Below the pieces are notes generated by a model. It had not been told where the DNA came from, ran no database searches, and saw nothing but the letters and a program-made list of their open reading frames with translations. From the IMG/VR virus record IMGVR_UViG_3300035135_000378, positions 5,907 to 69,906 of that record: 64,000 nucleotides of DNA, one strand, 5' to 3'. This document shows, piece after piece, positions 1 to 64,000 of this stretch. Numbering within the stretch: the first letter of the stretch is position 1; the number at the start of each line of letters is the position of its first letter. Made by a program: the position numbers and the translations under genes. Origin of the DNA: a virus. Lineage: Duplodnaviria; Caudoviricetes.

Positions 1-57
1 TACTGGATGCATCGCACCAGAATTGATCTGAACAACACGACCTTTCAAACACTCCAT
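1..57 (-). CDS. hypothetical protein, N-terminal fragment (runs off window)
   Basis: ATG at 57 after GAGGAGAGAG RBS, downstream of a promoter; reads MECLKGRVVQINSGAMHPV. Confidence 0.55.
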   Translation of the reverse strand, partial: MECLKGRVVQINSGAMHPV

Positions 58-87
58 AACTCTCTCCTCAACTCAACTTACACAGCT

Positions 88-116
88 AGTATAGGGGGCG
101 ACTCAAAAAAAGTCAA
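88..116 (-). promoter_or_regulatory. sigma70-type early promoter
   Basis: TTGACT-17nt-TATACT; AT-rich upstream region. Confidence 0.85.
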
Positions 117-191
117 GGCTTCTTTTGAAAATAAATCGATTATTTTTAGACTTTTTTGGAATATGGATATAACTTTTTGATCTAATCGACG

Positions 192-662
192 TTAATTCCA
201 CTCTCCAGTGAGGCCTGTACCGTCGCAGAAGTAACAGTCTTCGTCTCCGTAGTCGTCATATCCGTAACCCGAACACTCTGGACACGTCTCATCAAGATCT
301 TCGTCGGAGTAGTCGAACATGTCTTCGGTGTTCTCCATCGTCATCAGCTGAGGATTGTAGGTCACCATCTTGGTGGTCATCTCGACGATGCGGTCAATCG
401 CAATGTGAAACAGATCATTCTCGTATTTCCCTTGGTACAGGCGACCTGTCGTGTAGGGTAGGACGTACTCGAACAACTCCTTGTCGATCGCACCTTTCTC
501 ACGTAGGAACTTCAGGGCACCCGACGTGTTGTTACCCATCCCATTGTTGTAGAAGTCATAACGCAGACGACCTGCGGCGCGAACCATTTCACCAGCGACA
601 GTGTCGCAGTTACCTTCTCTAGGAACCAGTTCTTCCCAGATTCGTTCAAACGTAGCGCTCAT
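192..662 (-). CDS. hypothetical protein with C-terminal CxxCxGxG zinc finger
   Basis: CPECSGYG...CYFCDGTG; ATGA overlap with upstream ORF. Confidence 0.75.
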   Translation of the reverse strand: MSATFERIWEELVPREGNCDTVAGEMVRAAGRLRYDFYNNGMGNNTSGALKFLREKGAIDKELFEYVLPYTTGRLYQGKYENDLFHIAIDRIVEMTTKMVTYNPQLMTMENTEDMFDYSDEDLDETCPECSGYGYDDYGDEDCYFCDGTGLTGEWN

Positions 663-766
663 CGTGTTCTCCCTTTCAAAAGTGCATGGATCGCCTTGGC
701 TTCTTTGCCCTTGATGCGACGATCCTTGTTGATCTCTTTCTGTACCGCTTCCTTATTGTACTTCAC
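659..766 (-). CDS. small basic hypothetical protein (not in ORF track)
   Basis: GTG start after AAGGAG; MKYNKEAVQKEINKDRRIKGKEAKAIHALLKGRTR; TGA overlaps next ATG. Confidence 0.65.
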   Translation of the reverse strand: MKYNKEAVQKEINKDRRIKGKEAKAIHALLKGRTR

Positions 767-776
767 AGACGACTCC

Positions 777-908
777 TTAGTAGACATAGGGTTCAACGGG
801 GTGACCAGTCGCAAGGTTGATTGCGGCGTAAACAAACATCCAAATGATTGCCTGGCCGAAGATCACTTCGGCGACTCGTTGGGGACTTGCAGGTTTCAAC
901 TTAATCAT
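777..908 (-). CDS. small membrane protein (43 aa, not in ORF track)
   Basis: ATGA-coupled to 905..1186; hydrophobic IFGQAIIWMFVYAAINLA. Confidence 0.6.
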   Translation of the reverse strand: MIKLKPASPQRVAEVIFGQAIIWMFVYAAINLATGHPVEPYVY

Positions 909-1186
909 GCCGCAACCTCCACTCGATTGTCAAAGTCAGTGAACCCCATCTCGAAGGGGACGAAGACTTCCTCACCAACTCGATTACCGCAAGAGTCGTG
1001 AGTACACATGATGGTGTAACCGTCACAGATGTAGACTTTAGGACCGTCTTTAGTGATCGGTGCGTAGATAGGACCCTTCTCAAGGACAGGACCCATGACG
1101 TAAGAATCGGGACGATCAGCCATCGGTTCAAAGTCATACGCTTTGATGATGTCTGTCAGATTCGCAGTGTTTTCAAACTTCAACAT
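905..1186 (-). CDS. hypothetical early protein
   Basis: ATG at 1186 after GAGAGAG leader, directly below promoter 1217-1245. Confidence 0.75.
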   Translation of the reverse strand: MLKFENTANLTDIIKAYDFEPMADRPDSYVMGPVLEKGPIYAPITKDGPKVYICDGYTIMCTHDSCGNRVGEEVFVPFEMGFTDFDNRVEVAA

Positions 1187-1216
1187 AATCAACTCTCTCT
1201 ATCAACTTACACAGCT

Positions 1217-1245
1217 AGTATAGGTGGCAGTAAAGACAAAGTCAA
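1217..1245 (-). promoter_or_regulatory. sigma70-type early promoter
   Basis: TTGACT-17-TATACT; shares TATACTAGCTGTGTAAGTTGA with promoter at 88-116. Confidence 0.85.
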
Positions 1246-1269
1246 GGCTTATTTTGAAAAAAAGTGAAA

Positions 1270-1461
1270 TTATTTTTGGTACTTTTTAACAGATTCTTGG
1301 TAGTCTTTCTGAATCTCGTAGAGCCTCTGGTACATGTCTCGATCGAACTGCATGTTTCTCAACTTGAACTTGAGACTGTCAATATACAACCAAAGAGACA
1401 TCCCAAGACACGCGACACCCATGATAACCAAAAAACCAATCTGAACTAATGATAAATCCAT
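1270..1461 (-). CDS. small membrane-anchored protein
   Basis: N-terminal TM segment; in tightly packed operon. Confidence 0.65.
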   Translation of the reverse strand: MDLSLVQIGFLVIMGVACLGMSLWLYIDSLKFKLRNMQFDRDMYQRLYEIQKDYQESVKKYQK

Positions 1462-1462
1462 C

Positions 1463-1756
1463 TCATCTCCTCATAGACGCAAGGTCTTTCATTTGTTGTT
1501 CATCGATCACCGGAACGGCATTCGACTTGTGCATTGTACCGATACCCTTTACGAGAGTCCCAGTGTAAGACAACTGATCAGGCTTGGCAGTTGCACACCC
1601 GCCACTGTCAGCAGAAGGGTAATGAACGTCATCACCACGATAACTAAATGTGTTCCTAAGCGGTTTAAACTCCACTGGTTTGCTTTTCTTAGTAGTCCAT
1701 GCATTGTATGTCTTTCTCCTCCCCGATGGGGTATGTCTCATTGATCCGTGGATCAT
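1463..1756 (-). CDS. conserved T4-like phage hypothetical protein
   Basis: YTGTLVKGIGTMHKSNAVPV motif recalled from T4-like phages. Confidence 0.7.
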   Translation of the reverse strand: MIHGSMRHTPSGRRKTYNAWTTKKSKPVEFKPLRNTFSYRGDDVHYPSADSGGCATAKPDQLSYTGTLVKGIGTMHKSNAVPVIDEQQMKDLASMRR

Positions 1757-1920
1757 AACTCAACCTCTAGTCTCTGTCTAACCTTCTGAATGACACCCAA
1801 CTCGCGAGTAATGAAGTACAACTCTTGATTGGGCTGTGTGTTGTCAACGGGTAGTTCGGTTAACTTCTTACGGAGTTCACCGATCTCCTCATCCAAAATT
1901 TCAAGCGCTCTTTCTTTCAC
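1753..1920 (-). CDS. small coiled-coil hypothetical protein (55 aa, not in track)
   Basis: GTG start; MKERALEILDEEIGELRKKL...; ATGA overlap with next gene. Confidence 0.6.
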   Translation of the reverse strand: MKERALEILDEEIGELRKKLTELPVDNTQPNQELYFITRELGVIQKVRQRLEVEL

Positions 1921-2467
1921 CTTTTACCTCAAACCATGATGGCACAGGACGATTGGTCCAGGCCATAGTAAACCGATCTTGTTTAGTCTGGTAGAACGCA
2001 CGGTATGACTCTACTGGGTCAGACATCACGCACTCAGGGTTAGAACCCATAGCCAACTTGAACGGTGTACGTTCGACACGTGGTATACGCGCCGGCGGAG
2101 TAAGTAGTGTATCACGCAACAGAGTGTCTGTCAAGTGGCGCTTACCATAACGATACATATACTCATCACACAACGCAACAAAGTGTTTGTAGTGCCAGAT
2201 GTAGTTACAAATGGATTCCATCGTCCAGACAGTACACGGGTGCCCGTGGTGGACAGCTTTGTAGAGTGTGTCGTCTAGGGTAGGATGATCATAATACTTG
2301 ATCATGGTCTTGCCAGACTTGGATGGTTTGCGGTATACTTGACCGTCAAGCATACGATGTGCAGTCGATAACATCTGAGCGGACTCGACAATCATCTTGA
2401 CTACATGTTTGTCACACTGTTCTTGTGCAGCGATGACAGGGTCTTCATTGAGTACAAAAATGTTCAT
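1901..2467 (-). CDS. denV: pyrimidine dimer DNA glycosylase / endonuclease V family
   Basis: MNIFVL..DP..AA...CDKHVVKMIVESAQML, HPCTVW, YRAFY..K motifs; start moved to ATG 2467. Confidence 0.85.
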   Translation of the reverse strand: MNIFVLNEDPVIAAQEQCDKHVVKMIVESAQMLSTAHRMLDGQVYRKPSKSGKTMIKYYDHPTLDDTLYKAVHHGHPCTVWTMESICNYIWHYKHFVALCDEYMYRYGKRHLTDTLLRDTLLTPPARIPRVERTPFKLAMGSNPECVMSDPVESYRAFYQTKQDRFTMAWTNRPVPSWFEVKGERKSA

Positions 2468-2496
2468 AGCTATATTATCCCCCATTAGGTTAGGAT

Positions 2497-2525
2497 ATTG
2501 TAACAGGCGCTACCCACACTGTCAA
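2497..2525 (-). promoter_or_regulatory. sigma70-type promoter for denV
   Basis: TTGACA-17-TACAAT. Confidence 0.75.
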
Positions 2526-2534
2526 GGCATTTTG

Positions 2535-2542
2535 TATAAATA
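2535..2542 (+). promoter_or_regulatory. T4-type late promoter
   Basis: TATAAATA 5 nt before ATG 2548. Confidence 0.75.
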
Positions 2543-2547
2543 ACACC

Positions 2548-2802
2548 ATGAAAAATGAAATTTTTGACTTCGGGTTTACTGCTGTCGATGAGACAGAACT
2601 AGAGGCTGCGCAGCTATTAGACGTTGCCTCATCTACTGCAGAAGAAGCCCAACAACGCCTCGATGGCCTCTATAACGCGATTCAACCATTGCTAGCTAAC
2701 CTCAAGTTGAACCCTGAGAAGGAATACATCTTGTGGCCTAATCGCCTAGAGAAGATTGAGGAATTCGAAGAATATATTCTCAAAATCTATAAGGGAAACT
2801 AA
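2548..2802 (+). CDS. conserved T4-like phage hypothetical protein
   Basis: FDFGFT..., PLL.NL..NPEKEYI.WP.R motif; counter-oriented operon. Confidence 0.75.
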   Translation: MKNEIFDFGFTAVDETELEAAQLLDVASSTAEEAQQRLDGLYNAIQPLLANLKLNPEKEYILWPNRLEKIEEFEEYILKIYKGN

Positions 2803-2805
2803 TCC

Positions 2806-3657
2806 ATGTTTTTTAGTCTACAAAACGAACTAATCACTCGCGACGGCGATGGATATCAGTTCGTATACGGAGAAGAAAAAGAAGCGATCGTTCGAGACCT
2901 GACTGCACAGGCTGCAATCGAATCCAATCGCGCAGGACAATACCTACGTTTCCGCAACTTCGAGATCAACGCAGTAGAAGAAGCGGTTAATCGTGGACCA
3001 ATGTTCCTAAACCTATTGAAGTTACGTGGTTATAAAAACATCTTGTTTGTTGGACACTTCAACGGTGATCAGTCTAGTTGGATCTTAGACAAGTTCGTCG
3101 GTCGCGTCCTAGATGTTCAACCACCAGAGCGTTCTGAACTTCAGTGGGTAGTTGATCACAACGTTGCTCTACAGATGTTACCTATACTGCACCGTCGTAT
3201 GGGATACAAAGGTGACTTCTCAGTCGCTGCACCACTAGAGACACGTCATCGTGGTGTAATGCACGCCATGTACACGATCAACGGCGTTGGAGATCACACA
3301 ATTCCATCAAACACTCAGTACCGTCATGGTATGACTATGCCTCACTTCTCGTTGATCGCACAACCAGAAGCACCGTTCGATGCAGTTGTATTCTTGGGTG
3401 TACCTAAGTTCAATGGTGATGCATTCGACGCACATCAAGTGCGTGGTCTATTCGCACCATACTGTACTGAAGACTTTGATATGGTTGACTTGTATTACGG
3501 CGCACCGGACAACACTAAGTGGCGTGGTGGTGAGCCTAAGTCCTTTAAGGCAGAACTTGATCAAGTGTGGACTAATCGTGCCGCATGGGATCCGGAAGTT
3601 ACTGAAGGTAGACCGGAAGAATTCGAAATCATGCAGCGCATGATCCAAATATTCTAA
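2806..3657 (+). CDS. hypothetical protein (283 aa; possibly alpha/beta fold)
   Basis: long ORF after AAGGG RBS, followed by terminator. Confidence 0.8.
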   Translation: MFFSLQNELITRDGDGYQFVYGEEKEAIVRDLTAQAAIESNRAGQYLRFRNFEINAVEEAVNRGPMFLNLLKLRGYKNILFVGHFNGDQSSWILDKFVGRVLDVQPPERSELQWVVDHNVALQMLPILHRRMGYKGDFSVAAPLETRHRGVMHAMYTINGVGDHTIPSNTQYRHGMTMPHFSLIAQPEAPFDAVVFLGVPKFNGDAFDAHQVRGLFAPYCTEDFDMVDLYYGAPDNTKWRGGEPKSFKAELDQVWTNRAAWDPEVTEGRPEEFEIMQRMIQIF

Positions 3658-3678
3658 CAGTTATCCCCGACAAGGATA

Positions 3679-3702
3679 GGGGCCTTCGGGCCCCATTTTT
3701 TT
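3679..3702 (+). terminator. intrinsic terminator
   Basis: GGGGCC-TTCG-GGCCCC-A-T7. Confidence 0.9.
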
Positions 3703-3844
3703 ATATTAGAAATGCGACTCCGACTAGTAACCACATCCAGATCATAACGTTTGGATACATGTTCCACACGTTTTTAAAATCTTTGATGGTCCAGTAAACG
3801 AAGTTCTTGAAGTATTCAAACTTTTGTTTTAGTGACCTTTTCAT
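3701..3844 (-). CDS. small membrane protein (47 aa, not in track)
   Basis: ATGA-coupled; C-terminal VMIWMWLLVGVAFLI. Confidence 0.6.
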   Translation of the reverse strand: MKRSLKQKFEYFKNFVYWTIKDFKNVWNMYPNVMIWMWLLVGVAFLI

Positions 3845-4473
3845 TCTTCTCCTTCGACAACCGCTGTTACGTTTGGTAGTGGTGGTAGCTTTATTCCATC
3901 ATGGGAATGGTAGATGTAAAACTGCGTCGTACTGAACTCTCTGAAGAATCCGACCCAAACTGGTCGCCATGTGGACGCAAGTCTATGGGTGTTGAGTGCT
4001 GTCCTATCACTCTTTAAAAAGTTGTCACTGTGACTATTGATGTCCATGTCAAACATAGAGTCGAACCCGTACATATGTACTTCTGTCGCCCTCATGATGC
4101 GACACGCATAATCTGTAGCCATGTGACCACAAGAATAGTTGGTCGCCGCCTCACTCAGTTTCTGGCCAGGTAGTTGCGCGTATGTCGGTATGTGCGTATG
4201 GAACCCCTTGATGTTCTGCGCATACTTCATGTAGAACGTAGGGTTCTTTTCCATCCACACGCGTGGTCTAGTCCCAAGAATCCAATCGTACTTGTCAAGG
4301 TCAACCAGACCTTCCTTGAGTGCGTTCATCATCTTAAAGTCAACCATACACGAACCGTAGACATCATCCTTGTCCAAATCTACGGGTGGCATGTTGCAGA
4401 CCAAGATGGCCCCAGGCGTACCTTTCTTAAACATGGTCGCATTAGGACCGTTACCTATAACGTTAACTCTCAT
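3841..4473 (-). CDS. sialyltransferase-like (GT29/GT42/MptE-type fold) glycosyltransferase
   Basis: VNVIGNGP, ILVCN, NYSCGHMA, VHMYGFDS resemble GT29/GT42 motifs; start moved to MRVNVIG. Confidence 0.55.
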   Translation of the reverse strand: MRVNVIGNGPNATMFKKGTPGAILVCNMPPVDLDKDDVYGSCMVDFKMMNALKEGLVDLDKYDWILGTRPRVWMEKNPTFYMKYAQNIKGFHTHIPTYAQLPGQKLSEAATNYSCGHMATDYACRIMRATEVHMYGFDSMFDMDINSHSDNFLKSDRTALNTHRLASTWRPVWVGFFREFSTTQFYIYHSHDGIKLPPLPNVTAVVEGEE

Positions 4474-4478
4474 TGTTA

Positions 4479-4850
4479 TTATCTGACTCCGTCTTTGTGG
4501 AAAGACCCATACACGCAGTGTACTAGTTCGTGTCCCCACGTTTCCATTACATCGTAGTCTCTGGGACTACTTGGTTTCACTACATATATATCACAGCGAC
4601 GAAGTTGACTCATGTCTTTCGTTATCCTCCACTGCGCAAGCCCATCGACTGACTCTGTAGTCAAGTCATTATCGTCGATGTACTTCTGTAACTTTGCGCC
4701 TGACTCAAACGTCGTGACACGTATGGTAAAGTCTTTACCGTCTGCGTTGTGGGTCTCTGTCAGTGCCGGACCATTGTCGGTGCACGATGATACGAACCCA
4801 ATAGACAGCAATCCGCAGACTACTAGTGCACTAAAGATAGGGTGCCGCAT
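4479..4850 (-). CDS. lipoprotein with HExxH zinc-peptidase-like motif
   Basis: signal peptide ending VSSC; ETWGHELVHC. Confidence 0.65.
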   Translation of the reverse strand: MRHPIFSALVVCGLLSIGFVSSCTDNGPALTETHNADGKDFTIRVTTFESGAKLQKYIDDNDLTTESVDGLAQWRITKDMSQLRRCDIYVVKPSSPRDYDVMETWGHELVHCVYGSFHKDGVR

Positions 4851-5163
4851 GACCTTCACTCACTAGTAGTTGATTGATGTTAGCCTCATCCAAGATTACC
4901 TCAGCGAGGATACGACCGTACTTACCCGTCTTGTGGGTCTTTAGGGTAACCACCGATCCGGCAGGGGCGAACCCTTGGACGAAGTGGTGTGCGGCCTGTC
5001 CCAAGCGTTTCTCTTCGAGATCGCGAGTGCGTGACTCAGGAGCATCAATACCGTAAAGACGAACCCGCTTATTAGAAAGAATGACACCAAAACCAAGGTC
5101 AATGTCAACATCGACGGTATCACCATCAACCCATCGAACCACTGTCGCACGGTACTCATACAT
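4831..5163 (-). CDS. thermonuclease (SNase) family protein
   Basis: VVRWVDGDTV, RVRLYGIDAPE, GKYGRILA, LLVSEGHA. Confidence 0.9.
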   Translation of the reverse strand: MYEYRATVVRWVDGDTVDVDIDLGFGVILSNKRVRLYGIDAPESRTRDLEEKRLGQAAHHFVQGFAPAGSVVTLKTHKTGKYGRILAEVILDEANINQLLVSEGHAAPYL

Positions 5164-5384
5164 TACAAGACCTCTGGCTCGCGAGGTATCGCCAGTGCAG
5201 TTTCCAAGATATCCTGATACTCTGTGACCTGTTTGACCTCTTCGGTCAATGCTTCCATCACGTCTGGATGTTCACCGATACCTGACGGATTCGTCAAGTA
5301 GATTTCAACATTCGCCTTATGATACGCGACCTTTCCCTCTAGGTGTGCAGTCAGCGCATCAATCATTCTATTACGTAAACTCAT
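5163..5384 (-). CDS. conserved T4-like phage hypothetical protein
   Basis: HKANVEIYL.NP.GIGEHPD motif. Confidence 0.75.
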   Translation of the reverse strand: MSLRNRMIDALTAHLEGKVAYHKANVEIYLTNPSGIGEHPDVMEALTEEVKQVTEYQDILETALAIPREPEVL

Positions 5385-5845
5385 TATCTATCCCTTGCTT
5401 TTTCTATTGCACGAGAACCGAACCAGAACGAAATGATGGCTGCAAAGATCGCCTTGGTATCATCGTCCCAAAGTGTATTCAATGCAGATGTCAGTGACAT
5501 TCCGTTGTTGATTGCCTCTCGCAGTAATGTAATCTCGATCGCAGCGAACAGTATGAAGAATGCATACGTGATCACTGGACGTACCGACTTCTGCAGTGCG
5601 GACATAATACCTGTGCCCTGAGAAATCGCAGTGTCGTGTGCGAGTAGTGCCTTCTGTTCTTCATGAAGACCCATCTCCGCAAACCTTTTTATTTCATGGT
5701 CGTACCCTGCCTTCTGCAGTTCCGCCATCTTCTCCATCTTACGAAGTTCAAATTCCATAGACCGTTTGGTCTTGTAGTGCTCCGTAATAGCAGGTACAAC
5801 TGAACTACCAAAACCAAGTATAGACCCGATTAAACCGCTCAACAT
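5384..5845 (-). CDS. putative holin (3TM, GTA-holin-like)
   Basis: SVRPVITY..F TM, then IISFWFGSR. Confidence 0.65.
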   Translation of the reverse strand: MLSGLIGSILGFGSSVVPAITEHYKTKRSMEFELRKMEKMAELQKAGYDHEIKRFAEMGLHEEQKALLAHDTAISQGTGIMSALQKSVRPVITYAFFILFAAIEITLLREAINNGMSLTSALNTLWDDDTKAIFAAIISFWFGSRAIEKARDR

Positions 5846-5854
5846 AAAACCCTC

Positions 5855-6541
5855 CTATGTTCTCCAGTGATCACCTACCCACGACTGGGGTTCGTATGAC
5901 CGCACTGGAGTGGTTACTGTTTCTGTCATGGCCTGTATTACACTAGGTCGGCCATGGAAACAAATAATTGATGCGCCCTGATAGTTATCCGGATACACAT
6001 CGTACTTATATGATTTTATCTGGTTGGGGTACAGTCTTTGCAGTAACACTCTCTTGTGTTTGGGTATCACTGCCTCCAGATACTCACCATCACCTCGAAA
6101 CGCAGATACCGCCAAACCCTTGCGGAAACTAAACTCGTTCCAGATCCAATCTGCATCTTCCGAATCCCATGCCAAGACACCACTCTGCAACTTACCTATT
6201 AAATGCGGTTGGTGCGCATTGACATGACCAAGGTCCTCGATACCGGCGAAGTTACCGTCGTATTCGAGCAACCAATCAATATTATCTATAACTAAAGTAT
6301 CTAGGTCTAAGTACACGATGCGACCTGTGACACGACCGTCGAACATCTGCATCTTATTCCACCACCCCTCTAGGCCTGGGCGTAGTACAAGTGTTTCGAC
6401 ACCGTCTATGAATTGATCACTCAGACATACAAATCGATGTGGTACTGTTGCGTGACGCGCAACGGCTGCCTTTAGATTGTACACGTAATCTTTTGAAAAC
6501 TTGTCCCCCGCGAGGACACACATCACCGTTACCATATTCAA
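5855..6541 (-). CDS. GT-A fold glycosyltransferase
   Basis: GWWNKMQMF, YLDLDTLV (DxD), GDGEYL, ICFHGRP. Confidence 0.75.
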   Translation of the reverse strand: MNMVTVMCVLAGDKFSKDYVYNLKAAVARHATVPHRFVCLSDQFIDGVETLVLRPGLEGWWNKMQMFDGRVTGRIVYLDLDTLVIDNIDWLLEYDGNFAGIEDLGHVNAHQPHLIGKLQSGVLAWDSEDADWIWNEFSFRKGLAVSAFRGDGEYLEAVIPKHKRVLLQRLYPNQIKSYKYDVYPDNYQGASIICFHGRPSVIQAMTETVTTPVRSYEPQSWVGDHWRT

Positions 6542-6546
6542 CCCAT

Positions 6547-6569
6547 AAAAAAGGGGACCGAAGTCCCCT
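6547..6569 (-). terminator. intrinsic terminator
   Basis: AGGGGAC-TTCG-GTCCCC-T6 on minus strand. Confidence 0.9.
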
Positions 6570-6592
6570 ATTCAAATACTTCTTACCCCTAC

Positions 6593-7282
6593 TTATAAGG
6601 ATGCTACAAACGCATCTACCGCCGCAGCTTCTTCTGGAGTGATGTGTTCTGCGTATACCTCAACCTTCTCTAGGTATGGACCTTGTGGACCCTTACGCAA
6701 CTCACGAATACCAGAATCTTGAATGACAGTATCCAACGCAGGAACGTCCAACAACTTCTCTGAAACACCATCCCACTTAGGCATTAGGTGGTAGATGACC
6801 TTGGACATTTCTACTGCAGGTTGCTCTACTAGTTTCTCGTAACTAATAGTGAACGCGTAGTCCATTGCACTTGACGCCTGTTCGAACTGCTCGACTAGAC
6901 TGAACCCTAAGTCAGACTGACAAAAGTCGGTGAATGACATCTCTGGGCTATGTTCTCTCCACGCGTGTACTAGAACGTCTTTGTAGTCACGAGTGATACG
7001 AATGCGATTCTTAGCGGTGTGTGTACCTTCTTCTTGCGCCAACTGCAATGACCATAGTCCAATCGCATCTTCGATCGGTGCATAGCCTAATTGAGTGCCG
7101 CGTAGACGGTTCCAACCAAAATCATCTGCGTGAAGAGAGATGTTCATGTTAGACATGACTGAATTTGTAGATTCGGTGTATCTTAGGTACATGCCGTACA
7201 TATTTTGTACTAGATCATGACCTGAGTACAGACTACCCACCAGAATGTAGTCTTCGAGTACTTTGACCTGTAGTTGAGACAT
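6593..7282 (-). CDS. sulfotransferase-domain protein
   Basis: SLYSGHDL (PSB-like loop), RDYKDVLV (RDPRD-like), ISYEKLVEQP. Confidence 0.6.
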   Translation of the reverse strand: MSQLQVKVLEDYILVGSLYSGHDLVQNMYGMYLRYTESTNSVMSNMNISLHADDFGWNRLRGTQLGYAPIEDAIGLWSLQLAQEEGTHTAKNRIRITRDYKDVLVHAWREHSPEMSFTDFCQSDLGFSLVEQFEQASSAMDYAFTISYEKLVEQPAVEMSKVIYHLMPKWDGVSEKLLDVPALDTVIQDSGIRELRKGPQGPYLEKVEVYAEHITPEEAAAVDAFVASL

Positions 7283-7319
7283 TGGTAATGTTCCCTAGTT
7301 GAAGGATTGAGAATACCTT

Positions 7320-7327
7320 TATTTATA
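7320..7327 (-). promoter_or_regulatory. T4-type late promoter
   Basis: TATAAATA upstream of 7282. Confidence 0.7.
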
Positions 7328-7333
7328 CGTATT

Positions 7334-8320
7334 CTAATCTCGATAATCGTTTAGTGTGAAGTTTGTCCCGTGCATCTTCATGAGATCGCGTTCGTGGTTG
7401 GTGTAGACCAATACCTCCGGATCATCAATCAAGAAGTCACAGTCCTTACAGAAGTCTGGATAGTCTCCGGTACGGTGTTGTTCTCTTAGTTCTTCGTACG
7501 CCGGACCAAAGAAAATATCTGCAATAGTATCGTCTTGACAGTGCCCCAGAACGGCTTCTTCGTCCCGTCCCAATACCTGACAACATGGATGTACAGCCCC
7601 ATGTTTACCGTCAAGACCGCCAGCACGTATAACCACATCGGGACTAAATGGTCTTCCACAAGTCTTCACCTTTCCTTTTCTTGCATTGTCTCCGATGTCC
7701 CATGCACCGGACCAGTTGTGCATCTTCCAGATCTCTGTCTTGACGCCCAGTTCATCGACCAGAGCCTTGTACTTATCTAACTCTGCATCGATGTTGTCGT
7801 TGTCAGTGATCAAGTGATACGTTGATACCACGCACTCAGAACCAGACTCATTGACGTAGTCAACCATCTCCTGAATGTTTCGTTTGATTAACGCGTAGTG
7901 GCCACCGACAGCGTTGTACATCCACTTGGTGTAGTCTTGTTCGTCTGCACCAATGAATGAGAATCGATAGAAGTCCAGACCCGCATCGACACAGTCGCGC
8001 ATGTATTGACCTTCCATCTTGAATCCGTTCGAGAAGATGAAACACTTCGCTCCATACTTCTTTACTACCTTGATGTACTCAGGTAGATTCTTTGCCATTG
8101 TCGCTTCACCTGAACCGTCTAAGTTCACGACGCGGAGCCCGTGTTTCGCACAGTCTGCAACGTATCGTTCGAACTCGTCGAGTTTCATGATGCGACGGAA
8201 CCCTTTGTGTCGCCCACCCTCTCGTAGATCCTGTGGACACATACTACATGAGTAGTTACATCCACCCGCGACTTCGATTACGGCGCGGTCAATCTGAAAG
8301 GTTTCTCTAGTCATTTCCAT
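7334..8320 (-). CDS. radical SAM protein with SPASM/twitch domain
   Basis: CNYSCSMC (CxxxCxxC); C-terminal CGRPF...HPCC...CKDC. Confidence 0.9.
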   Translation of the reverse strand: MEMTRETFQIDRAVIEVAGGCNYSCSMCPQDLREGGRHKGFRRIMKLDEFERYVADCAKHGLRVVNLDGSGEATMAKNLPEYIKVVKKYGAKCFIFSNGFKMEGQYMRDCVDAGLDFYRFSFIGADEQDYTKWMYNAVGGHYALIKRNIQEMVDYVNESGSECVVSTYHLITDNDNIDAELDKYKALVDELGVKTEIWKMHNWSGAWDIGDNARKGKVKTCGRPFSPDVVIRAGGLDGKHGAVHPCCQVLGRDEEAVLGHCQDDTIADIFFGPAYEELREQHRTGDYPDFCKDCDFLIDDPEVLVYTNHERDLMKMHGTNFTLNDYRD

Positions 8321-9197
8321 AAGTTTCTCTCAACCAAGTTTCATGTTTTATAGCTTTCTTTTTAGTATGCCCTAGTAGATCGTCAATGTGTTCTAACCAC
8401 CACCAGACATTTTTGTCTGCGTAGGATAGATCCGGTCGCAATCTCAGGGCATTGTCTGTGTGATATTTAGTCACACCTTCACCACTGACTACCGCCATTG
8501 GTGTCGCGAAGTTCTTTGCAGCGTAATGCCAGATGCCATCATAACACATTACCAGCCTTGCTGTCGAGATCAAATACATGGCCTCGCGCACGGGTGTACG
8601 GTAACTTAGTTCGATGCATTCAAATCCCTGTGCACGTAATATACTCAGTGCAGTCTCCCAATCATCATTGGTAAACAGTCGCTTCCACGTGCGTGGTTTC
8701 TCTGCGTTAAACAGGGGTCTCCAAAATACTATTCGATTGTCAACACGTTCTTGAAACGAGTCCTTTCGAAATAACCAGTTGTTCTCTGGTATAGGGTCAC
8801 CTTGTTTGTCGGTGTAGAACCCTGACTGAAACCAAAACCGATTCTTGTTGCGGTTGATGGCTGCGACTCTGCGTTCACCATTACTCTCGTATACTACATC
8901 ATCATCGTAACGCCAGTCTGCATATCGACCGTCTGCGTTGAAGATGTGGTGTACCTGTACGCGTTCCTTTTGATCGTAGAAGTTATGGATCAAGTCCATA
9001 CGCTCGATGATAGTTTCCGGATCTTCGAAATGATGGTAATAATCTGGCCCGTGTTCCCAGTGCATCTCAAGGTTGACTTTCTCTAAACCTCGATCTGCAG
9101 CGTATTGATAACACGAGTTGAGCGCCCACATGAAATCACCAACGCCAGGCGTACCACGCCACGTGATGAGTTCAGAGGATAATATCTCTGTTCTCAT
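8307..9197 (-). CDS. GT-B glycosyltransferase (GT9/heptosyltransferase-like)
   Basis: GTPGVGDFM; LISTARLVMCYDGIWHYAA resembles the GT9 C-terminal DSG..H.AAA motif. Confidence 0.55.
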   Translation of the reverse strand: MRTEILSSELITWRGTPGVGDFMWALNSCYQYAADRGLEKVNLEMHWEHGPDYYHHFEDPETIIERMDLIHNFYDQKERVQVHHIFNADGRYADWRYDDDVVYESNGERRVAAINRNKNRFWFQSGFYTDKQGDPIPENNWLFRKDSFQERVDNRIVFWRPLFNAEKPRTWKRLFTNDDWETALSILRAQGFECIELSYRTPVREAMYLISTARLVMCYDGIWHYAAKNFATPMAVVSGEGVTKYHTDNALRLRPDLSYADKNVWWWLEHIDDLLGHTKKKAIKHETWLRETYGND

Positions 9198-9529
9198 TTA
9201 TTGGTGCTTAGTTTCTTTACGCTTCTACCGGAACCTGTTGATGTGTATAGACCGAACCATGCGGCACCTGCACCCACGACGACTGAGATAAGTCCAGCCT
9301 GTGCGGTGTTAGGGTCGGGTAAGGTCATAAACCATATGGCTGTTTTATAAAGAAGTACCATATAGGTAGTGATGAATGCACGTGGGAATATTCTCCACGC
9401 GTCTACTGCATCTGCTAATTCCAACAACACTTGGAATCGATTTTGTTCTACCGCCTTCTCTGTGGTGTCGAACTCGACCTCAAGTTCTATCTTTTTCTTT
9501 ATTGGTGCTACCACTGTTTCTTCAGTCAT
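9194..9529 (-). CDS. membrane protein (holin-like, 2 TM)
   Basis: DAWRIFPR..., GAAWFGLY. Confidence 0.6.
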   Translation of the reverse strand: MTEETVVAPIKKKIELEVEFDTTEKAVEQNRFQVLLELADAVDAWRIFPRAFITTYMVLLYKTAIWFMTLPDPNTAQAGLISVVVGAGAAWFGLYTSTGSGRSVKKLSTNK

Positions 9530-9805
9530 TTAACTAAACCTCTTCTGTATCCATTTATATATTGCATATATGGACAGTCCATAAAATGCGAGCACACTCA
9601 TTGGTAAACCGATGTAAATTAACTCCCACGGTGTGAGGAATAACAATTCCCAAGATAGGTCTACGATCGCCTGTACGTCACTCGTACTTTCTAATGCGAC
9701 CATCTCAGGTTCATCCCAAGACAGGTCGTATTCTTCTACCATCAAGCCCCACGTCTCTTCGTCTATGCAGACCAGTTCTTCGGGACAGATAAAATCGTCT
9801 TCCAT
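9530..9805 (-). CDS. acidic membrane protein
   Basis: C-terminal TM; packed in operon. Confidence 0.65.
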   Translation of the reverse strand: MEDDFICPEELVCIDEETWGLMVEEYDLSWDEPEMVALESTSDVQAIVDLSWELLFLTPWELIYIGLPMSVLAFYGLSIYAIYKWIQKRFS

Positions 9806-9966
9806 TACTTCACCTTGAAGTCTTTGGGATCACCGTTGATAAGTTCTTTCGCCTTGGTCTCCCATATCCAAGGACAGAGTCCGTGGACAAAAGACACGAA
9901 AGAGATTGTCCAAGCCCTTCTTAGATGTTCGAAGTAACTTAGTTCAATCTCTTTCAGATGTTTCAT
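9805..9966 (-). CDS. small membrane protein (53 aa, not in track)
   Basis: MKHLKEIELSYFEHLRRAW...FVHG; TAATG coupling at both ends. Confidence 0.65.
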   Translation of the reverse strand: MKHLKEIELSYFEHLRRAWTISFVSFVHGLCPWIWETKAKELINGDPKDFKVK

Positions 9967-11489
9967 TAGAAGACCTTAACGTCGTATTTTTGTTCCCACA
10001 GCTCACGGTCATGTTCGTCATTGACCATCGGTCTGCCGCGGATGTTTAAACTAGTATTTAGTAACATCGGCACCCCAGTACGCTCATAGTATTCCTCGAT
10101 AACTTTGCGGAATACTGACTCGCAGTCTTTCTTGACGATCTGCACACGCGCAGACCCATCGACGTGCGTCACTGGTGCGTAGTCGTGTTTGGCCCACGAG
10201 GTGAACTGCATGTACTCGTTCATTGGTCCGTCAAAGTATTCGTCTGCGAACTCTTCGAGAATCGCAGGTGCGAACGGACGGTACTTCTGTCTGCGCTTGA
10301 TCGTGTTGACCGTATCCTGAATGTCGTACCTTACATCAGCGATAAGAGATCGGTTGCCAAGTGCGCGAGGGCCGAACTCAGCCCTTCCATTAGCAATACC
10401 GCAATAGCGATGTTCGAGCAGGTGATCAACCACAGCGCTGGGATTAATAGGAGTATCGATATTGTATCCCGCATATGGACTCCAAATAAGTTTATCCTTA
10501 CCTGTTGCCTTTGCCCATGAACGTGCCGCAGTACCTAGACCTGAACCAGCGTCCGTTGGTGATACTGCAATGTGCACTTCGTCGAACAACTCAAACAGAC
10601 GTGAGTTGATTACGACGTTCTGTGCGCACCCCCCAGAGTAACACAACTTCCTACCATATTTAGCAGCTTCGCGCATTATCTGCATGATTGCATAGTCTGC
10701 GAAATCTTGTGTCGCACGAGCGGCGACTGCATCATCTACTGCGGTGATCTTTCGGCGCAACTCTTCGCGGAATAGTACACGGTCTTTCTCACGTTGTGAT
10801 GTCTCGATGTCACCTACTGCGATACCTTCTGCGAGTTCTGGTGCGATGTCCTCTAGGTCCTCCCACCATGCGATCAACCAATCGGTGATGGCCTTAGACT
10901 CTGGTGATGTCTCGTGGTATGCGGATAGACCCATGACCACGTACTCATCCTCAAGTGGACGCAAACCCAAGAACTTAGTGACAGTGGTGTACACTAGACC
11001 GACAGACTTCGGATAGTGCCACTCCTTGATTAGGTTGAAGTTGTGATCCATGATGGTCGCAGTCTGCAACTCACCGACACCGTCGATCGATACTAGGACA
11101 GTATCCTCACTGGAATCCCACGGTCGTGTGTAGAACGCAGCCGCACAGTGAGACTCATGGTGCATATGGTTCACGTCATAGGACAACGAGTTAGGAATGA
11201 TCATTCGACTGAACGTCTCTTCAGCCGTGTCCGGTCTTTTGTCTAAGTGTTGAGTAGTACCCTTGACGCCCATACCCCCACGCATGTCGAACTTGACCGT
11301 GTGGTCTTCATAGAATGAAACGTGAGTGTCTTGACCTTCGACCATGTCCCACAGTTCGTCGGGGATGAGAGGATCATTCTTTTTCTTGGAGTAACGCTCT
11401 CCGTGGGTTGCAAACTCGACAACGCCTTCTTCGTTGATGACCGCAAACCCTGAGTCATGATAATGTTCACTAAAACCTACGTACTTCAT
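9966..11489 (-). CDS. carbamoyltransferase (NodU/CmcH/TobZ family)
   Basis: HDSG, HHESHCAAAF, SIDGVGE, SGGCAQNVVIN, DAGSGLG, EFGPRALGNRS, RPFAP, THVDGSARVQ, LLNTSLN. Confidence 0.95.
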   Translation of the reverse strand: MKYVGFSEHYHDSGFAVINEEGVVEFATHGERYSKKKNDPLIPDELWDMVEGQDTHVSFYEDHTVKFDMRGGMGVKGTTQHLDKRPDTAEETFSRMIIPNSLSYDVNHMHHESHCAAAFYTRPWDSSEDTVLVSIDGVGELQTATIMDHNFNLIKEWHYPKSVGLVYTTVTKFLGLRPLEDEYVVMGLSAYHETSPESKAITDWLIAWWEDLEDIAPELAEGIAVGDIETSQREKDRVLFREELRRKITAVDDAVAARATQDFADYAIMQIMREAAKYGRKLCYSGGCAQNVVINSRLFELFDEVHIAVSPTDAGSGLGTAARSWAKATGKDKLIWSPYAGYNIDTPINPSAVVDHLLEHRYCGIANGRAEFGPRALGNRSLIADVRYDIQDTVNTIKRRQKYRPFAPAILEEFADEYFDGPMNEYMQFTSWAKHDYAPVTHVDGSARVQIVKKDCESVFRKVIEEYYERTGVPMLLNTSLNIRGRPMVNDEHDRELWEQKYDVKVF

Positions 11490-11516
11490 TAGATACCCAT
11501 ACTGAAGTTAAATTTG

Positions 11517-11524
11517 TATTTATA
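11517..11524 (-). promoter_or_regulatory. T4-type late promoter
   Basis: TATAAATA upstream of carbamoyltransferase, directly after a terminator. Confidence 0.75.
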
Positions 11525-11528
11525 GAAT

Positions 11529-11554
11529 AAAAAAGGGGGGTCCGAAGACCCCCC
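11529..11554 (-). terminator. intrinsic terminator
   Basis: GGGGGGTC-TTCG-GACCCCCC-T6. Confidence 0.9.
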
Positions 11555-11577
11555 GACATGCTACCTTGAGCGGGAAC

Positions 11578-12153
11578 TTACTTACCTTCGATGTACTCGT
11601 ATATATCCTTCCAGTTACGCATGAGTGGGAACTCACTGTCTTGATTGTAACCGTGTTGCATTACGAGTGACTCTAGGCCGACCTTCGCACCGGCACGTGC
11701 GTTCTCTACCTTGTCTTCAACCCAGATACATCCAGTACCTCGATAGGCCTCCAACTCTTCGTCTTTGTCCGCTCCCGTGTCGAGATAAACGTACTTCTCG
11801 AAGACGGTTGGGCCAAAGAGTTCTTGGAGATTCTTGGTGCGTAGGTGTTGCGCGTATTCGTCGTTACTCAAAGAAGTGATTGCATGGAATATGTAACCGT
11901 GTTCTTCATGCAACTTACGTACATACTTGATTGCGTCTCGCAGAGGTGGGATCTTTCGGATCGTCGCACTCTCGTTGAACATACGACACAGTCGTCGCTT
12001 CTCGTTACGTTCCAGACCGTACATGACACCTACATCGTACACGTCGGGACTCTTTACCACATAACCGTGACGCTTCATCCACTGTTGGAATGCGTAACCC
12101 CAGTCCAGTAGAACACCGTCGCAGTCAACTAATATTACTTTCTCGTTCATCAA
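11578..12153 (-). CDS. HAD-family 5'(3')-nucleotidase-like phosphatase
   Basis: ILVDCDGVL (DxD), ITS, K, WVEDK motifs. Confidence 0.85.
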   Translation of the reverse strand: MMNEKVILVDCDGVLLDWGYAFQQWMKRHGYVVKSPDVYDVGVMYGLERNEKRRLCRMFNESATIRKIPPLRDAIKYVRKLHEEHGYIFHAITSLSNDEYAQHLRTKNLQELFGPTVFEKYVYLDTGADKDEELEAYRGTGCIWVEDKVENARAGAKVGLESLVMQHGYNQDSEFPLMRNWKDIYEYIEGK

Positions 12154-12320
12154 TAAACTCCATCTCGAACGTCTTGCAAGATGTTATAGACCTGAGTCAT
12201 AGTGAAATCATATCGGTACAACGCAGCCTGCAGGTTTGCCCAGTCGGGATTCTCAGGTAGATAGATGTACTCGCGGACCAACTCTTGAATTAGTATTCTG
12301 TCTTGTTCTTGCTCGTTCAT
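12150..12320 (-). CDS. hypothetical early protein
   Basis: ATG 12320 after GAGG; below promoter. Confidence 0.65.
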   Translation of the reverse strand: MNEQEQDRILIQELVREYIYLPENPDWANLQAALYRYDFTMTQVYNILQDVRDGVY

Positions 12321-12348
12321 AAAAACCTCATCTCTCATTACGGGTGTA

Positions 12349-12378
12349 AGTATACCCCAATTCGAAGGTTTCTGTCAA
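12349..12378 (-). promoter_or_regulatory. sigma70-type promoter
   Basis: TTGACA-18-TATACT. Confidence 0.75.
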
Positions 12379-12387
12379 CACTTATTT

Positions 12388-12630
12388 TCAAAAAATGTCT
12401 GGTAAATTTACCGCTAATTTTTGGAGATGGTCTTCGTCGTTACTTTGTTGTGTTGCGCGTAGGTTACCGTCTACGTCATACACATAGAGAACGTACTGCC
12501 ATCGGTCTGACTTGGATTTACGAATCTCACACGTCCATCCGGTATCGTGATTTTTAGATTCAAAATATAGCTTCGTTCGCTTCCACTTACGTGGATCGAA
12601 GTTCTTTGGTACCGTTGAGGTTGTATTCAT
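12388..12630 (-). CDS. hypothetical protein
   Basis: ATG 12630 just after stop of upstream gene. Confidence 0.55.
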   Translation of the reverse strand: MNTTSTVPKNFDPRKWKRTKLYFESKNHDTGWTCEIRKSKSDRWQYVLYVYDVDGNLRATQQSNDEDHLQKLAVNLPDIF

Positions 12631-12632
12631 GC

Positions 12633-13454
12633 TTACCGCTGTGTTTTGTACATCTTGTTGTTCCAGTGTCGAACCATGTCTAGTTTCCAATCACCACCTG
12701 TGTAGTGACAGAATCTGGCCTTTTCTAGGAACTCTTCTTCGGAACCATAGTGTGGACTATCGTTCCAAGTTTGGTCGATGGTCTCGACCTCGAAATCATG
12801 TTTCATTAACTGCGCCGAGATGTACGGCTGATCGTTCATAATGGACATATGGAAGTCGCCAGTGTAACACCAGTCTTCCCATCGATCGAACGTCTCACGT
12901 GCAAGCAGACGGGCTTCCTTGGTCCAGAGAACGACTCCTGTGTTCATGATCATGATTTTAGATGGACGGTTGGGCGGCATCACTGGAACGACCGGACAAT
13001 CGTGCATCGAGAACTTGTGACAGAAGTCATTGTACACAGACTCCTTGTAATCCCACGAGTTGTACCCACCACCAGAGTGAGTGACAAAGTCTGACTCAAG
13101 TACACCGTACACGTCCGCACCCGTACTCATGAGATCAAAGATGTTGTCTTCGGTGTTGACTACAATGTCGGTGTCTACGAACAGAACATTATCGTAGTCG
13201 TCGAACACTGGATCTAACCAGACACGTGCACACTCGTGCAGTAGTGAGGTATTACAGCCATGTCCCTTAGTGACTACACGTTGATCTGAGTAAAAGTGTT
13301 TCGCTCCGATCTTGTCTGCGTAGTCTTGGAATGATGTGCGCGAGATCCTCGCGACTTCGTTGTATAGATCGGATCGTTTCCAATCTCCGATGGGGCCGCG
13401 TTTATCGACCTCCCCCGTAACAATCATATATTGAAAGATAGCGTTTTGGGACAT
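12633..13454 (-). CDS. GT-A glycosyltransferase (GT8/GT34-like)
   Basis: LFVDTDIVV (DxD), NTGVVLW, NDQPYI, HYTG. Confidence 0.8.
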   Translation of the reverse strand: MSQNAIFQYMIVTGEVDKRGPIGDWKRSDLYNEVARISRTSFQDYADKIGAKHFYSDQRVVTKGHGCNTSLLHECARVWLDPVFDDYDNVLFVDTDIVVNTEDNIFDLMSTGADVYGVLESDFVTHSGGGYNSWDYKESVYNDFCHKFSMHDCPVVPVMPPNRPSKIMIMNTGVVLWTKEARLLARETFDRWEDWCYTGDFHMSIMNDQPYISAQLMKHDFEVETIDQTWNDSPHYGSEEEFLEKARFCHYTGGDWKLDMVRHWNNKMYKTQR

Positions 13455-13893
13455 TTTCTAACCTTGTCATAAGTCGTTCGGCACGATCACCTACTTGACG
13501 ATACCATAATGAGTCACGACCTTCTGCGGCTGCAACTTCCCAGTCCTCTTTATGTAGGGCTGACTTCATCTTCTTAAACTTGGACAGACGTGGTCGCCCA
13601 AGATTAAACATCATATTAACCAATATCTGCTTGACTTCGTCGGGGAACTTATGCCACCCTCTTCCGTATAACACAGTACACTCTGAGAGTGCGGTGTTAA
13701 GGTCGGATTGGAAAGCCTCGGCGACTCTTTCTTCGGATACTGGCGTTCCTTCTGGGTAGCCGTGCTCGGGGTCACTCTCTGTGATGAGGTGACCAACGCC
13801 GAACGTGAGGTACCCTGCAGGACATCTATAAATCTCATACACGACTCCTTCGTCGATTTTAAGTTGTTCGAAAACTTCCTTCGTACCAATCAT
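13402..13893 (-). CDS. T4-type lysozyme (GH24)
   Basis: IDEG...IY.CPAGYLTFGVGH, LVNMMFNLG, F.KM..A.....W..AA.E..DSLW.RQV..RA.R. Confidence 0.9.
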   Translation of the reverse strand: MIGTKEVFEQLKIDEGVVYEIYRCPAGYLTFGVGHLITESDPEHGYPEGTPVSEERVAEAFQSDLNTALSECTVLYGRGWHKFPDEVKQILVNMMFNLGRPRLSKFKKMKSALHKEDWEVAAAEGRDSLWYRQVGDRAERLMTRLENVPKRYLSIYDCYGGGR

Positions 13894-14528
13894 AGATAGT
13901 TCTCGTATGGATTGTTTAGATTATACCCTAAATTATTGATCGCGTCAAGTATGTGGGCTGAATAGTATTGTGGGGACGCACCGTTAGTTATTTGTGTCAC
14001 CAAACGCACCTTCTCATCTGCGACATAGTCCGCAAGGTTAAGAGTTTCGAATGGCGACGTACCATTGAACACTTTCGGAACGTTGGTCTGAAAGTCTGGT
14101 GTACCTTCAACCGCGAAGAACACCATTCTATAATATGCGTTGCTAGGTACACCATCAATGACGTTTCTTAGGTCCGTCAAGTCCGTCAACAGATCTCCTT
14201 GCGGTGCACTCATCTGCGCGTACGGTGAGTTCTCATCGGTAAACAATAGGTTGATCACTTTGGTGATGTCACCAGATGAGCCTACAGTCTGCGCCCACTG
14301 GAACGGTCTCTCATCTGGAATCTCGATGAACGACACGCGCTGGTTATACTGCTCCATATCGTTATCGTAGAACGGAACCAGTAGGTTCGCCAACAGAGTA
14401 TCACGCGCCTGTTGCAATGGTGCAAGTGACGTGTTCATACTTCCGGACGTATCGAAGAAGATGTTGATCTCCGTTGCACTATCTACTTGTAGTACCGGAG
14501 AACCAGACATAAGGTATCGGTATCTCAT
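13890..14528 (-). CDS. vWA-like domain protein
   Basis: FFDTSGSM (DxSxS MIDAS); TAATG coupling fixes start at 14528. Confidence 0.6.
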   Translation of the reverse strand: MRYRYLMSGSPVLQVDSATEINIFFDTSGSMNTSLAPLQQARDTLLANLLVPFYDNDMEQYNQRVSFIEIPDERPFQWAQTVGSSGDITKVINLLFTDENSPYAQMSAPQGDLLTDLTDLRNVIDGVPSNAYYRMVFFAVEGTPDFQTNVPKVFNGTSPFETLNLADYVADEKVRLVTQITNGASPQYYSAHILDAINNLGYNLNNPYENYL

Positions 14529-15217
14529 TAGGACGCCTCGCCGACGTATGCCCCGTATAACTGAGTACCGACCTTCCAGAAGTTGACCAAGTGTACCACA
14601 CCAACTGTTGTGCACGTCGGAGCAGATCCACCAACCCACTTGACATCGTTAGGCCAAATGACAAGGTGTCCACCTGCATTAGAGATGTGCAGAGTCAATG
14701 ACTCACCCGCATCCCAACCAGTGGCTGCAGTGTAGATAGTATCCGCTGATAGAGAATGTGTCTGTAGACTACCAAGACTTGGTTGCAGTACAGCCACAGC
14801 AGATGATAGAGTGTGCGTACCTTCTTGGAAGTTAGGTGCAGATACAGTGCGAGAAAAGTTCCACTCCAAACCCGCAAGACGCGAGTTGATAGCTTCGTTT
14901 ACTGCGTTGGTTACTTCTAGTTCGGTTAGACCTGTTTGACGTGCGACGACGTACGCCTGATCTACAATCGAGTTGATCTGCGCAGTGACATCTGCAAGGT
15001 CTAACGAGTGATTCTGTACATAGGTCTCATCAACTGTACTTACTATCAGTGCAGTTACCGCTTCACTCGATAGACCACCACTTGATCCACCAGTTACATT
15101 AATAAGACCCGAACCATCACCGAAGAATGCCGTTGCGGTGATGCTGCCTGTAGTAGTTATATCACCCGATACGTTTAGTCCGTTCTGAACTTCGAACGCC
15201 TTGTTGTTGTCCGACAT
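14528..15217 (-). CDS. fibre-like structural protein
   Basis: F.VQNGL.V.G...TA.AF.GDGSGL module; C-terminal WP..VKW.GG.AP. Confidence 0.65.
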   Translation of the reverse strand: MSDNNKAFEVQNGLNVSGDITTTGSITATAFFGDGSGLINVTGGSSGGLSSEAVTALIVSTVDETYVQNHSLDLADVTAQINSIVDQAYVVARQTGLTELEVTNAVNEAINSRLAGLEWNFSRTVSAPNFQEGTHTLSSAVAVLQPSLGSLQTHSLSADTIYTAATGWDAGESLTLHISNAGGHLVIWPNDVKWVGGSAPTCTTVGVVHLVNFWKVGTQLYGAYVGEAS

Positions 15218-15226
15218 GTATGTTCC

Positions 15227-15469
15227 TTAATCGTTGATAGTGTTGTTTTTACCTGAACCCTTCTTAATGTTTTTCAGGTGTTGTTGCCAGTCACGACCAG
15301 CCATTGCATATGCGTCTTTGGTACCAGAGATGATACCCATTGCCGACGTAGGCCCGTAGTAACGTGTTAGTTCTGGATGACTTGCGATGTAGTCATCGTA
15401 TTCAGAAATGCGGAGAGTCACCGTAGTAATCTCTCCGCTTTCCGTGTTTTTAAAATCATACTGTGGCAT
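15227..15469 (-). CDS. conserved T4-like hypothetical protein (FmdB-like N-terminus without Cys)
   Basis: MPQYDFKNTESGE..., K.GSGKNNTI. Confidence 0.7.
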   Translation of the reverse strand: MPQYDFKNTESGEITTVTLRISEYDDYIASHPELTRYYGPTSAMGIISGTKDAYAMAGRDWQQHLKNIKKGSGKNNTIND

Positions 15470-15477
15470 TATTTATA
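15470..15477 (-). promoter_or_regulatory. T4-type late promoter
   Basis: TATAAATA. Confidence 0.55.
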
Positions 15478-15545
15478 CATTCCAAAAGTTTTTCACTCAA
15501 TACGACAAAGATCTCATGTATGTCTTTGAAGAGATAGATCACCTC

Positions 15546-15701
15546 CTATCGATATCGATTGGCCGAATTCGTTATGAACGCCTCCTGTTGTTGCATGGTC
15601 GTTCGTGCCCTTTCCGATAGTGAGTTGCGACGACGCGTTTCTGCAACGAATCTCCTCAACTCTAAAATGGTTTGTTCTATTTTTCTCTCTATACTCGACA
15701 T
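15546..15701 (-). CDS. small hypothetical protein (51 aa, not in track)
   Basis: AAGGAG RBS; MSSIERKIEQTILELRR... Confidence 0.6.
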   Translation of the reverse strand: MSSIERKIEQTILELRRFVAETRRRNSLSERARTTMQQQEAFITNSANRYR

Positions 15702-15771
15702 AGGATGCTCCTTAATGGTTTAATTATTGGTGTCGAAAAAGATTACTCAATCAAGTTTGGAATTGCCTCCT

Positions 15772-16356
15772 TTAAAAATCAATGTGTGGATAATCATACT
15801 TACTGCACAGTGTGTTAATAAGTATCTGGTGTTCTTGTGATACTTGGTAGTAGCCCAACGCATCATCAAGAGATAAGTGGTCTCTGGTGTTCACCGGAAT
15901 ATTCCATTTCTTGTATTCGATATCGTACCCACTAGACAGTAGACCATCGAATAATACCTCTTGTTGATCTTCGACTCTATAGACAATATCGGGTTTCATC
16001 TCCGCCATGATATCGTCGTACGCGATCATACTCGCAATGGATTGCTCCACGCGATTTTCGAATGGTATGGTGAATAGTTTCTTTCGGAACCTGAGAGACT
16101 GAGTATTCATGTCTTCGGTATAGATGATCGAACCCAGAGCATCTTTAGGGTTTCGTACATTGTATACCAAGGTATCGTACTCTGGCCTAGCGTTGAGTGC
16201 GCCCACGAATGGATACGGACCTCTTGGTGTAATATATCGCCAATCGATTACACCGTGGAGACCCACCTTTTCGTGACCCACGTCGAGCCCCCACGTTCGG
16301 CACAGTTTGCTGGTGAAGCCTGTGCCGGTGCGTGGATGTCCTAGACCTAAAATCAT
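15772..16356 (-). CDS. sulfotransferase-like P-loop protein
   Basis: GLGHPRTGT, VRNPKD, YRVED. Confidence 0.65.
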   Translation of the reverse strand: MILGLGHPRTGTGFTSKLCRTWGLDVGHEKVGLHGVIDWRYITPRGPYPFVGALNARPEYDTLVYNVRNPKDALGSIIYTEDMNTQSLRFRKKLFTIPFENRVEQSIASMIAYDDIMAEMKPDIVYRVEDQQEVLFDGLLSSGYDIEYKKWNIPVNTRDHLSLDDALGYYQVSQEHQILINTLCSKYDYPHIDF

Positions 16357-16793
16357 TATTCCCTAATCAAATCCGGAATTGCTTCTTGGACGATCTTTTT
16401 AGTAACGTACCTACAGGGAGGCCTCTTCGCTACCATCTTCAGAACGTACTCTGCGTCTTCTGGATGTATTGACTCCAATAGTTGGATGAACAACTGCTCG
16501 CGACGATACGGTGGGAGTCTTTCCCCATCCGTACCCTGCACGAATAGATAGAATTTTCTAAACTCTTTAAGTAGAGACGACGGGACCGACTCTGGCTTGT
16601 TTGCGTTGAAGGGTGGACGCCCTTCAGGTAAATTGAATACAAGTGAGTCGTCGAACGTACCACGAAGTATATCGCGGAACGCCACCACGTCTTTATTTGC
16701 CTGCAAGACAGCTACGCGTTCGTCGCGTCCATCTGCCTTCTTGTATTCTTCAAAGATCTCAAAGACTTGTTTGTTTCGAGAGTAGTTCGCCAT
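16356..16793 (-). CDS. conserved T4-like hypothetical protein
   Basis: LPEGRPPF, RREQLFIQLLESIHPEDA; start moved to MANYSRNK. Confidence 0.75.
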   Translation of the reverse strand: MANYSRNKQVFEIFEEYKKADGRDERVAVLQANKDVVAFRDILRGTFDDSLVFNLPEGRPPFNANKPESVPSSLLKEFRKFYLFVQGTDGERLPPYRREQLFIQLLESIHPEDAEYVLKMVAKRPPCRYVTKKIVQEAIPDLIRE

Positions 16794-17079
16794 TATATTG
16801 TACCTTACTTTGTGCATAACATTTATATTCAGTCCGACCGATCCTGAATGTCTCACCTTTCATACAACTGTTGGCGAAATACTCAAGGTAACGCTGTTGT
16901 TGGTTACCTATCTGTGAAGCCTCACCCAATAGGGCTTGATATCTTTGAACTCTCACTTCACTTTTATCGATCATCTTTATATATTCATCACTTATCAGCG
17001 ACAATGCACCTGCCCAGAACAATGAACAGACGAGAGCGCTGAGTGTTGCAATTCTTATTCTACTGAACATACAAAGCAC
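16759..17079 (-). CDS. membrane-anchored hypothetical protein
   Basis: N-terminal TM; late promoter upstream. Confidence 0.6.
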   Translation of the reverse strand: MLCMFSRIRIATLSALVCSLFWAGALSLISDEYIKMIDKSEVRVQRYQALLGEASQIGNQQQRYLEYFANSCMKGETFRIGRTEYKCYAQSKVQYNGELLSKQTSL

Positions 17080-17092
17080 CTCTCTTTGGTAA

Positions 17093-17100
17093 TATTTATA
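17093..17100 (-). promoter_or_regulatory. T4-type late promoter
   Basis: TATAAATA. Confidence 0.65.
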
Positions 17101-17132
17101 CCGGAGAGGGGCTCTGCGACTATAACATTTGG

Positions 17133-17345
17133 TTATACTGGTAGTTCAGTCACACTCTTTTTGATGAACTGTCTACCCTTCGTCGAGAATAGACGCGACT
17201 TGAACGGGATGAACTTACCACCTTCTTCAGTCTGGTAGCCGTGAAGAAACGTATTGCGATCGGATGTGTAGTAGATGTAGTTACGTGCCGCACCGTTCCA
17301 TTCAGTCGTCTCAGTCAGTTTGTTGTACGTCATCAACGTCTCCAT
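17133..17345 (-). CDS. hypothetical protein
   Basis: ORF in packed operon. Confidence 0.6.
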   Translation of the reverse strand: METLMTYNKLTETTEWNGAARNYIYYTSDRNTFLHGYQTEEGGKFIPFKSRLFSTKGRQFIKKSVTELPV

Positions 17346-17532
17346 TATTTAAGTGTTTAAAATACTGCGCAATAAACCAGTTGGTTTCTTGTTTCACAGT
17401 GAACGTGTGTCCGGACCATGATATCGATGCCGCAATCTCTCGAGCTTGGTCGATATCCTTTGCGCAGATAACATAGGTCTCGATGAACGCATTATAGTCG
17501 TTATCCCACTGCTCTGTCAAGAAATATTTCAT
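17311..17532 (-). CDS. hypothetical protein
   Basis: TAATG-coupled ORF. Confidence 0.6.
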   Translation of the reverse strand: MKYFLTEQWDNDYNAFIETYVICAKDIDQAREIAASISWSGHTFTVKQETNWFIAQYFKHLNNGDVDDVQQTD

Positions 17533-17714
17533 TAGTAACCCCCACTGTTAAACCATCCTTTCCCCTTCAGTTGGAATCCGTTACCACCAGTAATTACTTT
17601 CTTGAGTTCTGTCTTTTTGCATTTAGGACATTCGCGTATAGGCTCGTCCGAAATTTTCTGAATGCGGTCAAAGTCATGACCGCATGATTTGCAACGATAA
17701 CTATAAGTCGGCAT
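17532..17714 (-). CDS. FmdB-family zinc ribbon protein
   Basis: MPTYSYRCKSCGHDF...CPKC...GFQLKGKGWF. Confidence 0.85.
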   Translation of the reverse strand: MPTYSYRCKSCGHDFDRIQKISDEPIRECPKCKKTELKKVITGGNGFQLKGKGWFNSGGY

Positions 17715-17877
17715 GGTACATATCTCCAACAATCTTAATCGCTCTATCTAGTCCGCTGATTTCTCCGCGAATCATGAGATAGTGGTTTTTGTTCTCTGCG
17801 AGGTTGACTTTGCAGAGACGTTCTTCGAGTTCCCGTCTCTGCGTTTCCAACCGTGCAAGCAGTAGGACTACATTCAT
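17701..17877 (-). CDS. small hypothetical protein (58 aa, not in track)
   Basis: ATGA-coupled to 17874; MNVVLLLARLETQRRELEE... Confidence 0.6.
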   Translation of the reverse strand: MNVVLLLARLETQRRELEERLCKVNLAENKNHYLMIRGEISGLDRAIKIVGDMYHADL

Positions 17878-18830
17878 GCAGCGACCGCCATCTCAACTGC
17901 GAGTTCCGCAGCCTTCTTCTTCTTGACACCATTGGCACCGTACCATGCAGAAGTCATACGACCGTCCGCAGAGCGACCCAACTGGTGGTCAGTCAAGTAG
18001 GTCACAGAGTTGAATGCCTGCCACCATGAACCACGACCAAACTCTGCACCTGGCTGAGTCTCCAACAACTCGAACGCCTTCTTCGCGTTAGGTGCGAGGT
18101 CCTTGTACTCACGTACCTCATCCGCAGGTGACTGCGATGGGAAGAGAGAGTTGTAGTATTGAATCAACGTCTCTGACGTGAACTGTCGCGATGACAAGAA
18201 CTGTGCCATCTCTTTGTACTGGTCAAACTTCTCGTGAGCAAGACCCAAGTGTTGTTTGACCATCTGTGGGTCAAACGCACGTCGGTGGTTCACCTTGATG
18301 CCGTTGTTCGCAGAACCCTTCAGAGCAAGCGACAACGTATTCATGCAGGTCACACGGATTGGAGTGAATCGAATGTCGATTGACTTACCGTACTCGTGTG
18401 GGTTAGAGAACAGAAGGTATGAGTCAACTTGGTCGCCCTTCAACACGTCGAACGACTCTTTAATCTTGGCGAGTGCATAGACGAACTTACCATTCTTGAG
18501 TGAGCCCGCAGAGTTCATTTCCATGTCACCCGCAGCGCAGTACTCGTTGAAGAACGTGAACGCCTCAAGGTTCTGACACGGTTCCCAGTTACCACCCACC
18601 TGAGTGAGAACTGCGTTGTCCGAAGAACGTACGAGCGCTTCCATGCCCGTAGGAATCTCTTCACCATTGTAGTGGGCAAAAGTAGGAACCTTCTCTACCG
18701 ACCAATCCACACCAGCCTTCTCCATCATCTGTAGCGGTGTCATGTCGTTAGACACTTCAGTACCGATACCCCAAGGACATCCACCTACTGCAGCGGAAGT
18801 TTCGATTTGTAAAATATCATTCATTGGCAT
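17874..18830 (-). CDS. DUF932/DUF945-family phage/plasmid protein
   Basis: AG.DW.V.K.P, VG..W.P.QN.EAF.FF, AGSL.NG, TPIRVTC.NT, W.AFN.VT..TDH. Confidence 0.85.
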   Translation of the reverse strand: MPMNDILQIETSAAVGGCPWGIGTEVSNDMTPLQMMEKAGVDWSVEKVPTFAHYNGEEIPTGMEALVRSSDNAVLTQVGGNWEPCQNLEAFTFFNEYCAAGDMEMNSAGSLKNGKFVYALAKIKESFDVLKGDQVDSYLLFSNPHEYGKSIDIRFTPIRVTCMNTLSLALKGSANNGIKVNHRRAFDPQMVKQHLGLAHEKFDQYKEMAQFLSSRQFTSETLIQYYNSLFPSQSPADEVREYKDLAPNAKKAFELLETQPGAEFGRGSWWQAFNSVTYLTDHQLGRSADGRMTSAWYGANGVKKKKAAELAVEMAVAA

Positions 18831-19135
18831 TACGCAGCCTCCTGGCTTTTCAAATACTTGCGCTCACGCGCATCAATAATAAAGTCACGAACAAGTTCGC
18901 GGTCAACAGTGTCACCGTCAAAGTCAAGTGAAGGACGCGCCTTGAAGCGGTCAATCATACCTTCACAGATCTCGGCGAAAGTGAAGTCGTAACGGTAGAG
19001 GGCGTCAGGCCCAGTGTAAAACATTTGGAGATAATCGACAAAGTCAAGAACGTCAGCGACGGTCAACTCTGGATCATTAGGACGAAACGCACAACGGTAG
19101 TACTCACGAACAGCTTCAACTTGGATATTACTCAT
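18830..19135 (-). CDS. hypothetical early protein
   Basis: ATG after GAGAGTTGATT leader; FDGDTVDRE.VRD motif. Confidence 0.7.
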   Translation of the reverse strand: MSNIQVEAVREYYRCAFRPNDPELTVADVLDFVDYLQMFYTGPDALYRYDFTFAEICEGMIDRFKARPSLDFDGDTVDRELVRDFIIDARERKYLKSQEAA

Positions 19136-19168
19136 AATCAACTCTCTATCTCATTAACTTACGGGGTA

Positions 19169-19198
19169 AGTATAACACGATTTGAAAACATGTGTCAA
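19169..19198 (-). promoter_or_regulatory. sigma70-type early promoter
   Basis: TTGACA-18-TATACT. Confidence 0.8.
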
Positions 19199-19228
19199 GG
19201 CATATTTTAAAAATAAGCCAAAAAAGTT

Positions 19229-19438
19229 TTAGTGGATAGTACCATTACCATCCACTGCGAGCATCATCTTCTCGTGACGCTCGATCTCTTCCTGTAGTAC
19301 CTCAAGTTGTTCTTCGACCGACAGGCCTAGGCGGGACAACTCAACCGCGAATTCAATGTCATCGGTGAAACCTTCGAGAAACGCTTCGACGATGTCGTTC
19401 AACATCTCTCCGGTCTCACCCACGCGATACCACTTCAT
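19229..19438 (-). CDS. hypothetical protein
   Basis: ATGA-coupled ORF. Confidence 0.65.
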   Translation of the reverse strand: MKWYRVGETGEMLNDIVEAFLEGFTDDIEFAVELSRLGLSVEEQLEVLQEEIERHEKMMLAVDGNGTIH

Positions 19439-19884
19439 GCGGCCACCTCATACTCTTCGTAGGTACAATCAATTCGTCCACCACCTGACACCTGAATCCA
19501 AGTGCTCATGGCAACGGGTTTGAGGTCGAAGAACGACTTCGACTCACGCGAACAGTGAAGCTCACCACGCACCCTATCAACGTGAGAAACATAGGTGGGT
19601 TCTTCCCACTCTTCAACGTGGTCTGACTCCACGAAGTCGATAGCATCGACAACAGATTCGGAGATGACATACTCCTCAGAGTACGCAGAAGAGTGAGTGA
19701 TGGCGAAAGCCACATCGTCCCACCACTCAGAATCAGCGATGTCTGCCGCAGACGCGGAGACGATATAGGTGGAGCCACCTTTGGCCTTCCACCGCTGAGG
19801 GCAGTAACCCTCACCATCCCAATCATGGGCACCGTAGTTCTCACGGTACTGAGTGTGGAAAACAACGCGAATTGAATTAGACAT
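19435..19884 (-). CDS. hypothetical early protein
   Basis: TQYRENYGAHDWDG.G.CPQ.WK.KGG motif. Confidence 0.75.
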   Translation of the reverse strand: MSNSIRVVFHTQYRENYGAHDWDGEGYCPQRWKAKGGSTYIVSASAADIADSEWWDDVAFAITHSSAYSEEYVISESVVDAIDFVESDHVEEWEEPTYVSHVDRVRGELHCSRESKSFFDLKPVAMSTWIQVSGGGRIDCTYEEYEVAA

Positions 19885-19896
19885 AACAAAACCCTC

Positions 19897-20037
19897 TTAG
19901 GTATAAAGTAGACCGTAACCCATCATGAAACCAAGTGCCATTCCCATACAGACCAAAGTCAAGTAGGCAATGAAACCACCGTTACTAATTTCTGGCTCTT
20001 TTCGTTCGCGACGAACGTAATCTCGATAGGGACTCAT
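19897..20037 (-). CDS. small membrane protein (46 aa, not in track)
   Basis: ATGA-coupled; hydrophobic C-terminal half. Confidence 0.55.
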   Translation of the reverse strand: MSPYRDYVRRERKEPEISNGGFIAYLTLVCMGMALGFMMGYGLLYT

Positions 20038-20201
20038 TGCAGTGGGATCTCCATCTTAGGACCAACAAACTCGTTAAGGCGGCGTTCAACCTCTTGAAAC
20101 ATCAAAGTGTACTTGCGACCTTCAAGTTGACGAATGCGCATCGGGCACACCTCATACTTGAGCTTCTCTTCATACATTGCAATCTTTTCTTCGTAGGTCA
20201 T
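20034..20201 (-). CDS. small early protein (55 aa, not in track)
   Basis: ATG after GAGAGATTGATT leader below promoter. Confidence 0.65.
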   Translation of the reverse strand: MTYEEKIAMYEEKLKYEVCPMRIRQLEGRKYTLMFQEVERRLNEFVGPKMEIPLQ

Positions 20202-20231
20202 AATCAATCTCTCATCTCAACTTACATAGTA

Positions 20232-20260
20232 AGTATAGGCGTTTTCAAAACAAAAGTCAA
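20232..20260 (-). promoter_or_regulatory. sigma70-type early promoter
   Basis: TTGACT-17-TATACT. Confidence 0.85.
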
Positions 20261-20291
20261 GGCATTTTGAAAACTTTTTCATGGTAATTTG

Positions 20292-20441
20292 TCACAAACT
20301 GGATTTCTCCAGCTTCTCGATTTTGAGTTGAAGTGCGAGGATTGCATCCTCGACACGTGCGTTGTCTTCGGGAGACAACTCCCCACGGATCTCCGCGAGG
20401 CACATCAACTCGTTATAAAGATTACCTAATACTGCATCCAT
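20292..20441 (-). CDS. small hypothetical protein (49 aa)
   Basis: GGAGG RBS before ATG 20441. Confidence 0.6.
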   Translation of the reverse strand: MDAVLGNLYNELMCLAEIRGELSPEDNARVEDAILALQLKIEKLEKSSL

Positions 20442-20442
20442 A

Positions 20443-20718
20443 TCATGCCTCCTTAGGCGCAAACAGTTTACCGAAACCTTCGACCAGAAGGTTGTAAGAG
20501 TAGACTTCGTATCGCCAGTCATGGTCGAAATCGTAGTCGTCAGTCTCAAGGGCATCAACTTCCGCTTTCGCGTAACGCTTCTCGAAACCTTGGAGAGCGT
20601 CAAGAGTATCGTCAGTACCCATGAAGTTTTTGATGATACGAAGGGCTTGGGCGAAGTCAATACCTTCAGCCTGCATCTCTTCAAGTTCGTATTCAGTTTG
20701 GTAGATAATTCGTGCCAT
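20443..20718 (-). CDS. hypothetical early protein
   Basis: MARIIYQTE...; WRYEVYSYNLL motif. Confidence 0.65.
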   Translation of the reverse strand: MARIIYQTEYELEEMQAEGIDFAQALRIIKNFMGTDDTLDALQGFEKRYAKAEVDALETDDYDFDHDWRYEVYSYNLLVEGFGKLFAPKEA

Positions 20719-20753
20719 ATCAATTTCTCTCTCTATCATCAAATTACATAGTA

Positions 20754-20782
20754 ATTGTAGGCGATGTTGAGAGTAAAGTCAA
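20754..20782 (-). promoter_or_regulatory. sigma70-type early promoter
   Basis: TTGACT-17-TACAAT. Confidence 0.8.
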
Positions 20783-20823
20783 GGCTTATTTTTAAAATAA
20801 ATGAACTTTTTTTAGGTATTTTG

Positions 20824-21240
20824 TCACATTTCTGGTAGGTGTTTCGCGTGGATTTTACAACCGATGAATGCGTTGTAATAGTCGTCACGCAGGAGTACAT
20901 CGTACTCGAACTGGAGTTTTGCCTCGTAGTAAGAGCACTCTCCCTTGGTGCGGCAGAGTTTGAGGACTTCGCGTTTGTAGTTGTCTGCGCCACGGGATGC
21001 GACGGCTTCTTTGAGTTCCTGACTCGACCCGAAATACTTAGGCCAGTCGGATTGGACACGAGTCTTCACTTTGCGTTTGCGAGTCTTCGTGACCGGAAGG
21101 GTCTTAGGTTTCCAAAAGAACTTCTTACCGATATACTTCATACCAGTGTCTAGTTCGGTGATTTGGTAAACGAACCCTTGGTAGTCTTCTAGGAAGGTCT
21201 CTTCGGGTTCGAATATCTTGTCTTCATATAACCATGTCAT
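20824..21240 (-). CDS. free-standing GIY-YIG endonuclease
   Basis: GFVYQITE..TGMKYIGKK, YFGSS, E, YYN. Confidence 0.8.
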   Translation of the reverse strand: MTWLYEDKIFEPEETFLEDYQGFVYQITELDTGMKYIGKKFFWKPKTLPVTKTRKRKVKTRVQSDWPKYFGSSQELKEAVASRGADNYKREVLKLCRTKGECSYYEAKLQFEYDVLLRDDYYNAFIGCKIHAKHLPEM

Positions 21241-21244
21241 GCAC

Positions 21245-21778
21245 CTATCTATAAGTGCTGTAAGTCCTTATGAAGTAGGGTTCTCCGTTCGCGACCGTCT
21301 TCGACCACTCAGCGGATGCTTCATCGTCAGCCTGATCACTGACGTATTTGTAACAACGGAACTCGACACCCGCACGTTCGCAGACCTTGGCGATTGCGTA
21401 CGCCTCCATGTCTACGAGGTCGGCGGGAATCTCTAGGTTAGGATCGGATACAAAGTTGTCTCCAGTACTGCACGTCAGACCATCACCCTCACCAATGACG
21501 ATACCCTGTTCGAACGGAGTCTGGCCGGGGTCACAACCGATACCACCACACACCATATCGCGCTGCACGAACTGTGTGACTCGATGTAGTCCACCGTCTA
21601 CGGTGATACCACCTGCAGTACCAAAGTTCCAGACCACGTCTGGTTTATGACGTTCGATAAGTTGCGCCGCAGTCATCGCAGCGTTGACCTTACCGACTCC
21701 GGTAAAGTGCACGTTCTGCCACGATGACATCTTAGGTGCTTCGAGTTCTAATGCGATTAGAATTAAGTTACTCATCAT
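21245..21778 (-). CDS. mtnN: MTA/SAH nucleosidase (PNP_UDP_1 family)
   Basis: TGVGKVNAA, NFGTAGG, STGDNFV, VDMEAYA, YVSD. Confidence 0.85.
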   Translation of the reverse strand: MMSNLILIALELEAPKMSSWQNVHFTGVGKVNAAMTAAQLIERHKPDVVWNFGTAGGITVDGGLHRVTQFVQRDMVCGGIGCDPGQTPFEQGIVIGEGDGLTCSTGDNFVSDPNLEIPADLVDMEAYAIAKVCERAGVEFRCYKYVSDQADDEASAEWSKTVANGEPYFIRTYSTYR

Positions 21779-22295
21779 AGGTCACCACAGTGTAAGTTTT
21801 GATCTGTTGGCTACGGAGTTTCTCTGTGCCCCCAAGGTAGGCAAGATCGATAACACAACCATACGATACTTTCGACACATCGAACGAATAGAGCAGATCC
21901 GCGATAGCCAGTGCAGTACCACCTGTCGCACTCACGTCATCAATGATGCACACCTGACTGTTCTTGTTCAGTGGTGCGGTCGTTTTGATTTCAAGTGTGC
22001 GTGGCGCATACTCGCACTTGTAGTCACGAGAACGCACAGGTGGTGGCAACCGACCTGGCTTACGGATTATGTGTAGGGGTATACCCAAGTACAATGCGAT
22101 AGGTGCACCCCACAGAAAACCACGCGCATCCGGTGCAACAATGTCCGTATACCCTTTACCGTCAATCTGGTTGACAAGGGTACGAACACTCTGTTGGAAT
22201 GCCTGTGGGTTCTGCAGTAGACTGGTCACGTCTTGGAAGTTGATTCCTTCCTCCGGCCAGTCTGGTACAGATTGTATCACTTGTTTTAGATTCAT
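21768..22295 (-). CDS. apt: adenine phosphoribosyltransferase
   Basis: PDWP.EGI.FQD, DARGF, IRKPG.LP, IIDDV.ATGGT (PRPP motif). Confidence 0.9.
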   Translation of the reverse strand: MNLKQVIQSVPDWPEEGINFQDVTSLLQNPQAFQQSVRTLVNQIDGKGYTDIVAPDARGFLWGAPIALYLGIPLHIIRKPGRLPPPVRSRDYKCEYAPRTLEIKTTAPLNKNSQVCIIDDVSATGGTALAIADLLYSFDVSKVSYGCVIDLAYLGGTEKLRSQQIKTYTVVTYDE

Positions 22296-22438
22296 AACTG
22301 CTCTTCGTCAGATGTGGATTCTGGTGTCGCGTCGGCCCCGCACATAGGACAGTGCGCCGGTGGTTCTTCACTATAAAGAACTTCAACGGTTGTCTCTATA
22401 TCACATATAGGGCATTCAATTTTGTAGACAGTTTCCAT
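22292..22438 (-). CDS. small zinc-ribbon protein (48 aa, not in track)
   Basis: ECPICD...HCPMCG; coupled to nrdB stop and apt start. Confidence 0.7.
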   Translation of the reverse strand: METVYKIECPICDIETTVEVLYSEEPPAHCPMCGADATPESTSDEEQL

Positions 22439-23412
22439 TATGCTACCTCTAACTCTATTTCCTCCCAGCCGAAATCGTCACCTTCCATACCTACGACTGA
22501 GTATTCGGTCACACGCTTCTCAAAGAAGTTATCATGTGACGCTCCGTTTAGGACCCAATCCAACCAAGGGAGTGGATTGTCCTTTTGATTGAACAATGGT
22601 TTCAGTCCAAGTTGAAGTAGGCGTCGGTCCGCAATGTGACGGATGTATGCACGTACTTCTTTCTTGGTGAGCCCTTGTACATCGTTTCCTCTAAATGCGA
22701 GGTCGATGAACTTGTCCTCTAAACTAACTGCGTTTTCCGCCATGGTATATATCTTTGACTTTAGTTCGTCATTTACCACGCGTGGGTGTTCCTCACAGAA
22801 TGTACGAAACAACTTTGCGTTACCTTGTACGTGGATGGTCTCATCACGGATGGACCATTCAACGATTGTCGCCATACCCTTCATCTTACCGAAACGTTGG
22901 AAGTTCAGTAGCATGACGAATGATGCAAATACAGACATACCTTCGTTAAAGACTGACTGCGCGAGTGCAAGGGCCAGACCTGTATGCGAGGTAATGTTAC
23001 CCTCCTTCATAAAGTCGATCTTATCAGCCATTGCCTTGTAATCTAGGAACTTGTGGAAGTCCTCATCCGGTAGTCCTAGTGTGTCATTTAGTAATGCGTA
23101 TGCACGTTGATGCACCGCCTCTCGTGCCGCAAACGATGATAACATGTTGCGGACTTCGTTATTTTTAAAACGTGGTATAAGTAGTTCGTGATAGTTCTCA
23201 CCTACTTGTACGTCAGACTGAGTGAACAGACGCAGAACATGAGTGATAAACTCCTTCTCTGATTCTGTCAACTTAGTTTTCCAATCTTGCACGTCTTCGG
23301 ATAACTCCGCCTCATCTTCGATCCAGTGGATTTCTTCGTGTTTCTTCGCAAGATCAACAGCCCACGGATAAAGAAAAGGTTTGTACGTTTTTGAAAAGTT
23401 AAGTAATGACAT
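22438..23412 (-). CDS. nrdB: ribonucleotide reductase class I beta subunit
   Basis: FTQSD, EAVH..AY, NEG, DE.IH di-metal ligands and radical Tyr. Confidence 0.95.
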   Translation of the reverse strand: MSLLNFSKTYKPFLYPWAVDLAKKHEEIHWIEDEAELSEDVQDWKTKLTESEKEFITHVLRLFTQSDVQVGENYHELLIPRFKNNEVRNMLSSFAAREAVHQRAYALLNDTLGLPDEDFHKFLDYKAMADKIDFMKEGNITSHTGLALALAQSVFNEGMSVFASFVMLLNFQRFGKMKGMATIVEWSIRDETIHVQGNAKLFRTFCEEHPRVVNDELKSKIYTMAENAVSLEDKFIDLAFRGNDVQGLTKKEVRAYIRHIADRRLLQLGLKPLFNQKDNPLPWLDWVLNGASHDNFFEKRVTEYSVVGMEGDDFGWEEIELEVA

Positions 23413-23474
23413 CCATTATCCTATTATGGTTTTAGACTATAGATTGCAGTCGGTGATGAACGCCACCGACCTAA

Positions 23475-25463
23475 TTAGCCTTCGCAGGCGCGACATTCTT
23501 CACCGCCTGGGTTAGTATACGCCTCGTCGGTCAAGAAAGACATGAGATCCTCATACCCTCCAATGTAACGACCTTCGAGATATATCTGAGGTACAGTTGT
23601 GACTTTGCGTCCTGTAACCTCAGCAGCGGTTTTCTTGATCTCTTCCAGATCAATGTAGTCGAACGGTATACCACGAAGAGATAACTCTTCGGTTGCCATC
23701 TTACAGTATGGACAGTCTGGTTTACCGTAGAGGATAGTTCTGCTATCATCTTCGAGTGCCACGCGCTCAACTTTCTCGCTGACGTTCTCTGCACGGCTCT
23801 TCGCCTCTGTGCGTAGATAATACAGACCTTTCAACCCTTCCTTCCACGCCTTGAAGTGTACTTTGTTAACGTACCTCTTCGGGGCCCCAGATGGGAAGAA
23901 TAGGTTGACTGACTGACCTTGACAGATGTATTGTTGACGGTCAGCCGCGTGTTGGACAACCCAGTTTTGATCTAACTCTTGGGCTGTCTTAAATACTGCC
24001 TTCTCACCCTCGTTGAGGAATGGAAGGTGTTGCACCGATCCTTTTGCAGTAATGATCGATGTCCACGTAGAATCGTTGTCTTCTTTCTTATCCTTTAACA
24101 ACCGTTCTAGGTATTTGTTCTTTACTAGGAACGAACCCGCACGTGTACGGTGCGTGTATGCGTTCGCCTTCATCGGTTCTATCGATGGTGACGTAGAGAG
24201 GATAACACCACTCGATGCATTTGGTGCAATGGCGAGTAGGTGTGCGTTACGTTTACCTGACCCTTCTCCGTCGAGATACTCTCCGCGTTCTCTCGCGAGT
24301 TGTTCTGTTTCTGCTTGGGCGTGACGGTTGATGTGGGAGAAGACCACGTTATTGATCTCTCTTGCTTTGTCTGATTCCCAAGCCACAGAGTGTTTTTGTA
24401 GAAGTGAGTGGAAGCCCATTGCTCCAAGGCCAATACTTCTCTCTCTTTCTGCCGAATAACGGGCGCGGGAAATACTATCGGGCGCATTGTCAACGAAGTA
24501 TTGGAGAACGTTGTCCAACATACGAACAAGATCACGGACAATGTTAGTTTCTTTCCATTCATCATAATATTCAAGGTTCAGTGAAGACAAGCAACACACC
24601 GCTGTCCTATCAGCGGAAGTAGGTAGGTGGATTTCGTTACATAGGTTCGACCCGTGAATGCGCAGACCCTTTTCCTTGAGGGACATTGGTAGTGCACGGT
24701 TCGCAGTGTCAATGAAGTTCAAGTATGGTTCACCTGTGCGGAAACGTACCTCAAGGATGCGTTCCCACAGCTTACGTGCATTGACACTGTCCTTGACGAT
24801 ACCATCCTTTGGATCACGCAGGTCGAAGTCAGTGTTATTAATTACCGCAGCCATGAACTCATCGGTGATGTTGATTGCGTTGTGTAGGTTCAATGCCTTA
24901 CGTTGCACGTCACCTGTAGGAATACGGATGTTCAGAAACTCGATAATGTCCGGATGTGAAACGTCCAGATATGCCGCGTATGACCCTTTGCGTGTTTTCC
25001 CTTGTCGATATGCAATCATGTCTGCATCGACCGTGTGCAGGAAAGGAATCGGGCCTGGTGCGATGTCTGAGACAGTACGCACATCACGCCAGTGTCCACC
25101 GACACCACCACCCATGACAGACAACCAACGCAACTCACTAGAGTGTTCGATCAACCCCTCTAGGGTATCTGGTACGTAGGTCAAGAAACATGAGATCGGA
25201 AGACCGCGAGTCTTGGTGCCTTCCTTGGGTGCGTTCGACAACACAGGGGATGCGAACATGAACCACTTCTTACTCACATACTCATACAGACGGTTTGCCA
25301 GTAACGGGTCCATCTCACCTTTATAGGTAGCCCACGCCTCTGCCGCACGAGCGTATGCCTCTTGCGGGGAAGTCTCTTCGGACGTAAGGTAGAAATCTTT
25401 TAACATACCGACGGCGTAGTCGGTCAACAGATCATCGCGATCCGGTACAATAGTCACACTCAT
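23475..25463 (-). CDS. nrdA: ribonucleotide reductase class I alpha subunit with fused C-terminal glutaredoxin
   Basis: PISCF, GSNLCNE, IAPNASS, GLYYLR; Grx CPYC...TVPQI; terminal CRACEG. Confidence 0.95.
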   Translation of the reverse strand: MSVTIVPDRDDLLTDYAVGMLKDFYLTSEETSPQEAYARAAEAWATYKGEMDPLLANRLYEYVSKKWFMFASPVLSNAPKEGTKTRGLPISCFLTYVPDTLEGLIEHSSELRWLSVMGGGVGGHWRDVRTVSDIAPGPIPFLHTVDADMIAYRQGKTRKGSYAAYLDVSHPDIIEFLNIRIPTGDVQRKALNLHNAINITDEFMAAVINNTDFDLRDPKDGIVKDSVNARKLWERILEVRFRTGEPYLNFIDTANRALPMSLKEKGLRIHGSNLCNEIHLPTSADRTAVCCLSSLNLEYYDEWKETNIVRDLVRMLDNVLQYFVDNAPDSISRARYSAERERSIGLGAMGFHSLLQKHSVAWESDKAREINNVVFSHINRHAQAETEQLARERGEYLDGEGSGKRNAHLLAIAPNASSGVILSTSPSIEPMKANAYTHRTRAGSFLVKNKYLERLLKDKKEDNDSTWTSIITAKGSVQHLPFLNEGEKAVFKTAQELDQNWVVQHAADRQQYICQGQSVNLFFPSGAPKRYVNKVHFKAWKEGLKGLYYLRTEAKSRAENVSEKVERVALEDDSRTILYGKPDCPYCKMATEELSLRGIPFDYIDLEEIKKTAAEVTGRKVTTVPQIYLEGRYIGGYEDLMSFLTDEAYTNPGGEECRACEG

Positions 25464-25474
25464 ATCTTGCCTAA

Positions 25475-25810
25475 TTATTTCGAATAATCATAGAAAGGTT
25501 CGTCTTCTTGGAATTCATAATCTTCAATGATCATTTGTTTTCCAGTCTCATGGAATCGACGACAACATCGGAAGATGTAGTCCTGTTGTTCTTCGTCGTC
25601 CAACAAACCTTCCCACATCATGTGGTTGAGAAATGATGCCTTGTGGTTCTTCACAAGAAACCTTTCGGACGAAAGATATTTAGAGTCTGTGCCTTCTAGG
25701 GAAACGTATATCAGCTCACTTTCGTTATACTGATTTGGAATATCGTTTAGGTTTTCATCACCGTTTTCAATAACGACGATTTTGTACAGTTCACAGTCTA
25801 AGATCTTCAT
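25475..25810 (-). CDS. hypothetical protein
   Basis: first ORF below promoter 25838-25866. Confidence 0.7.
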   Translation of the reverse strand: MKILDCELYKIVVIENGDENLNDIPNQYNESELIYVSLEGTDSKYLSSERFLVKNHKASFLNHMMWEGLLDDEEQQDYIFRCCRRFHETGKQMIIEDYEFQEDEPFYDYSK

Positions 25811-25837
25811 CGTGTAGTTCTCTGGTTCGTGAGCAAC

Positions 25838-25866
25838 ATTATATAGTAGTAGGGCCGTTCAGTCAA
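25838..25866 (-). promoter_or_regulatory. sigma70-type promoter of nrd-apt-mtn operon
   Basis: TTGACT-17-TATAAT. Confidence 0.8.
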
Positions 25867-25874
25867 CTACTATT

Positions 25875-26057
25875 TTAAATGTTTTTGTTAGGTAACAATC
25901 TGCGCAAAATCGCGACGTTATCCTTGCGCTTGTTCTTACGGTCACCTTTCTTGCGGATCACCACAGTAGATGAGTCGTTACCAGCGCCAGCCACTGAACC
26001 AGTAGATACAGATAGTTCTTCTTCGAACTGTTTTTTGAACTCTTCGTAAGTCTTCAT
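25875..26057 (-). CDS. putative internal head protein (capsid targeting sequence-like N-terminus)
   Basis: MKTYEEFKKQFEEE versus T4 IPII/IPIII MKTYQEFIAE. Confidence 0.65.
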   Translation of the reverse strand: MKTYEEFKKQFEEELSVSTGSVAGAGNDSSTVVIRKKGDRKNKRKDNVAILRRLLPNKNI

Positions 26058-26638
26058 ATATCTCTTCCAAGTAGTACCATCTTACCGTCTTTAGTGTGGG
26101 GATCGGTGTTGTCGTACCGATAGATCCCTGCGAGATGGTAGGGGAACCTTTCACTATCAATGTAGTGGTTGATCAAGTGTGTCAGTGACGGATGCATGTA
26201 ATACTCGTAATCGTCTATCAGTATCCACCTGACTCCCGCATACCTCGCGTTCTGGATGTCAAGTGCAGCTATAGACGTGTCGTGTGCACCATCAACGAAC
26301 ACCATATCATACCCTATAATGTCATGGTAGTCAAGGTCTTTCGAATCTAGTTTTTGAAAAGTAAAACGTTCTGGAAACATGTCCATGATCATCTGTGCGT
26401 TCGGTTCTGTGTGATCGTACTGACAGATGTCGATGGAGTGGTAGCGTACGTCTTCGACCGACGACAATACGCACAGTGCACTATGGCCTGCGTTGAATCC
26501 TATCTCTAAAACATTTTTCGCTTTCGTATGATTATATATTCTTTTGACGACCTCAACGGTGCGATCGGTGAGAACTAAATGTCCCTCATCCTCGACCATT
26601 GATGCGTCAAGTGCACGAGACTGCTCAAGGAGTGTCAT
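26054..26638 (-). CDS. class I SAM-dependent methyltransferase (Methyltransf_24-like)
   Basis: VLEIGFNAGHSA, YDMVFVDGAH, ILIDDY. Confidence 0.85.
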   Translation of the reverse strand: MTLLEQSRALDASMVEDEGHLVLTDRTVEVVKRIYNHTKAKNVLEIGFNAGHSALCVLSSVEDVRYHSIDICQYDHTEPNAQMIMDMFPERFTFQKLDSKDLDYHDIIGYDMVFVDGAHDTSIAALDIQNARYAGVRWILIDDYEYYMHPSLTHLINHYIDSERFPYHLAGIYRYDNTDPHTKDGKMVLLGRDI

Positions 26639-27197
26639 CGCGTTTTAGAAGTGCGACTGCATTCTCACCGTCACGGGACTCGTAGGTGTAGACACCTACC
26701 ATCGTGTACGGGAAATCGTCTTTGGTTAGGTGGTGTTCGGTGAGGTCAATAATCGCGGGGAACCATTCCTGTAGATAGTCATCCACAAGAATGTAAGGGA
26801 TATTCGCATCACGTGCGAGCTTCAGATCCGATGAGATACCACGTACACTATGGTCTCCGTCGATAAAGATAGTGTCAAAGTTTTTCAGGGTAGACGGAAT
26901 GAGACGTTTAGAGTCTGCCTTCATGAACGCGAATCGTTCGGGATACTTCTCTTTGAGTTTCTCTGCGTTAGGTACTGTGTACTTGTGCGTTGCTATATCG
27001 ACAGAACAGATCATGACTTCAGGATACATCTCTAACATCATGAACGCACTGTGTCCCGCGTTGAAGCCTATCTCCAGTACTTTCTTTGGACCGATCTGGT
27101 CGTATACCTCACGAAAAGTCTCCTGAGTCTTTTCACTGGGTACTAGGTGACCTTCAATCTTACCTTGAATGTCATCGGTCAAAAAATCTGTGTTCAT
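26625..27197 (-). CDS. class I SAM-dependent methyltransferase (paralog)
   Basis: VLEIGFNAGHSA, FDTIFIDGDH, ILVDDY. Confidence 0.85.
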   Translation of the reverse strand: MNTDFLTDDIQGKIEGHLVPSEKTQETFREVYDQIGPKKVLEIGFNAGHSAFMMLEMYPEVMICSVDIATHKYTVPNAEKLKEKYPERFAFMKADSKRLIPSTLKNFDTIFIDGDHSVRGISSDLKLARDANIPYILVDDYLQEWFPAIIDLTEHHLTKDDFPYTMVGVYTYESRDGENAVALLKRDDTP

Positions 27198-27784
27198 CGG
27201 GTTATTTCGTTAGATGCAAATAGAATGCGGTGACCTGTTCTCATGTGTACTCCTTCGAACACTGGTGCACCTAATATGTTGTGTGTTGGATCACCCTTGG
27301 TGACTCGCACCTGATCACCCTTGCTAACATCGACGCATCCTAGAGTCATCGACTCATTGCGCATACGATATAGGCCTGGACCCAGTGAACCGTCGCTCAG
27401 CAGGTACCACTGTGAGTTTTCTGAGAGTACGTCAAGAATATCGATCCCAGTTTCCGCGTGGATCTTGTCTATCTGTCTGTCGGACAGGTCACCATGTTCT
27501 TTGATCAGTGCAAGTGCCGCACCATAACGTGCGACGAACGATGAACCGCCTGGGGCCTTCGCCATGATCTTCTTCAGGTTAAACACAAGACGATGGAACG
27601 AGGTGTAGTGAGTACGATACGCTTCACGATTGTACATATCGTCTGTATTGAAATCCTTATTCTTATTACCGTCCTTGTCAATGATACCCGCCTTGAACGC
27701 GCCAGTATCCTCGAACTTGGTTACGAGTAACTTTAGAAAACGTATCGTGTATACTACGTCTGCAGCTTGTTTTAGGATTCCCAC
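27194..27784 (-). CDS. conserved T4-like hypothetical protein
   Basis: YT.RFLKLLV..F....AFKAGIID.DG motif. Confidence 0.75.
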   Translation of the reverse strand: MGILKQAADVVYTIRFLKLLVTKFEDTGAFKAGIIDKDGNKNKDFNTDDMYNREAYRTHYTSFHRLVFNLKKIMAKAPGGSSFVARYGAALALIKEHGDLSDRQIDKIHAETGIDILDVLSENSQWYLLSDGSLGPGLYRMRNESMTLGCVDVSKGDQVRVTKGDPTHNILGAPVFEGVHMRTGHRILFASNEITR

Positions 27785-28140
27785 TTCAATTCCCTCAGAT
27801 AATCTATTACGTATTTATCCATTTTGATTCCTGTGATCTCTTCATTTTTTATCGCACGTAGGTAGATCAAGAACGGTTTGAGTGCTGGCCAGTGTTCGAG
27901 AGGAATCTTGAGTGCAAGAATCTGAACCCCCGCTTCGTAACCGAACACATTGAAAATCACAATCAAGTGGTTGAGTATCAAACGATGTGATAGTTCTCCG
28001 GTGGTGTAATACCGATTGATCAATCGCTTCACATACTTGAATCGTTTGAGGTCATCTAGGAACTCATCACCATCAATATGTTTTGGATTGTAGTAGTGTT
28101 TCGCCGCGTATACAACTAAGTTATTCTTGTTTAACTTCAT
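27772..28140 (-). CDS. conserved T4-like hypothetical protein
   Basis: YA.KHY.NP, EF.DDLKRFKYVKRL, LILNHLI...NVFG. Confidence 0.8.
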   Translation of the reverse strand: MKLNKNNLVVYAAKHYYNPKHIDGDEFLDDLKRFKYVKRLINRYYTTGELSHRLILNHLIVIFNVFGYEAGVQILALKIPLEHWPALKPFLIYLRAIKNEEITGIKMDKYVIDYLRELKWES

Positions 28141-29086
28141 AATATGGGTCAATAAACTCTGGTAATGAATAGTCAATCGGTAGTTCCGGTTTGAGTTTAT
28201 TTAGTGCATCGACAAGTGGCTCCATCCAATCGTAGTTGATAATGATGTCTCCGCTCGATGTAACGTTACGCGTTATTGACGATCGGTCTGCGAGTTGCAC
28301 ATAGGTAAAGGCCCAGCGTTCCTTACGTATGCGCATATCTATAACACCATCATGAGCCAACTTACGCAACTGGTGCATCTGGTATGCGTCTTCACCTATA
28401 CGCAGTGTATTGTCGTAGTGCATGAGTTTCGCTGCCTTGCGCGAGAAAAACACGATGCGACTGAATGATTCCTGACGGTCACAGTGGTCCTTGTAGATGT
28501 CGTTCAACTCTCTACGTTTTTTCGCCCAGCGCACTGCAGTGTTCTGAGATACACTGAAGTCTCGCATGTATGCAGCCGCGATGGTCTCTACAGGTAGGTT
28601 CTCGTGTTTGGCGTCCATAGTGTAGTCGTGTGGATACCTTGGTATAAGATCCTGTGGGATATACCAACCATCTCTCTTCACCGTACGAGAATCATACTGA
28701 CCATCCCACAGACCCTTACGGTATCCATGCAGACACAGTTGATTGTAGAGGCATATAACGTCGGGTGCGTCTGGTCGCATCGCAACCGTTCGGTACAGGT
28801 TCCTACCGTACTTGGTAATGATGTCATCACCATCCACATGAACAAAGTACTCGTTGTCACTCTCCAGAAAGAGTTTCAACACAGAGTTCTTTCCCGTTGC
28901 GGCTGTACCGTCGGATTCCGTGACGTAATGTTCTATACCATGTTTGACACAGAACTCTATCGCAGACTGTTCGTAGTCCGTGTCCAGAGTATTGATGACA
29001 ACAACGACATCATTTATTTTGAGTGTATCAAACTGACGAGCCAAGGTCGCGAGACCGTTACTCGTTAGAATATAGTACTTGAACAT
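28121..29086 (-). CDS. GT-A (GT2-like) glycosyltransferase
   Basis: TGKNSVL, VHVDGDD (DxDD), GED. Confidence 0.7.
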   Translation of the reverse strand: MFKYYILTSNGLATLARQFDTLKINDVVVVINTLDTDYEQSAIEFCVKHGIEHYVTESDGTAATGKNSVLKLFLESDNEYFVHVDGDDIITKYGRNLYRTVAMRPDAPDVICLYNQLCLHGYRKGLWDGQYDSRTVKRDGWYIPQDLIPRYPHDYTMDAKHENLPVETIAAAYMRDFSVSQNTAVRWAKKRRELNDIYKDHCDRQESFSRIVFFSRKAAKLMHYDNTLRIGEDAYQMHQLRKLAHDGVIDMRIRKERWAFTYVQLADRSSITRNVTSSGDIIINYDWMEPLVDALNKLKPELPIDYSLPEFIDPYYEVKQE

Positions 29087-29096
29087 TTAGTGGGAG

Positions 29097-29282
29097 TTAC
29101 GCAGACTCAATCTGTGCGATTAGGTCAGCCTTTCGCTTGCGCATATCAAGTTTAATACCGCGACTATCCGCGATCTCTTTCAACTCGGCTTTAGTGAAAG
29201 ATTCTAATGATACATCTACTTTAACCGGAGCCGGGTGAGTTTCCTCACCCTTCCCGAAAAGTTTTTTCAAAAAACTAATCAC
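29097..29282 (-). CDS. small protein with Rho-N/HeH-like domain
   Basis: TKAELKEIA...GI....RK.DLI..I. Confidence 0.65.
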   Translation of the reverse strand: MISFLKKLFGKGEETHPAPVKVDVSLESFTKAELKEIADSRGIKLDMRKRKADLIAQIESA

Positions 29283-29489
29283 TTACTCATCATCCTCTTC
29301 AGATTCATCTTCGACAGGAGCCTCTTCGACTTCTACCTTCTTAGACTTCTTAGGTGCACGTGCTTCACACCATTCGGAGATCTGTGCGTCTGACAAACCA
29401 ACTGCCTTTAATAGTTCACCAGTCTTTGGGTCTACCCAACCTTTAGGTGAAGGCACTGCATGTCTGCACCAACTTGGAGCGTTAATCAT
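29283..29489 (-). CDS. conserved T4-like hypothetical protein
   Basis: AP.WC..AVP...GW.DPKTGELL. Confidence 0.7.
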   Translation of the reverse strand: MINAPSWCRHAVPSPKGWVDPKTGELLKAVGLSDAQISEWCEARAPKKSKKVEVEEAPVEDESEEDDE

Positions 29490-29490
29490 A

Positions 29491-29730
29491 TTAATAACCT
29501 CGTTTTTCTCTAATTTGCATTATGATCAACTCTTTAGTTTGGTTGACCATACCGCGTGTTTCTAGTCCCAGATTCCTAGCCAGATCAAGTAATTCTGGTT
29601 TAGTCATCTGATATAGATTTCTTCGATCACCGTTAGGAATGACGTTAGTGTCTTTCGGACGCGCCCTATTCCTAAGCCAAACTGCAATGACCGCGGCTAC
29701 TGCTACAACTACTGCAATGATCTCGAACAT
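29491..29730 (-). CDS. membrane-anchored protein with Rho-N/HeH-like domain
   Basis: N-terminal TM; MTKPELLDLA..LGL...TKE.II. Confidence 0.65.
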   Translation of the reverse strand: MFEIIAVVVAVAAVIAVWLRNRARPKDTNVIPNGDRRNLYQMTKPELLDLARNLGLETRGMVNQTKELIIMQIREKRGY

Positions 29731-29733
29731 GAT

Positions 29734-30591
29734 TTATTTTCCTTTTACAGGACTCTTATCACCGTTAGATAGGTTGTCTGCACCGTTGCGAGCTGGTGCC
29801 TGCTTCATATCTTTCCCTGCAGCCTTGAAGGTTTTATTGTGACCATCTTCTTCGTCGTCTTCGTACTTCTTCTCAGACTTCTTATGCTTCGCAATAAACT
29901 CTTTAGACTTCGGTGACTCTTTAGAGTCGATCTTTTCTCCCTCAAGTGCATTCGCCTTCGGATTCGCTGCCTCTTGCAACTGAGCCCAAAAGTCTTCGAA
30001 TGTCTCAGCTAGGTCCAGACCATCTACAGGATTGTAGGAATCTGATACTGCATTGAAACTTACGTATACACGTTTGAAAGTACCATTGTTACTCTGGTGG
30101 AACTGAGAGATAGCTTCACTAGAGGAATCACCACGACCACGACCGATTACTTTCTTAGTACCGCTTGAAGTAGTACCGTAGATGGTATATAGACCTTCTT
30201 TAACAGTACCCTCGATCTTAGAAATTTCTGCAGTCTTACCTGCAGGTTTCTTTGCAACTTTCTTTTTATCGTCACCGTCGTCTGCTGGCTTGTCACCACC
30301 ATCGATTGCGTCGTCAGTTGCAGCGCGTTTCTTGTGTAGGTACTCATCCGAAGAATCTACGTCACCGTCATTGTCGATGTCCTTGTCCTTACGATCCTTG
30401 AACTTCTTGTCGTTCTCTTTATCGTCTACTGGATCAAGTTTCTTCTCATGTACACCCTTGTCGTCACAGTGGTCACATCCTTTGCCTTCGCACTTAGGAC
30501 ATTCTTTCGCCTCTGCAACTTCTTCAACTTGCTCAGAGACCGACTGCTTCATAGACAAGTAAGCCTCCATAATTTTATTAATGTTTGACAT
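29734..30591 (-). CDS. highly charged putative prohead core/scaffold-associated protein
   Basis: CPKCEGKGCDHC zinc motif, DIDNDGDVDSSDEY EF-hand-like loop, E/K/D-rich. Confidence 0.7.
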   Translation of the reverse strand: MSNINKIMEAYLSMKQSVSEQVEEVAEAKECPKCEGKGCDHCDDKGVHEKKLDPVDDKENDKKFKDRKDKDIDNDGDVDSSDEYLHKKRAATDDAIDGGDKPADDGDDKKKVAKKPAGKTAEISKIEGTVKEGLYTIYGTTSSGTKKVIGRGRGDSSSEAISQFHQSNNGTFKRVYVSFNAVSDSYNPVDGLDLAETFEDFWAQLQEAANPKANALEGEKIDSKESPKSKEFIAKHKKSEKKYEDDEEDGHNKTFKAAGKDMKQAPARNGADNLSNGDKSPVKGK

Positions 30592-30610
30592 TATGTCAGT
30601 CTCCTAAAAA

Positions 30611-30925
30611 TTACGCGTCAAAAAACATTTTGACAATAATACCGGCGAAGACTGTTGCAGTTAGAGTAATAATATACTGCATAACCTTAACAGTCTTGCC
30701 CTGTTCCTTTACCTCATCTTCCAAATCGTCCATTCTTTGGGAGAATCGATTCATTCTCTCGAAGTGTTGTTGGGCTGACTTGTCGATGTTTATTAATTTC
30801 TCCTCGGCGCGAGCAAGGTTGATCATCGCGTCAGAAAGCTTGTCTATCTTGTCCTCGATTCTTGCGAGGCGCTGTTCTTCACGTTGCACATGCTCATACA
30901 ATTTCTTATCTGTTGTATCTGCCAT
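30611..30925 (-). CDS. coiled-coil protein with C-terminal TM
   Basis: RL.RIE.KIDKL heptads; C-terminal hydrophobic segment. Confidence 0.7.
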   Translation of the reverse strand: MADTTDKKLYEHVQREEQRLARIEDKIDKLSDAMINLARAEEKLINIDKSAQQHFERMNRFSQRMDDLEDEVKEQGKTVKVMQYIITLTATVFAGIIVKMFFDA

Positions 30926-30993
30926 TGTCGGATAAACCCATTAAAGTGAATAGTCTAAGTCATATAATGACTCATTATTTTTTAAGGTAACTC

Positions 30994-31001
30994 TATTTAT
31001 A
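30994..31001 (-). promoter_or_regulatory. T4-type late promoter
   Basis: TATAAATA. Confidence 0.65.
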
Positions 31002-31010
31002 ATGTATCAA

Positions 31011-31328
31011 TTACCATGCTTTGCACGACCAGTATCGCGCCTTCCACTTCGGGCCAGGGTCTGAACAGTTGTGTCTCGCCCTGAAACTCTTCCTACGTGC
31101 AGGGTTGTCTTTTTTAATCTCCATGTTAGGGTCTCCGAATGAGACCTTCACGACATTACCCTTATCGTTTGTTACATAGACGTAGAATTTTTTAGAACCT
31201 CCACGTACAGGCTTGTTCAAGGTAACCGTCTTACCCTGATACTCTGCCTCGGTCAGCTCTAACTCTTCGTCGAGTGATGCACACGCCTCACAACAACCTT
31301 CTTCTACGTACTGTTTAAACTTTTTCAT
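31011..31328 (-). CDS. conserved T4-like protein with capsid-targeting-like N-terminus
   Basis: MKKFKQYVEE; KFYVYV...GNVVKVSFG...ARRKSFRARH.C...RYWSC. Confidence 0.8.
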   Translation of the reverse strand: MKKFKQYVEEGCCEACASLDEELELTEAEYQGKTVTLNKPVRGGSKKFYVYVTNDKGNVVKVSFGDPNMEIKKDNPARRKSFRARHNCSDPGPKWKARYWSCKAW

Positions 31329-31555
31329 GACATAGCGTTCTTGGCGATTGATAAAACGTTCGCCTTTGTTGGTTTTGGGTGACTACCAAGATCTACAACC
31401 TTGCCGCTCTTGGTCTTTAAAGACAGAGAGTATCCGTCTTGCTTACCACGCATACCTTTGGTGTTTCTCTTAGTAGCTGTAACAGTACCGTAAGGTGTTT
31501 GGTGCGCAATCGCAACGTCACCCACTGCTTCTCTCAATTCCTGAAATGTTTTCAT
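31325..31555 (-). CDS. basic protein with capsid-targeting-like N-terminus
   Basis: MKTFQELRE. Confidence 0.7.
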   Translation of the reverse strand: MKTFQELREAVGDVAIAHQTPYGTVTATKRNTKGMRGKQDGYSLSLKTKSGKVVDLGSHPKPTKANVLSIAKNAMS

Positions 31556-31556
31556 T

Positions 31557-31739
31557 TTAACTTCCTCTTGATGCTCCTCGAAATACCTTCGTACCAGATA
31601 CGGGATTAACTGTCTTTCCTACTTTAGTGTTGTGAGGATTGAAGTTAAGTCCACCGTAATTATTATCACTTGTCTGTTGCAGTCTTTGTTTCTTTGCAGC
31701 CGACATCTTTTTATTACGCGGTTTCTTCGATTTGCTCAT
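31557..31739 (-). CDS. small basic hypothetical protein
   Basis: K/R-rich ORF in packed late operon. Confidence 0.6.
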   Translation of the reverse strand: MSKSKKPRNKKMSAAKKQRLQQTSDNNYGGLNFNPHNTKVGKTVNPVSGTKVFRGASRGS

Positions 31740-31747
31740 ACCATGTC

Positions 31748-32194
31748 CTATGTTATGTAACAGTTTAATTCGTATCGACGGTTATCTAAGTTAGTTACCT
31801 GTACCGCCAATCTCTTATTCTTTTGACCAACCAACTTCAAGGTGAAACTATTAGTCTTACCATTAGATGGTTTCTTTGGTCCGGTTGCGACTTTATCATC
31901 GATGTCGCTCTTGTCTACCTCAAAGCCTTTTTTCTTTGCAAATGCATATGACGCCTGCATTGCATCTGAATATGTCTTGTGGTAGATAGGGTAATCGTTC
32001 TTACCTTCTACTGCGTATCCCATCTTCTTCAGGTCATCCTTACTATAAGATGGTGGTGGCTTACTGAAAAAGTCAGATGCCTTCTTAATCTTATCTAGTC
32101 TTTTCTTAGAACCAAGACCATGCTTCGACGCACGAGCGGAAAGACGGTCTTGTGCAGACCGCCTCCCTTCTCGTATTTCAGTAAACTTTTTCAT
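31748..32194 (-). CDS. basic protein with capsid-targeting-like N-terminus
   Basis: MKKFTEIRE; GP.KPS.GKTNSF, YELN.YI. Confidence 0.75.
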   Translation of the reverse strand: MKKFTEIREGRRSAQDRLSARASKHGLGSKKRLDKIKKASDFFSKPPPSYSKDDLKKMGYAVEGKNDYPIYHKTYSDAMQASYAFAKKKGFEVDKSDIDDKVATGPKKPSNGKTNSFTLKLVGQKNKRLAVQVTNLDNRRYELNCYIT

Positions 32195-35100
32195 TATGAT
32201 ATTCTACGTAGAACTAGTAGGCCACCGACACCGTTTTGACCGCTCGCGCCACCAAGGCCTGCACTATCAGTACGATATGGTGCATTGAAATCCAGACCAC
32301 CTGTAGATGCGTCGGTCAACTCCGATGAGATGAAACCGGAACCACCACCACCAGCACCTGGCCCGCTGTTTATACCACCGGCACCACCGAAGTAGCCACC
32401 GCCACCACCAGCACCGACACCTAGACCTGTACCACCTTGTAGTGCAGAGCCTGGGCCACCGGAACCGGAACCACCTGCAGTCTGCGAACCACCTAGTCCA
32501 GCTCGACCACCGTTAGAACCGTTGCCGCCGTTTAGACCACCACCGGCACCACCAGTACCGATATCACCGGAACCACCACCGCCACCACCAGCGATGATTA
32601 GTGCAGACGCTTGAGATACCTCGCTGATGAAGACACCAGTGTAACCACCACCTGCGCCACCGTCGAACTCAGATCCGGTTGACTGTTCGTTTGCACCACC
32701 GCCTGTTGCAAGTGCACCGTATGCAGTGTTGCTGGATGGGTCTTGAGAACCACCTTCACCACCACCACCGACGACTACTTGATACTCAACGCCTGGGACA
32801 AATGTGTATCTACCAGTTGAGTAACCACCATAACCACCTGTGTAGTTACTTGATCTCTTAGTACCACCACCGCCGGCACCCCATAGATGCATTTCCATGA
32901 TCATAGGTTGACCAACAGTGAAACTCGTTGAGTGATAACCCATACCAGCTGCAGCCGCATTCAATGAAATAGTATCGTCGATCGCTAGTTCTGCAGAGTC
33001 AGTTGCATTACCTGTGAATGTAACAGTTGGTGCTGGTGGAATAATTTCTGTCTTATAGTAACGAACTGGTGGTGGTGGATAATCACCTAGTGTCGCAGTT
33101 GGTACAGAGAAGTTTTCTGTGTAGATTGCAGTACCTTTGACAAGTCTAATATCTGCTAGTTTTCCGTGCCAGTAGTTTGTATCTCCTTGCCCAATGAGTG
33201 TCATTCCAGCAGTGAAACTGCCAGTGTAAGATAATGTACTAGATTGCGCCACACCATTAATATACATGGTAATAGTGTTGCTGTTTCTTACAATGGCTAT
33301 ATGATTCCATTCTTGTAACGCAAGTACGGCATTACTGAAGATTTCTTGACGTGGACTTGGACCACCTATCTGGAATGCAATTTGACCCGTTGAACCTACT
33401 TGATTGACTCTCCATGTTTCTGCGGAAGTATATGCACCCGCCTCAACCATTCTTCCCCAAGGGCTTGTAGAAGCATTTTCGTGATAGAACCATGTTTCAA
33501 ACGTAAAGTCTTCAGATCCCATAATAACATCATTGGAAGATGGGACACTTATATAATCACCGCTACCATCAAATGCAATTACGTTACCCGATGTATAAGG
33601 TGACCCAAGAGCTGTTGTGACATCACCATTAAGTGTTAGACTATGTGAAGAAGATGATGCATCTGAAACTCCACCGTTACCTGAGATTAGAAGAGATGTT
33701 CCCGCAACTGCAGTCAATGCAGAAGTAGGTGCAGCAGTTGGTGCAACTGCGCTTCCTTTGATTGCGCGAACATCTGCGATCTTACCAGCGAAGTATGCGT
33801 TACCACCATCGACATCGAATCCTCGACCGATTCTGAACTCACCTACACTGAAGTCAAACGTCTGACCTGAAGAGATGGTTGTAGTACCGTCTTGAGTTCC
33901 GTTTACATAGAACGACAGACTGGTTCCACTACGTACCAATGCGATGTGATGCCACGTGTTGTGACTCAATGTATTGGCTGTAGTTAATGCAGGGTCACCC
34001 AAACCATTTGTGTATAGGAATAGTTTGTTGTCATGACCTACATTATCAAATCTTAATGACGCAGAACCCGCCGCATTATAATCTGAACCTGAGAAAATAC
34101 CTGGCCAGTTAGTAGACTGAGTTGCAGCGTTAATCCACATCTCTACTGTAAAGTCACCACTACCGAAGTTGAAGTCATCATGGTCTGCGATAGAAATATA
34201 ATCACCGTTACCATCGAACGACATAGATGTTGTAGAATCATGTGGTGAACCAGAAACTACCGCAACGTCACCGTTGATAGTTAGTGCGTGTGAGTTGGAT
34301 GAGCTGTCTACAATACCTGAGTCGGTTCCGTTAAGGTGTAGTGATACTTGTGATGGAACTTCTGGAGTAGCCCCATCGAAAGGAGCAGTCGGTACAGAGA
34401 AGTTTTCTGTGTAGACTGCCGTGCCTTTGACGATTCTTAGATCGGAAATCTTTCCTTCGAAGTCTTGTATCGTTCCTCCAAAATATTTTCCAACATATGT
34501 TGTACTACTATTGGTTCCAATATCAACATTATATGCATGACTTCCAACTGCATTTCCATCTTGATAGAAGGTTAATATATTATTTGATCTGACAACAGCA
34601 ACATGAACCCAACGATTACTAATAAAATTGGCAGTCGCATCCACTATGTCAGAACCATTAGCATGATAAAATCTCAGTTTTCCACCGTAACCATAAGTAA
34701 ATGTAAATCCAGTTGAATCTGAGATAATTGTATCGTCATTATCTCCAGTATGATATACAAATGCTTCTACAGTAAAATCTCCTGTTTCAAAATCTATTGA
34801 AGATCCGTTGAGAGTTAAGTAATCACCATTACCGTCGAACGTCATTGACTTACCAGTACCATATGGAGAGTCTTCAACGACAGTAGTATTACCGAATACA
34901 GAAATAGACTCAACACTTTGCGACTCATCACGGATAGCTGCGTTGTTACCTGATAGTAGTAGCGATGTTCCTGTGACTGCCTCTAGTGGTGCAGTTGATG
35001 GAATGAAGTCTGTAGTATAGACTGCTGTTCCTTTGACAACACGAACATCGGAGTAAATAGCATTAGGATTTCCAGAGACAGCGCCCGATGGTTCTGCCGC

Positions 35101-36387
35101 GCCAACTGCAATGCCCGTAGACATATCATCTGATGTTACCCCACTAACATCCGCAGAAACGATCAAAGTGCCGTTTCGATAAAATGATAGATCCGAACCA
35201 TTTCTAACTATCGCAATATGATACCATTCACCAGCAGATATACCGTGAGGAGCATTTATGTTTAGATTAAGAAAAGAAGATAAACCAACTTGTATATTTG
35301 TTGATCCAATTGCTATGTCAAATCCGGTATTACTATTAGTTGGCCCACCACCCAATATCCACGCTGAGGCAGGGTATCCATTTCCACTAGGCATTGTTTT
35401 ATAATATGCCCAAGTTTCTACTGTAAAGTCACCTGTGCCGAAACTAAAGTCGCCGTTTTCATTAGATGAAGTCAGATAATCACCATTACCATCAAACACA
35501 TACGAACCACCGTGCAACGATTCAGAATATCCTACGTAATCATATGGTGAAAACGGTTTTGGATATACATCACCTGTTATAGTTAGATCAGATGATACAT
35601 ATGGTAGATTACATGTTAATAAAGCGGTGTTTGAAATAGATGTTAGTGGTGATGTTGGAGGAGTAAAATCACCAGTATAAACTGCATCATTTACTACTCT
35701 CAAGTCTCTTATATACCCGTTGAATACAGAATAGCTACCTCTGTTACTACCTATAGTAATATCAGTAGATGTCAAATTTACTGAGTTTGATACCGATCCT
35801 TGACTTACACCATTGCCATACAGTGTAAGTGTTCCACCAGAACGGACTAACGCAACATGCACCCATTCATTATCATTAAAGGTAGTTGGACCAGTTATGT
35901 ACCCAAGGTTGTGAGTTCCTGCGTATAAAACATTATTGCTTCTAAACTGAACATTTATACCAGTGTTATTATCAACTGCTATAGGTCTAGTATCCCAGAT
36001 CAACTGATTAGCCGAAGAATCTGTTACATAAACCCATGCCTCGACAGTAAAATCGCCTGTGCCTGGAGGAGTTAATCCAGTTTTTTCTATGTGATTTGTG
36101 CCTGTGTTATATAAAGAGTATCCACCGGAGCGATATGGGCTGAATGATGATTGCGTAACATCACCATTAACCGTAATTGCATGACTGTTAGTTGAACTGT
36201 CAACTACTGAACCGTCAGCAGTTGCAGATGCGTCAAGTAACAAAGATACATCATTAGATGTACTGCTGGTGGTGGATGATACTACATTTCCGTCCACATC
36301 TACTTCGATAGTTCGGAGTGCAGTCTTAGTACCAAAGAGCTGGGTCTTTGGATTTAATTGATGTCCGCCGTAAAATTTGATAGCCAT
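32194..36387 (-). CDS. large fibre/adhesin with four LamG/concanavalin-A-like domains and Gly-rich C-terminal domain
   Basis: repeated FDG.GDY...GDFTVE.W...W.HVA.VR.G....Y.NG...G.I.D.R.VKG.A.YT..F.P units; GGG-rich tail. Confidence 0.85.
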   Translation of the reverse strand: MAIKFYGGHQLNPKTQLFGTKTALRTIEVDVDGNVVSSTTSSTSNDVSLLLDASATADGSVVDSSTNSHAITVNGDVTQSSFSPYRSGGYSLYNTGTNHIEKTGLTPPGTGDFTVEAWVYVTDSSANQLIWDTRPIAVDNNTGINVQFRSNNVLYAGTHNLGYITGPTTFNDNEWVHVALVRSGGTLTLYGNGVSQGSVSNSVNLTSTDITIGSNRGSYSVFNGYIRDLRVVNDAVYTGDFTPPTSPLTSISNTALLTCNLPYVSSDLTITGDVYPKPFSPYDYVGYSESLHGGSYVFDGNGDYLTSSNENGDFSFGTGDFTVETWAYYKTMPSGNGYPASAWILGGGPTNSNTGFDIAIGSTNIQVGLSSFLNLNINAPHGISAGEWYHIAIVRNGSDLSFYRNGTLIVSADVSGVTSDDMSTGIAVGAAEPSGAVSGNPNAIYSDVRVVKGTAVYTTDFIPSTAPLEAVTGTSLLLSGNNAAIRDESQSVESISVFGNTTVVEDSPYGTGKSMTFDGNGDYLTLNGSSIDFETGDFTVEAFVYHTGDNDDTIISDSTGFTFTYGYGGKLRFYHANGSDIVDATANFISNRWVHVAVVRSNNILTFYQDGNAVGSHAYNVDIGTNSSTTYVGKYFGGTIQDFEGKISDLRIVKGTAVYTENFSVPTAPFDGATPEVPSQVSLHLNGTDSGIVDSSSNSHALTINGDVAVVSGSPHDSTTSMSFDGNGDYISIADHDDFNFGSGDFTVEMWINAATQSTNWPGIFSGSDYNAAGSASLRFDNVGHDNKLFLYTNGLGDPALTTANTLSHNTWHHIALVRSGTSLSFYVNGTQDGTTTISSGQTFDFSVGEFRIGRGFDVDGGNAYFAGKIADVRAIKGSAVAPTAAPTSALTAVAGTSLLISGNGGVSDASSSSHSLTLNGDVTTALGSPYTSGNVIAFDGSGDYISVPSSNDVIMGSEDFTFETWFYHENASTSPWGRMVEAGAYTSAETWRVNQVGSTGQIAFQIGGPSPRQEIFSNAVLALQEWNHIAIVRNSNTITMYINGVAQSSTLSYTGSFTAGMTLIGQGDTNYWHGKLADIRLVKGTAIYTENFSVPTATLGDYPPPPVRYYKTEIIPPAPTVTFTGNATDSAELAIDDTISLNAAAAGMGYHSTSFTVGQPMIMEMHLWGAGGGGTKRSSNYTGGYGGYSTGRYTFVPGVEYQVVVGGGGEGGSQDPSSNTAYGALATGGGANEQSTGSEFDGGAGGGYTGVFISEVSQASALIIAGGGGGGSGDIGTGGAGGGLNGGNGSNGGRAGLGGSQTAGGSGSGGPGSALQGGTGLGVGAGGGGGYFGGAGGINSGPGAGGGGSGFISSELTDASTGGLDFNAPYRTDSAGLGGASGQNGVGGLLVLRRIS

Positions 36388-36391
36388 TTGT

Positions 36392-36667
36392 TTACGCCAA
36401 GTCCTTATCGTGGTTTAAATTGCCTTTCTTTTTCTTTACAATGAACGCGTTGACTCGCGCCATTCCCCATTGTTGCGGTGTAGTGCCTGGCCTGTGTCCA
36501 GTTTTCCAAGCGGCAACACCACGATTGTATACCTTACGCAAAGTATCTGCAGAGATACCAGACTTCTTCGCCTTTGCAGCGATACCGTCTGGTCCTTCAT
36601 CCAGATTCCCCATGTCATCATACATGGAGTATCTCTTCTCATCAAGATATGTTTTGAAAGAAATCAT
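36392..36667 (-). CDS. conserved protein with capsid-targeting-like N-terminus
   Basis: MISFKTYLDE; KAKKSGI...VY.RG.AAW..GHRPG...QW..ARVN. Confidence 0.8.
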   Translation of the reverse strand: MISFKTYLDEKRYSMYDDMGNLDEGPDGIAAKAKKSGISADTLRKVYNRGVAAWKTGHRPGTTPQQWGMARVNAFIVKKKKGNLNHDKDLA

Positions 36668-38241
36668 TCGATACCCTTTGTAGTAGTCACTTTACTGTTT
36701 TTCTTGTTGCGGGCTCGTGCACGAGCGAGACGTGCGCGGTCCATCATACTGTCAAACTTTTTCGCGTCAGATGCCTTCTCACGATCGATCATTGTTTTTG
36801 CAACGGCGACCGGATCTGCATTTTCTAACGCAGGTTTCTTTAAAAGTTCGCGCATCGTATCTGCGAGTGCGCGTGAGTTTATTTTCAAATCATACATGCG
36901 AATGACCTTGTCTGCCCAGTAACCTTCACCGTGCTTCGCATTCGATTTGTTCATCAACTCGATTGCATGTTTCGCAACTTTGTTGTATTTATCTTTACTG
37001 ATAGTCTTAGATGCTAGGCGACCTATATCGTGCGCCCATGAACGTTCGTCGATCTCCATGTGTGGAGTATCTTTGACGTACTTCTTCTTGAGTTTATCGG
37101 TTCCCCACTCACCTGCACCACCTTCTTCCTTGACGCAGTTAGGGACCATCTTGTCCCCTTTCTTTTTCATACCGACCTGCTTGTAACCGTTCCAACAGTC
37201 TTCGTCGTACATATCCTTGAACGACTTGGTGTACTTGGATGGTTTGGTCTTTGCGTCTTTGTCGCCTGGGGCTGGTTTGTATGCAGACGAATCATCATCT
37301 GCCTTCTTACCGTGTTTCTTGAAGTGGGCGTCACGTTTTGCCTTGGTAGACTTCGCAAGGCCTTTGTGATATCGTGCCGGTTGTGTACCCTCACGATCTT
37401 TGATGTCTGGATCTTGCTTCTCGACTAGTTCGACTGCGTCTAACCACTTACGCATTCTCTTACCGCCGCTTGTTTCCACTATGACGTAATTTGCACCAAG
37501 GACAGATACAGTAGCCACCTCATCACTTTCTTTGATGACTACCGTATCGCCCATCTCGAACAGCTCACCCGCAACAAACTTCTCGCGAGTATCTGAAACT
37601 GATTCAAGAGTTAGGTGATTACGGAATTCTTTTTCTTCGGTCAGGCCCATACCCCTACGCACGTCGTTGAATAGTTTACGTGCGTCCTTGTTGGACATTG
37701 ACTTTGGTACGCCCTGTGAGAATGAAACGAAATCATTCTTCTGTGCGTTCTCTCTCTGCTTGGATGCGGACATACCCTCCACACCCTCAGCATCTGGATC
37801 TCTCTTACCGGCAGATACTATATTAATACTCTTAAAGTTATAGAACCCGTGACGGGCCTTAACTCCGTTGTACTTGTTAAACAGAACTTCGAATTCTCTA
37901 ATCCTATCGTCACCCACAACCATAGTTACCGAACGGTACCCTTGATCGTAGAGTGCGACTAGTGCGTTGATCGCGGTCTTCACCGACTTATCAACCATTA
38001 CGTTACGCGCATGTTTTGGAAACATCTTACGAACGTGTTTGATCTTATCTTGGTACGACAATGGATTTTTCTTTGCGTCGGATGTTTGCGACACAAACAC
38101 TTTGTAGTCTGATTTACCAGACTTCAGTGCAAGAGTATCCATCACTTTGCCGTGACCGATAGTAGGGGGGTTCATACGTCCGAACGTGAAGTAGACCTCA
38201 CGTTCTTCTTCAACCAAATATTGCGAAAAGTTCTTGATCAT
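36664..38241 (-). CDS. HxGH nucleotidyltransferase (cytidylyltransferase/NMNAT-like) with appended small modules
   Basis: FTFGRMNPPTIGH, VVGDDR, MSASK; N-terminus MIKNFSQYLVEE. Confidence 0.85.
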   Translation of the reverse strand: MIKNFSQYLVEEEREVYFTFGRMNPPTIGHGKVMDTLALKSGKSDYKVFVSQTSDAKKNPLSYQDKIKHVRKMFPKHARNVMVDKSVKTAINALVALYDQGYRSVTMVVGDDRIREFEVLFNKYNGVKARHGFYNFKSINIVSAGKRDPDAEGVEGMSASKQRENAQKNDFVSFSQGVPKSMSNKDARKLFNDVRRGMGLTEEKEFRNHLTLESVSDTREKFVAGELFEMGDTVVIKESDEVATVSVLGANYVIVETSGGKRMRKWLDAVELVEKQDPDIKDREGTQPARYHKGLAKSTKAKRDAHFKKHGKKADDDSSAYKPAPGDKDAKTKPSKYTKSFKDMYDEDCWNGYKQVGMKKKGDKMVPNCVKEEGGAGEWGTDKLKKKYVKDTPHMEIDERSWAHDIGRLASKTISKDKYNKVAKHAIELMNKSNAKHGEGYWADKVIRMYDLKINSRALADTMRELLKKPALENADPVAVAKTMIDREKASDAKKFDSMMDRARLARARARNKKNSKVTTTKGIE

Positions 38242-38696
38242 TTTGACTCGCCACCACCACGTTTCTTAGCTAGTTCGGCCTTACGAACTTTAGGTAGTGC
38301 TTTGCGAGCCGCACGTGTGATCTTCGCCTGCATCTGAGGTTTCTCAAGACGCTTCTCGATTTCTTTCTTACGTGCCAATGACAACTCTGACTTAGGTACA
38401 CCCTTGACTAGTTTCTTGTATAATGCAAGCCTAGCCTGTTTACGTGCACGTTTCTTCAGTTTATCCATGTTCGCAACTTTACGCGCAGCGCGTTTACGAC
38501 CCATTGCAATTCGCGCCTTGTTGCGCTTCATGCGGATCGCCAGTTTACGACGTTGTTGAACATCTAACGCTTCGTCGTACTTACCGCTTCTGCGTTTCTG
38601 TGCATTATATGCTAACTGCGGATCTGTACCGTCCTTACCATCATCGGTAGTATAATCTGCATCAGTAAAGTGTTTAAATGACAGTACTTTTGCCAT
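38238..38696 (-). CDS. highly basic putative DNA-binding head protein
   Basis: MAKVLSFKHF; R/K-rich helices. Confidence 0.75.
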   Translation of the reverse strand: MAKVLSFKHFTDADYTTDDGKDGTDPQLAYNAQKRRSGKYDEALDVQQRRKLAIRMKRNKARIAMGRKRAARKVANMDKLKKRARKQARLALYKKLVKGVPKSELSLARKKEIEKRLEKPQMQAKITRAARKALPKVRKAELAKKRGGGESK

Positions 38697-38725
38697 CTAA
38701 TTAGTCCTCTTTGGTTTATTCCATA

Positions 38726-39946
38726 TTATCTACGGGCGGAATCCCACCCCTTTAATATATCAGATGAAAAGTTGTTGTATGAAAATTCCATACGGTCAAC
38801 CAGTTTCACCGCATCACCACCAAGCGTGTCAATCGCAACATAACCTTCCTCACCTGTCACTTTGTAACCATTAGAGGTTTTAACGAATGTCTCGATTGTT
38901 TTTAATTTGTCAAGACTATTTATAAGCTTTAATTTCGCAAGTACAATGGTCTTTTGCAGTTCAAAGATTTTTTCTAAACTAGCGCGATTCTCAGCTGAGA
39001 AAAAGGCCATTTCATCCTTCATCTTTGCGGTCCACGTGTCCTTACCGCGTTGAGATTTCTTACTTGCGATCTCTTTCTTGTAATAGGCTTGTCTGTTACT
39101 TATCAATCCATTAACGTGTCGTTTTGGGTCTGGGAGTAACGCACCCGCACGTACGAAGGAATTGTTGTATGTTTCGATTGCACCTGCGAACTTAGGGTTC
39201 GCTTCGAGTGTGCGCAACGTTGTACCGGAGATCTGGTTGAATATTTTACCTGCAGTCGATAGGAGTGCAGTCACAGCCTCAGTCTCTCGTTGAGTCATAG
39301 TTGCATTGGTTAGATCTTTCAACATCGCGTCCTGTGACCATACGTTGCGTGATTTGCGGAACGATGCAACATCTACACCGTACGACGCTCTCATATTTTC
39401 GAAAGAATCACCCGTGTAGGTTGTGTGCCAGACGATACCGATCTTGGCTGCACGTAACTCCGCAGCCTCTTTCCAAGGGACTGCATATGCAATCGTGTTT
39501 GGGTGGAACATGACGTATCGTTGACCGTCGATCTTTTTACCGTATAGGTCTTTGCGGCTGAACAGGAAGTCACCTTGGACGACACCCTTGATACCTAACT
39601 CAGGTAGATACTTCAGTGCGTCTTTCAGTTTTGCATTGAGGTCACCCTTGGTGTCCGCGTCGATGTCCGCGTCAGTTTTGTAGACCTTCGGGTTCTTGTT
39701 GAAGATACCTTTCTTTGCAACGAAGAACTTACCGTCACGTGGATCAGTTCCCGCAAACACTGCAGGCGCACCGTCCCACTTCACGGAGACGTTACCCTTC
39801 GCAGTACCAGCCAACATGTCACGCAGTCCACGCAGTGCATTGATCGCCTCGCGTGTCCCATTGACTCCACCGTAAAGAACCTTGTCCTCGATGTGAGTCA
39901 TGTGGGTGTTTTTCTGCTCCGTTATGAATTCACCAAAATTTTCCAT
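38726..39946 (-). CDS. ligase-like covalent nucleotidyltransferase-fold protein of unknown function
   Basis: VKWDG (KxDG motif I), QGDFLF, EGYV, VKLVDR; N-terminus MENFGEFITE. Confidence 0.7.
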   Translation of the reverse strand: MENFGEFITEQKNTHMTHIEDKVLYGGVNGTREAINALRGLRDMLAGTAKGNVSVKWDGAPAVFAGTDPRDGKFFVAKKGIFNKNPKVYKTDADIDADTKGDLNAKLKDALKYLPELGIKGVVQGDFLFSRKDLYGKKIDGQRYVMFHPNTIAYAVPWKEAAELRAAKIGIVWHTTYTGDSFENMRASYGVDVASFRKSRNVWSQDAMLKDLTNATMTQRETEAVTALLSTAGKIFNQISGTTLRTLEANPKFAGAIETYNNSFVRAGALLPDPKRHVNGLISNRQAYYKKEIASKKSQRGKDTWTAKMKDEMAFFSAENRASLEKIFELQKTIVLAKLKLINSLDKLKTIETFVKTSNGYKVTGEEGYVAIDTLGGDAVKLVDRMEFSYNNFSSDILKGWDSARR

Positions 39947-40734
39947 TAGTTGTCTACCAGTATCAAGTCAAACGTTGCGGAAACCTGTGTGGCCTGTCCA
40001 GCAAGCGCATCTACTCTTATATCAGTCATCTCTTCGAAACGCAATGGTACCGGATAGTTGATATCCAAACTCTGGCCACCAGCCGCGTTAAAATTACCTT
40101 TAATGTTAAACGCACCACCGAACGGTCTTGCGAACAGACGATAGGTCATCGCAGTGTTGGTTGACGCCTTATCAGAACCCATGTGTAGGTCTAACAGATA
40201 TGCAGTCTTACCAGCAGGAACCGTGTAGACAGCCATCAACGTCTGACCCAACCCTTCTAGGATTTTCGCAGCGAGTGCACCACCCTGTAGGATTTCGATG
40301 TCTTGAGTATTGTTTGCATCTACCATACGTGCACGGAAGACGCGAGAGAAGATTGTACCAGAGAATCCAGTACCGATTGCGACGTTCTCTACAACCAAGT
40401 TGTAACTGTCGTCCAGACCTTGAACCTCGACAATCTTACCGTCGTCCGCAGGGCCAGACACACCAATCACATTGACCGCACCTGCGGCAGGGTATGGGTA
40501 TAAGTCACTACCTGAGTTACCGTCCCAGACGGTTCCCGCAGTGATGTCGCCATCTGTCGCACCAAACTTGTTGATATGCGAGTAACCCTCAAGGGCTCCT
40601 GCGGCGATGGGGATATTAGATGCGGAACCGAACGTGTTCAGGATATTACCGAACTTGTCCGCAAGCATCACCACTTCGTGTATATCAGTGGCATGACCCA
40701 GATGTTTTTGTTGTTGTACACTATATTGTGCCAT
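39946..40734 (-). CDS. putative structural protein
   Basis: INKFG...TVW, QTLMAVYTVPAGKTAYL. Confidence 0.7.
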   Translation of the reverse strand: MAQYSVQQQKHLGHATDIHEVVMLADKFGNILNTFGSASNIPIAAGALEGYSHINKFGATDGDITAGTVWDGNSGSDLYPYPAAGAVNVIGVSGPADDGKIVEVQGLDDSYNLVVENVAIGTGFSGTIFSRVFRARMVDANNTQDIEILQGGALAAKILEGLGQTLMAVYTVPAGKTAYLLDLHMGSDKASTNTAMTYRLFARPFGGAFNIKGNFNAAGGQSLDINYPVPLRFEEMTDIRVDALAGQATQVSATFDLILVDN

Positions 40735-40742
40735 GATTAACC

Positions 40743-42026
40743 TCAGTAAACTTTACAGTAAGGACCGGAGAGTCTTGACTCTGATCCTGCGTAGTTAACA
40801 AGTCCAGATGTAAACGCATTCTTCTGCGCAACTGTACCGTTTTCGACGATCGCAAACAACTGAACCGTCATGATCTTAGACAAATACCAGTTTTGGTCTT
40901 TCTGTCTTAGGTTGGATAAAAAATCCGATTTGGATATGTCTTCTGTATAAGGTACTTTTTTGTACCACTCATAGAACTGATCTTCATCTTCCTGCGTTCG
41001 ATTCTTCAGTAGTCTTTGAGGAACTAGATCAACATCAAACACATCCTTTACAATGTTTGCGACTGGGCCACCGGATACCTTACCCATGTTCGCGAACTGA
41101 CCCTTTAGTTCTCCCTGCCATGTTGAACCGAACTTACGGAACTGAATCTTCTGTCCTGCGAAATAAATGTAACCATCCTGAGACATCCAGAAACCGCGCA
41201 GACCTAGAGTACTCGACTCGTACTTGTACTCCTTACGCGCACTGTCCATATTGAGCTCACCGAATCTCGCAGTTGCGGTCTGTATCTGTTTCAGAGACAC
41301 ACCGACGATGTCTTTGGATTGGTACTGTTCCACTAGAAGTTGGTTGAGTTCTACTAGAGACGTGGCTTGTGTGATATCAACGCGTGAACCTTGCGATGAT
41401 ATTAACCATATGTCTGCCGGAGACCACTTGTTAATATCACCGAATGGTTTCCCTGCAGCAACATTCAAGGTCTTCCAGTGAGCCTCAAGTGCACTCACCC
41501 AACTACTACCACGATGACACACGTAACTCTTCGTTATGTTCGGAAACTTTTCCGCGATTTTATCCGAACCTTTCTTACTTGACGCAATCCATTTTTCCGG
41601 TAACTTACTCTGTATTTTTTCGAGAGTCTCAGTCACATCATAATGCCTAGATGCAGACGACATATTCGATGTGGTGTATACACCTTTCTTGTTATACTTG
41701 ACTGCAAGATAGACACACTGCGCGGATTCTACAATCGCAGTGAGATCTGATCCTGCACCAGAACCTCCACCACCCTTGTGTTTGCATTCAACGTAATACC
41801 CACCGTTGCATTCAGTACGACCGATGGATGACTGACCACCCTTATCGTTGTACTTACCACCGTATGACTTTAGGATGTCTGCAGCCTTGATCAGTGTCTC
41901 TACTCTATCAGTTCCTTTAGGTACCTGAATGGTGACAGTCCTACTAGTTTTACCATCCACAAGCTCGCCGACGTTCGCATACGCCAACTCGACTTTGAGA
42001 TCGTCTCTGGATTTAATAAGTGCCAC
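40743..42026 (-). CDS. putative PD-(D/E)xK-type endonuclease
   Basis: ESAQC, NKWSPADIW, IVGVSLKQ (PD...SxK variant). Confidence 0.55.
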   Translation of the reverse strand: MALIKSRDDLKVELAYANVGELVDGKTSRTVTIQVPKGTDRVETLIKAADILKSYGGKYNDKGGQSSIGRTECNGGYYVECKHKGGGGSGAGSDLTAIVESAQCVYLAVKYNKKGVYTTSNMSSASRHYDVTETLEKIQSKLPEKWIASSKKGSDKIAEKFPNITKSYVCHRGSSWVSALEAHWKTLNVAAGKPFGDINKWSPADIWLISSQGSRVDITQATSLVELNQLLVEQYQSKDIVGVSLKQIQTATARFGELNMDSARKEYKYESSTLGLRGFWMSQDGYIYFAGQKIQFRKFGSTWQGELKGQFANMGKVSGGPVANIVKDVFDVDLVPQRLLKNRTQEDEDQFYEWYKKVPYTEDISKSDFLSNLRQKDQNWYLSKIMTVQLFAIVENGTVAQKNAFTSGLVNYAGSESRLSGPYCKVY

Positions 42027-42065
42027 GTAGTATCCTCTTTACTCATGATTGAGTATAACAGATAC

Positions 42066-42073
42066 TATTTATA
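42066..42073 (-). promoter_or_regulatory. T4-type late promoter (nested in a sigma70-like TTGACA-16-TATACT)
   Basis: TATAAATA upstream of 42026. Confidence 0.7.
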
Positions 42074-42746
42074 TGTCAAGGGCGTTGTGCGAATTTTCTG
42101 CGTTGTACTGTGCAATAGTTTCACGAAGTGGACGAACCCAGTTGTCACGATGTTCGATAAAGATCTGTGGTTCGTGGTTGTCAACTGAGATGATTGTCAC
42201 TAACTGTGTGATCGGACGACCTGTTCGTTCTTCCCACATGATTGCGTAGGCAGACTCTTGCATGAAATAGTTTTTGATCCAATCGAGTCGTTTAGGTTTG
42301 AGGCTTGTCTTGAAATCAATAATAGAAAGACGACCGTCAAACTCAGCAACGCAATCGACGCGACCAGCAACTCCCAGATGCGTTGAGTAGAGAGGTGCTT
42401 CCTGTGCGTAAACTCGGCCAATACGAGTATCAAGAATGGGCTTAAGATCAATAAAGCTACTGATAATGTCTGGAGTGTATCCATCTTTGAAGTTCTCTTC
42501 GTTGTTGATGTACTTCTCAACGATGGCGTGTACGGCAGTCCCCCGTGTTGATGCACGGTGAGAGATACGGTTCGCTTCTTCGTGTCCTACGCGGGCCCGC
42601 CACTTGGCGATAGACTCTCGCGATAGGATAGAAAGTACAGTAGTAATAGAAGGAAGGTTCATACCTTCCGGTGTTTTGTACTCACGGCGACCGTTTCGGT
42701 TCTCCGTTTTCATTTCCGTCAGCTCAACGGGGACATGTTCAAACAT
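42069..42746 (-). CDS. PD-(D/E)xK exonuclease (Cas4/RecB-like phage exonuclease)
   Basis: PSITTVL, RGT.VH, AGRVDC, IIDFKTS, Q..AY. Confidence 0.9.
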   Translation of the reverse strand: MFEHVPVELTEMKTENRNGRREYKTPEGMNLPSITTVLSILSRESIAKWRARVGHEEANRISHRASTRGTAVHAIVEKYINNEENFKDGYTPDIISSFIDLKPILDTRIGRVYAQEAPLYSTHLGVAGRVDCVAEFDGRLSIIDFKTSLKPKRLDWIKNYFMQESAYAIMWEERTGRPITQLVTIISVDNHEPQIFIEHRDNWVRPLRETIAQYNAENSHNALDI

Positions 42747-42779
42747 AATAAATCACTTGTCAATAATATAATGAAGAAT

Positions 42780-42965
42780 CCTCATGGGTGCGGAACCTTC
42801 GCGGTACTGATATGTGTACTAGACCTTATAACTTGCTGTGACCTTGGGTCACTTACCGTCCGCGGCATAAGGTGGACATGCGCGTCTGAGTTGAGAGATT
42901 CTAACGGTTTACAAATTACCGCATCACTGCGAGTCTTAGTAGTACCAGTTCCGCACCCCATGAGG
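42780..42965 (-). ncRNA. putative novel structured RNA (~186 nt)
   Basis: 17-bp terminal helix CCUCAUGGG(G)UGCGGAAC/GUUCCGCACCCAUGAGG, further stacked helices, GUGA GNRA hairpin, GUGACC-CAA-GGUCAC hairpin. Confidence 0.7.
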
Positions 42966-42978
42966 AAACTGTTAAACT

Positions 42979-43054
42979 TGGTGGAGCTAGAGGGAGTCGA
43001 ACCCACGACCTCTTGAATGCAAATCAAGCGCTCTCCCAACTGAGCTATAGCCCC
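42979..43054 (-). tRNA. tRNA-Ala(UGC)
   Basis: GGGGCTA acceptor with G3:U70, TTCGA T-loop, TGC anticodon, encoded CCA; 76 nt. Confidence 0.95.
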
Positions 43055-43062
43055 ATAACCAC

Positions 43063-43070
43063 TATTTATA
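43063..43070 (-). promoter_or_regulatory. T4-type late promoter for tRNA-Ala and ncRNA
   Basis: TATAAATA 8 nt before tRNA 5' end. Confidence 0.75.
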
Positions 43071-43073
43071 CAA

Positions 43074-44474
43074 TTAATCACACCCAAGTTCTTGACGTGA
43101 CACCTCATCATTATTGATGGGACAGTTGCCGCTGGGTAGAGACTCAGGGACATATCGCATCAAGTTAGGGTCACGCAAACTGTTCTCAAGGAACAACACT
43201 AGGTTTGCGATTTCGTCTTCGGTCAAGTCCACCGGCATAAACCGGAAGTCCAACTCGTGCATGTCAACTTGTGGGTGTTGTGGTACTGCATCTACCTTGT
43301 ATCGCACCACGTCTTCCACACTACTAAACGATGCACCATGTCCGAAGACTGTTGTATCTATAAGATTATAAAGCGGTGGTACCTTGAACTTAAACTTGTC
43401 CAACTCATCACCAGTAAAGCCACCACGACCTTCACGTGTCGCGTCGTTAACCTCACCAATCGTATCTTCCCAGATGTCCAGATCATGGAACCCAAGAGTC
43501 ATAAAGACATCGTCTGCCATTGCACCTACAGGTGACGACAAAGCAGGACCGTTGTGACATGAATTACAGTTAGCCTTACCAAAAAATACCTTCGCACCTT
43601 CGATCTCTTCGAGAGTCATCGCGTCGTCATCACCACGCAGAAACTCTTGGAATGGTGCCTCGTTTGCAAGGATGGTACGTTCATATGCAGCGATCGCAAG
43701 ACCTGCGGCCTCTAACATATCGTCGGGTTCTGCGACACCGAACGCATCTTCGAACATCTGACGATATGTTTCGTTGGTGCGTAGTAGTGATTCAGAATTG
43801 TCCGTACCCATACGGTGGACACCAAGACCTGCGATGGCCTGCGTCACGAGACCCGCATAGTTACGTAGGTTGACTTCTTTAGGAGTACCCTCAGTGAAGT
43901 GGCGGTCTGGATCGATACCAATGTTGACCACACCACCAATCATGTTACCGAACTGACCATTCCACAACATCACCTCTTGGTATGCAGTGTTCAGTACAGT
44001 AGGCGACGTTACAGGCTGTACGTCAACATCTGCAAGGTCAACACCTTCCATGACCATGCGATGGTCGAATCCGATACCACCTTCACCGATACCCTGACGG
44101 ATACCAGACTTGAATCCGTTCTGCGCATTGTGACATGACGCACACGAGAACGTACCTTCACTGGACGCGATCTCACCCGCAGTGATACCAGTCTCGTGGT
44201 AAATCAACTTACCTAGTGCGACCTTCTCTGCAGTGATTGGGTTACTTGGATCTTGCGGAATGCTATCGAAGTCATCACTCGCGGGTAGGATGAAGTCTTC
44301 GGGAGTACCCATCAACTCAAACAATTCGTCCTTTGCGACCGTCTTGGGGTCAGGCGCTGGTGTGGTTACGGGTGTAGACGTAACGGGTTCCACGGGTACA
44401 GGTGATTCCGCCCCTCCCCCGCTACATGCGGAAATAACTAGAGTAGATGCTAGTGTCATCGTCAACTTGTTCAT
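43074..44474 (-). CDS. di-haem cytochrome c peroxidase (CcpA/MauG family) lipoprotein
   Basis: lipobox ISAC; CASCH and CNSCH; AIAAYERT, FKVPPLYNL; start moved to ATG 44474 because the longer ORF runs through tRNA-Ser. Confidence 0.9.
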   Translation of the reverse strand: MNKLTMTLASTLVISACSGGGAESPVPVEPVTSTPVTTPAPDPKTVAKDELFELMGTPEDFILPASDDFDSIPQDPSNPITAEKVALGKLIYHETGITAGEIASSEGTFSCASCHNAQNGFKSGIRQGIGEGGIGFDHRMVMEGVDLADVDVQPVTSPTVLNTAYQEVMLWNGQFGNMIGGVVNIGIDPDRHFTEGTPKEVNLRNYAGLVTQAIAGLGVHRMGTDNSESLLRTNETYRQMFEDAFGVAEPDDMLEAAGLAIAAYERTILANEAPFQEFLRGDDDAMTLEEIEGAKVFFGKANCNSCHNGPALSSPVGAMADDVFMTLGFHDLDIWEDTIGEVNDATREGRGGFTGDELDKFKFKVPPLYNLIDTTVFGHGASFSSVEDVVRYKVDAVPQHPQVDMHELDFRFMPVDLTEDEIANLVLFLENSLRDPNLMRYVPESLPSGNCPINNDEVSRQELGCD

Positions 44475-44497
44475 AATATATCTCTCAACTGTGTGTA

Positions 44498-44585
44498 TGG
44501 CGGAGAGTGTAGGATTCGAACCTACGGAACCTTCCGGTTCAACGGTTTTCAAGACCGCCGCTTTCGACCACTCAGCCAACTCTCC
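44498..44585 (-). tRNA. tRNA-Ser(UGA)
   Basis: long variable arm, TGA anticodon, GCCA end; 88 nt. Confidence 0.95.
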
Positions 44586-44599
44586 ATGTGTTACTGCAT

Positions 44600-44628
44600 A
44601 CTATACACGAGTCCACCACTCGTGTCAA
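44600..44628 (-). promoter_or_regulatory. sigma70-type promoter for tRNA-Ser and peroxidase
   Basis: TTGACA-17-TATAGT; spacer lies in ACACGAGT/ACTCGTGT inverted repeat. Confidence 0.7.
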
Positions 44629-44636
44629 GAACTTTT

Positions 44637-45092
44637 TTACAATTTGTAAACAGCCTTTGCAACGCGGTCCCATTCTTGTGGGGATACATCGTTGAGACGT
44701 GCGCGTTTCTTATCTAACGTCTCTTGCGGTTCGTCCACCATATCCCACACATCTTGGGTATTGTAGTACACATTACGAGAGGGTTGTGAATACTTAGGCT
44801 TCACTGAGACTGGTGCATCGTCCAGTTCAATGTCATCCAGAGACTCTCGCTCATTAGTTGCAGTATGGTAATTCTTTGTCACCTTTTCCAGTTCTTTGTA
44901 TGCGTTCTGGAACTTCACGTCGTACATAGACTTGAGTCCAAGTAGAAGATTAATCATTTCATCTTCAGCCGCACCAGACATTCCTACGAACTTAGGATCA
45001 TCACCGAAGTAGTGATATAGTACCTCGATATCGTCAACAACATTCCAACACTCCATGAACTTCTGTTCTAGTTCAAAGATAGGGTCACTCAT
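44637..45092 (-). CDS. hypothetical protein
   Basis: FELEQ..M.CWNVVDDI motif; ATGA-coupled. Confidence 0.7.
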   Translation of the reverse strand: MSDPIFELEQKFMECWNVVDDIEVLYHYFGDDPKFVGMSGAAEDEMINLLLGLKSMYDVKFQNAYKELEKVTKNYHTATNERESLDDIELDDAPVSVKPKYSQPSRNVYYNTQDVWDMVDEPQETLDKKRARLNDVSPQEWDRVAKAVYKL

Positions 45093-45757
45093 AAATGTTC
45101 ATCCCACGACTTCTGTATCACGTCTCTGTAATCTCTATAACCGTTCCGCAACGTTGAGTGGCCAGGAATGGTCAATGTGAGATTTGGATACATTACATAT
45201 CCATTTTTCCCGTTGTGTATAATGAAGTCGTTGAGTATATTATCACAACAGGCATCCGGATGAGCCCTCCCCATCCGGTCAATGTAAAACAATACGTATT
45301 GTCGCAACGCCTTCGCAGAGATGCAGTAAGACATTGCACTAGTAAACTTGTTGACCTTGTAGATGTTGCCCTGCACATGTTCTAGTTTTTCTAGTGGACG
45401 ACCACCAAGGTATAGTATGTCCCAATCATCGGGAACGTTGTCAAGAGCCTCTTGCAACATGCGATGACTGTTCTCATCAAAGTACACGTCATCTTCAAAG
45501 ATTGCGATACCGTTCTCGACTTTGGCGAACGATGCAGCCACCAACGCCTTGAGTTGACTGAGAACAACACCGAACTCACCCTTGTATTGGTAGTTGGTAG
45601 ACTGATACCCGTCGTAAGGTTTGTCTGCAAAACACCAGAAGACCTTTTCGTATATGCCTAGGTCCCTAAAGGTTTTGTTCATGACTTCTTTGCGTTCAAA
45701 GTCATGCGGTAGGTTGATGCAGAATATCTTATCGAAATAGTCAAATGGGTTCATCAT
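45089..45757 (-). CDS. glycosyltransferase family 25-like
   Basis: FCINL...ER, GE.G..LS, IFEDDV, WDILYLG, SYCIS. Confidence 0.85.
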   Translation of the reverse strand: MMNPFDYFDKIFCINLPHDFERKEVMNKTFRDLGIYEKVFWCFADKPYDGYQSTNYQYKGEFGVVLSQLKALVAASFAKVENGIAIFEDDVYFDENSHRMLQEALDNVPDDWDILYLGGRPLEKLEHVQGNIYKVNKFTSAMSYCISAKALRQYVLFYIDRMGRAHPDACCDNILNDFIIHNGKNGYVMYPNLTLTIPGHSTLRNGYRDYRDVIQKSWDEHL

Positions 45758-45763
45758 GTTTCC

Positions 45764-45790
45764 AAAATAAAGGGGGAGCGGACTCCCCCT
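45764..45790 (-). terminator. intrinsic terminator
   Basis: AGGGGGAG-TCCG-CTCCCCCT-TTATTTT. Confidence 0.8.
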
Positions 45791-45834
45791 GCCGTCTTCT
45801 GGGCACCACTGATTCAGTTATTTGTAAAGGGGAA

Positions 45835-45996
45835 TCAGACCCTTTTGGCTAAGATGTCCGAAAAGTTCAGACCTGAATATTTAGACGCACTAGAGCTCTG
45901 GTTATTGTACCATCGCTCTCTTGCCCCGTACTCTGTCATCGAGTAGGTCAGACCTACCTGAATACCCTTGTAGAAAATTTTCCATTCGTGTATCAT
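45835..45996 (-). CDS. small hypothetical protein (53 aa, not in track)
   Basis: AAGGA RBS; MIHEWKIFYKGIQVGLT... Confidence 0.6.
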   Translation of the reverse strand: MIHEWKIFYKGIQVGLTYSMTEYGARERWYNNQSSSASKYSGLNFSDILAKRV

Positions 45997-46010
45997 AACA
46001 TTTCCTTAAT

Positions 46011-46087
46011 TGGTCGGAGATGTAGGATTCGAACCTACGACCCCCGCATCCCAAATGCGGTGCGCTACCAGACTGCGCCAATCTCCG
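46011..46087 (-). tRNA. tRNA-Pro(UGG)
   Basis: CGGAGAT acceptor, TGG anticodon, ACCA end; 77 nt. Confidence 0.95.
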
Positions 46088-46297
46088 TTAACTCTTAGAA
46101 ACGAACTCGTTGATGACCTTGGCTCGGTTCATCACATCCTGCATACTAGGGTACTCAGGATACTCAGGTACTTGGTCCATTGTTGGGGCAACCTCAATGA
46201 GAGAGTCACGTTTTTCTTTCTGAGCCCAGTACTCATCGACTAGGGTTTGTTTCGCTGTTTCAAAGATTTGGAACCGAAGTTCATATGGTGTAGACAT
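46088..46297 (-). CDS. hypothetical protein
   Basis: AAGGAG RBS; MSTPYELRFQIF; PEYPEYP; stop abuts tRNA-Pro. Confidence 0.75.
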   Translation of the reverse strand: MSTPYELRFQIFETAKQTLVDEYWAQKEKRDSLIEVAPTMDQVPEYPEYPSMQDVMNRAKVINEFVSKS

Positions 46298-46325
46298 AAT
46301 AAGTCTCCTTAGTTGTGTGTGTAAA

Positions 46326-46393
46326 TGAGCAGTTTTCCTCTTACTCAGGAGACGGGCGTAACGACCAGAGTGAGTTTAAAGTCATCTCAGGAC
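46326..46393 (-). promoter_or_regulatory. tandem putative H-type pseudoknots in 5' leader
   Basis: two related units: GTC-CTGAGAT-GAC-TTTAAA-CTCA and CTC-CTGAGTAA-GAG-GAAAAC-TGCTCA. Confidence 0.5.
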
Positions 46394-46399
46394 TAAGTC

Positions 46400-46597
46400 T
46401 TAGTCGAGAGTGATTTCCTCTCGCTTCTTTCTAACCGGCTGACGAATACCAAGGTAGGTTTCGAGAATCTCGATCTCCTTGTCCTTACGGGCCTGCCACT
46501 TTTCCTCAGTGCGTCCGTTCTTCTCAAAGAACTGTGACGCCTTGAGACGTTCGAGTGCGCCTTCACGTCGGCGCTTAACTACATGCTTACCTCGCAT
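46400..46597 (-). CDS. small basic hypothetical protein
   Basis: GAGG RBS; R/K-rich. Confidence 0.7.
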   Translation of the reverse strand: MRGKHVVKRRREGALERLKASQFFEKNGRTEEKWQARKDKEIEILETYLGIRQPVRKKREEITLD

Positions 46598-46598
46598 A

Positions 46599-46808
46599 TC
46601 AATCCTCTTGTTTAGGTGGTTCTAGTTCTTCGTAAAGAACGCACCACTGTCTTACTCTTTCTTCATCCGCACATATCAAGCTTCCATACATGGGGATGCA
46701 CCTTTCTTTAATTTCTGTTCGGGTTTCCCAGTCAAGGCAGATACGATCATCTTTCTCTTGTGTGGCACATCCAGTAATCATTACGACGGGCAGAATCCAC
46801 TTGTTCAC
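46599..46808 (-). CDS. small Cys-rich lipoprotein
   Basis: MNKW + hydrophobic + ITGC lipobox; 4 further Cys. Confidence 0.7.
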   Translation of the reverse strand: MNKWILPVVMITGCATQEKDDRICLDWETRTEIKERCIPMYGSLICADEERVRQWCVLYEELEPPKQED

Positions 46809-47032
46809 GATTCACCCTCCGGACGACCTTCTGGCCATTCCCAAACTAAACAATGCGCCATTTGTATTTCTCGCACTACGCAAACTTGTTGCGCAACACC
46901 ACGACCACCGGCACATTCTAGTCTCTCAGTGGTAAAGGTAGTCCACTTTAGACAGAGACCTTTATCCACTTGTTCACCCATTGTACTACAACCAATAACA
47001 CTTGTCAACAACAATACTGCAAGAAATCTCAT
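46805..47032 (-). CDS. small Cys-rich lipoprotein
   Basis: MRFLAVLLLTSVIGC lipobox; 4 further Cys. Confidence 0.7.
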   Translation of the reverse strand: MRFLAVLLLTSVIGCSTMGEQVDKGLCLKWTTFTTERLECAGGRGVAQQVCVVREIQMAHCLVWEWPEGRPEGES

Positions 47033-47048
47033 AATTTTCTCTCATGTT

Positions 47049-47125
47049 TGGCGGAGCGGACGGGACTCGAACCCGCGACCACAGCAGTGACAGTGCTGTA
47101 TTCTAACCAACTGAACTACCGCTCC
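47049..47125 (-). tRNA. tRNA-Asp(GUC)
   Basis: GGAGCGG acceptor, GTC anticodon, GCCA end; 77 nt. Confidence 0.95.
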
Positions 47126-47505
47126 TAATATGGTTTGAGGCCTTCTTTGCCCCTATGGTATCTCCCCCATATACAGTGTGCAACTTCGTGTCCAAGCAAC
47201 TCAGGTTCCCACTGCCACTCGGGATCCTTTATAAACACGGTGCACTCGCCGGTCTCAGGTATCCAGAGAGTAAACGCACTCACTGAATCCCATTCTACTC
47301 CCAGATTCTTTCGTCTGGCTGCATTGAACTCGGCTTCGTTTTTGAGTAAAACAAAGTGAACTTGTGGATGCAAGTTCTCGTATTCCTTTTCTAGGAACTT
47401 ATAGTTGTCCGTACCGTAACGGTACGCATTGGTGACACCAGATGATGCGCATCCGGTGATGAATAGACTAATCGCTATCGTGAACGTGTAGCTGAATAAG
47501 CGCAT
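47125..47505 (-). CDS. lipoprotein with HExxH motif
   Basis: FITGC lipobox; LLGHEVAHC. Confidence 0.7.
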   Translation of the reverse strand: MRLFSYTFTIAISLFITGCASSGVTNAYRYGTDNYKFLEKEYENLHPQVHFVLLKNEAEFNAARRKNLGVEWDSVSAFTLWIPETGECTVFIKDPEWQWEPELLGHEVAHCIWGRYHRGKEGLKPY

Positions 47506-47815
47506 AATGAAGTACCTTTAGTAAGTCCTTTCGCGCATCGTCACGGGTCCCCTTCTTGCCGTAACGTTGTGCGTATTTTAAAACATTACCGATACAGAAA
47601 CCTGTACCATGTCCCCCATCAATGATGAATTCGGTCGCCTGAAATTTTTCTTTGGCGTAGTGTTGATTATATGTAGAGTCAATATATTTCGCAAATTCTG
47701 CGATCAACTTGTCCTCATTAAACTTGTAGTTGATGCCTGTAACATCAAGACTAAACTTAGGGATCTCATCCTCAGTCACGTAGCCATCAGCTCGCAGATC
47801 CTTAACGTTTTTCAT
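47468..47815 (-). CDS. DUF3310-like conserved phage protein
   Basis: YI..TY..HY, GFCIGNVLKY..RYGKK, K..HY; start moved to MKNVKD. Confidence 0.75.
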   Translation of the reverse strand: MKNVKDLRADGYVTEDEIPKFSLDVTGINYKFNEDKLIAEFAKYIDSTYNQHYAKEKFQATEFIIDGGHGTGFCIGNVLKYAQRYGKKGTRDDARKDLLKVLHYALIQLHVHDSD

Positions 47816-48114
47816 TACCACTCCCTCAATATAGTAGTCAAAATCATGAATCCAGATACCGCGTTCAACATGATCAACGCACGGTCTTTCCAGATGACGG
47901 ATACCCACGTCCACAAGATGATTCCGATGAACCCGATCACCAAATCATACATTCGGTAGTCCGGCCCTGCGGAACGCATAGCAAGGGATGCAAGTATAAA
48001 AAATGATGCGACCCACTTCAGGTACCAATCGAAATCTTCGGGGTACCACTCACGGTCTGGTTTGTTGCGACCGTCTGCTCTCACCATCGGGTCACCGCGT
48101 CCTTGTTTAGGCAT
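47815..48114 (-). CDS. small multi-TM membrane protein
   Basis: WYLKWVAS, W.DRALI.LN. Confidence 0.7.
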   Translation of the reverse strand: MPKQGRGDPMVRADGRNKPDREWYPEDFDWYLKWVASFFILASLAMRSAGPDYRMYDLVIGFIGIILWTWVSVIWKDRALIMLNAVSGFMILTTILREW

Positions 48115-48138
48115 AACTCAACTCACTTGATCATAATG

Positions 48139-48223
48139 TGGTGCGAAAGGAGAGACTCGAACTCTCACGCCTTGCGGCACTGGTACCTAAAACCAGCGTG
48201 TCTACCAATTCCACCACTCTCGC
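48139..48223 (-). tRNA. tRNA-Leu(UAG)
   Basis: long variable arm, TAG anticodon, ACCA end; 85 nt. Confidence 0.95.
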
Positions 48224-48226
48224 AAA

Positions 48227-48302
48227 TGGCTGGCGAGGCAGGGCTCGAACCTGCGACAACGTGATTAACAGTCACGCGTTCTACCAACTGAACTACTCGC
48301 CA
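48227..48302 (-). tRNA. tRNA-Asn(GUU)
   Basis: TGGCGAG/CTCGCCA acceptor, GTT anticodon, GCCA end; 76 nt. Confidence 0.93.
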
Positions 48303-48404
48303 AAACTAATGTAACGTATATATAATATAGCAGTAACAAAACTGTCATACTATTTACTGCCGTGAGGCAACAAAAATCGTCGAGATGACGATAGGAGAAA
48401 GCAA

Positions 48405-48689
48405 ATGAAACATCTAACTCTACTGGTGTTATCTATATTCGCACCAGCTGCACTTGCAAACTCAGTCACAATCTGCAAAGACGATCAGATACTTATATCG
48501 TCAAACAGTGTGCAAATTATATCACAGTCACATGACTCTGTCAAGGTTTACACCGACTGTAATCTAAAACTTTCACCCGACTCGAAAGTCGTAGTGAAGA
48601 ACCAAGGTAGACGAATCAACAAAGATTCGCGTATCCGCGTTCAGGTAGACAACAAGACGAACGTCTGTTCAGTCGTCCAGATCGCGTAG
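48405..48689 (+). CDS. small secreted protein
   Basis: AGGAG RBS; signal peptide MKHLTLLVLSIFAPAALA; 3 Cys. Confidence 0.7.
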   Translation: MKHLTLLVLSIFAPAALANSVTICKDDQILISSNSVQIISQSHDSVKVYTDCNLKLSPDSKVVVKNQGRRINKDSRIRVQVDNKTNVCSVVQIA

Positions 48690-49046
48690 GTTGATGACCC
48701 CTTCGTGGAGCCACTTCTCTTCAATAGGGGTCAACTTCTCGTTCTCGTACTGTCTCGCCTCAATTTCATCGGGATGATTCTGATACCCCTTTACCAAACT
48801 GAGAAGGACGTATCGTAAGTAAAATAAGATGACACCCCTTTGTTTTATCTGATACACGTGTTGCAGTTCATGACGATACAACTTAACCAACGAACGACGA
48901 TTCATCATCTCTGATTGCGCAATCTGTCCGGTCTCGTATTTCTTTGGTCGCATGATGACATAAGGCCAAAGTACAACACCTCTATAACGAGACTTCCACG
49001 GAAAAATGGATTCAGTCTCGCTCCTGTAGATTATCTTGAACTTCAT
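48669..49046 (-). CDS. HExxH metallopeptidase-like protein
   Basis: RHELQHVYQ, NHPDEIEAR. Confidence 0.65.
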   Translation of the reverse strand: MKFKIIYRSETESIFPWKSRYRGVVLWPYVIMRPKKYETGQIAQSEMMNRRSLVKLYRHELQHVYQIKQRGVILFYLRYVLLSLVKGYQNHPDEIEARQYENEKLTPIEEKWLHEGVINLRDLDD

Positions 49047-49161
49047 TTATCCCCCACCTATCTAAGGTTGCTTTGTGTATGGCCTTGTGTGAGTAATACA
49101 TGGTAATACCACCAAAGACCATAGGACACAAAAATACTGCAAGTAAACCAAACTCACCCAC
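49012..49161 (-). CDS. small membrane protein
   Basis: GTG start; hydrophobic GLLAVFLCPMVFGGI. Confidence 0.5.
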   Translation of the reverse strand: MGEFGLLAVFLCPMVFGGITMYYSHKAIHKATLDRWGINEVQDNLQERD

Positions 49162-49357
49162 GTGCGACGAAATCCTCGTGTCGGAATCCACGCTTGTATA
49201 GTTCGTTACGCATCTTGTTCTGATACTTAGGTTCACGACATGCATCGAACTCAGCCCAGAGTTGAGTGTTGTCTAGTTGATGCATGTAAAAATGTTTTGT
49301 TGGAGTCTTCGCTTTGCGACTCTTAGAGACATTACTCCTTTTATATTTGACTGGCAT
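49154..49357 (-). CDS. small basic hypothetical protein
   Basis: TAATG-coupled. Confidence 0.65.
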   Translation of the reverse strand: MPVKYKRSNVSKSRKAKTPTKHFYMHQLDNTQLWAEFDACREPKYQNKMRNELYKRGFRHEDFVARG

Positions 49358-49650
49358 TATTCAATCCTTTTAAAACGCTTGTACCCACTCATCACATCTG
49401 CGGCATCATCCACAGCTGATGGAGTGCGACCGATGTCACCTACAACTTCAACGTAGTCCGGTTTCGGTTCATCTTCTTCCTTACACCCACACCAGTTACA
49501 TTCGTAACCCTTTGCGACGTAGTGTTGTCCGTTGAACATACATGAGTGACTCCACATCACTTGTCTCATGTTTTCCCAAAAACACTCATTGAATGTTTTG
49601 TCCCAGTCAGTATTACCTGTTTTAGAAATAGGTGACTCGGCGATATTCAT
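49357..49650 (-). CDS. hypothetical protein with putative Zn/Cys motif
   Basis: W.H.C..., CNWCG. Confidence 0.65.
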   Translation of the reverse strand: MNIAESPISKTGNTDWDKTFNECFWENMRQVMWSHSCMFNGQHYVAKGYECNWCGCKEEDEPKPDYVEVVGDIGRTPSAVDDAADVMSGYKRFKRIE

Positions 49651-50033
49651 TACAATGCACTCAATGCGTTCTTAAACTCTTCGAACGTGTTTGACTCAGC
49701 CGCAATGCGTTGTACGTCAGACAACATAAGAACTGGGTCGTCACGGAAAGTCAGCTGACCACCTGCAAACGACAGTCTGCCGCTTTCTGCGTACAGAGAG
49801 TTGTTAGACAAATACAAGTGACGGAACTTATATTCCGCATTACCTAAATCATATGCCGCATTAGTATCTGGGATCAAGTGACCATCCACAGTACCAGATA
49901 CAGTAGTTGCACCAGAAATACCAGTAAGACCCGAACCGTCACCTACGAATGCATTCGCAGTTACAGTCCCCGTAACGTCTGCGTCACCAGTGACATCCAG
50001 ACCATTTTGTACCACAAAACTTTCATTAGACAT
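49650..50033 (-). CDS. short fibre-module protein
   Basis: FVVQNGL...AFVGDGSGL; HLIP..N..YDLG.A..KFRHLYLS. Confidence 0.7.
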   Translation of the reverse strand: MSNESFVVQNGLDVTGDADVTGTVTANAFVGDGSGLTGISGATTVSGTVDGHLIPDTNAAYDLGNAEYKFRHLYLSNNSLYAESGRLSFAGGQLTFRDDPVLMLSDVQRIAAESNTFEEFKNALSAL

Positions 50034-50088
50034 AATTGTCTCCTATCCTTCATTTTCTAAATCCCAAACACATTTGTTTGGGGTTGCC

Positions 50089-51330
50089 TCAGAACTGCTC
50101 CTCTTCGGTCGAACCAGACATTGCCGCGGTTGAAGTAGATCCCAAAGTCGTAGTAATGGCGTCGAAATAACCGACACCAACTTCTCTCTGGTGCTTGGCT
50201 CCTGTGTATCCACGTTCTTCTGCATCGAACTCTGCCTCCTGTAATAAACTGTAAGCATACATCCCCTCATCTTTGTATCGGTTCGCGAAATCAAAGACTG
50301 CATAGTTAGTCTGGTGAAACCCCGCCAGAGTAATAAACTGGAACTTGAATCCCATACGACCTAGTTCTCTCTGGAACTCTTTTAGTTCTTGATCGCCTGG
50401 TATTGACTTGCGCCAGTTGAATGATGGTGAACAGTTGTACGCGAGCATCGCGTCTGGAACTGCACCTTTGACCGCATCCGCAAAACGTTTCGCATCCTTC
50501 AGGTCTGGTGTTGATGTTTCACACCAAACAAGGTCCGCGTATTCTGCGTAGGCCTGACCGCGCACACAACCGAACTCTAACCCCCTACCCTCTTGTAGTT
50601 GATAGAATCCTTCCTGTGTACGATGTTGAATAGAGCCTGCACTACCTTGCGCAGATCTCCTAATGAATGGTTTATCGATGTCTGAGATGTTACTAGAGAT
50701 TAGTTTCGCAGACTCGGCGTCAGTGCGAGCGATAACAACAGTATCGGTGCCAGCAACGTCACTAGCAAGGCGAGCGGCGTTAAGATTGCGTATAGCCTGA
50801 CTAGTAGGGATAAGAACCTTTCCTCCAAGGTGTCCGCACTTCTTCTCGGCAGCCACTTGGTCTTCGAAGTGAACAGCGGCAGCACCTGCCTCGATAAGAT
50901 TTCTTGCAAGTTCATACGCATTTAGAACACCCCCGAATCCTGCCTCAGCATCGGCAATAATAGGTGCAAATTCAAATCCTTCTCCAGACTCAAGATATTC
51001 GATTTGGTCTTGTCGTCGGAAGGCATTATTGATACTGCGGACAACGTTAGGGACGCTATCAACAGCGTACAAAGACTGATCTGGGTAAACCTCATTGTGA
51101 GAGTTCGCAGACGCGGCAACTTGCCACCCTGAGAGATAGATGGCCTTGAGTCCGGCCTTGACGTGTTGGACTGCCTGTTGTCCATTGTAAGCTCCAAAGG
51201 TATTAATGTATTCGTGATCCTCGAAGAGTTGTCGCAGTTTCTTTGCGCCCATCTTCGCGAGGGTATGATCGATCTGCACCGTTCCTTGAAGACGACGCAC
51301 GTCTTCTGGTGAGTAGTTTCGTTTTTTCAT
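50089..51330 (-). CDS. aceA: isocitrate lyase
   Basis: AIYLSGW, YPDQSLY, PIIADAEAGFGG, HFEDQ, KKCGHLGGK, ARTDA, YNCSPSFNW, TLAGFH, KHQREVG. Confidence 0.97.
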   Translation of the reverse strand: MKKRNYSPEDVRRLQGTVQIDHTLAKMGAKKLRQLFEDHEYINTFGAYNGQQAVQHVKAGLKAIYLSGWQVAASANSHNEVYPDQSLYAVDSVPNVVRSINNAFRRQDQIEYLESGEGFEFAPIIADAEAGFGGVLNAYELARNLIEAGAAAVHFEDQVAAEKKCGHLGGKVLIPTSQAIRNLNAARLASDVAGTDTVVIARTDAESAKLISSNISDIDKPFIRRSAQGSAGSIQHRTQEGFYQLQEGRGLEFGCVRGQAYAEYADLVWCETSTPDLKDAKRFADAVKGAVPDAMLAYNCSPSFNWRKSIPGDQELKEFQRELGRMGFKFQFITLAGFHQTNYAVFDFANRYKDEGMYAYSLLQEAEFDAEERGYTGAKHQREVGVGYFDAITTTLGSTSTAAMSGSTEEEQF

Positions 51331-51356
51331 AACAAAGTTCCATTTAACTTGCGCGT

Positions 51357-51386
51357 ATTATACGCGATACATCATGTGAGTGTCAA
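51357..51386 (-). promoter_or_regulatory. sigma70-type promoter for aceA
   Basis: TTGACA-18-TATAAT. Confidence 0.75.
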
Positions 51387-51389
51387 CAA

Positions 51390-51647
51390 CTAATTTACAT
51401 CTTCTACTATTATGGTGACCTCCCCCAAGTCACCCTGCACGTAGATCACATAGTCGTATGCGTCTACATGTACACTGCTATATAGTCGGTCCTTACAGAC
51501 CTCGTTTGCAGCTCGATCGATTGCACGTTGTGCGGATCGGTAGACTGCGATGAGCCCACCTATCTTGTCGAATAGTATGTATACTTTACTTTCGTCGTAT
51601 ACATCATCTCCGTAGAAACCTTTTGGAAATGCGTCTCCGATACTCAT
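51390..51647 (-). CDS. hypothetical protein
   Basis: ATGA-coupled ORF. Confidence 0.65.
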   Translation of the reverse strand: MSIGDAFPKGFYGDDVYDESKVYILFDKIGGLIAVYRSAQRAIDRAANEVCKDRLYSSVHVDAYDYVIYVQGDLGEVTIIVEDVN

Positions 51648-51793
51648 CCAAACTTCGCGCCTGAGTTTACACTAATGCCTTTACGTCTAACGTAACGGTC
51701 CCATCCCTTGAGTACGAGTACAGGAACCACCACCAGACCGATGGCCACACCAAACGATGCGAGGATTCCTAAGATAACGTCTAACTCACTCAT
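51644..51793 (-). CDS. small membrane protein (49 aa, not in track)
   Basis: AGGAG RBS; TM segment followed by basic tail. Confidence 0.6.
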   Translation of the reverse strand: MSELDVILGILASFGVAIGLVVVPVLVLKGWDRYVRRKGISVNSGAKFG

Positions 51794-51810
51794 AATATGC
51801 TCCTATTATA

Positions 51811-52038
51811 TCACAAACTGAAGTAATGTACAACAGTAAAGAATCGATCACGTTTCCTAGATATGACAAAATTTGTACGTCGATCGACGTTAATGACCAC
51901 GCGTCTGTGGGTGATCGTTTTCTTTGGTTTACCGTAATGTTTTGAAAACATCTCACGGACGACTCTCTGCGTTTCCGTCGGTTGATCAAACTTAGGTGGT
52001 TGCTCCAATGCAACGCACATCAAACATTCTAATATCAT
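51811..52038 (-). CDS. hypothetical protein
   Basis: ATGA-coupled ORF. Confidence 0.55.
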   Translation of the reverse strand: MILECLMCVALEQPPKFDQPTETQRVVREMFSKHYGKPKKTITHRRVVINVDRRTNFVISRKRDRFFTVVHYFSL

Positions 52039-52523
52039 CGTGTCTCCAAATAAAATAGGTGGTCACCGATACGTCCTATGAAGTACATAGTCTTATTCCA
52101 ATGCGGGTTGACGTAATCGGTGTGGTAGTGAGTTGCACCTTCGGTCAGGCCTCGGTACTTGTTCTCGTGTAAGATGTTAACTGCAACGATGAGTGAGCGG
52201 TACCATGCGTCTTTCTCTTTAGGTTGGTCTGACTTACCGTCACAGAACCAACTGAACTGACACTTGTCCCGTACGGGGTGACCTTCCCACATTTTACCTT
52301 GATAGACAACACCGCAAATGGTGTTGGGGTAGATAGTGGACTCGACTCGATTGAGTACTACGTCCGCAACTGCGTATTGACCTGCAAGACTTTCTGACCT
52401 TGCCTCGTGGTAGATGTTGAGCGCAAGGCACGTCAACTCGTGGTTCTCTTCGTTATCTTGGGCCTGACTGTATGCGACACCAAAGATCACTATAAGAACC
52501 GCGACCATCAAATATTTCATCAT
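52035..52523 (-). CDS. cell wall hydrolase SleB (Hydrolase_2) family
   Basis: CLALNIYHEARSE, V..V.LNRV, PNTICGVV.Q, QFSW, GATHYH, IGDHLFY. Confidence 0.92.
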   Translation of the reverse strand: MMKYLMVAVLIVIFGVAYSQAQDNEENHELTCLALNIYHEARSESLAGQYAVADVVLNRVESTIYPNTICGVVYQGKMWEGHPVRDKCQFSWFCDGKSDQPKEKDAWYRSLIVAVNILHENKYRGLTEGATHYHTDYVNPHWNKTMYFIGRIGDHLFYLETR

Positions 52524-52921
52524 ATTTCCTCATAATCAACCGACACCAAAAGTAACTCCTTCAATGATGAAGGTGCCACCATCGTTATCTTTTTATCACC
52601 CTTCCATGCCATGGCTGCAATGAACCGACCGTTAGGGTATTTCTTGTACCCGTGGAAATATCCCCAGAGTACAAACACGCGGCCAAACAACTTTGCGCGA
52701 CCCTTCATGTACGTCGGGTCACCATGTGAGTTTATGCCTGCGAATATCAAATCACCATTCACCAAAGTTCCGGACATATGGTTCTCATGTCCTTCGATGT
52801 ACTTTCTATCGTACGCAGTGATATGGTCTACATGTGAGTTGAAGAATCTAACGTTAACGCGACGTTCAATATAGAACAGAATGGCAGTGGCAATTATACA
52901 GAATACTAAGAAGTACTGCAC
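52520..52921 (-). CDS. membrane-anchored hypothetical protein
   Basis: N-terminal TM. Confidence 0.6.
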   Translation of the reverse strand: MQYFLVFCIIATAILFYIERRVNVRFFNSHVDHITAYDRKYIEGHENHMSGTLVNGDLIFAGINSHGDPTYMKGRAKLFGRVFVLWGYFHGYKKYPNGRFIAAMAWKGDKKITMVAPSSLKELLLVSVDYEEI

Positions 52922-52940
52922 GTTAGATTCCCGTTAGATA

Positions 52941-53213
52941 TTAATGACAAGTATATTTGTTATACTTATTATATATATCTAAGACTGAACAAATGTGGTC
53001 CGCTGGGTCAGGGGCGGGTAACAGTTGTACCTCTTCCTCTTCTACTAGTCGGTAACGCAAAACATCGACCGTGTCAAGTCCGTAACCCACGTACTCATTA
53101 TTATCTTCAGAACGAATGACGACAACGTCATCGTTGATGGAAATGACCGAACCGAAGTCCACGATCTCTCGTGTGTCGTCAATCAAGACGACGTTATCTC
53201 CTGGCTCAAACAT
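52941..53213 (-). CDS. hypothetical protein (SH3/KOW-like beta fold possible)
   Basis: F.PGD.V.L...G.V.SI. Confidence 0.6.
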   Translation of the reverse strand: MFEPGDNVVLIDDTREIVDFGSVISINDDVVVIRSEDNNEYVGYGLDTVDVLRYRLVEEEEVQLLPAPDPADHICSVLDIYNKYNKYTCH

Positions 53214-53215
53214 TT

Positions 53216-53422
53216 TTACTCCTTACCTCTTATACGAGTATACTTCCTATGCTTTATATAGGAAAATCCCATCACCACGTGACTACCATTCAACATCAAA
53301 TACAACATCGCAGGGAGGACTCCAGCCATAACCAGAGTGTCCGCTGCACCGTTCTCTATCCGCTGGTGAAACGCTAGGATAAGGATACCTATGGAAAGGA
53401 ATGCAAACAGAACGTGTCTCAT
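53216..53422 (-). CDS. small membrane protein
   Basis: two hydrophobic segments; ATGA-coupled. Confidence 0.6.
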   Translation of the reverse strand: MRHVLFAFLSIGILILAFHQRIENGAADTLVMAGVLPAMLYLMLNGSHVVMGFSYIKHRKYTRIRGKE

Positions 53423-53634
53423 GACTTGATCCTGTAGTCTTCGGGACAGTTTGCGTTATAGACTTCGATAGCCTCTGCTTCGAGACCCGCCGCAAAAAGA
53501 TCTTTCATCATATTGTCTATGACGTGTCGTTGATCTTTACCTCTTACCCACATACGATGATCGTCAGAGTACTGGTAGTACCAGTCATGCGACTTGACTT
53601 TCATCTCTAGGAGTTCTAACAATGGATTATTCAT
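53419..53634 (-). CDS. hypothetical early protein
   Basis: HDWYYQYSDD..W.RG motif; below promoter. Confidence 0.75.
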   Translation of the reverse strand: MNNPLLELLEMKVKSHDWYYQYSDDHRMWVRGKDQRHVIDNMMKDLFAAGLEAEAIEVYNANCPEDYRIKS

Positions 53635-53661
53635 AATGTACCTCTCTCACTTGACAAAGAG

Positions 53662-53690
53662 AGTATACTAGGTGTTTAGCGGTTTGTCAA
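53662..53690 (-). promoter_or_regulatory. sigma70-type promoter
   Basis: TTGACA-17-TATACT. Confidence 0.8.
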
Positions 53691-53701
53691 GGGCTTTTGC
53701 C

Positions 53702-53726
53702 AAAAAAAAGGGACCCGAAGGTCCCT
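53702..53726 (-). terminator. intrinsic terminator
   Basis: AGGGACC-TTCG-GGTCCCT-T7. Confidence 0.9.
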
Positions 53727-53827
53727 CTTGGAATAGACATAACGAATGTCACTTTGTCTATAATATTAATAATCTAATTTAGTCGCCTCTGTATGACAAA
53801 CTCATCACTATAGGTCACTAAACCTTA

Positions 53828-54511
53828 CTAGCCCTTCACCCTCTTGATTGCCTGCTTCTCCACCTCAATCCAACGCTTTGCCTTCGCAGAGTGTGGACCG
53901 TTAGTGAATTTCTTTGCATCGCGATATGCGCGTAGGGTTTCTTGATTATAATCTTTACCTTCGGAGTTGTCCACCACCAAGAAGTTTTGTTTTCCAAACA
54001 TCTGCTGGAACTTACCCGTATTGGCCTGTACCGCCTTCCAATACGATTCGACTTCTTTGTCAGGGAGTGAACGGGCACGCATACGGTTACGTTGTAATGC
54101 AGTGTCTAGGTCTGTGTTGACGAATATCATTGCGACATCGTAACCTAGATCTTTAACCTTCTGTGCCTGTGCTGCGATTTTGTCTGGATCTTTACCAGTA
54201 CCGTCTACGACAAGACCAAGGCGTCCCTTCAGGTAACGCTCTTCTTTCTTGCCAGTTAGTTTCTTTGCCTTACCACGAAGTTCTTGACCCTTCGGTGAGA
54301 AAATGTTGTCCGGAGTCATCTCCATACCAACCTTCTTCATGGCAGATTCGAACGCATCGTCGGAGTTAACAACCTTGTAACCCATAGAAGTCAGTCCGGT
54401 CTTACCGACGATGAAGGACTTACCAGATCCTGGCCCACCCGCAAGGAAGATTGCCTTGAAGATGGCAGGGTCATTGACCCCTTCATTCAAAAATGACTTA
54501 AAGGTTAACAT
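53828..54511 (-). CDS. P-loop kinase (zeta-toxin/AAA_33/PNK-like) with capsid-targeting-like N-terminus
   Basis: MLTFKSFLNE; FLAGGPGSGKS, VNSDD, VVDGT, A..RN..R.R lid. Confidence 0.8.
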   Translation of the reverse strand: MLTFKSFLNEGVNDPAIFKAIFLAGGPGSGKSFIVGKTGLTSMGYKVVNSDDAFESAMKKVGMEMTPDNIFSPKGQELRGKAKKLTGKKEERYLKGRLGLVVDGTGKDPDKIAAQAQKVKDLGYDVAMIFVNTDLDTALQRNRMRARSLPDKEVESYWKAVQANTGKFQQMFGKQNFLVVDNSEGKDYNQETLRAYRDAKKFTNGPHSAKAKRWIEVEKQAIKRVKG

Positions 54512-54534
54512 ACATACTCCGTGTTCGATAAGAT

Positions 54535-54542
54535 TATTTATA
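54535..54542 (-). promoter_or_regulatory. T4-type late promoter
   Basis: TATAAATA upstream of the kinase. Confidence 0.75.
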
Positions 54543-54554
54543 CAAATAAAATAT

Positions 54555-55346
54555 TCAGGATATCATATCTTTATAGGTATTTTCCATTAGTTCGGCCCAA
54601 AGCTCCTGTGTGCGTTCGCCTGGGTGCCCGAACTCCTTGATATCATCTATTTTTTTACCGATTTGATATAGTGATGGACCGCGACCTAGTCCCAAACGAC
54701 TAGTAGATCTGAGTGACCCTAGTGCGTCCTTAACCCATCGTGCGTACTCAGGTGTCTCACCAAGGAACTTATGTTCTACCGCCTCACCGTCATCGTGTGC
54801 GCCTTTACCTTTAAGTACAGAGAGTACGTTCGCCCAGCAACGACTATGAAACACACCCTGAATAACAGGGATACCTAATGCGTCACACATCAACTCTACA
54901 GCCTTCATCTGAGTGAGACCGTGCATGATGTCGGTGCGACTGTCGTACGTAGTCGTGTAATACTCATCAAGTATCTCGCGTGTGCGACGACTCGCAAGAA
55001 CCTTAGTGCGCACCGGAGAATACTGTGTTGCGTTCTCTGGTCGATTGACACCCATGGCCCACTCGCGATTAGGTGCCATGTGTTCTACCAGTTCCTTACG
55101 TTGCCACGCAGACCATATCACAATAACGAGAGAAGGTTTCTCGTTCTCAGGGTTGTGTAGGTAATCCGTAACGTGACGAAAGATACGGTCGTTACAAGAC
55201 CCACAGATACCCATGTTGATGTAGTCCATACCTAAACGCTCTGCGAGTAGGTGGGTCCAAGTAAGTTTTTGGTGAGTTGGGGGGTTCTTATCAAAACCTT
55301 CTAGTTCGTCTCCCCAGACGAAACTGCATCCAGCGGTTAGTAACAT
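54555..55346 (-). CDS. SGNH/GDSL-like hydrolase or acyltransferase
   Basis: GCSFVWG (block I), NMGICGSCN (block II), distal GHP. Confidence 0.65.
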   Translation of the reverse strand: MLLTAGCSFVWGDELEGFDKNPPTHQKLTWTHLLAERLGMDYINMGICGSCNDRIFRHVTDYLHNPENEKPSLVIVIWSAWQRKELVEHMAPNREWAMGVNRPENATQYSPVRTKVLASRRTREILDEYYTTTYDSRTDIMHGLTQMKAVELMCDALGIPVIQGVFHSRCWANVLSVLKGKGAHDDGEAVEHKFLGETPEYARWVKDALGSLRSTSRLGLGRGPSLYQIGKKIDDIKEFGHPGERTQELWAELMENTYKDMIS

Positions 55347-56020
55347 TATGGAGTCTCTATATCTTCGATCAAACTATCGCGTAGAGTACGCGCCATTGCG
55401 TCTTCCGGATTATTTATGCTTCCATTGTTTACGAACTTGTATGCAAGTGTGATTCGTTGACATCCTGCGTATGCGGAGTGCCAACAGTGCAGATCCTCTT
55501 CTTGTTCTGCACCGAAGTAGAAGTGACGACATTGCCAGCCAGGGACATCCTGAATGGTAACAATCTCATCCTTTTGTTTGTCGTAGTATCGGAAGTAACC
55601 GTCTCCGGTCTCCGACCACGTGAATAAGACTTGGTAGGCGTTCGCGTCGTAGTTGGTATGCCACCCAACGAAGCCCCCAGGCGGATAGTAGGAGAGTAAT
55701 GCAGATGTGTGTGCACCTAGTTCTGCAGCGAAGTCGTACTTCACTCTCTGCATAAACCCTTCCCACATTTCCTTATCTTCTCGCACCATTTTCGAAATCG
55801 GTTGTGCGAAATACCGATCAGGCGGGCCAATTAAACCCTCACGAGATAGACAGTCATCTAGGTAGTCACGAGAACAATAGTACTCGCCCTTACCTATATC
55901 CTGCCACTCGTGGAAGGTCCAATACTTTTCGTCGTTATACGACGGTTTAGACAGCATCTCTTGCGAGAACCCCTCAAGGATCTCTAAGAGTTCTGCATTA
56001 CGAATAGTTACTTCACTCAT
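55346..56020 (-). CDS. 2OG-Fe(II) oxygenase/cupin-like protein
   Basis: YYPPGGFVGWHTN...WHSA...RITLA (HxN...H...R). Confidence 0.65.
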   Translation of the reverse strand: MSEVTIRNAELLEILEGFSQEMLSKPSYNDEKYWTFHEWQDIGKGEYYCSRDYLDDCLSREGLIGPPDRYFAQPISKMVREDKEMWEGFMQRVKYDFAAELGAHTSALLSYYPPGGFVGWHTNYDANAYQVLFTWSETGDGYFRYYDKQKDEIVTIQDVPGWQCRHFYFGAEQEEDLHCWHSAYAGCQRITLAYKFVNNGSINNPEDAMARTLRDSLIEDIETP

Positions 56021-56044
56021 GATTAGATTACATGAAATTAGACG

Positions 56045-56224
56045 TTAACGGTCTCTCTCATGTCTTCGGTTAGCCTCTTCAATATCTGCCTCGGTGAGTA
56101 CACCGTACTTCAACAGATGTGTTAATGTGTTTTGTATACCTCGCGTCATGCCCTTAAACATACCAAAGTAGTATGTGAAGGCAAGCATAATGATTGCAAT
56201 AAACGTGTGTAGGTATGGATCCAT
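56045..56224 (-). CDS. small membrane protein (59 aa, not in track)
   Basis: AGGAG RBS; N-terminal TM. Confidence 0.6.
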   Translation of the reverse strand: MDPYLHTFIAIIMLAFTYYFGMFKGMTRGIQNTLTHLLKYGVLTEADIEEANRRHERDR

Positions 56225-56235
56225 AATGGATCTCC

Positions 56236-57630
56236 TTATAGTTTGAAATCTGAAAACCTTTCCTGCGACAGTCTTTGACCTGTAGCAGAATTATCAAACG
56301 CTGCACCATTATCTTCATCTTTATTTAGGGGCGAGTCGTTTTGGTCAACATCATACAAACGCATCTTGGATCTATCTACACCGATCACGAACCTTTGGTG
56401 GAGGCCTGGATCGTTATATCTATTCTTCAACTGTTTGACAAGTATTTGTCCAGCAGCCTTGAGTTCATCATTGGTAATGAGTGCGAACATGAAGTCGGCG
56501 GTTGCGGGTAGTCCAAAAGATTCGGACGTATCTTCCAGCCCCACATCGTCATTAGAGTAACCAGAACGCGTCGTCTGTGTTGCAGACACGATCGGCACGT
56601 CGAATTCCACGGCGAGACCACGTAACTCCTCAGCAATAGACTTGACATATGTATACGAGTTAATAGCACCACCCATCCCCTTCATACGCGCACTCGCGCA
56701 GATATTCAGATAATCAACAAAGATGATATCCGGAATAAAGTTTTTCTTCAGTTTCAATTCGTTCAGTAACGCACGGAAGTGATTCGCGTGTGCACTACCC
56801 GTCGGGTACTCTTTGATGATCAGTTTACCATCGGTCTTGTGCGCGACGTTGTGCACCTTCTGCGTGAACATATCTTTTGATAACAACTCCAACTGATCAA
56901 TCGGTACGTTCAGTAGGTTTGCGTCGATACGTTCTGCGATCCGTTCTTCGGACATCTCCATAGTGATGTACAGAACGTTCTTACCCATACTCAGAGCAGA
57001 CGCAGCCTGATGACACATGAACAATGACTTACCAACCCCTGTACCTGCCAGAGCGATGTTCAGAGTCTTGTTAGGTAGTCCACCCTTGGTGATCTTGTTA
57101 AAGTAGTCCAGATCGAACGCTAGACGTTCCTCATCGAGATGATAGAAGTCGAATCGTTGATCCGCATTGTCGATGTAGTCGTGACCGATGTTAGTATCAA
57201 ACGATACGGACAGCGCCTTAGACAACACGTCAGGGATCGCATTCTTACTCAAGGTCTGGTGTTTACCGTCGATGATCTGAATCGACTCCATGACCGCATT
57301 GAATACCGCACGGTCTTGACACCACTTCTCAGTACGTTCTACCAACCAATCAAGGTTTTCTTCAGAGTATGTGAAGATGTCCGGAAGAATGTCCATCGCC
57401 ATGCGATACTGTTCTTCCGGTAAACGATCAGCCTCATCCACCTCGATCTTGAAGGATTCCATACTAGGTAGTTTATTGTATTTCGCAATAAACGACGTGA
57501 ACTCTTTGAAGAGTCCCTTGTATACACCTTCGAAATATTCAGGGGATAGGAAGGCCGCAACCTTCCGTGTATATGAATCGTTAGTCAGTAGATTCCGAAG
57601 AATCGTCTGTTGTAGATTTATTTCCGTCAT
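56236..57630 (-). CDS. 41: replicative DnaB-like helicase (T4 gp41)
   Basis: AGTGVGKS, ITMEMSEE, IFVDYLNI, SATQTTR, SESFGLPATAD. Confidence 0.97.
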   Translation of the reverse strand: MTEINLQQTILRNLLTNDSYTRKVAAFLSPEYFEGVYKGLFKEFTSFIAKYNKLPSMESFKIEVDEADRLPEEQYRMAMDILPDIFTYSEENLDWLVERTEKWCQDRAVFNAVMESIQIIDGKHQTLSKNAIPDVLSKALSVSFDTNIGHDYIDNADQRFDFYHLDEERLAFDLDYFNKITKGGLPNKTLNIALAGTGVGKSLFMCHQAASALSMGKNVLYITMEMSEERIAERIDANLLNVPIDQLELLSKDMFTQKVHNVAHKTDGKLIIKEYPTGSAHANHFRALLNELKLKKNFIPDIIFVDYLNICASARMKGMGGAINSYTYVKSIAEELRGLAVEFDVPIVSATQTTRSGYSNDDVGLEDTSESFGLPATADFMFALITNDELKAAGQILVKQLKNRYNDPGLHQRFVIGVDRSKMRLYDVDQNDSPLNKDEDNGAAFDNSATGQRLSQERFSDFKL

Positions 57631-57934
57631 CTGTCTCTCGTGTTCCTAACCAACCTTCTTTTACTGCAGTGTTGATGATGTCTGATAATACTGCGGCAGC
57701 AAACTCTTGAAGTTCTGCATTGTCCTCAGTAAAGTCATCACCTTCTACAATGGTGAAGTTAAAAGTGAGACGTTCATTCTCACTGTCTATCTGTACGTTC
57801 TTAAAACGTATCGTTGTTTGGTCAAACGGCGCACGTAGTAGACGGACCTTCCATAGTTGTTCATCATCTACGATTTCGGGTATCAACTGGTAGTCGATAG
57901 CCTCGTTTGGTTTATCTAAATCAAGTTCACTCAC
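57581..57934 (-). CDS. gp40-like protein (by synteny between uvsX and 41)
   Basis: position matches T4 gp40; acidic, 117 aa. Confidence 0.5.
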   Translation of the reverse strand: MSELDLDKPNEAIDYQLIPEIVDDEQLWKVRLLRAPFDQTTIRFKNVQIDSENERLTFNFTIVEGDDFTEDNAELQEFAAAVLSDIINTAVKEGWLGTRETDDGNKSTTDDSSESTD

Positions 57935-58983
57935 ACTGCCTCCTCAACAATGGTCTCTGCATTGATGTTGCTATTATAACCTATCTTGTAGGTCTTTTCA
58001 AGGAATTCTGCAAAGTCTGTTGACTCAAACACTGGTTCCCAGAACTCTCCGCTCAGGGTGTCCTTTGTTCGTACTTTATTCCCAATGACTTCGCCTGTAG
58101 TTGTGTCAACTTTTTGATACCAACCGTTAGAAGGCTTAACAACATAACCACCAGCAAGAGCGATGTCGAGAAGACCACTATACTTTTGAACACCCCCTTC
58201 CCACGAAACTCCGATAGGAATCTTCGACTTCTCTTTGACATAACGGGATTTCTCTACATTGATTACGAAGTTGTATCCAACAACCTCAGTACCTTGTTTC
58301 TCTTGTTGACGACCGATGATCCAGATGTTGTCGGCCGAGTAGTAAATACCCGTACCGCCACCAACAACATCTTTCGGGAACAAGCCGATCTCTTTGTAAG
58401 TGTGGTTGATTGCAAGTAAAGGAATATCTTTCATGGTCAAGTATGGAGTGACCATACGGAACAGACCTTTAAGAGATTTCGCACGAGACATGTCTGCGAC
58501 ACCTTTCTCATTCAGTGCGTCTTCTAGTTCTTTCTTGGACGCAAGGTTACCAATCGAGTCGATGACAATAACCACGTCATCCTCACGGTCTAGTTCTTCT
58601 AACTGGTTGACCAAGTCGAACTTGAGTTCCTCGACGTTTGCAATCGGTGTGTGCAGTACGCGGTCAGTATCTATCCCGAACTGCTCAAAGTATGACTGCG
58701 GAGAACCGAACTCCGAATCATAAAACAACATCACCGCATCTGGTTTGGCGTTTAGATACGCACCTGCCATAAGTAATGCGAATGATGTCTTGAAGTGTTT
58801 CGATGGGCCCGCAAGGACTGTCAGCCCAGGCGTCACACCACCATTTACGGAACCGGACAAAGCGACGTTCACCATTGGAACGTCGGTCGGTACCATATCT
58901 TTCTCTGTGAAGAACTTACTCTGGGAGAGCGTCTCCGTCTCCTTGATCTTGCTGTTCTTCTTCAATTTGTCCATTATCGACAT
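57931..58983 (-). CDS. uvsX: RecA-like recombinase
   Basis: AGPSKHFKT, FYDSEFG, IDSIGNLAS, INHTY, GGGTGIYYSAD. Confidence 0.97.
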   Translation of the reverse strand: MSIMDKLKKNSKIKETETLSQSKFFTEKDMVPTDVPMVNVALSGSVNGGVTPGLTVLAGPSKHFKTSFALLMAGAYLNAKPDAVMLFYDSEFGSPQSYFEQFGIDTDRVLHTPIANVEELKFDLVNQLEELDREDDVVIVIDSIGNLASKKELEDALNEKGVADMSRAKSLKGLFRMVTPYLTMKDIPLLAINHTYKEIGLFPKDVVGGGTGIYYSADNIWIIGRQQEKQGTEVVGYNFVINVEKSRYVKEKSKIPIGVSWEGGVQKYSGLLDIALAGGYVVKPSNGWYQKVDTTTGEVIGNKVRTKDTLSGEFWEPVFESTDFAEFLEKTYKIGYNSNINAETIVEEAV

Positions 58984-59890
58984 GTTTGTCTCCGAAATCT
59001 ACGAAAGTAATGTTGTTGACTTTTTCACGTTCATCAAGCTCATACTGTACACGATAACGGCTGTTGATGTCAAGAACTTTTTCGAGTAAGTCGAAAGAAA
59101 CTTGAGTACCGTCGTCGTTCTCTACAGTAGAGAACCCAAGGAATGCCTTCGTATCTTTTGGTAGACATGCGCCACCGAATCCACGTTTACCGTCAAAGCC
59201 AGGGACACGAGTGTGACCCATACCGACGCGTTCGTCCAGACCCGCTGCACGAGTAACGATGTTGTACGAACACCCATACGCGTTCACCAGATCATACAAC
59301 TGGTTGAAGAAGGTCACCTTAGTTGCAAGGTATGAGTTGATAGTGTACTTGACGAACGACGCCTCGAACGCAGTCATGCGATGGTAGTCGTTAGACTCGC
59401 AACCGGAAAAGATGTCGTAGATCTCTACGAGTTCCTGTGTCGCCTGTGGTGATCCACCGATCACGTGATACTTCGCAGTCACGAAGTCAGCCTTCGCGTT
59501 CTTCTCAGTCAGGAACTCAGGGTTGTATACGAAACGGTCAATCTCGCGACGACCCATCGTATTATAAAGACGTGTGATCACGTCCGGAGTGATGGTTGAT
59601 TTTACTGCAACCAGTGCATTGGTTTGTTTCAAACACTTCAACACTGACTCTTCGACAATCGAAGAATCCACGTTACCGTCATCGAGAGATGGTGTTGGTG
59701 CACAGATAAATGCACAGTGTGGATCATACTCTTTCAAGTCATCCACTGAAGTGTTGTACTTAGGATCGATTAGTTTGAAGTCAACGAACGGATGCGTAAA
59801 CGCATACTCGACCGCCTGACCAACAAACCCATGACCCACGATCGCCAATCGAAATGGATTCGATGGGCTGAGTGGTAAGTCGTTAGACAT
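58916..59890 (-). CDS. ugd: UDP-glucose/GDP-mannose dehydrogenase, short form
   Basis: GHGFVG, FICAPTP, KSTITP, NPEFLTE, K...N..LA.KV.F.N, FGGACLPKD. Confidence 0.85.
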   Translation of the reverse strand: MSNDLPLSPSNPFRLAIVGHGFVGQAVEYAFTHPFVDFKLIDPKYNTSVDDLKEYDPHCAFICAPTPSLDDGNVDSSIVEESVLKCLKQTNALVAVKSTITPDVITRLYNTMGRREIDRFVYNPEFLTEKNAKADFVTAKYHVIGGSPQATQELVEIYDIFSGCESNDYHRMTAFEASFVKYTINSYLATKVTFFNQLYDLVNAYGCSYNIVTRAAGLDERVGMGHTRVPGFDGKRGFGGACLPKDTKAFLGFSTVENDDGTQVSFDLLEKVLDINSRYRVQYELDEREKVNNITFVDFGDKHVDNGQIEEEQQDQGDGDALPE

Positions 59891-60828
59891 TAGTCTACCT
59901 CATTATAAGTTTTGTACCATTCATAAAAACGACGGACACCTTCCCCAATACTTACCTTGGGTGCGTATCCATACTGTTCAAGTTTCGCAGTGTTAGACCA
60001 AGTCTCCTTGGTGTCTGCCGGATGTTTAGGTGCCAAGTTTTTGATGGCCTCTTTACCCGTGTTCTTTTCAATCTCAGCGATGAAGTCCATCAAGTTGACT
60101 TGTTCACCCCTACCGATATTAAAGATCTCTCCAGACTCGATATCGTCGTGTCTGAGTACGCATTCGATACCATCAATGATATCGTCCACGTACGTAAAGT
60201 CGCGTTTCATATCCCCGTAATTATACACAGTAATCTCGTTTCCTGCAAGGATATTTTTCGTAAAATCGAACAACGCCATGTCCGGACGACCCCAAGGTCC
60301 ATAGACCGTGAAGAATCGCAGACCGACTGTGTTAAGTCCCGACGATTGGAACTGACACTCGTTTGCCCACTTGGTGTATCCGTATGCGTTTAACTGTTTA
60401 CCCGTCTCTTCACCCTCAGTCCACGGAGTCTGTGACCCTGCATAGACACACGACGTTGAGGCATAGATGATACGTACGTCAGGTATATGGGCCTTACAGA
60501 TGTCAATCATGTTCTGAGTTGCATCAATATTGTTCGCGTGATACTGTTTCTCTTTACCTAGTGAGTCGCGCACACCCGCGAGAGCCGCAAGGTGAATGAT
60601 GACTTCAGGATCGAAGTCGCGCAGTAGTGCCTCAGTCTTGATTGGATCTTTCAGGTCACAACCCCAGATGTCCAGTCCGAAGTGGACCATGCGATCACGC
60701 TTGAGTTGTGGTTCGTAGAGGTGACTGTTGAAGTTGTCAATACCTTTGACAACGTGACCATCATCCATGAGTCTTTTTGATAACTGCGACCCGATAAAAC
60801 CAGCCGCACCAGTTACTAAGATTTTCAT
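59890..60828 (-). CDS. NAD-dependent epimerase (UDP-glucuronate 4-epimerase-like)
   Basis: TGAAGFIG, HLAALAGVR, ASTS, YGYTK, RFFTVYGPWGRPDMA. Confidence 0.9.
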   Translation of the reverse strand: MKILVTGAAGFIGSQLSKRLMDDGHVVKGIDNFNSHLYEPQLKRDRMVHFGLDIWGCDLKDPIKTEALLRDFDPEVIIHLAALAGVRDSLGKEKQYHANNIDATQNMIDICKAHIPDVRIIYASTSCVYAGSQTPWTEGEETGKQLNAYGYTKWANECQFQSSGLNTVGLRFFTVYGPWGRPDMALFDFTKNILAGNEITVYNYGDMKRDFTYVDDIIDGIECVLRHDDIESGEIFNIGRGEQVNLMDFIAEIEKNTGKEAIKNLAPKHPADTKETWSNTAKLEQYGYAPKVSIGEGVRRFYEWYKTYNEVD

Positions 60829-60833
60829 TTCAT

Positions 60834-61775
60834 TCATCCATTTCTGTAGATATATTCTAGGGCCCGATCCGCCTCGGTCAACATGGGACGATTCTCGTAC
60901 CAGTTACCGTTGTCACGGTCGAACTCCCTACAAAGTTCTTCAATCTCTTTCGCAGACAGTGGGTATCCTTTCGCATACGCATTACCCGCGATGGCGACCA
61001 TGATGCGGTACATCTGAAAGTACCACCCTTCACCCGTGATCGTTTGATATTTCGCACCCAACATCTTAGGCCAGAAAGGACAATCACGATACGAGGTCCA
61101 TCTATAGTCGGTGTTATTTAGTTGATTCTTACGATGTTCAATTACCGCAGACGCCAACTGTGGTGGTAGTCTATCTAGGAAACTATTACCTGTCTTCTCG
61201 TGGTATGGGTGTTTCGCCATCAACTCAGAGACGTTGATCGGTTTACCACTGTTGGTCAGAAAGAAACTGAATGCGTCCGGATACTGCGCAGGGACGTAAT
61301 ACATGCGGGCCATGTCCTTGGTCTGCGCATCACCGATGTCACCCAACTCAGTGTTGAGTGCATACCAGAACGCCTTGATGTTGTCCTGTTCTACAACGTC
61401 ATCAAGTCTGAAGACAATACGGAACTTAGGCATGTCCTCGCGAGAACTCGCAGTGTTATAGACCACGTACTCATACTGACCGAAGTCTTCACGGAGTGCA
61501 GTCTCTAGGTCTCCCACAGACCCGTTAGGATAAGTATGATCATCAACATCAACGGCAGCCCAGCCAGCCCAATGAGTAACCGCTCGATTAGAGCGTGTTT
61601 CTCCGTCAGCAAACACAGCAGGAGTAATAAGAACAGAACTATCGCGACCACCTTTTTGCCCTCTCTGATTGTACAGACCATTAAGTGTACGCACGAACTT
61701 AGTCCACGAATCAAATGATACGCGGCGGTGCGTCTTGTTGTCGTACTGGTTTTTGAATATAGTTAATTCATACAT
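60834..61775 (-). CDS. AEP-superfamily primase-polymerase-like protein
   Basis: AVDVDD, YNTASS...KFRIVF, KD..RMYY; start moved to MYELTIFK. Confidence 0.7.
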   Translation of the reverse strand: MYELTIFKNQYDNKTHRRVSFDSWTKFVRTLNGLYNQRGQKGGRDSSVLITPAVFADGETRSNRAVTHWAGWAAVDVDDHTYPNGSVGDLETALREDFGQYEYVVYNTASSREDMPKFRIVFRLDDVVEQDNIKAFWYALNTELGDIGDAQTKDMARMYYVPAQYPDAFSFFLTNSGKPINVSELMAKHPYHEKTGNSFLDRLPPQLASAVIEHRKNQLNNTDYRWTSYRDCPFWPKMLGAKYQTITGEGWYFQMYRIMVAIAGNAYAKGYPLSAKEIEELCREFDRDNGNWYENRPMLTEADRALEYIYRNG

Positions 61776-61782
61776 GTGCTGT

Positions 61783-61812
61783 ATTATATCATACACTTAG
61801 TGTACGAGTCAA
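61783..61812 (-). promoter_or_regulatory. sigma70-type promoter
   Basis: TTGACT-18-TATAAT overlapping end of gene 43. Confidence 0.6.
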
Positions 61813-64000
61813 ACAAAGAAATCTTCTAGTGACGCAGTCGGTTCTGCCGACCATCCTACCGCGTCTAGGATCGGTTCGAGTGGGTCAAGGAATGTTTTCT
61901 CGAACATCGTGTCGTAATCGATGTGCGTGTGCAGACCCAGTTCCTTCGGAAGATTCAACGGAAACGACACCACGTTCTCACCCAAACGATTCGGGACCTT
62001 CAAGTAAACGAACTTGATCTTCTCTCCGGTCTTCACCAGTTCGATCTTGTTCTGCAAACCAGCCTGCGCGATTGCGTTATTGAAACACAACGCACCACGG
62101 ACATGGATGGGTGTACCCTTCTTGTACACGGTGTCGCGGTCAACCCACTTAGTGAGATCACTGACACCACGAGGGAACGATACGTCCTCGGGTGGAAGAG
62201 TCCTAAACCCATTCTTAAAGTCACGAATAAAGTTTTGCGTATCCGACTCCGTCCCCTCAATGATAACGCGGAAGATCTCTTTCATCTTGTCGCGGACGAC
62301 CGAAGGCGTGGAAGACTTGATCGCCTCGATGCCCATCATTTTCAGTTTCGGAGTCGCGTACGCCACGCCCTCGTTGTTGTGGACGTTGAGGATGTATCGT
62401 TTCTTCGCCATCCAGATACCACGGTCTGCAATAACCTCACGACCCATCTCCATGCGATTGACATATGCACCAGTGGCCTCCGCCATCTTATCATATGCCT
62501 TGCGCAGTTGTTTCTCGAAATGCGTGGAGCAGATCTTGTCTAGGAACCCGACAGGGTTCTTGGGTTGGAACTTATCGATGAGACCACCCATGCGAATGTA
62601 AACAGAGTCGGTATCGATTGCGACGACGTAGTCCTCATCGGTTTGGAGTATACCTTGCATCTCAGTGTTCACTGCACGTTCTGCCCACTTGATCGACAAC
62701 TGACCCGCAAGTGTGATTGACTCTGCAACGCGTTGATCGAAGTAACGGAAGTACTTGTTACCCAACGCACCATAGAGTGAGTTCATCAAGATCTTGATCG
62801 CCATCTGTTGGTTGTTGAGTGCAGTGATGCGATACTCCAGTTGTTTCGACGGGTTCTTCTGCATCTCTTGTTCAGCCGCGAGCATCTGGTCCTTGATGAT
62901 CCGACGTTCTGCGTAATACTGTTCAATGATTGCGGGAACGACACCCTTGCGTTCATGCGAGAACCGCACACCCGTAGGTGCGAGAGAGTAACCGTCTTCG
63001 GTCACTTGAGTGGTACCGTCAAGGAAACTATCGACAGAGATGTCGGGAACGAGACCATCCATCACCGTCTCGGGCGACATGTTGTACTGCACAATGATGT
63101 TAGGATACAGTGAGTTCAGGTCAAACGAACAGACCCAATCGTGCGACCCCACCTGTGGTTCTTTCACATAACCGCCTGGATATGGTGTCTTGGTCTTCTC
63201 CACCTTGGGTGGCACAACGATGTGTTTCTCGTTCAACATGCGATAGATGATCGAGTCCCAGATGTTGGTGGTCCCCAGAGTATCGGTGTAGTTCACACCC
63301 GCCTTGTAGGCCATGGTCAATACCAGAGAGATGAGGTCCATCTTCTCATCGAGACGGTGCACCAACTCAACGTCTTTCAGGTTGTAGTCGATAAACTTCT
63401 GGTAATCTTCCTTGTACAGAGTGAACAAGTTTCCGTGTTCTTCGTACGAGAGTTTGCGTTCACCCAGTTCGACAAACGCGATGTGGTCAAGACGATACGA
63501 TTCCTGTTGCGTGTAGGTGAACTTCTTGTAAACGTCAAGGTAGTCGAGTTGTTCGATACCCTCAAGGACATAGGCCTGATTCGCCTTACCGTTGATCATG
63601 ACGTTACGTTCGCGAATGATTCCCCACGGAGACATGCGGTTCGACATCTTCTCATCACCCGTGATTCTGCGCATACGGTTGACCAGATACGGAATATCAA
63701 AGAACTGCGTGTTCCATCCGGTGATGATGTCCGGAGTGTGTGTACTCCAGTAGTTCAGGAACTTGGTCAGTAGGTCAAACTCATCACTGCACTTGATGAA
63801 GAGAACACCGTCGGCGGGAGTGTAGTCACCCATACCCCACACCCAGTAGGTGCCGTCGTTCGCACGGAGTGCGATAGAGATTACCGGATGTGCAGCCTCT
63901 GCGGGTTCCGGAAACCCTTGGTCAGATGCGACCTCGATATCGATGTTGCAGACGTGCACCAACGAACGGTCGAAGTCAATACGTTTTGGAAACTTGCGAG
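61809..64000 (-). CDS. 43: family B DNA polymerase (T4 gp43), N-terminus outside window
   Basis: DIEV, GWN..FFD, YN..DV, DLNSLYP, K..MNSLYG, IDTDS, KKRY; frame open to window edge. Confidence 0.98.

Follow-up and report, generated by a model that had tools for sequence, protein, structure and literature searches.

Nine ORFs in the window (the whole stretch of 64,000 nucleotides analysed here), the source of which is an uncultured marine T4-like phage, begin with short leaders that are quite probably capsid targeting sequences of the type carried by the T4 internal proteins IPII and IPIII. The leader is spread over unrelated proteins, matches the T4 signal and co-occurs with the gp21-family prohead protease, and orthologues are present in virions. 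In the first-pass annotation, at least nine cargo proteins, three of them with enzyme motifs, had been claimed; leaders of the capsid targeting type on cargo that includes three enzymes are strongly supported by sequence statistics, cross-validation on T4 and orthologues in virions, whereas the count of at least nine is less firm, as it takes in two weak leaders (26057 and 38696). Cargo directed by such sequences is known from T4, and what is new is a member in a distant phage family. Because enzymes as well as other proteins bear the leader, the set of proteins that are likely packaged and may be injected is legible from the sequence.

Leader motif and controls

The nine start codons all lie on the minus strand at the positions reported earlier, and the N-termini were found as described there: MKTYEEFKKQFEEE (26057), MKKFKQYVEE (31328), MKTFQELRE (31555), MKKFTEIRE (32194), MISFKTYLDE (36667), MIKNFSQYLVEE (38241), MAKVLSFKHFTD (38696), MENFGEFITE (39946) and MLTFKSFLNE (54511), respectively. 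The strict motif was defined as ^M..[FY]..[FYLIVMW].{1,2}E (M-x-x-F/Y-x-x-hydrophobic-x(1-2)-E) and its expectation was taken from its rate at any position. On the 69.9-kb contig, the strict motif was present at 6 of 128 ORF starts (0.49 expected), with no match on the contig beyond 31011-39946 and 54511, and a looser form at 9 ORF starts (1.3 expected); the nine leaders comprise six strict fits and three looser variants. The very loose motif of the first-pass annotation was present at 12 starts (3.9 expected) and takes in chance matches, e.g. at 662, 11489 and 20037.

An independent scoring matrix was built only from the N-termini of DUF6267 homologues of other genomes (consensus M-KSFKQFLTE) and scanned over the window and T4, by which window leader proteins and T4 IPI, IPIII and IPII were recovered. 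Scores of at least 10 were obtained for 31328, 54511 and 36667 (0.007 expected), so that unrelated window proteins were picked out, and IPI, IPIII and IPII were the top three of the 81 T4 ORFs. Leader codons vary among the nine ORFs and the conservation is therefore at the peptide level. The bodies of the proteins had been described as unrelated to each other, which was upheld by BLAST (best E 0.015); a sub-threshold Pfam DUF5824 signal was seen in the cytidylyltransferase-like protein, besides the clear DUF5824 in 36392-36667.

F/Y at position 4 together with F/Y/L/I at position 7 was found in 7/9 leaders, with register shifts of +1 (38241) and +3 (38696). I/L/V-x-E occupies positions 8-10 in 31328 (V-E-E), 36667, 38241, 39946 and 54511. 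In 31555 and 32194, the sequence is L/I-R-E with Glu at 9 and Arg at 8, and therefore the cleavage context is unlike that of T4; an L/I-x-E site was not found in 26057 or in 38696, the latter leader ending in Asp. All nine bearers have pI values of 9.2-10.9, and only 30% of the contig ORFs exceed 9 (P = 6e-6); leaderless neighbours of the bearers are acidic.

Leader-bearing genes

All the genes below are on the minus strand. The ORF at 25875..26057 encodes a 60-aa basic protein (pI 10.0) with the IPI-like leader MKTYEEF and is a weak member; L/I-x-E is absent within its first 12 residues, and its orthologue in a related locus (L034) has the N-terminus MKSFSKFYEE. Three further basic proteins are encoded at 31011..31328 (105 aa, phrog_7595), 31325..31555 (76 aa) and 31748..32194 (148 aa, net charge +17). 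The first of them reached the top matrix score among window ORFs (17.2), and its homologue in another phage (P0124) is fused N-terminally to DUF6267. In the second, the leader is followed by AVGDVAIAH; this protein is a form, shortened by deletion, of a 146-aa protein found in a relative of 99% identity, with the junction exactly at two E-L-x-E sites, then Ala. The third shares its start, MKKFTEIRE, with the orthologue in the nearest complete relative, C48C1.

The 91-aa DUF5824 protein (36392..36667; Pfam PF19141, 71.9 bits; matrix score 11.2) is followed on the map by a 525-aa cytidylyltransferase-like HxGH nucleotidyltransferase (36664..38241), which carries the HxGH motif in FGRMNPPTIGH, matches PF01467 at 23.3 bits (cut-off 21) and phrog_3041/395, has no NCBIfam match, and has a leader one residue longer. 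A 152-aa very basic protein (38238..38696; pI 10.9, net charge +32) is the other weak member, with a three-residue shift and the terminal Asp; since Val-4 is encoded by GTA, the leader is not rescued by an alternative start, and orthologues elsewhere have the canonical starts MLSFKQFVSE or MLSFINFISE. The 406-aa DUF6267 protein (38726..39946) was assigned by PF19782 at 340 bits. Apart from the block, a 227-aa P-loop kinase (53828..54511; matrix score 16.4), polynucleotide-kinase-like, was recognized by AAA_33 (43.5 bits) and Zeta_toxin (41.9 bits), both over the Pfam cut-off, by the Walker A motif GGPGSG and by a weak PHROG match to polynucleotide kinase. Gene fusions in other phages connect the DUF6267, nucleotidyltransferase, DUF5824 and kinase enzymes, a DUF5824 homologue being fused to DUF6267 and the nucleotidyltransferase (P0123) and a kinase homologue to DUF6267 (P0121).

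Late-promoter-like sites

The sequence TATAAATA occurs 10 times in the window on both strands (1.85 expected), and the gene-strand copies at 54535, 42066, 38917 and 30994 lie in and upstream of the block. The site at 54535..54542 (minus strand) is 24 nt upstream of the kinase start, and that at 42066..42073 (minus strand) heads a run of abutting or overlapping genes from 42026 to 36392, which takes in the DUF6267, basic-protein, nucleotidyltransferase and DUF5824 genes; the site at 38917..38924 (minus strand) is within the DUF6267 gene, upstream of 38696. This arrangement points, at the sequence level, to late expression of the leader-bearing genes.

Leaders in related genomes

Among 80 related IMG/VR loci, the strict motif was found at the head of 106 ORFs (5.1 expected), all on the gene strand, and the ORFs with the looser motif fall into 38 sequence clusters. 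Glu stands at position 10 in 86 of these leaders, and 76 of the 86 (88%) have I/L/V at position 8, where the motif sets no condition; this preference fits the L/I-x-E site cut in T4 by the gp21 protease. The Glu is most commonly followed by Ala or Gly. Basic proteins make up 88% of the bearers vs 44% of the other ORFs of these loci. In C48C1, the strict motif was found 5 times (0.83 expected), every instance lying within the orthologous block or immediately ahead of the protease gene. In neither C48C1 nor S-SM1 is the motif equally common at the starts of early genes. The leaders of Pelagibacter phage HTVC008M are degenerate.

Peptidase_S77 (the gp21-family protease) is encoded in all nine of the complete leader-bearing records (9/9), and C48C1 has T4_CASP scaffold and Gp23 capsid genes besides it. 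The 69.9-kb contig has no head module, and for this reason protease and scaffold were seen only in close relatives.

Comparison with T4 and other phages

The leader MKTYQEFIAE quoted earlier for T4 IPII and IPIII proved correct, and the N-terminus of IPI is MKTFKEF. According to T4 genetics, targeting depends on residues 4 and 7 (Tyr4 and Phe7 in IPIII) and processing on residues 8 and 10, and Asp in place of Glu blocks cleavage but not targeting (PMC9026906). The window proteins resemble IPII and IPIII in having a leader of about 10 residues directly after Met on unrelated, basic, late proteins, with an aromatic residue at 4, an aromatic or hydrophobic one at 7, I/L at 8 and Glu at 10 (consensus M-K-S-F-K-x-[YF]-[IL]-x-E vs MKTYQEFIAE in T4), in having cargo hypervariable between close relatives, and in the presence of a gp21-family protease and a gp22-family scaffold in the lineage. 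They differ in that the phage belongs to a marine Kyanoviridae-like branch far from the genus Tequatrovirus, position 4 is Phe rather than Tyr, and several of the putative cargo proteins are large enzymes instead of small nuclease inhibitors.

T4 Alt, a packaged ADP-ribosyltransferase, is likewise an enzyme of several hundred residues with a short N-terminal propeptide, an I/L-x-E cut and delivery with the DNA, features that would apply to the window enzymes by analogy only; its leader MELITE is of another type, its C-terminus is also trimmed (PMC5694885), and its folds are unrelated to those of the window enzymes. The giant phages phiKZ and SPN3US also have many head-packaged proteins, a gp21-related protease and cuts after Glu in a short motif, but their propeptides are mostly >100 residues, as opposed to the short T4-type tag here, and motifs such as ALE and AQE have Ala, not Ile/Leu, two residues before Glu.

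Virion proteomes of orthologues

In published proteomes of S-SM1 virions, the cytidylyltransferase T4-GC190 (MKKFSAFLNE, 387 aa) is listed with 25 peptide counts and SSM1_192 (MLSFKELQE) with 7, and the leaderless DUF6267 protein of S-SM1 (T4-GC71) is absent from the virion list. The orthologous cytidylyltransferase of S-CREM2, gp154 (MKNFSSFLTE), is also a virion protein. T4-GC190 and gp154, both identified by mass spectrometry in purified virions, share with the window protein the orthologous HxGH nucleotidyltransferase, the same leader and a gene neighbourhood flanked by gp41/mazG and nrdA; with 525 aa, the window protein is longer and has a C-terminal extension with the weak DUF5824 signal. 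GC1453, 1454, 425 and 426 of S-SM1, from the same cyanophage block, are in the virion though leaderless; virion presence in this block is not tag-specific, because several virion proteins there have no leader. These cyanophage proteomes place orthologues in virions without resolving head location, leader loss or ejection, and term searches of the texts of the S-SM1 and S-CREM2 proteome papers returned no mention of a targeting sequence or propeptide.

Proposed mechanism and alternatives

By analogy with T4, the leader-bearing proteins would be produced late in infection, and the leader of about 10 residues (aromatic 4, aromatic/hydrophobic 7) would dock each protein on the gp22-type scaffolding core during prohead building. 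The gp21-family (Peptidase_S77) prohead protease would then cleave after the Glu of I/L-x-E (positions 8-10) and release the mature basic protein within the head, and the cargo protein would remain with the DNA and probably exit with it at infection. The cargo would consist of small basic proteins, analogous to the T4 internal proteins, and of the DUF6267, HxGH nucleotidyltransferase, DUF5824 and P-loop kinase enzymes. Thus docking, packaging, leader removal and ejection of the window proteins are put forward on the T4 model, and their injection may, on the same model, precede phage transcription. The leader behaves like a module that can be gained or lost by itself: many DUF6267 homologues have it and others lack it, it is disordered in the structural model, and the 76/146-aa variants join at E-L-x-E.

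An unlikely alternative is that the bearers are targeted to the prohead to serve as accessories of the core or scaffold, in the manner of T4 gp67 and gp68, and are degraded, expelled or kept undelivered. In C48C1 and in the IMG/VR genome G001, the protease gene is indeed immediately preceded by a conserved ORF of 65 aa that starts with MRTF/MKTF, where T4 has its genes 67 and 68, and a second L-x-E, then Ala, lies inside the 146-aa variant, as in multiply cleaved core proteins. However, the orthologous 387-aa cytidylyltransferase is not cleared, as mature S-SM1 virions yielded 25 peptide counts of it, a scaffold role would be unlikely for folded enzymes that are 230-525 aa long and have conserved catalytic motifs, and the T4 proteins of exactly this leader type are retained and ejected. 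It is less probable still that the bearers sit on the virion outside the head (tail, baseplate or surface) and use the N-terminus as a docking peptide for a structural partner, such shared N-terminal peptides being known from receptor-binding proteins. The block does contain a leaderless virion-protein gene (39946-40734, a homologue of S-CREM2 gp176) and a leaderless LamG-repeat protein (32194-36387) whose PHROG matches carry the annotation virion structural protein or baseplate wedge subunit; yet the leader agrees at each position, protease site included, with the head signal established experimentally in T4, the bearers are basic and DNA-compatible where their leaderless neighbours are acidic, and the leader-bearing enzymes have no structural repeats.

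Recognition of the tag by another enzyme, e.g. a radical-SAM maturase, or its use for membrane or secretion targeting is very improbable: a radical-SAM enzyme is encoded in the window and in C48C1, but Radical_SAM is missing in leader-carrying S-SM1, P-SSM4, S-CREM2 and DLP6, all four of which have Peptidase_S77, and neither a hydrophobic stretch nor a Cys/Ser/Thr core is present in the leader. That the likeness is due to chance or to translation-initiation codon bias (A-rich codons after ATG) is scarcely credible and is contradicted by the motif controls that were run. Lys at 2, 3 and 5 is indeed frequent at bacterial and phage N-termini, and the loose motif used earlier picks up a few unrelated ORFs; against this, three independent data sets (contig, C48C1 and the 80 loci) show the motif enriched 12- to 20-fold, the conserved residues are Phe/Tyr 4, Tyr/Phe 7, Ile/Leu 8 and Glu 10 rather than products of A-rich codons, the codons varying, and leader matches are restricted to one late block.

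DUF6267 as a candidate RNA-ligase-like enzyme

For the DUF6267 protein (38726..39946), an RNA-ligase-like nucleotidyltransferase fold is predicted. K56-x-D58-G59, E367-G368 and K381 are invariant among 62 diverse homologues, and the KxDG motif I with the catalytic Lys and the later EG and K motifs of the ligase superfamily are present. The AlphaFold2 model has a pLDDT of 93, with residues 1-11 below 50 (disordered leader). By VIA-align, the model was matched to 5cot (Z 8.2 over 182 aa), 1s68 (Z 7.8 over 178 aa), 9r3w (Z 7.7 over 200 aa) and 1xdn (Z 7.7 over 193 aa), scores that stand at the noise level of the tool (Z about 8); among its top 20 rows, every match of >160 residues is an RNA ligase, save one poor-fit F-BAR row (rmsd 14.8). 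No hit was obtained with the model by Foldseek at E <=0.001, and no ligase by a profile search of PDB sequences. Many DUF6267 homologues have the leader, and others without it begin directly at the domain.

A wider reading, speculative and rather doubtful at present, is that the capsid targeting sequence is an ancient, near-unchanged tag across the T4 superfamily, which here loads a complete pre-made enzyme pathway entering with the DNA. If so, the tag would be used by abundant cyano-, pelagi- and methylophages of the ocean, and the injected proteome would be legible from genome sequence; the pathway would comprise the RNA-ligase-like DUF6267, the polynucleotide-kinase-like P-loop kinase, the HxGH nucleotidyltransferase and DUF5824, and would repair or restore RNA or nucleotides hit by host defences, ahead of phage gene expression. 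Neither Pnkp nor Rnl1 of T4 is known to be packaged in the virion. DUF6267 differs from solved RNA ligases in having no significant sequence match to them and only moderate fold scores; it resembles the systems of T4 Pnkp with Rnl1/Rnl2 and of fungal Trl1 in that its best long alignments are to RNA ligases and its KxDG is invariant, and, as in fungal Trl1, where ligase and kinase are joined, a P-loop kinase is fused to DUF6267 in some phages.

Leader motif at ORF starts

The nine minus-strand ORFs for which the first-pass annotation had quoted N-termini (starting at 26057, 31328, 31555, 32194, 36667, 38241, 38696, 39946 and 54511) were all found at the start positions it had assigned, each with ATG as the start codon and with either a Shine-Dalgarno-like sequence before it or an overlap with the stop of the upstream gene. 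The leader was counted as the strict motif ^M..[FY]..[FYLIVMW].{1,2}E, and the expected count was taken from the any-position frequency in the same proteins. The strict motif was present at 6 of 128 ORF starts of the contig (0.49 expected), the form with one extra residue allowed at 9 (1.3 expected) and the looser motif of the first-pass annotation at 12; since 3.9 were expected for the last one, it is diluted by chance matches. Strict matches on the contig were confined to 31011-39946 and 54511. The complete genome of Phage C48C1 contained the strict motif 5 times vs 0.83 expected, with four of the matches at orthologues of window genes and the fifth at an ORF of 65 aa that immediately precedes the gene for the prohead protease. 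The first-pass annotation had named an equal frequency at early gene starts as evidence against its own claim, and 0 matches were obtained in the replication and early regions of the contig and C48C1.

Chance and codon bias as the source of the leader likeness were excluded by the motif controls and the matrix control described below. Codons vary among the nine leaders, which points to selection on the peptide, and a DNA-level repeat or a recombination cassette was rejected as the origin on the same ground. An in-register leader for 38696 by the use of another start was ruled out, because the codon of Val-4 is GTA. A function of the leader as a radical-SAM recognition tag was also rejected, because a radical-SAM gene is missing from 4 of 5 leader-bearing genomes.

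The viral contig is 69.9 kb long, and the window represents 64 kb of it. Almost every gene of the contig is on the minus strand, and nrdA/B, UvsX, a gp41-type helicase and DNA polymerase are encoded; a head module was not found on the 69.9-kb contig. The gene order from gp41 to nrdA was the same as that in T4-like cyanophages, e.g. P-SSM4 and S-SM1. The closest record was C48C1 (Kyanoviridae, 156 kb), with ~78% nucleotide identity across part of the region, and in a megablast search of phage records the region matched C48C1 and a short piece of DLP6 only.

Comparison with the T4 capsid targeting sequence

To avoid circularity, residues 1-11 of 79 DUF6267 homologues encoded in other genomes were compiled into a position matrix; these homologues were representatives of 50%-identity clusters selected by the sole criterion of at least 13 residues ahead of the conserved domain. 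The consensus of the matrix was M-K-S-F-K-Q-F-L-T-E-E. Scores of at least 10 in the window were obtained for three unrelated proteins (31328, 54511 and 36667) vs 0.007 expected. When the matrix was run on 45 kb of phage T4 (NC_000866), the three highest ranks among 81 ORFs went to IPI, IPIII and IPII (0.03 expected at such a score); the N-terminus is MKTYQEFIAE for IPII and IPIII and MKTFKEF for IPI. Because a matrix derived from marine phages finds IPI-III of T4, the marine leader is equivalent to the T4 capsid targeting sequence at the sequence level, and the interpretation of the leaders as T4-type capsid targeting sequences, as proposed by the first-pass annotation, is a well supported prediction.

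According to T4 genetics, residues 4 and 7 serve for targeting and residues 8 and 10 for processing, and with Asp at position 10 cleavage is blocked but targeting is not (PMC9026906). Position 8, which is free in the motif, was I, L or V in 76 of 86 leaders having Glu at position 10, in agreement with the L/I-x-E specificity of T4 gp21, and the most frequent residue after the leader Glu was Ala or Gly. Genes for a Peptidase_S77 protease, a T4_CASP scaffold and a Gp23 capsid protein were found in C48C1, and Peptidase_S77 was present in 9 of 9 complete leader-bearing records (S-SM1, P-SSM4, S-CREM2, DLP6, Melnitz, HTVC008M, C48C1 and two IMG/VR genomes). The protease N-termini of the relatives, M-[KR]-L-I-[SA]-E, are reminiscent of the T4 gp21 site LIE (PMC9026906). 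The 65-aa ORF upstream of the protease gene is conserved in C48C1 (L103:1233-1430) and an IMG/VR genome (L104:1229-1426), with IP-like starts (MRTFKELRE and MKTFRDVRTKKEK), and occupies the same position as T4 genes 67 and 68; the start annotated by GenBank in C48C1 is shorter. The late-promoter-like site TATAAATA was found 10 times on both strands of the window (1.85 expected), with one copy at 24 nt upstream of the kinase gene (53828-54511) and another heading the gene run with DUF6267 to DUF5824.

Distribution and modularity of the leader

Internal proteins of T4, which were discovered through their common leader, are the classic injected anti-defence proteins, and each of Ip1-3 inhibits one type IV restriction enzyme. 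To our knowledge, discovery of internal proteins by the leader has been limited to T-even coliphages. Marine T4-like phages and their relatives are among the most abundant viruses on Earth, and a nearly letter-for-letter T4 leader was present here on dozens of their unrelated, mostly uncharacterised proteins. This leader system of T4 type would here belong to a phage family distant from T4 and have enzymes among its cargo.

The spread of the leader was estimated from 80 IMG/VR loci (832 kb, 1271 ORFs) that contain a DUF6267 relative of 52-81% identity. In these loci the strict motif was at the start of 106 ORFs, every one on the gene strand, vs 5.1 expected. The ORFs with the looser motif formed 38 sequence clusters, and a Pfam family was lacking for most of those tested; 20 leader-bearing proteins of related loci gave one HAD phosphatase and one weak SH3-like match in Pfam, the others being blank. 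The HAD-superfamily phosphatase (L047:6330-6947 and L096:9384-10004), with the same leader, a DxDxT motif and a weak match to Pfam Acid_phosphat_B, is a further enzyme cargo candidate of related contigs and is absent from the window. Homologues in the Stenotrophomonas phage DLP6 and in the Methylophilales phage Melnitz had the leader as well, and in Pelagibacter phage HTVC008M it was degenerate. The relatives sharing the leader infect cyanobacteria, Methylophilales and Stenotrophomonas. It offers a simple criterion at the sequence level by which candidates for packaged and injected proteins can be listed, and such leaders could double as packaging tags in the engineering of non-coli phages.

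In the DUF6267 family, approximately 45 of 150 representatives had a strict leader right before the domain, and there were others that began at the domain. The AlphaFold2 model of the window protein had a mean pLDDT of 93, with residues 1-11 below 50. The 76-aa protein at 31325-31555 consists of MKTFQELRE followed by AVGDVAIAH, and its 146-aa counterpart in a 99%-identical relative (L011:17687-18127) consists of its own leader, 70 extra residues and TELTE before the AVGDVAIAH body. These two forms differ by an in-frame deletion between two repeats coding for E-L-x-E (GAATTGAGAGAA and GAGTTGACTGAA), which places the module boundary exactly at the predicted cleavage site; cleavage after Glu would give both the same mature N-terminus, AVGDVAIAH. 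The tag is also gained or lost by lineage on the phrog_1462 protein (40743-42026, 427 aa), which has a GTG start and is leaderless in the window; a leader (MIGFGTFLSE, MITFDFLRE, MQGFKTFLSE) opens its homologues in the related contigs L024, L035, L066 and L082 and, probably, Melnitz gp15.

Virion proteomes of relatives and location of the leader-bearing proteins

Purified S-SM1 virions yielded 25 peptide counts for the 'cytidylyltransferase' T4-GC190 and also contained GC1455 (Sullivan et al. 2010, PMC3037559). GC1455 was matched to SSM1_192 by gene length. In S-SM1 (GU071094), T4-GC190 starts with MKKFSAFLNE and SSM1_192 with MLSFKELQE, and these are two of only three ORFs with the strict motif in the 174-kb genome. 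The S-SM1 DUF6267 protein (GC71), encoded next to the cytidylyltransferase, is leaderless and without a proteomic flag. S-CREM2 gp154, a cytidylyltransferase among the virion proteins (Liu et al. 2023, PMC10665884), starts with MKNFSSFLTE. The leader would account for the appearance of this enzyme in cyanophage virion proteomes. Term searches of the texts of PMC3037559 and PMC10665884 found no mention of a targeting sequence or a propeptide, and full-text literature searches on capsid targeting in cyanophages and on DUF6267, incomplete in coverage and so no proof of absence, found no paper with a description of such leaders.

Several virion proteins encoded in this cyanophage block lack a leader, so presence in the virion alone is no proof of a location in the head, and the leader-bearing proteins could be located elsewhere in the virion or could serve as accessories of the prohead core that are not delivered. 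Both alternatives are regarded as less likely than the packaged cargo proposed by the first-pass annotation, given the likeness to T4 IPI-III. For the full proposal, we infer that the nine proteins, two of them with weak leaders (26057 and 38696), would be packaged, relieved of the leader by cleavage and injected before transcription.

Two leaderless proteins encoded close to these genes were also recorded. The acidic 262-aa protein of 39946-40734 (phrog_8198), encoded just upstream of the DUF6267 gene, resembles in its N-terminal region the virion protein S-CREM2 gp176, for which 20 unique peptides were published (PMC10665884), and is probably a structural virion protein. The acidic 1397-aa protein of 32194-36387 contains five repeats of the Laminin_G_3 (concanavalin-like) type and, at its C-terminus, a glycine-rich domain of the ALK/LTK type; its counterpart in L011, the relative of 99% identity, is only 1162 aa long, so the number of repeats varies.

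Properties of the candidate cargo proteins

All nine leader-bearing proteins had pI values of 9.2-10.9, basic as in T4 internal proteins, and their leaderless neighbours were acidic; only 30% of the contig ORFs had pI >9 (P = 6e-6). In the 80 IMG/VR loci, 88% of the leader-bearing proteins were basic vs 44% of the remaining ORFs. Enzyme motifs, which the first-pass annotation had ascribed to three of the nine, were recovered in a cytidylyltransferase-like HxGH nucleotidyltransferase (36664-38241), a P-loop kinase (53828-54511) and the DUF6267 protein (38726-39946), with KxDG, EG and K motifs invariant in the last one.

The long structural matches of the DUF6267 model were RNA ligases, bar one poor-fit exception, with Z of 7-8.2 over 166-203 residues, values that are suggestive yet near the noise level of the tool. 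Foldseek against PDB gave 0 matches at E <=0.001, with ligases just among the weak rows, and a profile search of PDB sequences gave spurious weak matches only. NCBIfam gave no useful match for seven cargo proteins. Fusions in other phages (P0121, P0123, P0124, P0178 and P0229, homologues of other metagenomic origin) tie the cargo proteins to one another, as kinase with DUF6267, HxGH nucleotidyltransferase with DUF6267, DUF6267 with nucleotidyltransferase and DUF5824, and a homologue of 31011-31328 with DUF6267; from these fusions, at least five of the nine proteins probably act together. The enzyme set (ligase-like protein, kinase and nucleotidyltransferase) may come into play as soon as infection begins.

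Further genes in the same region were also recorded. The extremely basic 60-aa protein of 31557-31739 (pI 11.7), leaderless amid the small leader-bearing genes, starts with MSKSKKPRNKK. Two tandem overlapping Methyltransf_24 paralogues (26054-27197) of 194 and 190 aa, both leaderless, immediately precede the first leader-bearing gene in transcriptional order. The acidic 285-aa protein of 29734-30591, with the zinc-ribbon-like motif CPKCEGKGCDHC, may have a domain in common with the cytidylyltransferase-like protein, as its PHROG families phrog_22379 and phrog_4359 also match the C-terminal extension of the latter.

Follow-up and report, generated by a model that had tools for sequence, protein, structure and literature searches.

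What is encoded in the stretch that separates a tRNA-Ala gene from an exonuclease gene in the phage DNA analysed here? The initial annotation, made from the letters of the window (the whole 64,000-nucleotide stretch of DNA under analysis), proposed that this interval specifies a structured RNA that is transcribed together with the tRNA from a late promoter, and speculated that such an RNA could work as a 6S-like decoy for RNA polymerase. We asked whether there is indeed an RNA at this locus, whether it belongs to any of the known kinds of RNA, and what it might do.

A structured RNA on the strand of the tRNA

The minus strand of the interval folds into a structure that is far more stable than those of randomized sequences. 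The minimum free energy of the 186-nt RNA is -78.7 kcal/mol, compared with -52.0 +/- 4.3 kcal/mol in 200 dinucleotide shuffles (z = -6.2), none of which (0/200) folds as well. Seven helices that had been described by eye (P1, P2, P3, P4, P6, P7 and P8) are all present on the minus strand, each at the place originally given for it (Table 1), and the claim that an unannotated structured RNA lies on the tRNA strand holds up, both on the strength of this fold and on that of the covarying relatives described below. A check of the coding potential found no conserved open reading frame within the family formed by these relatives. We consider it nearly certain that the locus encodes a folded, conserved, non-coding RNA and that its relatives make up a real family.

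In outline, the molecule is closed by P1, which consists of 6 + 11 pairs and which, together with P2 and P3, forms a rod of about 30 bp with A-rich internal loops on the 3' side. The rod opens into a junction that carries the optional hairpins P4 and P8 and the P5-P6 arm. The tip of this arm is an asymmetric loop, with approximately 13 unpaired nucleotides that hold the UCUCUCA motif next to P7; the opposite (3') side of this large loop has just 0-4 nucleotides, and the distal closure is P7 itself, a hairpin of 5 bp.

Table 1. Features of the RNA locus and its surroundings (positions in the window)
Feature	Position	Strand	Remarks
Structured RNA, whole (P1 5' arm to P1 3' arm)	42780..42965	minus	186 nt; z = -6.2; matched by models R1 and R2
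P1 5' arm	42948..42965	minus	pairs with 42780-42796; 17 bp, one bulged G
P1 3' arm	42780..42796	minus	pairing in the fold, in covariation and in the arm-binding test
P2 5' arm (GGUACU/AGUACC)	42941..42946	minus	pairs with 42803-42808; 6 bp, both-side changes in 4/6
P3 5' arm (ACUAAGAC/GUCUAGU)	42933..42940	minus	pairs with 42818-42824; 7 bp, both-side changes in 7/7
P4 hairpin (CGCA-GUGA-UGCG), variable module	42920..42931	minus	both-side changes in 4/6 pairs
P5 5' arm	42911..42918	minus	pairs with 42827-42836; both-side changes in 7/7
P6 5' arm (ACCGUU/GACGGU)	42903..42908	minus	pairs with 42855-42860; both-side changes in 5/5
Single-stranded loop strand, P6 to P7	42885..42902	minus	unpaired in the consensus structure
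UCUCUCA core of the loop strand	42892-42898	minus	invariant in 23/23 and 26/26 aligned members
P7 hairpin (GCAU/AUGC)	42861..42884	minus	stem G.GCAU/AUGC.C invariant; loop variable
P8 hairpin (GUGACC-CAA-GGUCAC), optional module	42838..42852	minus	in about one third of the members
A/U-rich tail right after P1	42764..42779	minus	weak here; terminator-like in some clades
TTGACA box	42758-42763	minus	12 nt ahead of the exonuclease ATG
PD-(D/E)XK exonuclease gene, 225 aa, conserved 3' neighbour	42069..42746	minus	Pfam PDDEXK_1; ATG at 42746
Spacer, 13 nt, A/U-rich, CCA to RNA	42966..42978	minus	likely tRNA 3'-processing site; putative cleavage
tRNA-Ala (UGC), encoded CCA	42979..43054	minus	ARAGORN; Rfam tRNA 69 bits
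T4-type late-promoter box TATAAATA	43063..43070	minus	8 nt upstream of the tRNA; putative promoter
AGUUGAGAGAU, 11-nt perfect loop complement	44480..44490	minus	5 nt before the ATG of a di-haem cytochrome c peroxidase; candidate target

A family of covarying relatives

Loci for comparison were gathered through the protein sequence of the neighbouring exonuclease, which yielded 80 loci in IMG/VR. Approximately 37 of the 80 have a tRNA-Ala gene 200-400 nt upstream of the exonuclease gene, with a related RNA directly behind the tRNA, and eight further members, all from marine samples, came from scanning metagenomes for the motif. IMG/VR contigs, marine metagenomes and the GenBank phage C48C1 together supply at least 32 different sequences of the family; its members are 150-200 nt long and are present in one copy per genome. 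A covariance model (R1) built from eight sequences of one clade, with the clade of the window excluded, matches the window over the full length of the model at 42775-42969 of the minus strand (51.4 bits, E 1e-11) and recovers all loci of the exonuclease-derived set in which tRNA-Ala is followed by the RNA. The model R2 scores 82.6 bits against the window (E 3e-19); this copy is the only one in the window and in the entire 69.9-kb contig.

In a model-guided alignment of 21 distinct sequences, 95.1% of the pair cells hold standard pairs, and changes on both sides are seen in 43 of the 57 pairs. The covariation score of 0.449 drops to 0.05-0.07 when the 3' partners are slid by 1-3 columns; in these slid controls, 31-47% of the cells are paired and 7-16 pairs change on both sides, and none of 500 shuffles matches the observed values. 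Since the alignment had been fitted to the model, an alignment-free test of the P1 arms was added, in which the two ends of the same molecule bind each other with -41.9 +/- 4.4 kcal/mol compared with -24.1 +/- 6.6 kcal/mol for the ends of diverged members; in 21 of the 26 sequences, no foreign arm outbinds the sequence's own arm. MAFFT followed by RNAalifold on the raw sequences missed the long-range helices, which is an alignment artefact, the model-guided alignment recovering them. A homolog search with an analysis of covariation, the kind of check that the initial annotation had suggested, delivers homologs that covary. Among these is the syntenic RNA of C48C1, in which the sequence of the closing stem differs and the pairing is kept; this phage, with a genome of 156 kb filed under Kyanoviridae, is the nearest relative in GenBank and has the same gene order as the window.

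That the interval acts at the level of DNA, as an origin, a recombination or packaging signal or a homing target, is an idea that gains something from the opposite strand of 42780-42965, which also folds well (z = -4.2 in the same shuffle test), and from one locus (L030) where the 3' half of the element is duplicated around an inserted segment. However, the orientation of the element relative to the tRNA is fixed, the model scores only about 20 bits on the reverse strand compared with 150-200 bits on the forward strand, and covariation in a multi-branched structure is typical of RNA. Moreover, the family alignment tolerates G-U at 24 pair positions and A-C at 12, an excess that, as far as the aligned sequences tell, fits an RNA read on the tRNA-sense strand. 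We consider a DNA-level element extremely improbable.

A covarying scaffold and an invariant core

Conservation is distributed very unevenly over the molecule. The helices P1 to P6 are backed by compensatory changes, with 14 of the 17 pairs of P1 changing on both sides (Table 1 gives the values for the others). The two hairpin modules are more variable: P4 is absent from three members (L049, L055 and L059) and its loop, a GNRA tetraloop in the window, is of a non-GNRA type in most members, whereas P8 covaries weakly (2/4 pairs in 7 sequences). P7 alone is different in kind: three of its five pairs never vary and none of the five changes on both sides, whereas all other helices covary. Because this stem never varies, covariation speaks neither for nor against its pairing; its invariance amid covarying helices nevertheless points, at the level of sequence comparison, to sequence-specific recognition. 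This contrast between a scaffold that is free to change its sequence and a fixed loop and hairpin is, in our opinion, the most informative feature of the family and points to where the function lies. A pseudoknot of UCUCUC with an AGA ahead of P3 was considered and rejected, being inconsistent between the clades in a reading of the alignment.

A partner suggested by this pattern is a protein: the invariant strand and P7 could bind a conserved host or phage protein (candidates being S1 or another pyrimidine-binding protein, nucleases and defence factors), with the rod stabilizing and displaying the binding site, so that the RNA would be a decoy or a scaffold. The behaviour of P7, the only helix that never covaries, is what such binding would predict, and the invariant block, GA-UCUCUCA-A ... 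G.GCAU ... AUGCC, is contiguous, asymmetric and operator-like. Against this, no co-occurring candidate protein emerged from the data examined; the neighbouring genes encode an exonuclease and a peroxidase, neither of which has a known RNA-binding role; and there is no likeness to the protein-binding RNAs catalogued in Rfam.

Comparison with known RNAs

At the gathering threshold, Rfam matches in the whole window are limited to six tRNAs, and cmscan at E <= 10 over 42600-43150 found no relevant family, so the Rfam search that had been proposed as a check gives no match to a known family. The statement of the initial annotation that the RNA is not a tRNA, tmRNA or SRP RNA agrees with ARAGORN and Rfam, both of which call the neighbouring tRNA-Ala alone; a weak match to permuted tmRNA (16 bits) lies largely over the tRNA 3' end and extends no further than the first 20 or so nucleotides of the RNA. 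Given that no catalogued RNA family is matched, this is a new family of RNAs of a known kind, namely, the stable RNAs linked to phage tRNAs.

To our knowledge, the small stable RNAs of phage tRNA clusters, known since the description of species 1 and 2 of T4, are still without an assigned function. The T4 RNAs, RNAC and RNAD, are late RNAs whose function is unknown (PMC9697503), and in the T4 annotation, rnaC and rnaD are located behind tRNA-Arg. The comparison with these RNAs that had been drawn for the window survives only as an analogy of place and of predicted timing: in both cases, non-tRNA structured RNAs of a T4-type phage come right after a tRNA gene whose strand they share. As a claim of homology, it does not stand. 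A search of the T4 tRNA region with R1 at E <= 0.1 gave nothing, and R2, run with the filters off, scored 4.6 bits on rnaC (E 1.3), with no match on rnaD; furthermore, T4 rnaC has a tRNA-like T arm (GGUUCGAAUCC) that the window RNA lacks, and the window RNA is longer than either T4 RNA and is closed by a 17-bp stem.

The suggestion that the RNA is a 6S-like decoy, which would mimic an open promoter and sequester the sigma-70 RNA polymerase late in infection in favour of late transcription, fares worse. The resemblance to 6S RNA (RF00013) is real as far as it goes: both molecules are about 185 nt long, their ends are paired in a long closing stem and each has one large loop; there is a late-promoter box upstream of the phage RNA, and its unpaired strand, approximately 13 nt in length, might conceivably serve as a template. 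Yet no 6S model (RF00013, 6S-Flavo) matches at E <= 10, and the architectures are at odds. 6S RNA is an unbranched rod with a bubble that is open on both strands and flanked by long helices, and in the structure of its complex with RNA polymerase, the long distal duplex fills the downstream-DNA channel of the enzyme; the window RNA, by contrast, is branched (P4, P5 and P8), its large loop is one-sided, and on the distal side, in place of a long duplex, there is only the invariant hairpin P7. Finally, it is the shape that is conserved among 6S RNAs and not the sequence, whereas the family described here keeps the sequence of a 7-mer and a hairpin invariant. A 6S-like function is, accordingly, very improbable.

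Two groups of trans-acting RNAs offer further parallels. The first is represented by Escherichia coli 3'ETS-leuZ, a simple cellular RNA of about 50 nt that derives from a tRNA 3' trailer and acts in trans by base pairing. At 32 loci, the phage RNA begins 0-13 nt past the 3' end of the tRNA, within the same transcription unit, as a trailer-derived RNA would, and, like 3'ETS-leuZ, it would obtain its 5' end from tRNA processing and its 3' end at a stem followed by a U tract; the window RNA differs in being 150-200 nt long across its family, multi-branched and phage-encoded, and both its processing and its pairing with targets are putative. The second group includes the cyanobacterial Yfr1 and the staphylococcal RsaE and RNAIII, small RNAs that block ribosome-binding sites (RBSs) with CU-rich or C-rich loops. 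What is shared with these is an ultra-conserved, unpaired, pyrimidine-rich motif that lies between helices and is complementary to purine-rich RBSs. The differences are the lack of an Rfam match, a far larger scaffold, a UCUCUCA motif instead of CCUC/UCCC, and targets that are candidates only.

The IMG/VR collection has also been searched by others for structured RNAs of phages, resulting in 8,495 candidates with motifs of 29-151 nt, tRNA-adjacent and terminator-containing ones included (Fremin et al. 2023, PMC10690425). That work drew on the same contigs and likewise relied on comparative genomics; going by its description, the motifs are 29-151 nt long, compared with 150-200 nt for the family described here.

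Coupling to the tRNA and to the next gene

At each of the 32 loci, the RNA immediately follows a phage tRNA, so the physical coupling to tRNA-Ala originally noticed in the window, with its 13-nt spacer, is a property of the family. In all loci but one, the tRNA is tRNA-Ala; the partner tRNAs include at least three sequence types of tRNA-Ala and, in L055, a tRNA-Asp in the same place. Among the relatives, the spacer measures 0-13 nt and always ends in UUU or UUC ahead of CCCC. The late-promoter box that had been noted ahead of the tRNA is likewise present in the window and recurs in 25 of the 32 loci, where TATAAATA is found no more than about 60 nt before the tRNA; this suggests late timing insofar as it can be read from the box; no promoter box was found between the tRNA and the RNA at any of the 32 loci.

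On the other side, all members have a GC-rich P1 followed by a U-rich tail (e.g. AUCUUUUUU, AUUCUUAU and ACUUUUAU), and in some the tail is strong (AUCUUUUUU); the stem encloses about 150 nt, and a simple terminator scan makes no call. In most clades, a TTGACA-17-TATAAT promoter comes after the tail and then the exonuclease gene. The clade of the window (the window itself, C48C1, L003, L005 and L008) has no complete sigma-70 promoter before the next ORF, which begins 33 nt after P1 and 12 nt past the TTGACA box, so that the downstream gene is apparently read through the element, the element is also an mRNA leader, and P1 can be no tight terminator there. The exonuclease of the window is 86% identical to the protein labelled 'exonuclease' in C48C1.

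These arrangements bring up the possibility that the element is nothing but punctuation in cis, terminating or insulating the tRNA-Ala transcript and, once the tRNA has been processed, shielding the downstream mRNA from RNase E as a 5' cap. Its fixed place between the tRNA and the next transcription unit, the GC-rich P1 with the U-rich tail, its position as the 5' leader of the next mRNA in the window clade and the promoter that follows it in the other clades, as would befit a terminator or insulator, are all compatible with such a role. However, a terminator or a cap needs P1 alone, which leaves about 130 nt of covarying internal helices without an explanation; the invariant 7-nt loop and hairpin are kept across clades that differ in their downstream layout; the terminator scan is silent; and relatives have the same gene junction without the element. 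We therefore regard purely cis-acting punctuation as unlikely and find it rather probable that the locus produces a discrete stable RNA that is not merely a leader or a terminator.

Some assembled sequences bear on the linkage to the tRNA. Logan contigs from two studies (one an RNA-seq run, the other with a guessed RNA label) join tRNA-Ala to the first 27-144 nt of copies of the RNA that belong to relatives at 90-97% identity; there are loose ends at 42979, and positions 42813-42913 of the window are uncovered, a gap that carries no weight either way. These contigs attest to presence in the libraries rather than to transcription, ends or abundance, and they are weak evidence of the linkage, as carry-over of DNA is possible.

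Distribution

The family has been found only in one lineage of uncultured T4-like phages from marine and wetland environments, with C48C1 as its representative in GenBank; the DNA runs in which the locus turns up are metagenomes of wetland and seawater. A blastn search with three members against 50,697 phage records returned C48C1 alone, and a search of the literature gave no paper on this phage. R2 found no copy in the genomes of T4 and of the cyanophages S-PM2, S-H9-2 and MED4-213; in the three cyanophages, the exonuclease gene directly follows phoH. The core motif, in the pattern of the majority clade, had 0 matches among 185,579 prokaryote species, each represented by one genome, so a host-derived origin is not supported, at least with this pattern, the only one tried. 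An exact 18-mer of P1 had 0 matches in IMG/VR as well, which is explained by the covariation of P1.

Five relatives, with exonucleases that are 73-82% identical, lack the RNA in contigs of up to 148 kb, and a similar tRNA-Ala is absent from them too, so the tRNA and the RNA behave as a single accessory cassette. In the relatives with exonucleases in this range of identity, protein-coding sequence occupies the junction.

A possible mode of action

The explanation that we prefer, at a probability of roughly 0.45, is that a stable RNA derived from the tRNA-Ala transcript acts through its CU-rich loop. The late promoter TATAAATA would drive the joint transcription of tRNA and RNA, and in the window, read-through from an early promoter at 44600-44628 probably contributes as well. 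Its 5' end would arise by cleavage of the tRNA 3' trailer at the conserved A/U-rich junction, and its 3' end would lie at the U-rich tail, with P1 serving as a terminator stem, as a cap against exonucleases or as both. This would yield a small, stable RNA whose covarying scaffold presumably holds out the CU-rich, invariant loop for a conserved partner to bind. By pairing with purine-rich RBSs (UGAGAGA, or GGAGG by way of G-U pairs) of host or early phage mRNAs, the loop could block the access of ribosomes. As for the parts of this scheme, we lean slightly towards an RNA that is processed from the tRNA-Ala transcript, persists as a stable by-product and uses its invariant loop and hairpin to act in trans. 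An RBS-like RNA as the partner is a tentative proposition, even if pairing with purine-rich RBSs is the single likeliest mode.

The window does contain candidate targets. There are 10 sense sites for UGAGAGA, six of which are followed, at a distance of 5-10 nt, by the ATG of an ORF with at least 50 aa; AGGAG-like sequences are the commoner RBS in this phage. The longest match of interest is the perfect complement of 11 nt ahead of the peroxidase gene (Table 1), and in C48C1, there is a 9-nt match to the loop in the 5' leader of CDS0111. These observations fall short of statistical significance: compared with shuffled loops, the best duplex with the translation-start regions of the window has p = 0.12 and the top five duplexes have p = 0.07, and across five genomes, the 9-mer loop complement occurs no more often than a reversed control does. 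In two other genomes of the family, the loop-complement sites are inside coding regions. The 11-nt match is not kept in the orthologous peroxidase gene of C48C1, where 7 bp and one G-U pair are found, and RBSs of the UGAGAGA type occur also in a relative that lacks the RNA. Two further candidates for pairing were rejected. A sequence in E. coli 23S rRNA (UUGAGAGA) matches over only 8 nt, at a place where the bacterial LSU consensus is variable and base-paired, and E. coli may not be the host, so the match was put down to chance; a pairing with the D arm of the tRNA-Ala (UUGGGAGA, 8 bp with one G-U) is absent from the partner tRNAs of L030, L049 and L055, which speaks against a conserved interaction in cis.

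The lack of significance in these tests of RNA targets counts in favour of the protein partner outlined above, as does the P7 stem. Base pairing alone fails to explain why this stem is invariant, and its conservation points at least equally to a protein. A protein decoy or scaffold, although doubtful in itself, is in our assessment nearly as likely as pairing with RBSs, because the invariant stem is the better explained by it. Conceivably, but with a smaller likelihood, the RNA is abundant and nuclease-proof, and UCUCUCA is a free look-alike of the anti-Shine-Dalgarno sequence that masks the RBSs of host and early phage mRNAs or soaks up a reader of the 16S 3' end.

Implications

The structure of this RNA is very well supported, and the functional reading stays at low confidence. 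C48C1 is one genome of a cultured phage that carries the RNA, which makes the proposals testable if the host is available. The family merits an entry in the RNA family databases, and such an entry would correct the call of a small 'hypothetical protein' inside the C48C1 copy. Were the loop indeed an anti-Shine-Dalgarno look-alike, the RNA would be a counterpart, made of RNA, of the translational shut-off by RegA and RegB in T4. Next to species 1 and 2 of T4, to which it is unrelated, the family described here adds a second example of its kind, one that is far better constrained, and in it the tRNA apparently serves as an exchangeable handle for the processing of another RNA.

Promoter box and open reading frames around the structured RNA

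In C48C1 (a GenBank phage), L003, L005 and L008, all of which belong to the same clade as the window, an ORF of approximately 45 amino acids, encoding a conserved single-helix membrane protein, begins with an ATG located 12 nt past the TTGACA box behind the structured RNA. In the window itself, this ORF is deleted, and the ATG of the PD-(D/E)XK exonuclease gene takes its spot, again 12 nt past the box. Judged by this spacing of the start codons, the TTGACA box does not belong to a functional promoter in this clade. A further locus, L016, lacks the box and carries at the same place a small ORF that is unrelated to the membrane protein.

No ORF is conserved across the RNA family, so the C48C1 gene annotated within the RNA is probably a mis-annotation. 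The long ORF that spans tRNA-Ala and the RNA in the window shows no conservation among relatives and is certainly spurious.

Features in and around the structured RNA loci
Feature	Location	Strand	Remark
TTGACA box to ATG region	window 42746-42763; C48C1 counterpart L002:4290-4460		
CDS0083 (WJE87956.1) of C48C1, 31-aa 'hypothetical protein'	L002:4216-4311		annotated within the structured RNA
123-aa ATG ORF spanning tRNA-Ala and the RNA	window 42782-43153	minus	
Di-haem cytochrome c peroxidase/MauG-type lipoprotein gene start	window 44472-44490	minus	Pfam CCP_MauG, E 5e-25
Inserted segment and partial RNA repeat	L030:1025-1500 (IMGVR_UViG_3300025874_000006)		
Partial tandem repeat of P1 5' arm	L055:1257-1300		

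The peroxidase gene starts 24 nt past tRNA-Ser, and its ribosome-binding site, UUGAGAGAU, is complementary over 11 nt to the loop of the RNA; a site of the same type, UUGAGAGAUAUUGUUAUG, is found in L336, a relative that lacks the RNA.

Variant loci and other clades

In L030, a complete copy of the RNA is followed by its promoter, by the start of the exonuclease gene (~36 nt) and by an inserted segment, beyond which the 3' half of the RNA and the promoter appear a second time, ahead of an intact exonuclease gene. This arrangement looks like an insertion with a target duplication of ~200 nt. The insert contains its own TTGACT-17-TATAAT box, a non-coding stretch of ~110 nt and a strong terminator; it has no Rfam match, and its fold is not significant (z = -1.5). 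In L055, the RNA lies behind tRNA-Asp in place of tRNA-Ala, and the 5' arm of the long closing stem, P1, is partly duplicated in tandem (AUCCCUUACGGGUAU / AUCCCUAACGGGUAU).

An extra hairpin without a U tract, GUGAC..N14-16..GUCAC, stands about 5-30 nt past the RNA, ahead of the TTGACA promoter, and is conserved in one clade only (L029, L030, L033, L037, L040 and L045). In the clade of L011, L012, L015 and L020, the -10 box (TACTAT/TATTAT) ends just 6 nt ahead of the exonuclease ATG; with this gap, the mRNA from which the exonuclease is translated may have no leader or almost none.
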